From: Hydrurus foetidus
Taxonomy: Eukaryota
Length of the DNA stretch: 32,642 nt
Reading direction: 5' to 3'
NCBI GenBank assembly: GCA_900617105.1
Contig: UYFQ01000612.1
Coordinates: 1-32,642 of the forward strand
A model generated the notes under the pieces. It ran no database searches. It was given only the letters and a program-made list of their open reading frames with translations, and had not been told where the DNA came from. The translations under genes and the position numbers were made by a program. Of this stretch, positions 1-32,642 are shown piece after piece. Positions within the stretch are counted from its first letter, which is position 1; the number at the start of each line of letters is the position of its first letter.

Positions 1-503
1 TTCATATCATTGTGTTCGTATGCGCATACACGTACTTACACATGTACGTTAATATCACTATAAACGTACGTACGCTTGCACGTGTACAATAAAAGGCGTA
101 TATGTACGTTCGCACGTACGTAAGTACAACCGTACTTATGTATATACGTTCATATATACATATACACCTGTATGTACACCGTACTAACACCGAGTAGCAG
201 TTTGTACGTACTCTCACATCACGTACACAAATAGTCGTTGGATTTTCATGATCTTCATCATCGCCAACTCACTTCGTTACAATATGCTTCATGCAACGTT
301 CCTCAAGCACATGCTATGCATACTACACAGCTCTATGATTGCTCTCTCAAGGTAGTTGGCGTTATCATGAGATGTTCCGATGACTCTTTTGTGTGGCTAT
401 CTGTAAACTCTAATCAGAACTTAATACGTTGTACTTCACAGTATCGTCTACTTGATAGCTCCCTGATTTGAGAAGCTAGACTGCAGCTTCTTCTCCACCT
501 TCG

Positions 504-695
504 TTGCGAACGCTAGAAGGTGACAACTGTTCGATAGTCTTACACCAAGGCAACTCCAGACGCAAAACCCAAATGCGGTTCTTAGTCAAATGGACTGACT
601 TTGACGACTCACACAATACGTGGGAGTCGTGGAAGAATCTTCGTCTGACAGACGCTCTTCACGGCATGTCGAAAATAATTCTGACAGAAAAGTAA
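504..695 (+). pseudogene. Chromodomain remnant from the pol C-terminus of a chromovirus Ty3/Gypsy element
   Basis: IVLHQG..RFLVKWTDFDDSHNTWESWKNLRLTDALH matches the chromodomain of the element at 5322-5530 (FKVKWLNYDDTHNSWEPWKNLRLCEALH). It is followed by a 3' UTR, PPT and LTR. Confidence 0.85.
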
Positions 696-980
696 GTTCC
701 CCAGGAACGACCTACACATTATCTTTTGAAGATTCCTCCTCATTTTTACAACGTTACGTTGCTTTTCAGGAGGTTTAGTCAGTAAAAATCTGACATAAAT
801 GTGTAGGGGAACACGTAGATACAACACATCGAGGGACTCTCCTTTCTCCCTCCCTCTCGTATGCACAATTTTCTGTATTTATCGTACGTATTTATTTTTG
901 TATTATTTTGATTCTTTTTTTTCATAAACTTTAGTCATATTTGTTTTGTTACACATTGTAATTAGCGACTCATTAATAGC

Positions 981-1006
981 GAGAGAGAGAGAGAGAGAGA
1001 GAGAGA
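981..1006 (+). repeat. (GA)13 microsatellite
   Basis: Read directly from the sequence. Confidence 0.95.
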
Positions 1007-1034
1007 TAGGCTAACGAGAGATAAGTAGGGGTAA

Positions 1035-1239
1035 TGTGGCTCCCTCAGGGTCTGCTACCCCATTCAGCCGATTAGATGCTATTTCCACATTAGTATCTTC
1101 ATGTTCACAGCCACGACTATCAGTCACTAGCTAGTTTGTGCTGCTTTGCAGAAGTTACTAGCGTACCTTCTGCTTTCCCCCTAATTAACCAGTTCTTCTA
1201 GCCTTTAGACTTCCCTCTTCTTTCCCTCCCGAGGTCACA
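1035..1239 (+). mobile_element. Probable 3' LTR (~205 bp) of a chromovirus, preceded by a polypurine tract
   Basis: GAGAGATAAGTAGGGGTAA|TGTGGC parallels the PPT|LTR junction of the complete element (GAGATAAGTGGGGGAAA|TGTGGT). It ends GGTCACA and is about the same length as the other LTRs. The partner LTR is outside the window. Confidence 0.7.
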
Positions 1240-1553
1240 GTCGACATCAGAAAGAGAGTTGCACTACCAGCGGGAAAAGAAAAAGAGGCAGAACTGGCAG
1301 CCCAAGACACAACAAATCAAAGTTCAAGTAGTTCGATAAATGTCGTTGTTGATGTCACTTTTACTGGTTGCAACAATATCACTTACACGAATGCTAACTA
1401 ATTTTAATGATATGAAAATAATTAAATCCACCCCAAAAAGACCCAAATTTCTTTCAAAATCTTTCAAAAACGACTAAGCAAATTGAAGCTAAGCACGAAA
1501 TACAACAGCAGAAGATGACCGCAACGGGACTTTAAGGATCTCTCGGAACAAAA

Positions 1554-1640
1554 AGTAATATTCGACCCTCGACACCGTAAAATCGGCCCCCGAGGGATGA
1601 AACAATGTAGCTGATTTTACGGTGTCGGGTCGAAATTACT
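1554..1640. repeat. Imperfect ~31-bp inverted repeat containing the Harbinger-TIR-like core CGACACCGTAA
   Basis: Left arm AGTAATATTCGACCCTCGACACCGTAAAATCGGC versus the reverse complement of the right arm, AGTAATTTCGACCCGACACCGTAAAATCAGC. Confidence 0.8.
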
Positions 1641-2059
1641 ACCGTCCAGTGCCTATTGTTGTGTTTTCGGATTAGGTGGTGCGAGCCCAAAAAGTGGAAA
1701 ATAAGCTCCTGCCGCCAACTGTCGAGAACTTCACCATTATCAAGCTAGTTTTCGGGCGGCACAGCACAACTTTTGCTACACACTAACTAAAATCCTGATC
1801 TCTTTTGTTCCTCCTTCTGCTGACTCCGAGCTATCAAAAGACTGGTTGTCAAAGTTCTACGCGAATTGGAAGTCTCCTTGCAGGGTACAAGAAACTCATT
1901 TTTTTCGAATTGATTAATCGTTTGATCTCCAAAAGGACCATTTCACTGCGAATCTGAGCCCACAAAATTAGGAATATGCCGTTGAAGTATCAGTCTAACT
2001 ATATCTAAAATCTCCGGCACAAATCCTTCAAGTTCTGATTCAGATTTCTGTATTCCAGA

Positions 2060-2688
2060 ATGCAGGCTGTAATTTCGATGAGAGCAAGAGGAAAAGGTGC
2101 TTTCGCATTGAGGAAGGACTTAAAAGCAGCCAAAGACACAGTCTGTGAATTAAAAAGGTTCAAAGAAAATGAAGACGGTACACATCTGCTACTTGATGAC
2201 AAATTACCGACGATGTTACCAGCAGTATCTCCGTTAGAGACAGACCATACTTCGCATTAAGATATCGTTATTTGCACATATTCTTAGAATTTAATTGATC
2301 TCCTCAAATTCTCACATTATAAACAGATGACAATTGCGTTCAGATCGTTGCTCCTGATCCTATTGTGCCAGCAGACAACAGTAACTTCGAACCGTCGGAG
2401 CGACTGGGAAACGTCAGCCGAGAGGCTGCAAAAGTCCTATCAGAGTTCATGGATGACCGTAATGTTTCATTAGATGAGTTAAATGTATACGGTGTAGACT
2501 ATAAATTTGTTTGTATGTTAACTGAAAACTTGAATCATACAAGAGAAGGTTTTACTGTTGTCATTTTAGTTTACTCACCGAACACCGATTCGTGGACCGA
2601 TAAAATGCTAGATATTCTTAAATCGACAAAAATGAACACTACTAAATTAGATATCTGCAAAAACGAAATGATGCGTGCAGAGAATTGA
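2060..2688 (+). CDS. Putative spliced ORF of unknown function inside the outer pogo element, convergent with the transposase
   Basis: A GT..AAACAG intron at 2178-2326 joins ORF 2060 in frame to ORF 2365-2688 (..ENED|DDNCVQIVAPDPIVPADNS..). The start is uncertain and I recognise no domain. Confidence 0.4.
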
Positions 2689-2733
2689 GGCATTGATTAT
2701 TTATGAATTAACTAGTCAGTATCATCATCTGTA

Positions 2734-4794
2734 CTATGTTATCATGTTACCGTTATCATCGTCATCATCTTCCTGCAAGGCATCATAGTTCTGTGCGTAG
2801 TAATTTAATACGATTCTTTCTAGTGCATGTATATCATCCTCTTCGTTTTGTATTCCTGGAAAATCGATCACCGCTTCGTCATCATCTAAGTCCATAGTAC
2901 CCATAGGTACAACTGACATTGTTCCATTTTACTCCTCCTTCCTGTAGACAACGAATGTATCAGGTAAGTCTTCACTCTCTCTTTAAAGAGGTAGTGTGCC
3001 TGTTTTCATAAATGTCCTGTTAATGCAGTCCCTAAACTTTGCTTCTTTAAATGGTCCGTCGAATAGCACAATAATGTCTTTTATCCCACCTAACATAGTT
3101 GGCTTAGGGGGACTAAACTCGGGATTTTTTCGCTGGAGCAAAGGAAGATCATTGTCAGCTGCCCTTTTCAATTTGTATTCCTGGAAACTTTGGTACAGTA
3201 CGTTCGCCCTGTTCGTTCTGATGTGAGCCTTTAGGGGTCTGTTTACCACCAGGTCCAACACCTGCAATTCTCCTGTCATGTTCTTGGGCAGAAACACAAC
3301 ATCCACTCCGATTTCGTCTATCACTTCCATAATGCTCGTTGTCTCATGACTGCCGCAGTTGTCACACCACAGAAGCATCCTCTCCCCTACTAAAGGCTTG
3401 ATTATAACATCAAACCAGAGACACATACGGACCGTGTCGTTCCATGCCTTGCACTGGCTCGTGATCACATGTCCTGTTACTCTATGTAAAAGGTAATTGA
3501 CTTTGTGTGTGGCAGTAATATTATTGATAGTCAGTTCTCTACTCCACACCTCTAGAGACCAACCCTCACTGATCCTAAAACCGTTTTTCTTGTGCGTTTG
3601 ACGGATTACTGTCATATCAGTCTGGTCAGGGCGCTTCTCCGAACTGGCCGAATGTTTTACAATTAACATCAGAGGAGCGAAACGGCTTCTCCAGTAATTC
3701 TCATTTTTGAGTTCGAAATTCCTATGTTTGTGGCCCTCTGTTGATTTTTCGGACACCACATATGCGTTGGAGCTATACACCACGTAAAAGCAGTCTCGTC
3801 AAAGTTCCATGTGGTGCTGGGCGAATGTGCGTTTCTCACATAAAAATCTTGGCCTATTCCTAGAACTCGTGCTATTTCATCGTCACTAGGTAAGTTCTTG
3901 TCATCCCTTGTTATCTTTCGACGACTCAAACCTCCTAATTTCAAGAAATTGTGAATCCATTTGTGTGAGAATTTTATCGCTTGTATCTTTTCCTTGTCCA
4001 TCCAGTGATCAGATTGCTGAATTGCTCTTGCTGCAGTTTCTACTATTGGTGACATTTAATAGAATTCGAAGATCCTTTTCAGCAACCTATTCATTAATAC
4101 AACATTTAAATTACAAGTTTTTAATAGATCATATATTAATACATAATTGCATAAAACAAATAAGTAGAATGATGTTAAAATAAATTTACCTCATTTATTT
4201 TATTCTCTAAGATACACAACACTAGATTTCCCCATATCTCAGACACAAATTCACTGTTGATTTTTGGACCACTTTTTACCGTTAATTTGTCTTTCACTGA
4301 ATACCAACGTAATACATCCCGAGCTTTTATCGTTGAATAATAATTGATTTTGCCAAGCATTTTTTCTGTCGTTGACGCCGCAATTACATTGCAGTCGGCG
4401 TATTCTCTTTCTTCTGCCACGTCAGTAATAATTTTGAATAAATCTTATCGTCTTTTTCAAATATTATGTATTTCGATGGTATTTTAGACACCATTTCCAA
4501 CACTCTTTCATCATTTTGTATATCATTCAGAGCAAGATTATCATTATCATCATCTTCCGAGCTTACACTTTCCTCATCACCGTATTCAGCACTATCTATT
4601 AATTTCCGCTTTTTGGTGTCTTCTATTTTAATCGCAGAATTTAAATAGTATTGAATGTTATTCTCTCCAAAAATTTTCTTTACAGAATCCAACAAATTCA
4701 CTGTATTCTTTTTGATGGTTTTTTTCCCTAATTTAGATGGTGATTTCCGTGTAACGCGCTTTTTTTTCTCAACTTCCTGAGCTCGTGAACGAAG
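2734..4794 (-). pseudogene. pogo/Fot1-like transposase, 3' part (CENP-B-type HTH, DD35D catalytic domain, acidic tail)
   Basis: HTH motif KFSHKWIHNFLK..LSRRKIT; catalytic motifs WNFDETAF, LWCDNCGSH and ELQVLDLVVN (35 aa between D2 and D3). GT-AG intron at 4189-4087. Several frameshifts, plus two in-frame TAA stops before the Asp-rich tail that ends at 2734. Confidence 0.9.
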
Positions 4795-5000
4795 TGTAGT
4801 CCAGATGGAGGGAAGAGCGAAAGACGAGTAGGTGGTAGTTAGTTTACAACTAAGCTAGAAGCTAGGTAACTTCTACGAGTAGGCTGCAGCTAGCTAGCTA
4901 GTCGTGGTAGGGCTGTATATGTACTGTAGGCGGAAGGATCGGGTGGATCGTGACAAGGTCCGGTACGGCCCGTAGGCCCGGTATACCCGGTACGACCACA
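4795..5000 (-). repeat. 3' LTR
   Basis: 205/206 identical to 10728-10933 and adjacent to the PPT. Confidence 0.97.
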
Positions 5001-5022
5001 TTTCCCCCACTTATCTCTTTTT
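5001..5022 (-). promoter_or_regulatory. Polypurine tract
   Basis: The minus strand reads AAAAAAGAGATAAGTGGGGGAAA immediately before the 3' LTR. Confidence 0.9.
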
Positions 5023-5321
5023 TGAAGAAATCTAATCTATGACGCGACCACCACGTTTAAAAATATAATAACTAATAATAACTAAGAAAGGAAAAGAAAA
5101 TTTAACGAAAACTAAAATGAAAAATATAATAAAGAATATTTACAAAATGTAAACTGTGGTGGGTCGGTCGACGAGAAAAGTGGTGCCTAGTACGTAAGTA
5201 CATGTGCCCGAGGCCTCGATACGTAATTATGTCAGATTTTTACTGACTAAAACCATAAAACCTCCATAGAGGGAAAATTAGGAAAAATCTTCAAAAGATA
5301 ATACGTTCGAGATCAGTCTTC

Positions 5322-8300
5322 TTAGACTGATGCCTCAAGATTCTTGGGGATAAAATGTTTCATTTTATTGTCCCTCAAGTATTCATGGAGTGCTTCACAA
5401 AGCCGTAGGTTTTTCCACGGCTCCCATGAATTATGAGTGTCATCATAATTAAGCCATTTGACTTTGAATGACATTGTCGTAGGCTTCTTTTGTCACCTGA
5501 GTGACTAAGAACCTTTTCCACTACAAATTCCATGTAGTCACGACGAGCAGTGTCAGCAGGTACATCGACCTCTGAATCATAATTAAAAATTTTTAAATTT
5601 TTAATATGTACACTTCGTTCTTGTGTGTGACAAGGTTTGCGAGGATATACTCGGATCCTTTGTAGGAGATAACACGGTACGGGCCATGCCACGTAGTGTG
5701 TAACCGAGTAGGCGGTCGATCCGTGTAACGACATAAAACATATGTCCCTATAGGGAACACTGTCGCACACTTAGCTGATGCCGCGTGTTTAGCGTCTGCT
5801 GACACCAAAGCTTGAACAGCTGAATCAAGGACCTTGTCCTGAACGCTGATCAAGTCCTCAATGTATGTTGATCTAGAATGTGTATTCACACTTAAGTGTG
5901 GTGTTAAAATACCACGATTCAAGTCAAGCTTGTTTCCGAACAGTAAATGTGCGGGCGCAACTTTAGTGCGTCTATTAACTGAACTGTTAATGATGCGTTG
6001 CACAAATGGGATTGACTTAGCATATCCCTCTAGGGTCTGTTTATCAAAAACAAGACCTCTTAGGTGTCTATTTACCTCTTTGTTGACTCTCTCAACAATC
6101 GCATTTTCCTCTTTCGAGTATGCGAGGGTTAAATTATGTGGCGTACCACAAAGATCTAAAAATCTTTTATTAAATCGTTTGCGAAATGGGATCCTCGATC
6201 CGATCGTATCATGTTTGGCGAGCCGAAACGGCCAAAATGAGAGAGTAGGCAGTCGGCCGCTGATTTTGCGTCTGCATTTGCACACCAAAATAGTTCAGTC
6301 CAACGTGTGAACGTGTCGATAATGACAAGGATATAACCTTTGTCTGGGAATGGACCGATATAGTCAACATTCAGCGTATCGAAGATAGCATAATTCGACG
6401 TTGCAAAGTGAGACGCATTGATTTTAGGATCTTTTGCGCTCAACTTTTGACAACACGGACAGTTCTGTATGAACGTACGTACATGTTGTTTCATGTTTTT
6501 CCAAACTTGTTGTAAACTGAACAACCGAGTAAGGGTACGATCTACACCGTTGTGACCAACAAACGCATTGTGGCACATTTGAATGTATTCTAACTGATCG
6601 TCTGACGCTGGGTCGATAGCTGTCAAAGCTGACACAGTGACCGACGACGACGAAGTTGGAAGTAATTCCAATTCCGTTATTCGTAACGGTAATGCGATTT
6701 CTGTCAAGTTAGGACATAATCGCGACAATGCGTCGGCTAAGGCATTTGACGTGCCAGGTACGAAGACAACCGTAAAATGAAGTTCTTGCATAGCAATGAA
6801 CCATCTTGCTACCATTGAGGTAGGGTTTTGTTTCATATACGTGATATTCAAATGATCCGTATAGATTGTGAATGTACGATCTCTGATTAAATAATCGAGT
6901 TGTGTACAACAGTAGAATATAGCATACGCTTCTTTCTGTATAGTTGACCACCGTATTTGTGTTGGTGTCAATGATTTGCTTATAAAAGCTATTAGTTGCC
7001 AAATGGTATCAACCACTTGGAAAAGGACACCGCCGATTCCAAAATCAGACGCGTCTGTATATAATCGGATATCCAATTTATTGTCATCAATGAAGTACAT
7101 TAATGGACAACGAGATATCGCGATCTGTGTATCGTGAAAGCTGTTGGTACTCGTTTGAGTCCATACAACGGCCGAACGTTTCGGTGCAGAATGATCTATC
7201 ATATCTTGCATTGGTTTAACCAAAGTAGAATGCATAGGTACAAACTGTCGAAAATAGTTCGCTAATCCTAAGAATGATCTTAACAAAGTTAAGTTCTTAG
7301 GTATAGAAAAGTTTAACACTGTTTCTATTTTCTCTTTTGACATGGATAAACCATCTTTGTCAACCACTCTGCCAACGTATTCAATACGAGGTAAACCAAA
7401 GCGGCATTTTTTGGCTTTGAGTCTAAGACCCTTAAGTCTGAATCTTTCAAAGACTTTGTTCAAGTTCTTTAGAAACTCTGCTTCACCCTTGCCATATACT
7501 ATACAATCGTCGAGATACATCTCACAACAATGATAGATAAGGCCATAGAGGACCGCCGTTACCATCTGCTCTTGAAAGTAAGAGGGGGCACGACACGGAC
7601 CAAAGGGCAGTCTCGTAAACTGAAAAACCCCCGCAAAGCATATAAACGCTGTGAATATGCGGTGTGCGGGGTGTAACGGTGCTTGATGGTAACCCGCGGT
7701 TAAATCCATCACACCAAAAATATCCGGTTTTTTATTACCGATCCTCTCAAAAAGATGTTTGATATTCGGCAGGGGAAAAGAGGCGGGAGTCAGGCACTTA
7801 TTAAGTGGCCGGTAATCGATGCAGGTTCGAAATTTACCGGGTGACTTAGTTACGATTACAGGATGACTGTAATAAGCAGCATCTGACCGCTCTATAACCC
7901 CGACGCAAGCATCTCATCGAGATTCTCCTTAAGAGCAACCTCTTAGTCGATGACTGGGGACGTACCGGCGTACGGTTTTCGTCTTTTTCCCACAACTCAA
8001 GTGGGATGTTAATCTCAAAAGGTTTGAGTGACGCTGGTTTCTCAGCTAACTGATCACTAAAAATGTCTGAATATTCAGAACAGAGCTCTCGGAGCTTCCT
8101 CTGAAAGCTTTCATCTCCCTCAAAGGTAATCTCGTTGAGGAAATCCTCTGGCCCCTTGGGCAAGTCATCTTGACTAGGTTTCTCAGCTAAGAAGGGTGCG
8201 AACGTGTCTATCTTGCCATCGTCAATCTCGTCAACTGAGAGTGCGACACCACTGGGCCATAAAGGCTCAGTGACATAGTCGGGGGTATCAGAATCCCCAA

Positions 8301-9166
8301 AGGTATGTGTAAGGGTGGGAATCTGGTCGCCACCTAGGTGCGGTGTATCACCCGTACGTTTTGCGAGAATAGTAGTGACACTATTCAGTCGCTCACAACT
8401 TACATCACCACAGGAATTTTGGGTAGCTACTCCCTCCATATCCTTTTGGGTATCGTTACATGTCGACATTGAATGGACACAGGAGACGTTGCTCTTCGAA
8501 GAAGATTGACCAAGCAAAACGCTCTTCTTATATGGGTACTCTTGTACTCCATATGTAACCCTCTTTTTAGAGGTAGGTTTACCGCCTGGATATTTCAGCT
8601 TGTCGTAATGAGGCGTGATAGACTCGACTTCAGCTGTATCTGGTTCGGCCCCCAACGCTATCATACGATGCGTATACTTATGTTGATACATGGGATCAAG
8701 TCTCAACAAAGCTTCCTTCTTATCGAAGTCGCGTTTGCGCGCATCGCTTTTCTTCTTATTCTCCGCGCTTAGTTCTGGCGAGATGCCGAAAGCAAACGGA
8801 GTTAAGGACCAAAAATCGTATTTATTTACCGTATCACGGCTAAATAATATGTTGATATTCGTTTTCCGAATAGGTACATGTGGCTGCACTTCGACATGAT
8901 CGTCAGTCAGATTAAAGACATCATTATCGAAAGTGACAGCCACGCAGTCCTGGGCAAGGTTCTTACCTTGGTTTTGTCCCGGCTGAGTGTTGTCTCGGCT
9001 AAATAATATGTTGATATTCGTTTTCCGAATAGGTACATGTGGCTGCACTTCGACATGATCGTCAGTCAGATTAAAGACATCATTATCGAAAGTGACAGCC
9101 ACGCAGTCCTGGGCAAGGTTCTTACCTTGGTTTTGTCCCGGCTGAGTGTTGTCTCGGCTAAATAAT
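5322..9166 (-). pseudogene. pol: Gypsy pol polyprotein (degenerate protease end, RT, RNase H, integrase, chromodomain), frameshifted
   Basis: RT: FRTCIDYR, DLTAGYHQ, LPFG, YLDD. RNase H: YTDASDFG, KEAYAI, TDH, ADALSR. Integrase: H..H..CPCC, VDYIGP, RSDRG, IVERVN. Chromodomain: VEKVLSH..FKVKW..NSWEPWKNL. At least four frame changes (~7930, ~6160, ~5620, ~5480). Confidence 0.95.
8837..9166. repeat. Exact 159-bp tandem duplication (53 codons, in frame)
   Basis: Units start at 8837, 8996 and (partial) 9155; AVTFDNDVFNLTDDHVEVQPHVPIRKTNINILFSRD occurs twice in the ORF. Confidence 0.95.
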
Positions 9167-10717
9167 CTGTCGATATACCCTTATGGGCAGGCTGATGCTA
9201 TTGCATTCACCATCGAATGAAAAAGGATTGTTAAATCGCAAGTTTTACATTGATCGTCGCGACCGCTACACACCGTTATGGCCCTATGGGTAGGATAACA
9301 AAGTAGTATAACGTTAAGAATTTTTATCATGTAAAATGAAATAAAACCCTATATAAATTCGCTGTACCCCACACGGATTGATCAGCGGCGCTCTGATGGC
9401 TAACCGGTGTTGTGTGCAGTCAAAAGATACGATTGTACTTACGATCACTTCTTTTCAATCAATGCAATATTGCATTGCAATAATTTTACTCAGCATAAAG
9501 CTGTTCAAGAAACGTGATAGCGTGAACGAAAAGAGCGAATCATACTAACGATCTTTTGATTTATGTTGCAAAGCAACAGAACATTTGCAATGTAAGAAAT
9601 ATTACAATCGAAAAGTTTAGCTGAAAGCTGGAGGAACACTCCTTATTTTTCATTTTTTTTTTTTTTTTTTTAAAAGTGTTACAGTTTCAAAATTTTGTTA
9701 AGACTTGAAATCCGTTCTTAAATGTAACAAAATGTGTACCCACATATTGAAAACTAATAAAAAATGTACGACATTTTCAAATGTACGAAACGATGACTCA
9801 CCCCTACTGGGGCTCGAACCCCGAACTCAGGATGGTCAGTAATCCTTGGAGGATATTTTCTTTAATCGTCGATATCTCTCAACTGAGAACGATTCGAGAG
9901 ATTAGAAGCTTCAGATCATGTTTATATGGTTGTTAGGCATCTTTCTATAGGTTCTGACCTTTTCTGGGTCAAAACCTGATAAAAATCAGTCGAGTACGAC
10001 GATGTCGCGCTAAGTTCATAACTCAGCAGGATGATCTCGAATTCAACCCGAACTCGATGTAAACGATTCTATAGGATGCAAGAGTTCATTATCCGAAGGA
10101 ACAATGATGTCCGCATGCGACTTCTCTAAGTATCTTCTGTCAAAAGATTAGCAGAAATCGTTTATTCACTCGAGATATTTCTCCGAAGAAAAATGGCTGT
10201 ATCTCGGTGAAGAGGTTAGCCCTGCTCGAAATTTTTTTTCAAGAGCTTCGCCTCTCTTACTAACGGGTACTGTGCGTCAGTAACAACGAGGGAAGTGATT
10301 CTACCCAACTCTTGAACTGAAAAGTTCTATGGCGTAAGAGCCAAATTCTGAGTGGTAGAAAAAGTGGATACCTTTTAAGGTATATGCTGCTGCTTTTCAG
10401 CGACAAGAAGACGTCTCTTGACTAATCTTATGTCAGCGGTGATGAATCCGTGATTCAATCGACCGTCAGAGCAGATCTTTAATGAATCTCGGGAAGGATC
10501 TTTCGACTTCGACCGGAAACTTAAAGAATGGAAGAGCCCAAGCTTAGGGATTCCAAGAAAGCAGGTATGCTGACTTTCTCTAACTTAAACTAAAGTTCTC
10601 TGAGCTCAAAGCTGCAAGAGAAGTCGGCCGTGGCGGACAATAGATCGCTCAGAAGTCTTATCTAAAAGTTGAGGACAAGTAGATGGACTGAGAAGTAGTA
10701 GAAAAGAGGTTTGACGA

Positions 10718-10727
10718 ATAGCGCTAT
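10718..10727 (-). promoter_or_regulatory. Palindrome ATAGCGCTAT at the primer-binding-site position
   Basis: Directly abuts the 5' LTR, and there is no TGG-initiated tRNA PBS. Confidence 0.7.
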
Positions 10728-10933
10728 TGTAGTCCGGATGGAGGGAAGAGCGAAAGACGAGTAGGTGGTAGTTAGTTTACAACTAAGCTAGAAGCTAGGT
10801 AACTTCTACGAGTAGGCTGCAGCTAGCTAGCTAGTCGTGGTAGGGCTGTATATGTACTGTAGGCGGAAGGATCGGGTGGATCGTGACAAGGTCCGGTACG
10901 GCCCGTAGGCCCGGTATACCCGGTACGACCACA
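10728..10933 (-). repeat. 5' LTR
   Basis: 205/206 identical to 4795-5000. Confidence 0.97.
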
Positions 10934-11676
10934 GAAGTACAATCGGAAGGTGTAGATCGCAAAGAATTGAAGCAGGAGAAGAATGGGTGGAAGAAGGACA
11001 ATTATTTTTAAGAAGCAAATCATTCCTAATTGCAAGTATTCTACGCAGAAGATCGGTTTCGGATTCGTGCTTTGGAGGTTCCTCTTTCTGGTACCCGAGA
11101 AACTTAATTTCTATCATTCTTGTGGCACCTACGAGATCATAGAAATCTCGAAGGCCATTTGTATTGCTTCCCATCGTTACTGCTAACATTCCTCTGTTGC
11201 GAAACTGCCTTTGGAATATGTTCATTCCATGCTGTAGAGCATCGGAATCGATACGGAAATTTGCTGTCGCAGCGTAGGGTAAATTATTGAGTTCTTGGCT
11301 GATTTCTACAGCTGACCATTGTTTGTCGGTATTGTTTTTATTGACCTCATGCCTAGCTAGAAAAATTGCCACCATGAAGGCGCAGTAATCGACAGAAAGC
11401 AAATATTCTTTCACTTTGGCCTTCATAATGCCTGTTTTCAGTGTGCAGGGATATATTGTATGAGAGTTAGCGCCATCGTGCCGGAGATTGCTTCAACATA
11501 ATATTGACCGTATTGCCTATGAAGTTCAATGGCCAAATCGTCCAACTTTCACCTGGTCTCGTTGTTATCTGCTCGGGAGTTGCCCCACTCGATAAATTCG
11601 TCGACTTCTGTCTTCGTAATCAAATTCAGACCACAGCCTCTGTCAGCGTAAGAAGTAGCACAGATGAAAGCTGATA
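10934..11676 (-). pseudogene. 5' part of the ORF interrupted by the Gypsy element (N-terminal extension of the pogo-like transposase)
   Basis: Removing the LTR element and one GAAG joins the ORF starting at 11426 (..DLHLPIVL) in frame to RSRAQEVEKKKR..KKNTVNLLDSV of ORF 4701-4384. Confidence 0.8.
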
Positions 11677-11813
11677 CCAGTGCGGTGCACAATCGAAACC
11701 GGTGCACAATCGAAACCGAAAACAGCTGGTGTACAACATACTCCTTCTGCCAGTGTCCGTTTGCAATTCACAATTCCTCCTCATCGGTGACTGTTCTATC
11801 GACACTGAAAGTT

Positions 11814-12302
11814 ATGGAAGTTCAGGACGATCACGAGCTTCCTGGATTTTTTGTCGGAATTGATTTTAAGGTAGCCGTCCCAAATGTTGCGCAGAAACAG
11901 TGGATGGTGAATAGGATCATAAGCGGTGTTGAAAAAGCTGCGAGCATTGCACGGCGTTACAATTTTAGGAGGAAGACGTTGAACGTTCTTGTCAAACGGA
12001 GCCGACAGGGAATCCCAATCCATTTGGGGGCGGGAAGACCACGAGTGCTTGATGTTCTGAGCCACGAAAATATCGAGACAAATATTGGCGATCAGACCTG
12101 CGCATCCGTTGACGATCTAAGAGCCGAAATCAAGTCAGAGTTTGTTTCGACATTTGAACGGCGTTATCCAGCGCGATTTGCGGAGCTAGCGGATCAGCAG
12201 AATGAAGTAAAGATGGCCAGACGATCATTGCAACGGTACATTTCAAGACTTCACCCCGGCGTTTTCGCGGATGCCATTGGAGGACAGAATATCGCGCTAT
12301 GA
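11814..12302 (+). CDS. 162-aa HTH DNA-binding protein, paralog of the transposase N-terminus with no catalytic domain
   Basis: QKQWMV..ARRY..LV..GAGRPRVL aligns by eye with QKLWLV..TERY..LV..GAGHPDLL of the facing transposase. The first ATG inside the TIR is at 11814. Confidence 0.75.
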   Translation: MEVQDDHELPGFFVGIDFKVAVPNVAQKQWMVNRIISGVEKAASIARRYNFRRKTLNVLVKRSRQGIPIHLGAGRPRVLDVLSHENIETNIGDQTCASVDDLRAEIKSEFVSTFERRYPARFAELADQQNEVKMARRSLQRYISRLHPGVFADAIGGQNIAL

Positions 12303-12334
12303 GACTTAAATTACAAGGAGAAATCGTGGCTACA

Positions 12335-14124
12335 CTACGCAGTCCCTTCAACATCATGGTTTACGGCAGGCTCGACAGTAGCATTCTTTTTAGCTCTCTT
12401 TCTGGGGACTACACCGGCGGCAAGTCTAGCAGCGGCGGCTTCCTTTCTTTTTATCGTGTTCTCCTTCCTCACGTCGACGGCAGCAGCTTTGGCAAGGCGC
12501 TTGGTGTCCTCGCTGGCATTGACGGCTGGATTTGTGAGGAAAATGTATCTCCTACGATTGAGCACCAAGCTTTCGCGGTCTCCGTTGTAATGGCCACCTT
12601 GATCGAATCCTAGTATTTCGTAGTCTCGCTCTTTCAACTCTCCATTCGCCTTCATCAGAGCGCAAAGCTGGGGTAAAGCCCTCTTTACTTGATTCACTTC
12701 TTTTATTGTGAATTCTTCTTTGCATTGCCCGAGGATACGGTCTACGTCACAGCCCCCAGAAACTGGGTCATACTGCCCGGTAATCTTGAACGACTCCACG
12801 ATGATATCCTTTCTTAGCGTTGTCTGCAAAATGTATTGAACAACTTGTAGACCCTCGATGCATGACTTCACATGATGACATGGTAGCTTACCTCCAACAT
12901 TTCTTTCATGTACTGTAATCATAGCCCTCAATCTCTCCGACATAGTCTTCTCTAGTACTTCGGCAATAGATTTTATGCCACGCTTCTTGGTCTTTGAAGA
13001 AAGGAAGCACTTACCAGCATCACAGGGTTGAGTGATAGAAGTCGTTGAGGCTGGTGGCTTTCCAACTATGATGTTGTGCTCCACACACATGTCAGCCATC
13101 GCTGATGTCTGCAGAGGTTTGATTTGGGTGTCCTCCCCGTCCAGAGTGAAGTAGGATGGTTTCGAGTCTTCGATACCGTAACGAACTCTCAAGTCCATCA
13201 CGAATTTGATGTATATTGTAGCAAACCACCATCTGTAGAATTCCTCATTGACTGATCTAGTCTTGGCGAAGACTACGTAACCGTCTGCTCTAAGGTCGGT
13301 ACCGATACCAAGGCCAGGAACCAGATGTACATCGATTGCCCCCGCCACCATGTTGTCGTCCGCACAGATGTATATTGGAGGTGCAGTCGCACCCGTTGCA
13401 TTCATGCAGAGATAGAATTTGACGAAGTACGCTGTAAGAGAAGAACCCTTGACAGGTAGTACTTTCAGAGGCCCTCCTCTAGCCCTCTGCTCTTCCGGGT
13501 CATATATGACTTGTATCTTATCTGTCAGAGCGCCACCAGTCTGATATGATGTACCGTCTGCATTGATTGCGATATGAGCATCTGTCAAAGGCATCACTAA
13601 ATGATGAGCCACAGCGACAGAAGCAGCATTATATTTGTTGGCAGTAGCAATCGCTCTCGCATCTGTCGTCTGCTCCGCGTAACCCAGTTTCAGGCTCATT
13701 TTCTCGATGTTTCTTTTGACAGTCCACCGAGAAATCGGTGGAATTGAGCACTCAGCGATTCCTTTTTCTTTAGTGACTTTCGCAACGAGCTCGGCCTGAA
13801 GAATCTTGCTGAACTCAGCACGATTCATGTTGTGGATTCCAGCTGATACTTGGGCCTTCACTTTGTCGAGTTTAGCCGGCCCCAACAGATCTGGATGGCC
13901 AGCACCGTTTCGCATGGCCTTCTTGTGCTTGTATTTATAGACAAGTCCTTTGATGTAAGATTCACCGAGGCTGTATCTTTCAGTGAGAAATTTGTAGGAA
14001 ACGTCGTGGTGTAGGACCTCATGCACGAGCCAGAGCTTTTGAGATATCGACAACTCGTTGACGCTTAAGTTCGAAGCCGTTTAAGTTCAAACGGACAAGG
14101 TAATCTCTCTGGAGGACTCTCCAT
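12335..14124 (-). CDS. DD39D transposase (pogo-like DDxD) with N-terminal HTH
   Basis: 572-codon open frame with INADGT, FTLDGED and ITQPCDAG (39 aa between D2 and D3) and a basic NLS-like tail PRKRAKK. The likely ATG at 14124 is one base out of frame at CTTAAA-CG (~14081), either a real lesion or an assembly indel. Confidence 0.88.
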
Positions 14125-14841
14125 GTTTTCGTCTGGAGTTTAGTGCAGTAGTCACCGAGATATCGTTGAAATGAAGCATAGTTGATAGGGTTGTATTTAT
14201 TTCAAAAGTTCGAATTCGGTTTCGATTGTGCACCGGTTTCGATTGTGCACCGCACTGGGATACTCTGAACAAAAGACAATGATGCTCAGAGTTGGTGGGA
14301 AGGCAATATCGATCGAGATACCGACCATAGTATGTGAAGAGAAGAATAATGGCGATGAGATCGATAAGGTAGCATTTTCCTCAACCGGTTGGTACAACTA
14401 CGGAGTTGAGTCTACGAAAACTTATTGACTATTTTTTTGAAAAAAAAGAAGCCGAACACTCAAATGGACCTGTCTCCTGCAGTTTTAGATTTTTAGAATC
14501 TAAAACATTCATTTGTGAATGAAACTTTGTGAAATGGAAATTGATAGGTTGGTAGTAGTGAAGTTGCATGTTGCACTTTTGGAATTGCAGTATTTCATGA
14601 ATTCAGATTGTAATTCATGTAATTCATGTAGTAGTTGATGGCACCATGACGTGAACCTTGTGCTTGAGACGCTCTGTATCGTTTGTGAAAGATGATTCAA
14701 TTCTCTCAAATGAGGAATAGAAGTAGCAAAGAGGAATGTTTTGCAATTGTGAAGTTGACACTGATTGATGAACAATTTTGATGCCGATTGCTGCATGAAC
14801 TGATCGTGCGTCACCGTTGTGCTTTGATTATCTTAGATTCA

Positions 14842-14899
14842 CTGTAAATGCTGTTCCCTTATTGAGTTTCCTGTAAATGCTGTTCTCTTATTGAGTTTC
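14842..14899. repeat. 29-bp tandem repeat x2
   Basis: CTGTAAATGCTGTTCYCTTATTGAGTTTC at 14842 and 14871. Confidence 0.9.
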
Positions 14900-14978
14900 C
14901 TCGTTGAAACCGCTTTGGTCATTGTATTTTGATTTCAACAATATGATTCATTACGTATTCATTTTTACAGATTAAAGA

Positions 14979-17900
14979 ATGAATACAAGAAAACCATCGG
15001 AAAGGAAGAGAAAATTTGATGACATTTATGACTATGTCGATGGCGAAACTTTTGTTGAAAAGAAGTCATCGAATTGCAAAATGAAGGCTAAGATAACATT
15101 TGACGAATTGAAAGTTTTAGAAGTCTTTGACGATTCAACTGAATTAGTTGAAACACCTGAAAAATTGTTCAAAATGCGTTCTTTAGAGAAAACAAAGATG
15201 TTTATCTCTAAACTAAAAGACTTCGAGAGCTGTAATATTAAAGATAATAAAAAAATGAGTTCTAAAAATAAAACAACTCAATTGATTGTTAGTATAAAAG
15301 GCTTTGAGAGTTCTAAGGAGAAATATAATAATAAAATTACTCGAAATTTTTGCAATTGAGTGCCGTTCGTGATTGAAAGTTTCGCAGAATATAAATAATT
15401 TGATTGAATTAGTTAAGACGCCTGAAAAATTGTTCAAAATATCTTCTTTGGAGAAAACAAAAAAAATTGTCTCTGAACTAAAATGCATCGAGAGTTGTAC
15501 TGAAAATGCAAAAAAAACAAAGTCAAGTAAATGCATGTTAAGAATTATCAGAACGGATAGTATTATGAAAAAGAAATGTCCTGGAAAAGAGTGCATATGT
15601 CAACGTAAAAACAATTTGAAAAGTAATAAAATTTCCTCTAGCTATGTAAATTCTATTATCGAAAGACGGAAGAACGTAATATCAGAAATTAAAACTATTA
15701 GTAGTATTGAAGGTAATGATATAGTTGAGAAGTTGTCGAAATCCATGTATAGTGTTCCAACTTCATCCCAACTTAAAGGACACGATACTGATCCTGAAAT
15801 ATTAAAAGCAGTACTGCTGCTGTGGGAGAATTTGGGAAGAGGACAATTTGGAAAATTGAGTAATATACTAATAAATGATAAAAAGGGAAATAACATCGAA
15901 ATGTTTGATAAAAATATGAATGAAATAAAGAGAGAAATATCAAAAGAAAAATTAACAAAAGCAAAAATGGAAACAATCTTGACGAATTTTTTGGAGAAGA
16001 TGTGCAACAAAAAAAAATTATTGACGTGTGCTTTATGTGGTGAGAGATCATTCCATTTATTCTATAAAGAAGTTTCAGTTGAAGATGACTTAGCACTACT
16101 GAAGCTAAATAATAGTCAAATTGAGGAATACGAAAATTTAAATGAATACAAAAATATAGCATCTGTGGCAAATATACAGAGCATTTTATATTATTTACAT
16201 CCTGAATGCATAACGCATGAAAAGAATATTTATAAAACACATTTGTGTGGATGCTGTTATAGCGATATACGTAAAAACGTAATGCCTAAATTTAGTATTG
16301 CTAATGGACATGATTATGGTGACTTCAGAAGAATAAAGAATCTCCAACCATTAACAATAGTTGAGAAACATTTAATTAGTTGTAATAGAATGTATGGAAG
16401 CATTTCAAAACTAAAAAATGGAGAAAATAGACAACTAATCGGCAATATCATAACATTTGAACAGAATGGACCTGATAAATGTGCAGAACAATTCAATTTA
16501 CCTGACGTTGTAGGAATAACAGAAGTCCTGCAAGTTGCATTTCTTGGTAGTAAAGAAGAGTTTGAATCAAGACGTAAAGATGTTATAATGAGTTGTGGTC
16601 AACTTCAAGTCAGATCTACAAACATTTATAGCTGGTTAAGAATGTTGAAGAGATGTAATCCCAAATATTGGAATATCGAAATAAATGAAAGCAATCATTG
16701 TATAGACTTGATGAACAATATAACAAAGAATCTTGTAGATCAAATACAAATAATTGATAATAAAACATTAATTACAATTGACAGAGTAATCAGTAATGAC
16801 ACTTCTAAAGTTCGTGAATTGAATATTGATGAACATATCGCATGTGCAAATAATACTGATGAGAATGGTTTATATAATATACCTATTTCAAATACAATGT
16901 TATTTTCTGAAAGTTTACAAGTAAATGAAGAAAATTTAATTAATAAGACTTTACAAGGGGTTGCTAAAACAATATTTCCTAAACTGATAAAAGTAGCACG
17001 ATTAAGCAATGATCCAATAAACGAATATGAGAACAATAGTAAGTTGTACTTGGGACTTTTTCCGTACCTTTTCATATTAGGTAAATTTGGGAATGGTATT
17101 GAATTAAAGGGAACAATGCCTTCGAAGTACATATTGCATCTCCTACATCAAAGGTAATTAATTTTTAATAAGTACTGATAACTTAGTTGCAAAAGTTTGT
17201 ATTAGTTATTACTATTGTTTATAATACTAATAAAATTATTTTTATATTTTTTACAGAACTTGTGCATTTGCCCAAGAAACTAAATTAATTTTCACATTAT
17301 TCAATCAAAGGCAACGGCATAAAACATCTTCAATTGTTAGTGTAACAGCAAAAAATGATCCTGCACAACTAATAAAGTTAGGTCAGACATTAACATGTTC
17401 AAAATTTAAAGACAGGTTAGAAAAAAGTATAAAGAATCCCCATGGAAAAGAAGCTAAATATACATTAAAAATGATAAATTCTCTTTTAAAAGTAAATGGA
17501 GGAAAAATAATAGGTTCACCCGCTGAAAGGAAAGTAGCCATAGGTACAATAATATCAATGGTACAATTTTTTTGCTGCCCTAGTGTATTCTTTACATTTG
17601 CACCTGACGACATACATTCGGTACTTACATTGAGAATTTCATGTCCAACAAAAAATGGTAATAATGCATTTCCGGCTATTGATGATGGCTTTGAAAGTTT
17701 CCTACAAAATAAACATACTAATAAAGACTTATCAATTATCATGGACGATCAAATTGATATATCAGAATATAATTTAAATAAGTTATTAAGTATGAATCCA
17801 GTTGCGGCTGCTTATGTATTCAAAATAACACTTGAAACAATATTTGAAGTTTTATTTGGAATAGTTCCAGATTATTTATCTAAAATTACTATTCCTATTT

Positions 17901-20900
17901 CAAGTAGATGCCACGGAATTTTCGGTCAAACTAAAGCAGCCTATACTGTTACTGAGGTTCAGGGTCGCCTTAGTCTACATGGACATATGACTGTATGGAG
18001 TGTTTTATCTCCTACCATAATACAACAATGCATTCAATGTAAAAAACTAGTTAATTCAGTTAAGGAAGTTATTTTATCTCAGATATCCTCCAGCATACCT
18101 TTAGAATATCATATGAAGGCATTAAACCGGCAGGCAACTCCACCTGCACATCAATCTGCTAGTGATCCTCCAAGATCTTTTTTTGACTCACCTTTGCCAA
18201 TTACAAGTATTAATGAATTTAATGATCACGTATATAGCGTTGTGAACTCAACAGCAGTACATCAACATTCAGATACCTGTATTAAAGGTCCCTTAGGTCA
18301 TGTAGGGTGTAGATTGTCATATCCGTCCAATTGTACTCCTGGAAAAAGTATAGAAATCAATGAACTCAAAATTGTCAATACCAATAATAATAATAAAGTG
18401 GATAACAATAAAGTTATACGTCAGAATGTCATTGAAAAAATAACAATAATTCGGATGAATTAATGTATAAAATAGTACCAGAAAAAAACATCAAATTCAA
18501 TAATATTGAAAGTAATTTTATTATGCAATATAAACCATTAGGATTATTAGATAATAGATGCATAGTGATGGAAATTCAAAAAGAAATATTCTATGAGGAG
18601 AAAAAGAAAATTTTTGAAGATATATGTCAAAAAAAATAAACAATACAATCGTTTCGATACCTGTATCGCAAGACATTCATTATTCATATAGAGGTTTGCA
18701 TTTAAAAGAATTATCACTTTTTGAGTACTCATCAGTTATAGAAATTGTTAAAATTGAAAATAAAAAAAATTACAATACAGAGTCAACACTTCCTAAAAGA
18801 AAAAAAAATACAACATATGCCTTTCAAAAAATGCATCCATTACATGAAAGTTATTGTCAAAGAATAAGATCTAAATTGCTTATACCATTATTAGTTGGTG
18901 GATCTCCATTAAACTTTAATTCTATCGATGACAATAACTTTCATCATACTTATGATAATTGCTCAACTGTAGAAAAAAAATATTTGGATAGAGCAGCACT
19001 GTACTACCTGACTTTAACATCACCGTGGACATTACAAACTCATGAATCAAAAAGAAAAACATCTGAGCTAATTCCAGAAGCAGGGCATACATATAGTAAT
19101 TTTGTACAATATATGAAAAAACTGAAAGGTTATGACACCACGTCAAATTCTTATAAATCATCATTTTTAAACAGATGCTTATACAGCTATATAGTTGAAA
19201 CTTCAAGAAATATGAAAACAAAAGTTACAAAATATAGAGCACGATCAGCTGATATGTGGGAAGTCAATCAGAAAGGACCATCTAAGTACCCAAAAAATCA
19301 AAGTGTATGTCAAAGTATTAATTATTGGCGTCACAAACACAATATTGACAACACTTCTAATCTAAAAGCAACAAACAATGCAAACGAGGAACTTGAAATT
19401 AATGATACAGAAACACTGCAACTAATTAAGACTCTGCAAGATCATTGTTCAAATACTACTGATTTAGCGACAAAAAAATGTTGATTTAAATAATTACTTA
19501 AATAGCAGCCATAAAGCATTCTTATCAATAGCAATGGAATATGAGAAAAATGAACGAGAGTATCTTAATAATTTTGCATCAAACGAATCAGCAGAAAAAG
19601 TTTGGAATAGTATACGCGAAAAAGAATTTCAAGAAGCAATTGCTTATGATTCAAATGAAGACAATGAAGCTTCATTAAAAAGTAGTATGCATTATAACTT
19701 AAATTCAGATCAAAGTGAACTTAATTATATTAAATGCAATATTAATCCAACTAATGACCAAGCTAATGTATTAAACACATTAACTTATTGTGTAGAAAAA
19801 AATTATGATGAACATTTTTTAATTTTTATCCATGGAGGACCAGGAGTTGAAAAAACATGGACTATGAATGAATTTAAAAAAACGCTAATGAAAAATAATA
19901 AAAAATTCATATGCACAGCATACACTGGAGTTGCAGCTAGTTTACTAACTGGAGGCGAAACAATACATTCCTTGTTTCAATTTCACATAGGTGAAAAAAA
20001 TCCTGAAAAATGAATAAGGATTTGAATACTAATTCTTTACGTATTATGCATAATAAATTTAAAGATTGTAATTACATAATTATAGATGAAATTTCAATGG
20101 TTGGTTCATTGATGTTATACAAAATACATAATAGATTGCAAGAAATAACAGGAAATAACTTACCATTTGGAGGAAAAAATATGCTTGTCGTAGGTGATTT
20201 CTTTCAAATTGTTCCCGTTGGAGATTCTTGTCTCTATAAAGATATTATTAAATACGTTGTTTTAAATAATGATATAAGTAACAAATCAAATAAAAAACAA
20301 AATAAAAACATGGTGAATGAGTTTGCTATTATTGGTGCAAAATTATATACAAAATTTAAATTATTATCATTAAATGATCAAGTGAGAGCAGCAGAAGATG
20401 AACTTCAAATGGAATGCCTTCTTTTATTACGAAGTTTTAATGGAAACCAAGTTTCGAATAAACTATTACAGTCATTAATACGAAATAATTCTTTAAATAA
20501 AAAAGATTTTGAGGAATGTAATACAAAAAATGAAAATAATACATGGTTTTCAGCGCCTTTGGCAGTTACATCAAATTGTGAAAGAAATCATTTGATGTTT
20601 TTAAGAGCACAAATTTGGGCTAAATTGGTGGGTCAACCAATAATAACATGGAATTTACAATGCAGAGGCGCATTTATAAATTATTTAACTGAAAACAATT
20701 GTATTGAAGAAATATATCACAATCAAAGTGGTCTCATTGGTATATTTGTACAAGGTGCAATGTCATACATTACTGAAAATGTAAATCCAACAAAAGGTTT
20801 AGCTAATGGTACCGCAGTGTACATGCACTCACTAACATTTTCTGATGAAGACATGAAGACAGATTATTATAAACAATTTGTTAAATTATTGCAAGTTGCA

Positions 20901-21558
20901 AAACCTGGAGAACAAGTTATTATTAACAAAATTATTCCAACATTTATAAATGTTGAATTTATAATGCAAAAAGAACTAAAACCATTTTGGGGTGCAACTG
21001 AAACATTATGCACTAATAAAGTTATTATTCTTATTGGCTATAAATCAAGATCAGAAAAAGTCACAATAGATATAAATGTTAATGGACAAATTTATCATAA
21101 CATAACAATTAAAAAAGAGAAGGAACACAGAGTAGAATTATCTTTCATAATTACATTCCATAAATTACAAGGAAAAACATTACCAAAACTAATTATTCAA
21201 CTCAATGAAAGATCTTTTTTACCTCCTATAACATATAATGGACTTTTTGGTGGCTTTATCAAGAGTTAAATTCCGTTCAGATCTCCGTATTATGCCTATC
21301 AATTCTGGAAATGATATATTATATTTAAAGAAATTAGCACCTGATGAAAATTTACAAGTTTGGTTGGGAGGATACAATTGTGATGGTGATTGGTCAAAGG
21401 AAAAATGCCAAGAGTTTCATGATCATAAAAAACTAATTTCATCACAAAAAAAAATAAAACAAAAAAGAACTTATAAGAAGACAAAAAATTGTTTTTTATT
21501 AGATAATGTACTAAAAAAAATGGTGAAGAAAATAAATGCTATGAGGATGTTACTCTAA
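14979..21558 (+). pseudogene. Helitron Rep-helicase (Cys-rich/DUF6570-like N-terminus, HUH Rep, Pif1 SF1B helicase)
   Basis: N-terminus: CALCGE, CGCC..PKFSIANG, WLRMLKRCNPKY. Rep: FFTFAPDD and EVQGRLSLHGH. Pif1: GGPGVEKT, AYTGVAA..TIHSLF, IIDEISMV, FGG..GDFFQ, GLANGT, TFHKLQGKT, VALSRV. A GT-AG intron at 17154-17256 restores the frame (LLHQR|TCAFAQE). Several frameshifts. Confidence 0.93.
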
Positions 21559-21566
21559 TTACTCGA

Positions 21567-22649
21567 ATGAAAAGTAGTACAAATTTGACACCAGTTCTTG
21601 AAATTATAAATAATCTAAACAATTTTGACTCAAAAAATAACGAAATTTCTATAATACCAGATGCAGTTAAACACAATGAAACTTTACTGCATATTGACTT
21701 ATTAAATACATTAGAAGATTCAAGAAACCTAATAAAATATTCAATGCAAGAATATAATACACAATGGAGAAATAATTTTAATCTTCTAAGTAATACGACA
21801 TATTTTACCGGAAATAATCAATTAGAAAAAATTTGGCATATTGCCCCTGATGAAATACAACTGACTGAACAATATTTGGAACAAGCAACTCATATGATAA
21901 ATAATGACCAGCCAAATTCTTTTATGCCTGATTACAATAGTAGATTTACTCATTTTCCAAGTGATGCATTGAGTGTAAGAAATCATACTTGGTTAACAGG
22001 AACTATAATGGATGTGTTTCTATACTCTATGACTATAGATGTCACAAATGGTTCTATTAATGATGCTATTAATGTATTTAATACTTCGTTTTATGCTAGA
22101 CTTTTAAATACTTTCCATAATGATGCTTCACATCCAGAATGAAATACATACAACTACACAGCAGTGACTAATTACACTACTCATTTTACAAGAACAGACA
22201 TTTTAAAAACTTCTATCATACCTATTCATATACCAAATCATTGGTTGTTATGTATTATAGAACCTAGCACAAAAACATTCTTCATTATAGACAGCTTACG
22301 ACATCAGAACTTAGATATAGTGCAAAATATACGAATGTGGTATAATAGTGAATTAGAAAGATTAAATTATAACACAAGTTCTAATTCAGAATTTTACATT
22401 GATTGGAATCTAGTGACTTCAAATAATTTACCTTCACATGTTCCTCGTCAACAGGATTCTTCATCCTGCGGCGTCTTCGTCCTCATGTGTGCCTTCTATT
22501 GGTATAAATACAATAGATTACCGAATTGTAATTTAGATTGGAATTCAAATGATATTAATTCAAGTAGGCCAAATTTAAGACAGTTCATTTTATATTTCAT
22601 TATTAAAAGTGTTTATAATGAGTCTATAAGATCATTAGATTTAAGATGA
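21567..22649 (+). pseudogene. Ulp1/SENP-family (peptidase C48) cysteine protease domain of the Helitron
   Basis: WLTGTIMD, FNTSFY, IPIHIPNHW, IIDSL, PRQQDSSSCGVF (H-D-C triad plus oxyanion Q). One in-frame TGA at 22140-22142 separates two same-frame ORFs. Confidence 0.9.
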
Positions 22650-22751
22650 TATTGTAAAATATCAATTGCCTGGTGTCAGTAAATTTAATTTTTAATTATT
22701 ATGTTTACAATAATAATTTTTACTTTGGACGCGTACTACAAAGAAAAAGTT

Positions 22752-23607
22752 GCCGTAAACGTTGTGGTCTTCAACAAAATACGTCCTAATATATTATTCA
22801 GAACATGATATTAAAATGTATCATATTTTAGATTTTTATACTTTATATTAGATGCCAATTTCATATTACTTTGATGCAGAATTATTGAATATCATGCACA
22901 TATTATACACTTCATAATATTTATTTAATTGTAAATATATTACACGCAGCACATACGAAACACTCAAACACGACATAAACTACAGCTAGAACAATTTTTA
23001 AATGTCTCATTTGACTCTATCATGCTACTCAGAAAGTAAATAAAATAATAATAAGTACATACCTCTCAAGCTCTCTCAATGAAATTATACGCCAATCGAC
23101 GTAAACGTCATGGTCTTCAACAAAATACGTCCTAATGTATTATTCACAACATAATATATTAGTAAACAGATCACGTTGATGACTTAACTAAAAGTTATGC
23201 AACAATTATATAACATTCATTAACAAAAAAAATTCAGTAAAATAGAAATATATCATATTTTAGATTTTTATACTTTATATTAGATGCGAATTTCATATTA
23301 CTTTGATGCAGAATTATTGAATATCATGCACATATTATACACTTCATAATATTTATTTAATTGTAAATATATTACACGCAGCACATACGAAACACTCAAA
23401 CACGACATAAACTACAGCTAGAACAATTTTTAAATGTCTCATTTGACACTATCATGCTACTCAGAAGGTAAAAAAATAAATTAATTACATACCTCTCAAG
23501 CTCCCTCAATGAAACTATACGCCAATCGCCGTAAACGTCATGGTCTTCAACAAAATACGTCCTAATATATTATTCACAACATAATATATTAGTAAACTGA
23601 TCACGTT
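22752..23607. repeat. ~430-bp tandem duplication (about 2 copies plus a partial third)
   Basis: CGTAAACGT..GGTCTTCAACAAAATACGTCCTAAT at ~22754, ~23100 and ~23530; 22818-23177 is nearly identical to 23251-23607. Confidence 0.9.
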
Positions 23608-26102
23608 TGACAAGGAATAAAATATTAATCACACACTCTCTTCAAGTAAATATAAAAGTATAAATATCTATTTTGCGACACACCTAATAAAACATACAAA
23701 ACAAATAAAATAAGCAGTACGAATAATCTTTAAAAATCAGAGAAAAATTCATTCACATATAGTTCAGGTGCTCGAATTAATATTCACATTCTCTTGTACC
23801 ATTGAGATTCGGAACAGTTTAAATTTAAAACTATTGCTAGTAGTCATCACGATTATTGCAGTGTTACAATATTAGTTCTTATTAATGATTCACGTGACAA
23901 ATGGAAATCCATCAAATTTGTGATGATAGACTTCATAATTCAGAATCCATCTGAACTGTACAATTATGGAAGTGAATGACCAAAGAGCCTCATCTTCAAT
24001 TCGATATAATGAAAGAGCCACGCTCATACATTTACGCAAAAAAGCCAAACTCAATCGCTAAAGTAATTCTTCAATTTATGCTCAATGATATAGTACCTTG
24101 CAAAATTTCCCTGAGCTCTTACGCTCCCTCTCAAAGCAGATCAGTTATTGAAACTTTCAACATCGCATCGACATATATTTTACGCATGAAAAGGCTATCA
24201 AACTTCAAGACCATGTCGAGCAGACCAGAGAAATGATTCTTTTTAGGCCTTTAAGAGCAATATCAAACGAGAGAAAGCAACATTTAGTATCAGAACTACG
24301 TCAGTAGCAAATGCAAAACAACCATTTCCGTTGCCTAATATTTACCAACGCTATGGAGAATCCCTCCAAGACAACGCTTTACACATGCCCATGGAGGTCA
24401 GTGGAAACTTCAACAGAAGGAAAGACTGCAAAATTGTTCAACTGCTACAGGTAAATTAGTGCAATTCCAGATTCAGTCACTGTTCTGTAACGATGCTCAA
24501 TCAGTCAAAGCGAAATAATGTGTGGCTTCCGCGAGTTCAAAAATTATACGGTATCAGAAAAAGATCATGGATTTGATTCCAACATTTGATTTTTGAACTT
24601 TTTTGGTATACAAAATACAATTTATCCGGATTCTAGAATTAGGCTCACGGTTCTTTTTCTTTATAATATACTATACAATCTCCCATACGACGGAGACAAA
24701 AACAAAATTTCCTGTCCCACCAAAGTAGCCAATTTTATTCTGTAATTTAGCCTAAAGGCGAACACGCCAAGTTATTCATATCCAAACACGTTTTTAAACA
24801 AAAAAAAAGACCTAGAACTACACACAATAAAAATAAATATCAAATAATAATATTATAGTAGCCATTCAAACTGGATTCATCAAAAATTAAATTCATTTTG
24901 TATCCATAAAATACAATCATCATCAAAAATTTACAATGCAATTTGCCATTTTCAAAAAATAATAACAATTAATTACAACTCCTTAATTTTATAATAAATA
25001 AGGTCATATATAAATTCACAATACAATTCCCACACGTTTGTCATCCTACAAATGTTGTTCATCAGTCAGCAGACTATTAGTTTTACTTTTATTGTTAAAA
25101 TTATAGCTCACATCTCACATAATACAATTGAAACACATTCATAAACTATTCAGCACAACCGTATAAAACACCAACCCCTAGCCAACCGGTTGAGTCTGTG
25201 TTAAGGCCGGTCCTTACGGTGTCGGATTTCAGGGAAAGTTAGAATTCTTTTCGATTTCGACATTTCGGAAATTCCGCCTATTTTACGACAATCTCCGCGT
25301 CGGAAATCGAAAAAGTCAGAATTGGATTTCAAAAACTGAAATCCGATTCTAACTTCTTGGTCCATAACACCTTTTCAGTCTTTCACCCACAACTATTTTC
25401 AATGACCGAATTATTGACTTCTGAATAGCACATGTTGTAGATCATGTATTGATTAGTGAGCTGGCCGAAGGTAATTGAATAAAAAATATTATTGATGATG
25501 ATAGGGCACTAAACGTCAGTATTTTATATTCTTCCTGTTAACGGATGTGAAAACCGTGAAAATGTACCCAAAGTTTGGAAGTGTACGGCACCCAACTGTC
25601 ATCCAGTATGTTCGTCTCTGCGGACAATTCTAGCTGATACCAGAGCTCCACCATTTCTCTGGCGGTGGAGCTTCTGAGTAGCTTGGCCTTCTTCAGAAGC
25701 CCAACTTTACCAGGTTCGACGCTCAAATGTTGTTCTAGACTACAACTGAATTTTGTTTTTGCAGCGACTCATGTTGACGATTTCGAAAACCTTGCTGACC
25801 CTCTTGCCACTCGTTTTATGTCCCGAGAATCAGGAAAAAGGACGATTACAACTCAGGTAACATGGAACTATCGGCAATCCCCCCATAGGTGGTGAGATTA
25901 ACTTCCTGCGAACATCAAAGTGCCATATTTTTTCTCTAAGAATTAGATGACTTTTTCTCGTGCTGGACTCTAGGAAATGTGTTTGATTCCCTGTACCTTT
26001 GGTTTTCATGTTGCATGATGACTTCCTCTCAATGGCTATCAATCAGATTAGCTCAAATATGTCCGTAACTTGAATTGTCATCAGGAATTTCGGCGAGAAG
26101 TT

Positions 26103-26410
26103 ATGGCTCCTCTGCCGTCCTCAGCGATCTGTGTTAAGCACAAACATCACTGATCGCTGGGGACCTAAATTCTAGCGAAGCTGCTAAGGATTGTCTGTTT
26201 GTCAGTGAAACAGCTTAGGATTGTCTGTTTGTCAGTGAAACAGCCAAGGATTTCGTAGAGGAGGCATTTATCATCTTAAGATAAATGGCTCCTCTGCCGT
26301 CCTCAGCAATCTGTGTTAAACGCAAGGACTATAGATTGCTGGGGACGTAAAGCACAGAGAAACAGCCCTGGCTGAACCTACAGTGAAACAGCCTTGGATT
26401 TTGTTGAGGA
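26103..26410. repeat. ~182-bp imperfect direct repeat with an internal 30-bp tandem duplication
   Basis: ATGGCTCCTCTGCCGTCCTCAGC at 26103 and 26285; AGGATTGTCTGTTTGTCAGTGAAACAGC at 26187 and 26217. Confidence 0.85.
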
Positions 26411-27148
26411 AGCATTTCTTCAATTATTTTATTGATTGGTCTTCTAATGTATGTTTCTTTGTGGTAAATTTCTTTCTGCTTCATTTTTTTTAATTCATAA
26501 GACAATTTTATTTCTCTACTTGAGGAGCGATTTCCTTTCACTAATTTTGTTTTTTTTACTGAAGTGAGAAGTACTGAGGTATCCTTCGGATTAGTTAGAA
26601 GAGTCGCATCAAGCACACCAACCGTGGCAGATACTGAGATATCCAGCTGTTGAAGGGGTACAGTGGTAGTTCTTTCACTAACATTACTGCCATTCTTTTG
26701 TAATGATCTCTCTTTCTTCAGCTAAGAAATTTGGGATGTTATTCCTAATTACTTCTATTAATTCGTTACATACAGTGGTATCATCACCCAAAACTTTCAT
26801 TTTGTAAGCATTGTATTGCCTATGTAAATAATGGAAGAAGTCGCTTTTCTTTCTGGACTGAAGAAAGAGAACAGAATAAGTTCTTGAGACGTATACTCGT
26901 AGGCAATACAGCGAAAGCCCGAGCTGTAAATGTACCAAATTTGGGATTGTGAAGGCCTGTTTTAAACGATTACTTTTGCCATTGCGACGATCATAGCCAT
27001 ACACTATACTCCTCAAATCATGCATCATTGTCTCTGCATCGCGAAAGTCGCAGTAAGTGATGGGACAACTCATCGCAATGGCGATAGCCATCGCATTTGC
27101 TATCTCCTCCTCCAATTTTGGTGGAATAAACTGTAATTCGTTAACCAT
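26329..27148 (-). pseudogene. Unknown ORF carried by the Harbinger element, frameshifted
   Basis: The 154-aa ATG ORF joins the 26329-26616 frame (NGSNVSERTTTVPLQQLDISVSATVGVLDAT) through a shift at an A-run near 26697. No family recognised. Confidence 0.45.
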
Positions 27149-28385
27149 TGTTGGTACAAAGAATGCCAGCTAGCGGAGCGAAGAAAATAAGCTTTTATTA
27201 TAGTTTAAGAAAAGATTCGACTAGGCTCCGCTAGCTGAGATTACTTCTGTATGTCATGGCTTGCAATAAACATGATTTCGAGGACGTTGAGAAAGAAATC
27301 CGATATGATTTTTGAAGGAATCAAATGACTTGTAGACAAAACAGCTCCACTAAAGCTAACCAGCTCGACAAGAAGTTCGCTTGATGTACAGCTCAAAAGA
27401 GAGCGTGCGATGAAATCTCGATGTATCTAGCGAACTGCGATAGCATTGGATTGAAGACTACTGGAAGACTTCAGTGGGAAAAGTGAAGTGACCGTTTCCG
27501 TATTTTGTGACAGGCAGAAATTTATCGAGGTGTTATGGACCAAGAACTTTCCCTGAAATCCGACACCGTAAGGACCGGCCTAAACTTTATTTCTTATTTT
27601 CCGTACTTGAAAACACAACAATAGGCACTGGACGGTATCGAGGTTCCTACCGTACCGTAAACGTAATATGTCGTGAGAATGGTTTTCGTGAGAATTATTT
27701 GAAATACGAATTAATTACTGAAAATTTGTGGTGAGAGAGAACTACAGGAATTAATTAACTGAGAAAAGAAGTACTGAGAATAATATTGGGCGTCGAACCA
27801 CCTAAACTCAAACTCGGCGGTTTTTGACAAGTTCGAACCAACCTCTACGGTAGCAAAAATGATGGTCTCATGCCGTAACCTCTAGCTAACGTTGTTTTTT
27901 AACGAGCGTTTACTAAAGTGCGTACATTTTGCCTGTACTTTGCGTCCGGATAAGGTGCAAAAGTTCAAATTTAGATGGTTTTCAATGCTACGGTGTATGT
28001 GATTGGTTGAAGAATCTACAGCCTATTACCAGCGACGTGATAGCTATCAACAGTAGAATAAGGAATTTCTTAACATCACTGTCCATCCGGGTGCTGTCGC
28101 TTCAAGATTTTGTTCGTTATCTCAGCAATTGGAATCAGGTAGAAGGAGCCTCTATCAGTGCCGCCATGCGATTGGAAGTAAATTTTGGACGCTTGATATG
28201 CCATTTTAGTCATGACGTCGCGTACTCATGACCTGGCTACATTTTTATCCTTCTTGGCTGTCAGATATCGAGAGACTATTTAGATTATGAGAGAATTTAT
28301 GAGTATGTTTCGAAGAACAGATTAATTATGCCCCCATTAAGCGATTACAAGACCTCCAATATTTTGATTAAGTTGTTCTTGATTG

Positions 28386-28602
28386 GAGTGTTTGCGATTT
28401 CGGGTTTTTTTCAAAAACGACTTTCAAAGTCGACTTCTTCAAAGTCGTTTTTCCCAAAAAAAAATGAAAAGAAACCACAGAAAACGAGTTCGGCCTTCTT
28501 GACCGACAAAACCGTTTTTAGATTTTTTTTCTGTAAATAACATCTTTGAAGAAGACAACTTTGAAAGTCGTTTTTGAAAAAAACCCGAAATCGCAAACTC
28601 TC
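28386..28602. mobile_element. 217-bp foldback/MITE with ~59-bp inverted arms
   Basis: GAGTGTTTGCGATTTCGGGTTTTTTTCAAAAACGACTTTCAAAGT..CTTCTTCAAAG and its reverse complement at 28544-28602 (~3 mismatches). No TSD found. Confidence 0.75.
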
Positions 28603-28633
28603 TATTTCATAATTTCGAAATAATATTTTTGAT

Positions 28634-28815
28634 CACTCAAGCGAATCTGTATTAAAATCATCATCGTCACCATTAGCACCATAATCATCATCACTATTAG
28701 CAGCATCATCAGCAGTAGCATCACCATAGGCATCATCATTAGCAGCATCATCATCACCATTGACATCATCAACACCATTAGCATCACTGTTAACGTCTTC
28801 ATAAATATCTTCTTC
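28634..28815 (-). repeat. GAT/GCT/AAT low-complexity tract encoding an Asp-rich tail
   Basis: Minus frame reads EDIYEDVNSDANGVDDVNGDDDAANDDAYGD..DDDDFNTDSLE*. Confidence 0.7.
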
Positions 28816-29260
28816 AAATTTGATTCGTGTAATTCGCTTGACAACTTAATTATGCGCTAATCCTAATCGATGAAGAATTCTCATGATGTCATGTATTTCT
28901 TATTTATTTTATCATTTTTTAAAAGTGCGCCAGAAAAGAAAATCCTGTTGGAAGCAGTTACAGCTGTAAGGGCACGTTACAGCGAAACAATGATTTTGTA
29001 TCTCTGCATCTTCTTAAAATGTAATTAATTAAAAATATAGGGTGGTGAGAATCTTCCTTAGAATTAATTAATTAACCGGAACCGGCTGAGAATGATCCCA
29101 ATAATTATTTGATAAATTCTCACGACATATTACGTTTACGGTATTTTAAAACCTGTCGTTTTTAGGCTTCTCCCACTTTACAGCACCACCTTGCAAATTA
29201 TTGCAAATATATCAGGACAACTCGTGACTGTATGCTTCAAAAGTTGCCGATTGACCAAAA

Positions 29261-30121
29261 ATGTTTGCGATGAAAATTCTTCTACTCGCCTTCGTCGCCG
29301 CCAGCACTGCTGATGCTCTGGCAGCCCTTCAGCTAGGACCAAAACATGTAAAACTAAGAATGTCATCATTATCTCAAGATGACCTGAAAAGGCTGGTGGG
29401 CTACAAGGCTGTTGATGACTATGTAGTCTCGGGAATGGCAGTTGGACTGGGTACGGGCTCAACTGCTTATCATGCCGTCCAACGAATAGGTGAAAAGATT
29501 CAGTCTGGTGAACTGAAAAACATAGTTTGTGTCCCGTCATCTGAGCGGACAAAGGAACAAGCCTTAAGTCTGGGTATTCCACTTTGCACGTTGAATGAGA
29601 GATCGAAATTGGATATTTCGATCGATGGCGCCGATGATGTCGACCCAAATCTAAATTTGGTCAAGGGAGCTGGAGGATCCCTGCTGAGAGATAAAATGGT
29701 CTATCTTCCTAATGTATCGGAGAAATTTATATGCATCATCGATGAATCAAAACTTTCAAAAGGCTTGGGACCAGGAGCCCCGCTCCCTGTAGAAATTGCA
29801 ACTTTTTGCTGCGAACACACTCGTCGTCTACTTGAGGCGCTTCCTTCGGTCAAAGGATGTAAGGCAGTACTGCGAGTGGGAGATGTATCCAATAATAGAA
29901 TTGACGGAGTCGAACTTGCTGTGACTGACAATGGAAATTACATAGTGGACTTGTTTTTTACCAGCCCACTTATGGATGCTTTCGTCGCGGCGACTGAATT
30001 AACAAATACGCCGGGTGTGTTGGAGCATGGTATTTTCACGAACATGACTTATGCTTTGATTGTTGCTGGAAAGGATGGCATTCGCGTTGCCGGCAACGGC
30101 GGGGAGAAACCATGGTGGTAA
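29261..30121 (+). CDS. rpiA: Ribose-5-phosphate isomerase A-like protein with bipartite (signal + transit) plastid leader
   Basis: VGLGTGSTA, IDGADDVD, LVKGAGG, PVE, TDNGNYIVD, PGVLEHG. Leader MKILLLAFVAASTADA|LAA..KLRMSS. Intronless; the start may be 29270. Confidence 0.95.
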   Translation: MFAMKILLLAFVAASTADALAALQLGPKHVKLRMSSLSQDDLKRLVGYKAVDDYVVSGMAVGLGTGSTAYHAVQRIGEKIQSGELKNIVCVPSSERTKEQALSLGIPLCTLNERSKLDISIDGADDVDPNLNLVKGAGGSLLRDKMVYLPNVSEKFICIIDESKLSKGLGPGAPLPVEIATFCCEHTRRLLEALPSVKGCKAVLRVGDVSNNRIDGVELAVTDNGNYIVDLFFTSPLMDAFVAATELTNTPGVLEHGIFTNMTYALIVAGKDGIRVAGNGGEKPWW

Positions 30122-31493
30122 CAGATATACTTCGTCAGTCATTGGCCACTAATTGTACCTTATCGATCATACCGGATGTCTAAAACGAAAATTGTGATTT
30201 CAAAATGCTGCTATTTCTTATTTATGACATGTCACATGCCTTTACATCAAAACGTGCTGTTAATTGCTCTGTGGACACAGGACATAGCGGCTGGTAATAT
30301 GAGAGGGGATTCATAATGAGTACTTAGATTGAATCAGGGAAAAGTGCGCACACTAAGGACATCAGAGTAGTACCACCTACATCTTTCACATTGGCTGGAC
30401 TTGCTGTGAAATAGCACACTGTCGTTCTGACCCTGAATTTGATAATAGGCATTGGAGTAGTCTAATGAGAAATATGAGACGGAATTCGAGATACTTCGGG
30501 AAGAGATGTAGTTAAGTTGCGAAACGCTAGGCTTTTAATTGACCATAAGAAAAGAGGGTCTCAGGCATGTATTTCACATAACGGTCAGGATGGACAGCTG
30601 AATCGCACGTGGGCAGTTCAAGTCGTTCATCCGGAAGTTTAATTTACGGGTTGCTGTAAGAGCGAGTTGATGTCCAGTTCTTAATCGACCTGCGATCCAC
30701 GGTGTTACCAGTGGAGCGATCGACATCACAAACATCATGGAACTCACACCCGGGGCAGATGACGATTCGAGATTGTGGCGATATGTCGACATCAAGTCCA
30801 GCGGTTGCATCATAGTTTTTACCTGGAGCAGCTTATCTAAAAAGCTGGCGGGTCGAACCTTCTCCAAAGATAAAAGAAATCGCCAGTCGATGCGATTGGG
30901 GGGAAGTTCGCCCGCTGCTCCCCAATCGAGTCAAGAGACGATAGTTATGACAAAGGACGAAAACCACAAATCGTTTGCAGACAGATACGAGCTCTGAATT
31001 TGTATCGACATGTCTCAAAACCAACGATTTTTTTTGGTTCTATTCCGCTGGATGATAATTATTGGGGTGCCAATTTGACTGCTTTTGGAGCAAATAAAGC
31101 CGTTTCCCGATCAAATTTAGTGTATGCTTTGCATGACGAACCGACCGTAACTGCCGTAGGCTTTGTGATAGTTCCGGTTATTATTTCTGACTTTTGCATG
31201 TTTCATTTTTTTGTACAAAAAGTATTTTAAAAAAATGTGATGTTGAAACCCAGAGTAACACCTCACCTATGAAAGCTGCACTGGCAGTTCGCGCTGTTTT
31301 TGATTCTCTTATAAAATGATTTCCAATGTAATTTTTGTCCCTATTTACAATTTAATTAAACTTGCAAACTCCATCTCTATTTCATAGTCACAAAGCTTGC
31401 ATTACTCAACACAATAAATCTAATCTATACTTAAAGTAATACTTATACAATAATAATCTCATAATTTCTACAACAAGAATTAATTCATACGAT

Positions 31494-31593
31494 TGTGGTC
31501 GTACCGGGTATACCGGACCTCGTCACGATCCACCCGATCCTTCCGCCTACAGTACACATACAGCCCTACCACGACTAGCTAGCTAGCTGCAGC
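31494..31593 (+). mobile_element. 5' half of an LTR from the same family as 4795-5000 (opposite orientation), interrupted
   Basis: Matches the reverse complement of the 206-bp LTR with an 18-nt deletion between TACCGG repeats and 2 substitutions. The match stops at GCTGCAGC. Confidence 0.92.
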
Positions 31594-31809
31594 TGTGACC
31601 CGAACAGCTGTACAGCTGTACGGGTACCGGCGTACGTTCGGTTCGGATCGAGGACGATCCGAGCCATCCGATTCATGACTTGCCTATCTCTGTGTTTATC
31701 TGTAAGCTAACCACAACTTTAGCCAATAGCTCCAGCACAACAGCTGCCTTCCTTTTGCCCCCGCGCCCTGTCCCATCAGACCCACCTCAGAGCCCATAGT
31801 TAGGCCACA
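31594..31809 (+). mobile_element. 5' LTR (216 bp) of another LTR retrotransposon inserted into the preceding LTR
   Basis: TGTGACC..GGCCACA termini, followed by the palindrome ATACTAGTAT, a leader and an ORF running off the window. Confidence 0.75.
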
Positions 31810-32357
31810 ATACTAGTATTTGGACCAACTTGGTGCTCTTTTAGAGACCAGTTCCAAAACGCGACCCAAAAACATCGCCACGACCCGTAAAACGGCGTGC
31901 AAACAAGCTAGTAACTTGGAAACAAGTGAAAACAACGTCGAAAGACACTACAAAGGCTACGTCTAATCGACAGCCTCTGAAACGCTTTAGTTAAAAAGCT
32001 CGAGTCGTCGATATTTTCGCGACAAAATCGTGACGGCTTCAAAACTCGAAGCCTAACGAAGCAAGTAGCTCTGAATCGAGCAAAAGCAAGTCCCATCGTT
32101 ATAGAAACAAAAGCTGGCCCAAACGCCCGCAGTTTAGTTCCTTGAGAGGTTCAAACCGCCAGGCAACTTTTCGAGCGATTTCCAACGAAATCGCGCGAAA
32201 GTAAACCAAGAAATACTTCTCAGTTGCTAGGATCCTCTGATCCCACGCAATCATAGCTGCGGGGCCACATCCTCAGCTCCATAGAGCGCCGCGTCCGAGT
32301 TCCGTCGCTGTCCAAGACCCCAAGATCCAGACATTTAAGACTCAAGACAAAAGTCCG

Positions 32358-32642
32358 ATGACAAGGGCCCAAATAAAGAAGAAAGCGGCTGCTAACGCAG
32401 CCGCCTCTACTTCTTCAGCTCCAAGCGCTTCGCGCAGTGCTCCTCTCACTGAGAAGGAAAAGCACAAAGCGGAGCAGGCCCTTGTAAAGCAAAACATCGA
32501 GAAATCGATACAGGCTCTGGCAAAAGAAGCAATACATGTTTCGTCTACCCCAACTCGTCTTGAGGACGCAGAAATTTACTACCAGAGCATGGTAGCAGCA
32601 ACAAAAGAAATGCAAGCAGCTCACAAACTCGAGCAAGCACAT
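32358..32642 (+). CDS. Putative gag N-terminus (partial, open to the window end)
   Basis: MTRAQIKKKAAANAAASTSSAPSASRSAPLTEKEKHKAEQALVKQNIEK.., 95 codons without a stop, ~550 bp after the putative 5' LTR. The call is positional only. Confidence 0.55.
   Translation, partial: MTRAQIKKKAAANAAASTSSAPSASRSAPLTEKEKHKAEQALVKQNIEKSIQALAKEAIHVSSTPTRLEDAEIYYQSMVAATKEMQAAHKLEQAH

What the first reader, a model, noticed from the sequence alone, without database searches (positions are those of the whole stretch)
10717..10728. Palindromic, non-tRNA primer-binding site with compensatory changes across two LTR families
Seen: the 5' LTR of the complete element is followed by CA|ATAGCGCTATT, and the unrelated LTR at 31594-31809 by CA|ATACTAGTATT. 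Both are 12-bp perfect palindromes counting the last LTR base, and the core differs (GCGC vs CTAG) while self-complementarity is kept. There is no abutting TGG PBS, and I see no complement within the LTR as Tf1-type self-priming would need. Known: most Ty3/Gypsy elements prime on tRNA; Tf1/sushi chromoviruses self-prime. Inference: priming by intermolecular pairing of the two genomic RNAs or by foldback, possibly doubling as a family-specific dimerisation signal.
Basis: partly seen in the sequence, partly recalled or inferred. Interest (0 to 1): 0.75.

Follow-up and report, generated by a model that had tools for sequence, protein, structure and literature searches.

The report
Palindrome replaces retrotransposon tRNA primer site
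Two jumping genes in this window, and a large group of their relatives, carry a short self-complementary sequence exactly where a tRNA primer normally binds; it likely lets two copies of the element's RNA pair and prime each other's copying, a mechanism not yet tested.

Summary
Confirmed and general. Both 12-bp palindromes start at the last base of a real LTR: element 1 has twin LTRs and a CTTC target duplication; contigs diverge behind 31809 for element 2. Among 80 related metagenomic loci (chromodomain Ty3/Gypsy, median RT identity 47%), 57 reach an LTR/gag junction. With the two window elements and one nested element, 58 of 60 junctions are perfect 10-16 nt palindromes with 32 different sequences. 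On an RT tree, 47 of 48 inferred changes are two-sided, most at the innermost pair, which a hairpin cannot form. No TGG site (0/58), no Tf1-type complement of 10 nt in the LTR (0/27), no GalEa-type second arm (0/57). Best reading (about 50%): the two packaged RNAs pair here and one is cut to prime the other, a trans version of Tf1 self-priming. This is inferred, not tested. A 10-bp palindrome in the same register is published for fungal GalEa Copia elements; eight literature searches found none for Gypsy. This scan noted the same feature before in other genomes. Corrections: element 1 lacks gag and is frameshifted; element 2 probably belongs to the same clade.

The parts
10717..10728 (-). Palindromic primer-site element of element 1 (AATAGCGCTATT); its first base is the last base of the 5' LTR
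10728..10933 (-). 5' LTR of element 1 (206 bp, TG...CA); holds no complement of the palindrome
4795..5000 (-). 3' LTR of element 1 (1 difference from the 5' LTR); target site duplication CTTC at 4791-4794 and 10934-10937
5001..5023 (-). Polypurine tract ending GGGGGAAA directly before TG
5228..5252 (-). Conserved 3' UTR hairpin of the clade (TTTTA, 5-bp stem, loop, ACA)
5322..9372 (-). pol remnant: protease part, RT, RNase H, integrase and chromodomain, in frameshifted pieces, with a 159-bp tandem duplication at 8834-9151
9400..10716 (-). Stretch between the palindrome and the protease with no match to gag: gag is missing from this copy
31497..31593 (+). 5' part of a family-1 LTR, interrupted by element 2
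31594..31809 (+). 5' LTR of element 2 (216 bp, TG...CA)
31809..31820 (+). Palindromic primer-site element of element 2 (AATACTAGTATT), predicted at the tip of a U5-leader stem (about 31786-31846) that uses TGGACC
32358..32642 (+). Start of a probable gag ORF of element 2 (runs off the window)
   Evidence: indirect link through P0278

Best explanation
In this clade of chromodomain Ty3/Gypsy retrotransposons a perfect palindrome begins at the last base of the 5' LTR in place of a tRNA primer site, and it likely lets the two packaged RNAs pair there so that one strand, predicted to be cut at or just inside the 3' end of the duplex, would prime minus-strand DNA on the other. SHOWN: the position, the absence of tRNA-type and LTR-internal complements, strict symmetry kept through many two-sided changes, and length changes in steps of two. 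INFERRED: (1) the duplex forms between two RNAs; (2) RT RNase H cuts it, as reported for the cis duplex of Tf1; (3) the 3' end is extended into U5-R; (4) copying the partner's palindrome into plus-strand DNA and annealing it to the template copy would regenerate a mirror image each cycle, which would explain two-sided changes without G-U intermediates. Dimerisation and priming would be one event.
For: 58 of 60 junctions are perfect palindromes, with 32 distinct sequences. For the 58 junctions analysed, 0.13 are expected at a fixed base; an ACA-anchored palindrome was seen in 51 of 58 500-nt stretches against 1.2 in shuffles. The LTR end is fixed without the palindrome in 6 cases where another copy leaves at that exact base (E1, E2, L016, L017, L024, L040). 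Tree of 43 tips with 12-mers: 48 pair-state changes, 47 two-sided, 19 at the innermost pair; 353 of 355 pair cells are Watson-Crick and 0 are G-U. The centre pair is TA 28, AT 13, CG 11, GC 4. L040 and L043 (85% identical) differ by a double change at the centre. Pairing stops at the last LTR base: G follows in 11 of 57, and nothing downstream is conserved. Hairpin about 0, duplex median -15 kcal/mol. The ends are Tf1-like: CA|NT in 57 of 58, AN|TG in 36 of 41; the Tf1 PBS begins ATAAC after CA (PMC11042837).
Against: No cDNA or RNA end was mapped; only contigs were available. A trans primer would carry the partner's R-U5 as a 5' tail that must be removed or not copied, and no step for this is shown. 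Many duplexes are AU-only and weak (-7 to -11 kcal/mol at 20 C in 19 of 58). The site is no more unpaired than its flanks (0.45 against 0.45), and only 7 of 56 have a U5-leader stem at z <= -2. Symmetry alone cannot tell priming from dimerisation or from a DNA-stage role. Junctions were picked with the palindrome in view; 3 loci (L018, L020, L067) end in an LTR followed by non-palindromic, non-gag DNA that I read as flank. One family (L054, L056) has a broken terminal pair. Element 1 lacks gag, so it must have been moved by a helper.
Confidence: 0.5

Rival explanations
1. The palindrome is a dimerisation or packaging signal (like a retroviral DIS or the Ty1 palindromes) that happens to sit at the primer position; priming uses something else, such as an unknown host small RNA or fragments of the element's own RNA.
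For: Intermolecular symmetry is all the covariation demands. In element 2 and 6 other of 56 elements the palindrome caps a predicted U5-leader stem. Palindromes overlapping a PBS are known in MMTV and HIV-2 (PMC8096270).
Against: The register is locked to the last LTR base across 10-, 12-, 14- and 16-mers, which a pure dimer signal would not need. No other primer site was found (0/58 TGG; at most 8 nt of LTR complement in 27 complete LTRs). In MMTV the PBS palindromes were not needed for dimerisation.
Confidence: 0.2
2. The symmetry works at the DNA stage: the palindrome is produced or used during plus-strand transfer or through a DNA fold-back intermediate, so perfect symmetry is a by-product of replication rather than an RNA duplex.
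For: 0 G-U pairs in 355 cells and symmetric length changes fit a copying process. Tf1 cDNA keeps a single-stranded DNA copy of its PBS at the 3' end (PMC11042837).
Against: It does not by itself supply a minus-strand primer. A symmetric dimer pays twice for every G-U, so the absence of G-U also fits an RNA duplex (inference).
Confidence: 0.13
3. A dyad site bound by a dimeric protein (Gag/NC, integrase or a host factor) on DNA or RNA.
For: The outer three positions are nearly fixed (A, A/G/T, T), and CA|NT mirrors AN|TG at the other end, as an integrase or RNase H signal would.
Against: The inner six positions and the length (10-16) vary freely as long as symmetry holds, unlike a sequence-read site.
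Confidence: 0.07
4. Cis foldback: the RNA is cut after the palindrome and folds back on itself as a hairpin primer, or pairs with a second arm as in the GalEa conserved hairpin site.
For: Some MFE models draw a 4-bp hairpin inside a larger stem. GalEa is a precedent (PMC5445492).
Against: The isolated hairpins have no stability. The would-be loop bases are complementary in all 56 perfect cases and covary most. A second arm was found in 0 of 57, with 1.7 expected by chance.
Confidence: 0.05
5. A host tRNA or half-tRNA primes at this site, or at TGGACC just behind it.
For: Half-tRNA primer sites starting with AT exist in Copia elements (FunCo1 ATTAAGAGTCT). The host tRNA set could not be searched.
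Against: There are 32 different palindromes with two-sided changes; sequence behind identical palindromes is unrelated; 0 of 58 have TGG within 5 nt. TGGACC lies 11 nt from the LTR, is not conserved, and pairs with U5 in the predicted stem (z -2.5, 3 of 200 shuffles).
Confidence: 0.05

Closest known systems
Conserved Hairpin Site (CHSeq1) of fungal GalEa Ty1/copia elements (Donnart et al. 2017, PMC5445492; section 10 read whole, other passages seen)
   Same: No tRNA PBS; a palindrome that counts the final A of the 5' LTR; mechanism unknown; the authors also found no Tf1-type complement.
   Different: Copia, not Gypsy. 10 bp with two main sequences, against 10-16 bp and 32 sequences here. GalEa has a second arm (CHSeq2) 12-41 bp downstream; found in 0 of 57 here.
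Tf1/sushi (Tf1, Tf2, Tj1, Tosmo, Tcn1) self-primed chromoviruses (PMC10085805, PMC4600332, PMC6317226, PMC11042837; passages seen)
   Same: Chromodomain Ty3/Gypsy; tRNA-free site directly after CA; the site starts ATA in most members as in Tf1 (ATAAC); AN|TG and CA|NT ends.
   Different: Tf1 pairs the PBS in cis with the 5' end of its own RNA inside the LTR (pretzel structure). Here no complement over 8 nt in 27 complete LTRs, and the site is its own complement. Membership of the Tf1/sushi lineage by phylogeny was not tested: no named members were available.
Retroviral dimer initiation sites, Ty1 palindromes and the MMTV/HIV-2 PBS palindromes (PMC8096270 passages; Ty1 papers seen only as search listings)
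   Same: A short palindrome in the 5' leader able to join two genomic RNAs.
   Different: These act beside, or overlap, a tRNA PBS; here the palindrome replaces it and is locked to the LTR end.

Membership tests
Ty3/Gypsy LTR retrotransposon | LTRs TG...CA, TSD, PPT, domain order RT-RNase H-integrase | tested here: met
   best solved match Ty3 Gag-Pol, E 4.7e-70
Chromovirus (structural definition) | Chromodomain at the C-terminus of integrase | tested here: met
   PF00385, E 2.7e-9, at 5322-5477; also in the intact relative P0195. Not visible for element 2.
tRNA-primed LTR elements | TGG-starting PBS within 0-5 nt of the LTR | tested here: not met
   0 of 58; the outgroup L004 has TGGCGACGAGG
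Half-tRNA-primed elements (copia, Ty5, FunCo1, Bianca) | PBS complementary to a host tRNA anticodon arm | not testable with these tools
   No host genome; no tRNA gene in the window; 32 covarying sequences argue against it
Tf1/sushi self-priming group | Complement of the PBS (10 nt or more) inside the 5' LTR | tested here: not met
   At most 8 nt in 27 complete LTRs; mean 5.4 against 5.6 shuffled, maximum 9 in 2 of 50 upstream stretches
Tf1/sushi self-priming group | RT phylogeny within the Tf1/sushi lineage | not tested
   The tree held only clade members, L004 and five arachnid polyproteins; the clade sits on a long stem (support 0.82)
Tf1/sushi self-priming group | RNase H cleavage of an RNA duplex releases the primer | not testable with these tools
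   Known to me from the title of Levin 1996 in reference lists and from recall; needs experiment
Fungal GalEa CHS | Palindrome that includes the final A of the 5' LTR | tested here: met
   58 of 60 junctions
Fungal GalEa CHS | Second, inverse-complementary arm (CHSeq2) downstream | tested here: not met
   0 of 57, 1.7 expected by chance
Fungal GalEa CHS | Ty1/copia domain order | tested here: not met
   Integrase lies after RNase H

The most novel reading that the evidence does not exclude
A fourth way to start reverse transcription, beside whole tRNA, half tRNA and cis self-primer: reciprocal priming in trans. The two co-packaged genomes pair through a palindrome at the LTR edge, are cut and prime each other, so that dimerisation is a compulsory checkpoint for copying and the site is rebuilt as a mirror image every cycle. 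It is used by a large, unnamed Gypsy clade of aquatic eukaryotes and, convergently, perhaps by fungal GalEa elements.
Probability: 0.45. Interest if true: 0.85.

Novelty: new variant of a known kind. Interest (0 to 1): 0.66.

Why it matters
Reviews list three primer types for LTR elements: tRNA, half tRNA and cis self-primer (PMC6317226). The GalEa palindrome was left without a mechanism (PMC5445492). A deep Gypsy clade with dozens of two-sided changes, including at the pair that only an intermolecular duplex can form, narrows the options and gives a cheap, decisive test: complementation between two non-palindromic mutants. If true, priming and genome dimerisation are one step, host tRNA is dispensable without an LTR-encoded primer, and co-resident families with different cores could not prime each other. 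LTR annotation tools that demand a tRNA PBS would miss or mislabel this clade.

Tried and rejected
No whole genome was held, so no copy-by-copy survey or host tRNA search was possible. A single-protein scan of viral contigs gave one short, uninformative locus, L001, left out of all counts; alignment scans gave 3 loci. Direct searches of element 2's ORF against the clade's proteins and loci found nothing; only the route through P0278 links it. Rfam found nothing in the window; ARAGORN found no tRNA. Contig laying cannot show RNA starts or cDNA ends, and its lack of listed variants inside the palindrome is not informative: 28 rows were hidden and the stretch was short. A general stem presenting the palindrome was not found. 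An exact second copy of the palindrome elsewhere in the element was not found in 57 elements. My first ORF filter hid two true junctions (L043, L036), recovered; the statistics therefore cover 58 junctions, not 60. The Atlas search for the Pol protein did not complete. The Levin 1995, 1996 and 1997 papers and the Tf1 review are not held.

Full report
OBSERVATION. Element 1 lies on the minus strand between 206-bp LTRs (10728-10933 and 4795-5000, one difference), with a 4-bp CTTC duplication and a purine tract. It encodes RT, RNase H, integrase and a chromodomain. It is not complete as a coding unit: against the intact 1793-aa relative P0195 (83% identical over RT-integrase), residues 1-540 are absent and pol is frameshifted. 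Stretch 31594-31809 is an LTR: contigs from two runs leave it directly behind 31809 with unlike flanks (4 and 5 contigs), and it is inserted in a family-1 LTR whose normal continuation shows as loose ends at 31593. Its ORF from 32358 has 12 relatives; the weakest, P0278 (E 9e-4), matches the Gag region of the clade's polyproteins (best E 6e-25). Element 2 is therefore probably of the same clade, on an indirect link. The host looks like a stramenopile alga (nearest RpiA clusters eukaryotic, commonest diatoms); this is an inference. Palindromes of 12 bp or more are common in the window (32 seen, 11.1 expected), so the claim rests on position and on relatives.

RELATIVES. A protein search gave 407 relatives, nearly all metagenomic and unnamed; the intact forms are single polyproteins of about 1800-2600 aa. 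Of the 80 clade loci, 57 reach an LTR-to-internal junction. Of the other 23, L041 ends in a flank (same family as L040), L049's LTR is interrupted, L018, L020 and L067 have an LTR end followed by DNA without sense-strand gag (read as flank, not proven), and 18 do not show an LTR end followed by internal sequence. L067 also holds a second, inverted element, found by its gag, with its own palindrome AATACGCGTATT. With the two window elements this makes 60 junctions: 58 perfect palindromes starting at the last LTR base, 32 distinct. The two exceptions (L054, L056, one family) break only the terminal pair. The 58 junctions analysed had lengths 12 (42), 14 (6), 10 (5) and 16 (3). Those on the tree fall into 52 families at 90% RT identity, 51 of them perfect, with median pairwise identity 47%. 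Chance: 0.13 expected at a fixed base; ACA-anchored palindromes in 51 of 58 stretches against 1.2 shuffled. Junctions were curated with the palindrome in view, but in six cases another copy leaves at exactly that base (E1, E2, L016, L017, L024, L040), and two contigs (L028, L030) stop at or one base before it.

COVARIATION. On an RT-RNase H tree, the 43 tips with 12-mers need 48 pair-state changes; 47 change both sides and 19 fall on the innermost pair. Over all lengths 353 of 355 pair cells are Watson-Crick and none is G-U. The central pair takes all four forms (TA 28, AT 13, CG 11, GC 4). Close relatives show the step: L040 and L043 (85% identical) differ by TA to AT at the centre, L006 and L016 by TA to CG. 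The outer bases are nearly fixed (A, then A/G/T, then T), and sequence after the palindrome is not conserved.

RIVALS TESTED. tRNA 3' end: TGG within 5 nt in 0 of 58. TGGACC behind element 2's palindrome pairs with the U5 end in a predicted stem (z -2.5); such stems reach z <= -2 in only 7 of 56. Tf1-type cis primer: at most 8 nt of complement in 27 complete LTRs, no better than shuffles. GalEa-type second arm: 0 of 57. Cis hairpin: the isolated palindromes do not fold, the would-be loop is always complementary, and the duplex of two copies has a median of -15 kcal/mol at 20 C. The host tRNA set was not available.

MECHANISM. What is shown is two-fold symmetry locked to the LTR end, with no other primer site. 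The simplest use is that two genomic RNAs pair there and one supplies the 3' end. For Tf1, the PBS begins ATAAC right after CA and is copied into single-stranded DNA at the cDNA end (PMC11042837), and the primer is the RNA's own 5' end in a pretzel structure (PMC10085805). That RNase H cuts this RNA duplex I have only from a title in reference lists; the 11-nt primer length is recalled. This clade has the same terminal anatomy (CA|NT in 57 of 58, AN|TG in 36 of 41). A cut after base 11 of the partner would give an 11-bp primer duplex whose next templating base is the last LTR base, the Tf1 geometry in trans. Copying the partner's palindrome into plus-strand DNA and annealing it with the template's copy could turn a one-sided mutation into a two-sided one, which would account for the missing intermediates. 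All of this is inference. Open problems are the primer's long 5' tail and the weak AU-only duplexes. I put it at 0.5; dimer signal only 0.2; DNA-stage symmetry 0.13; protein dyad 0.07; cis hairpin 0.05; tRNA 0.05.

WHAT IS KNOWN. Fungal GalEa Copia elements have a 9-bp sequence that is palindromic with the final LTR A, followed by a second arm, and the authors found no fitting model (PMC5445492; section 10 read whole; passages). Bivalve TRIMs show similar inverted repeats (PMC6934838, passages). Three primer types are listed for plants (PMC6317226, passages). SM-Tcn1 has neither a tRNA site nor a self-primer (PMC2864245, passages). PMC4600332, PMC5371799, PMC8096270 and PMC10886601 were seen as passages. 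Eight searches found no description of this in Gypsy elements. The library lacks most subscription papers and Repbase or GyDB entries, and I read no supplements, so absence in print is not proven. Earlier notes of this scan report the same feature in other genomes, including microsporidia and Aduncisulcus, one with the same trans-priming idea. I had stated my reading before that look-up and did not check those notes; none matched this element by sequence or genome.

VERDICT. Real, conserved and functional-looking. It works like tRNA-free self-priming but fails the Tf1/sushi membership feature; it shares the register of the GalEa site but not its second arm or superfamily. New variant of a known kind; interest 0.66.

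Noticed in passing
window 5228-5252 (-) and about 773-797 (+); L006, L012, L015, L020, L028, L040, L045, L053, L067, L071, L078, L081 and others: A second conserved RNA motif in the 3' UTR of the clade: TTTTA, then a 5-bp stem (GTCAG/CTGAC, GTGAG/CTCAC, GTGGG/CCCAC, GTTGG/CCAAC), then ACA. Found in 16 of 62 stretches against 0.7 shuffled. In 15 aligned rows, most picked by this pattern, 98.7% of cells pair and 2 of 5 pairs change on both sides. Often preceded by a small ATCTT/AAGAT hairpin. No Rfam match in the window. Role unknown; could be packaging, 3' processing or part of the priming complex.
   Followed up: partly
window 534-1239 (+): Remnant of a third family of the same clade: chromodomain (58% identical to P0195), both 3' UTR hairpins, a purine tract and a likely 3' LTR at 1035-1239.
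   Followed up: partly
window 31497-31594: Element 2 is inserted inside a family-1 LTR. Protein P0275 appears to be a chimera of an element-2-like gag and a family-1 LTR, so the families nest in each other.
   Followed up: partly
L037 and L048: Tandem elements joined by a single LTR (period about 5.1-5.2 kb); either real tandem arrays, as described for Tf1/Tf2, or assembly loops.
   Followed up: no
L047, L054, L056: In this sub-family the LTR ends in TA rather than CA, and the inverted repeat extends into the LTR past a one-base bulge. TA ends also occur in L003, L014 and L034.
   Followed up: no
window 15373-22649 (+): Helitron-like ORFs: DUF6570, PIF1 helicase and a Ulp1-type protease, followed by repeats of about 430 bp at 22752-23607.
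   Followed up: no
window 11674-14261, 25200-27585, 2983-4055: DNA transposon-like elements: terminal inverted repeats of 47 and 41 bp and a DDE_1 remnant.
   Followed up: no
window 29255-30121 (+): Host ribose-5-phosphate isomerase A with a signal-peptide-like N-terminus; nearest clusters eukaryotic, commonest diatoms.
   Followed up: partly
window about 9790-9840 (-): Short stretch with GTTCGAGCCCC resembling a tRNA T-loop inside the gag-less region of element 1; ARAGORN and Rfam call nothing there.
   Followed up: no

Follow-up and report, generated by a model that had tools for sequence, protein, structure and literature searches.

Whether eukaryotic transposons evolve and retain their own repressors is an old question. 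To our knowledge, the repressors known so far are by-products of the transposase gene, so that selection on the regulator is inseparable from selection on the enzyme; the KP and 66-kDa proteins of the P element are such repressors. Elsewhere the transposase is accompanied by a non-catalytic partner protein, as with TnpA of CACTA elements and mudrB of MuDR, the convergent genes of MuDR being driven from both ends. IS630-Tc1-mariner (ITm) elements duplicate TA on insertion, with TAA and TAAA as known exceptions, and L31 elements carry a second ORF. In IS1, InsA attaches to both ends and thereby represses the promoter as well as transposition (PMC12903888). OrfA of the IS3 family is regulatory (PMC1636345), and Harbinger depends on its ORF1, a protein that binds both the transposase and the ends (PMC2836001). 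The pogo elements have D-D spacings of 29-59 and ends of 40-60 bp, some Fot-like members having a 4-bp TAAA duplication (PMC7386202, Gao et al. 2020), and PlantMar/DD39D, sister to mariner and found in plants and a few oomycetes, has the typical Tc1/mariner structure (PMC7325037). Ciliate TBE and Tec are ITm elements with multiple ORFs (PMC7325037), Fanzor-bearing mariners are ITm elements with an extra ORF, and Sola2 has an AT-rich 4-bp duplication, AWWT (both PMC3627910).

Here we describe a two-gene element of 2,582 bp (11677-14258) with convergent genes, lying in a 32,642-nt stretch of DNA (the window; Table 1). The window is eukaryotic and transposon-rich. Besides the two-gene element it holds a gypsy-like element (4795-10933) whose 206-bp direct repeats are identical and whose pol region is split (6156-7709, minus), a broken, AT-rich Helitron-like region running across several frames (14979-22649; DUF6570, PIF1 helicase), a pogo element with a frameshifted DDE_1 transposase (2983-4055) and a ribose-5-phosphate isomerase gene whose start resembles a signal peptide. 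Also present are a non-coding 1.5-kb element with perfect 28-bp inverted repeats (27653-29143) and a 2.4-kb stretch (25200-27585) with 41-bp inverted repeats and a 154-aa ORF (26684-27148, minus) that has no Pfam match at threshold. Perfect, TA-flanked 29-bp inverted repeats 26 kb apart (1640-1668 and 27609-27637) enclose the two-gene element, the gypsy element and the Helitron-like region. Another pair of inverted repeats (774-805 and 5220-5251) crosses this one, suggesting nesting plus rearrangement. Nineteen of the 23 listed sequencing runs hold at least half of the sampled words of near-identical DNA, and the runs with such DNA are mostly freshwater, sediment, biofilm and air metagenomes. 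The host would be a protist of fresh water, probably a stramenopile.

Table 1. Features of the two-gene element, in window coordinates
Feature	Position	Strand	Remarks
Left target-site duplication, 4 bp GATA	11673..11676	+	Sequence; empty-site contig in run X1
Left terminal inverted repeat, 44 bp, starts CCAG	11677..11720	+	
17-bp direct repeats inside left end	11684-11700 and 11701-11717		Predicted binding sites
ORF2, 162 aa, without catalytic domain	11814..12302	+	
Predicted parts of ORF2			HTH1 25-64, GRP linker 74-76, HTH2 81-146 (residues)
Spacer between convergent stop codons, 32 nt	12303..12334	.	
Transposase gene, 595 aa in intact sister copies (P0003)	12335..14124	-	
Catalytic D189, D328, D368	about 13556-13558, 13139-13141, 13019-13021	-	
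Lesion private to window copy, net 2 extra bases at codon 13	14079..14087	-	Two bases fewer in the contigs of runs X1, X3 and X8
Right terminal inverted repeat, 44 bp	14215..14258	-	
Right target-site duplication, 4 bp GATA	14259..14262	+	Sequence; empty-site contig in run X1

The outline drawn in the original prediction held on measurement. The terminal inverted repeats are perfect (44 of 44 bases complementary), each with an internal direct repeat matching at 17 of 17 positions; the stops, put at about 30 bp apart, are 32 nt apart; and the 162-aa ORF2 is intact, a frame of its size occurring in 1 of 5000 mononucleotide shuffles of the region. A contig of sequencing run X1 joins 11672 to 14259, skipping 2586 bases, that is the 2582 of the element plus 4, which makes the target duplication 4 bp (GATA) and not TA. 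Since a 78-base contig from the same run crosses the filled right junction, the insertion is polymorphic; the element is recently inserted. In run X1 its contig has a depth of 273, not above the 408 of the flank, which hints weakly at a low copy number. The start codons lie 137 nt (ORF2) and 134 nt (transposase) inside identical ends, from which we infer that both genes are driven by mirror-image end promoters.

Similar ends recur among relatives. A CCAG start and an internal repeat of 17-19 bp (12 to 17 positions matching) were found in all eight families with a scorable end, and locus L010 has perfect 41-bp ends. The relative L001 has a 4-bp duplication, TATT, whereas left and right flanks do not match in L002 (GATT/TATC) or L006 (TATT/GATA), perhaps because metagenome contigs there join different insertions. 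Overall, the 4-bp flanks match in two of the four elements compared (relatives with both flanks usable, plus the window), and a central AT is present in all. An apparent TGCA duplication at L008 was dropped: the contig begins with a left flank of 15 bases that repeats the right flank in reverse complement, which looks like a misassembly.

The transposase of the window copy is not intact, a point overlooked in the original prediction: a 2-base frameshift leads to a stop after 19 codons. P0003 (595 aa, 99% identical) is in frame, as are a further six full-length members of the cluster; because these sister copies simply read through, neither a programmed frameshift nor a small intron was retained as an explanation of the 5' break. 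The lesion resembles a short stretch replaced by a templated copy of sequence lying a few bases downstream, and its form suggests a real repair scar rather than a sequencing slip. Among 7998 candidates we found 61 transposase relatives, of which 39 near-full-length sequences were aligned. D189 and D368 are present in all 39 and D328 in 37; the predicted DD39D spacing is likewise kept in 37, with 40 and 41 residues once each. G75 of the linker is invariant in this alignment, the window's family having GHP where GRP is usual. One transposase subgroup (P0050, P0052, P0056; L001 825-2846) has a Cys-rich, zinc-finger-like C-terminal tail.

Nothing in the transposase reached the Pfam threshold, DDE_1, HTH_Tnp_Tc5 and CENP-B_N included; at E ≤ 0.1, weak matches were found to DDE_1 in 3 of 39 relatives (best 0.016) and to HTH_28 in 9 of 39. 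The transposase profile matched neither the window's own DDE_1 element (E 0.42) nor sequences of solved structures, and a search for relatives in viral contigs and prokaryote genomes found none. Language-model features placed the transposase nearest DDE_1 (pogo) clusters (0.95), and in a Foldseek search with its model (pLDDT 87) all 7 matches at E ≤ 0.001 were Mos1 (best 1.9e-6). Judged by this modelled fold, the element is a cut-and-paste transposon of the IS630-Tc1-mariner fold, its transposase being ITm by fold and pogo-like by motifs, a description by fold and features rather than a placement on a tree of reference transposases.

ORF2 is related to the N-terminal part of this enzyme. BLASTP aligned the two at 23% identity over 56 aa (E 2e-4), and their local score was reached by none of 3000 shuffles. 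Profile-profile comparison gave 98.4% (E 4e-15) with 10 ORF2s and 99.8% (E 9e-28) with 136, over 145 columns and transposase residues 7-153. Profile similarity of this strength bears out the kinship first proposed and identifies ORF2 as a true paralog of residues 7-153. The similarity spans the whole predicted DNA-binding region and ends just before the G-x-AE-x-TT linker. The ORF2 model (pLDDT 79, pTM 0.55) has helices at 25-36, 42-49, 53-64, 81-92, 99-117 and 136-146, those predicted for the transposase lying at 26-37, 43-50, 54-65, 82-94, 101-120 and 132-141; both are thus predicted to have the same pattern, two helix-turn-helix units joined by a GRP-type linker. The ORF2 protein is basic, K28, G74, R75 and P76 are common to ORF2 and transposase, and G74-R75-P76 is present in 97-98% of 136 ORF2 relatives. 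Other residues, D80 (97%), S83, T113, R116 (91%) and Y142 (91%), are conserved in ORF2s and not in transposases. Identity to the cognate transposase domain is only 15-24%, and ORF2 is not significantly closer to its own transposase than to others (p 0.12, six pairs), which counts against assuming a shared site specificity.

Fold searches with ORF2 gave nothing significant, either with Foldseek (best E 0.28; CENP-B, Pax6, Tc3 and SETMAR in the top 8) or with VIA (Z ≤ 5.3), and its profile matched sequences of solved structures weakly (best E 0.44; SETMAR domain 0.45). A DUF763 match (E 6e-5, far under the cut-off) was rejected as spurious, as was the ThyX label on P0089, an ORF2 copy 99% identical to the window's whose annotation is almost certainly wrong.

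A metagenome scan by catalytic-domain patterns alone yielded 11 loci, their best segments 25-49% identical. The proposed check of whether ORF2 is always present in relatives gave a mixed outcome: 8 of the 11 loci have a convergent ORF matched by the transposase N-terminal profile (E 2.5e-24 to 1.2e-10), whereas the complete elements L002 and L010 have no ORF2, even when a deep profile is applied and stops are ignored. L005 is cut short about 200 bases past the transposase stop, and ORF2 is absent from 2 of 10 informative loci. With L008 and L009 counted as one family, the eight ORF2 loci make seven families; in six of them ORF2 is open and alignable, at 17-26% identity to the window's, and L008/L009 has frameshifts in both genes. 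The stop-to-stop distance, measured at six loci, ranges from an overlap to 72 nt. L002 and L010 retain two-repeat ends despite the missing ORF2; they are not sisters on the catalytic-domain tree, where L010 is a long branch of unsure placement. The transposase is a 625-codon open frame in L010 and frameshifted in L002. ORF2 is a family-wide trait, though not a universal one.

A profile of 13 ORF2s matched 1084 proteins at E ≤ 0.001 among 1.84 billion representatives; these are protein sequences without genomic context, and their membership in elements is not implied. Among the best 150 of the 1084, 136 are distinct, 120-210 aa long and end a median 16 residues after the last helix motif, none has a transposase segment following the binding domain, and 143 score higher with the ORF2 profile than with the transposase profile. 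Proteins with two to six tandem helix-turn-helix modules and no catalytic domain were also seen (P0142, P0150, P0159, P0172, P0181 with six stretches, P0196, P0226), possibly host-recruited DNA-binding proteins. One metatranscriptome run holds a 140-base piece on the ORF2 start and a 195-base piece on the transposase, unstranded, possibly of DNA origin and for that reason not counted as evidence; none of the 14 matches of the protein search was a transcriptome-derived ORF2. A relative, sister to the ORF2-less L002, occurs as a complete transcript in a protist transcriptome (P0040, MMETSP).

Between L003 and L006, ORF2 has pS 0.76 (saturated) and pN 0.35 over 134 codons, and the transposase pS 0.74-0.80 and pN 0.30; by simple counting in this one pair, ORF2 appears to be under purifying selection like the transposase's. 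These values and the open frames of distant relatives argue for the original proposal that ORF2 is maintained and against neutral evolution. In three ORF2/transposase pairs, linked solely by the equal size of their source contigs, ORF2 identity to the window (67, 55 and 69%) tracks that of the transposase binding domain (69, 61 and 69%), the rest of the transposase being 82-89% identical. Near-identical copies differ in ORF2 by 1 replacement and 2 silent changes and L008/L009 by 1 replacement, too few to judge. We built a tree from 44 transposase N-termini and 13 ORF2s; every ORF2 fell on one side of a branch (86/76) that was present in 84% of 200 bootstrap trees. On this tree ORF2 likely arose by one old inverted duplication.

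Set against the observed architecture, mobility, paralogy and conservation of the element, the reading that we prefer, and judge evenly poised, is that ORF2 is a catalytically empty paralog that binds the 17-bp repeats of both ends and damps transcription and transposase assembly. Repressor and cofactor, the two roles first proposed, still make the apt pair of alternatives. One old inverted duplication would have created a second gene for the transposase's predicted two-part DNA-binding domain. The ORF2 protein would bind the 17-bp repeats in both ends and, once bound, throttle transcription from the end promoters and assembly of transposase on the ends. Protein from any copy could occupy the ends of all copies, and the negative feedback would grow with copy number; IS1 InsA is comparable, except that ORF2 has a gene to itself. 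Paralogy across the entire DNA-binding region with the same helix pattern in both models, the near-invariant G74-R75-P76 of a basic protein, the L003/L006 selection values, the hint of low copy number and the InsA precedent all fit such damping. The loci without ORF2 indicate that it is not essential in every lineage, and the perfect ends and open transposase of L010 suggest that an element can do without it; however, the L002 transposase is frameshifted and L010 may be helped in trans. The near-invariant D80, R116 and Y142 would fit a new function as well as a stripped competitor, and the single origin has branch support of just 86/76, with the alternative of grouping the window's ORF2s with their own transposases not rejected (p-AU 0.084).

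A repressor that acts in trans is selected only weakly where hosts outbreed, whereas selection for a helper that the element needs recurs with every spread of that element. This favours another reading, which we hold only tentatively: ORF2 may be a positive subunit that binds the inner 17-bp repeat or the transposase. By analogy with PIF/Harbinger ORF1, it might help to build the paired-end complex or to recruit the enzyme to the ends. A helper role would suit the lasting purifying selection on ORF2 and its distribution over the transposase tree, the conserved residues peculiar to its second half, the two sites at each end in all eight scorable families, the GHP linker of the window family's transposase and the precedent of Harbinger ORF1, which is required. 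Against it, the transposase retains its own full DNA-binding region, unlike Harbinger's, and L002 and L010 keep two-repeat ends without ORF2. It is possible, if rather doubtful, that the element is the founding member of an undescribed, widespread protist ITm lineage (CCAG ends, 4-bp duplication, D-D39-D) whose transposition complex joins two paralogs, one the full transposase and the other a duplicated DNA-binding subunit that evolves separately and has in some copies been multiplied into tandem-repeat host DNA-binding proteins.

Spm TnpA and the VANC proteins are factors of a transcriptional or anti-silencing kind. We consider it improbable that ORF2 likewise keeps the end promoters active or binds non-transposase sites: its deep divergence from the cognate transposase domain and the mirror-image promoter positions would agree with this, but it has no activation-like or extra domain, as the tight length and short tail of its best matches illustrate. 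Very unlikely, and largely refuted, is a neutral relic (of an inverted duplication or a head-to-head composite) or a role only as antisense transcript, since the close-packed stops, at which the 3' ends of transcripts would overlap, the frameshifted or missing ORF2s and the 1 replacement among 3 changes in near-identical copies are set against frames open in six of seven families at 17-26% identity, saturated pS with pN 0.35, and 136 distinct relatives of tight length with invariant residues.

The second gene stands apart from that of the transposase and has persisted in widely diverged elements, and nature supplies elements both with and without it, so that the question of transposon-encoded repressors can be tested directly. 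An intact element this small, with two genes and a 4-bp duplication, may also serve as a switchable transposon tool, and the tandem forms of the domain may illustrate how transposon parts turn into host DNA-binding proteins.

In the literature we found no transposon with a separate paralog of its own DNA-binding domain, although Repbase, the papers on Sola, Zator and L31 elements, and supplementary tables of pogo elements could hold the family; it is an apparently undescribed variation on ITm transposon architecture. The element has the IS630-Tc1-mariner fold and DDD/E triad (Mos1 matches; D189, D328, D368) and a predicted two-part N-terminal helix-turn-helix with a GRP-type linker, but duplicates GATA here and TATT in L001 rather than TA. 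It resembles pogo in its D-D-D triad, its N-x-D, LDG and QP-x-D motifs, ends within the 40-60 bp range, a spacing of 39 inside DD29-59D and transposase features nearest DDE_1 clusters; it differs in its GATA and TATT duplications and in lacking DDE_1, HTH_Tnp_Tc5 and CENP-B_N matches at threshold, and no pogo clade in the accessible part of PMC7386202 is DD39D-fixed or has a DNA-binding-only paralog gene. With PlantMar it shares the 39 residues between the last two aspartates, but PlantMar has a single gene and a TA duplication; the 4-bp duplication, pogo-like motifs and two genes led us to reject membership of the plant family, DD39D denoting spacing only. Set beside Sola2 by description, the duplication agrees in length, but GATA and TATT are not AWWT, and transposase fold and features point to ITm.

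TBE, Tec, Fanzor-bearing mariners and L31 likewise combine an ITm transposase with extra conserved ORFs; those elements, however, have DD34E or DD37E, and their extra ORFs encode zinc-finger, recombinase, nuclease or unknown proteins. PIF/Harbinger, CACTA and MuDR are also two-gene terminal-repeat elements with a non-catalytic partner, but Harbinger ORF1, TnpA and mudrB are unrelated to their transposases. Moreover, the Harbinger transposase is without an obvious binding domain whereas that of the window's family keeps one, and in place of a Myb-like ORF1 and a 3-bp duplication we found no Myb family match in 10 ORF2s and a 4-bp duplication. Like IS1 InsA, IS3 OrfA and the P-element KP and 66-kDa proteins, ORF2 is an element-made protein equal to the DNA-binding part of the transposase. 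Those proteins, however, are products of the transposase gene itself, arising through frameshifting, splicing or deletion, and share its sequence, whereas ORF2 is a separate, independently evolved gene on the opposite strand.
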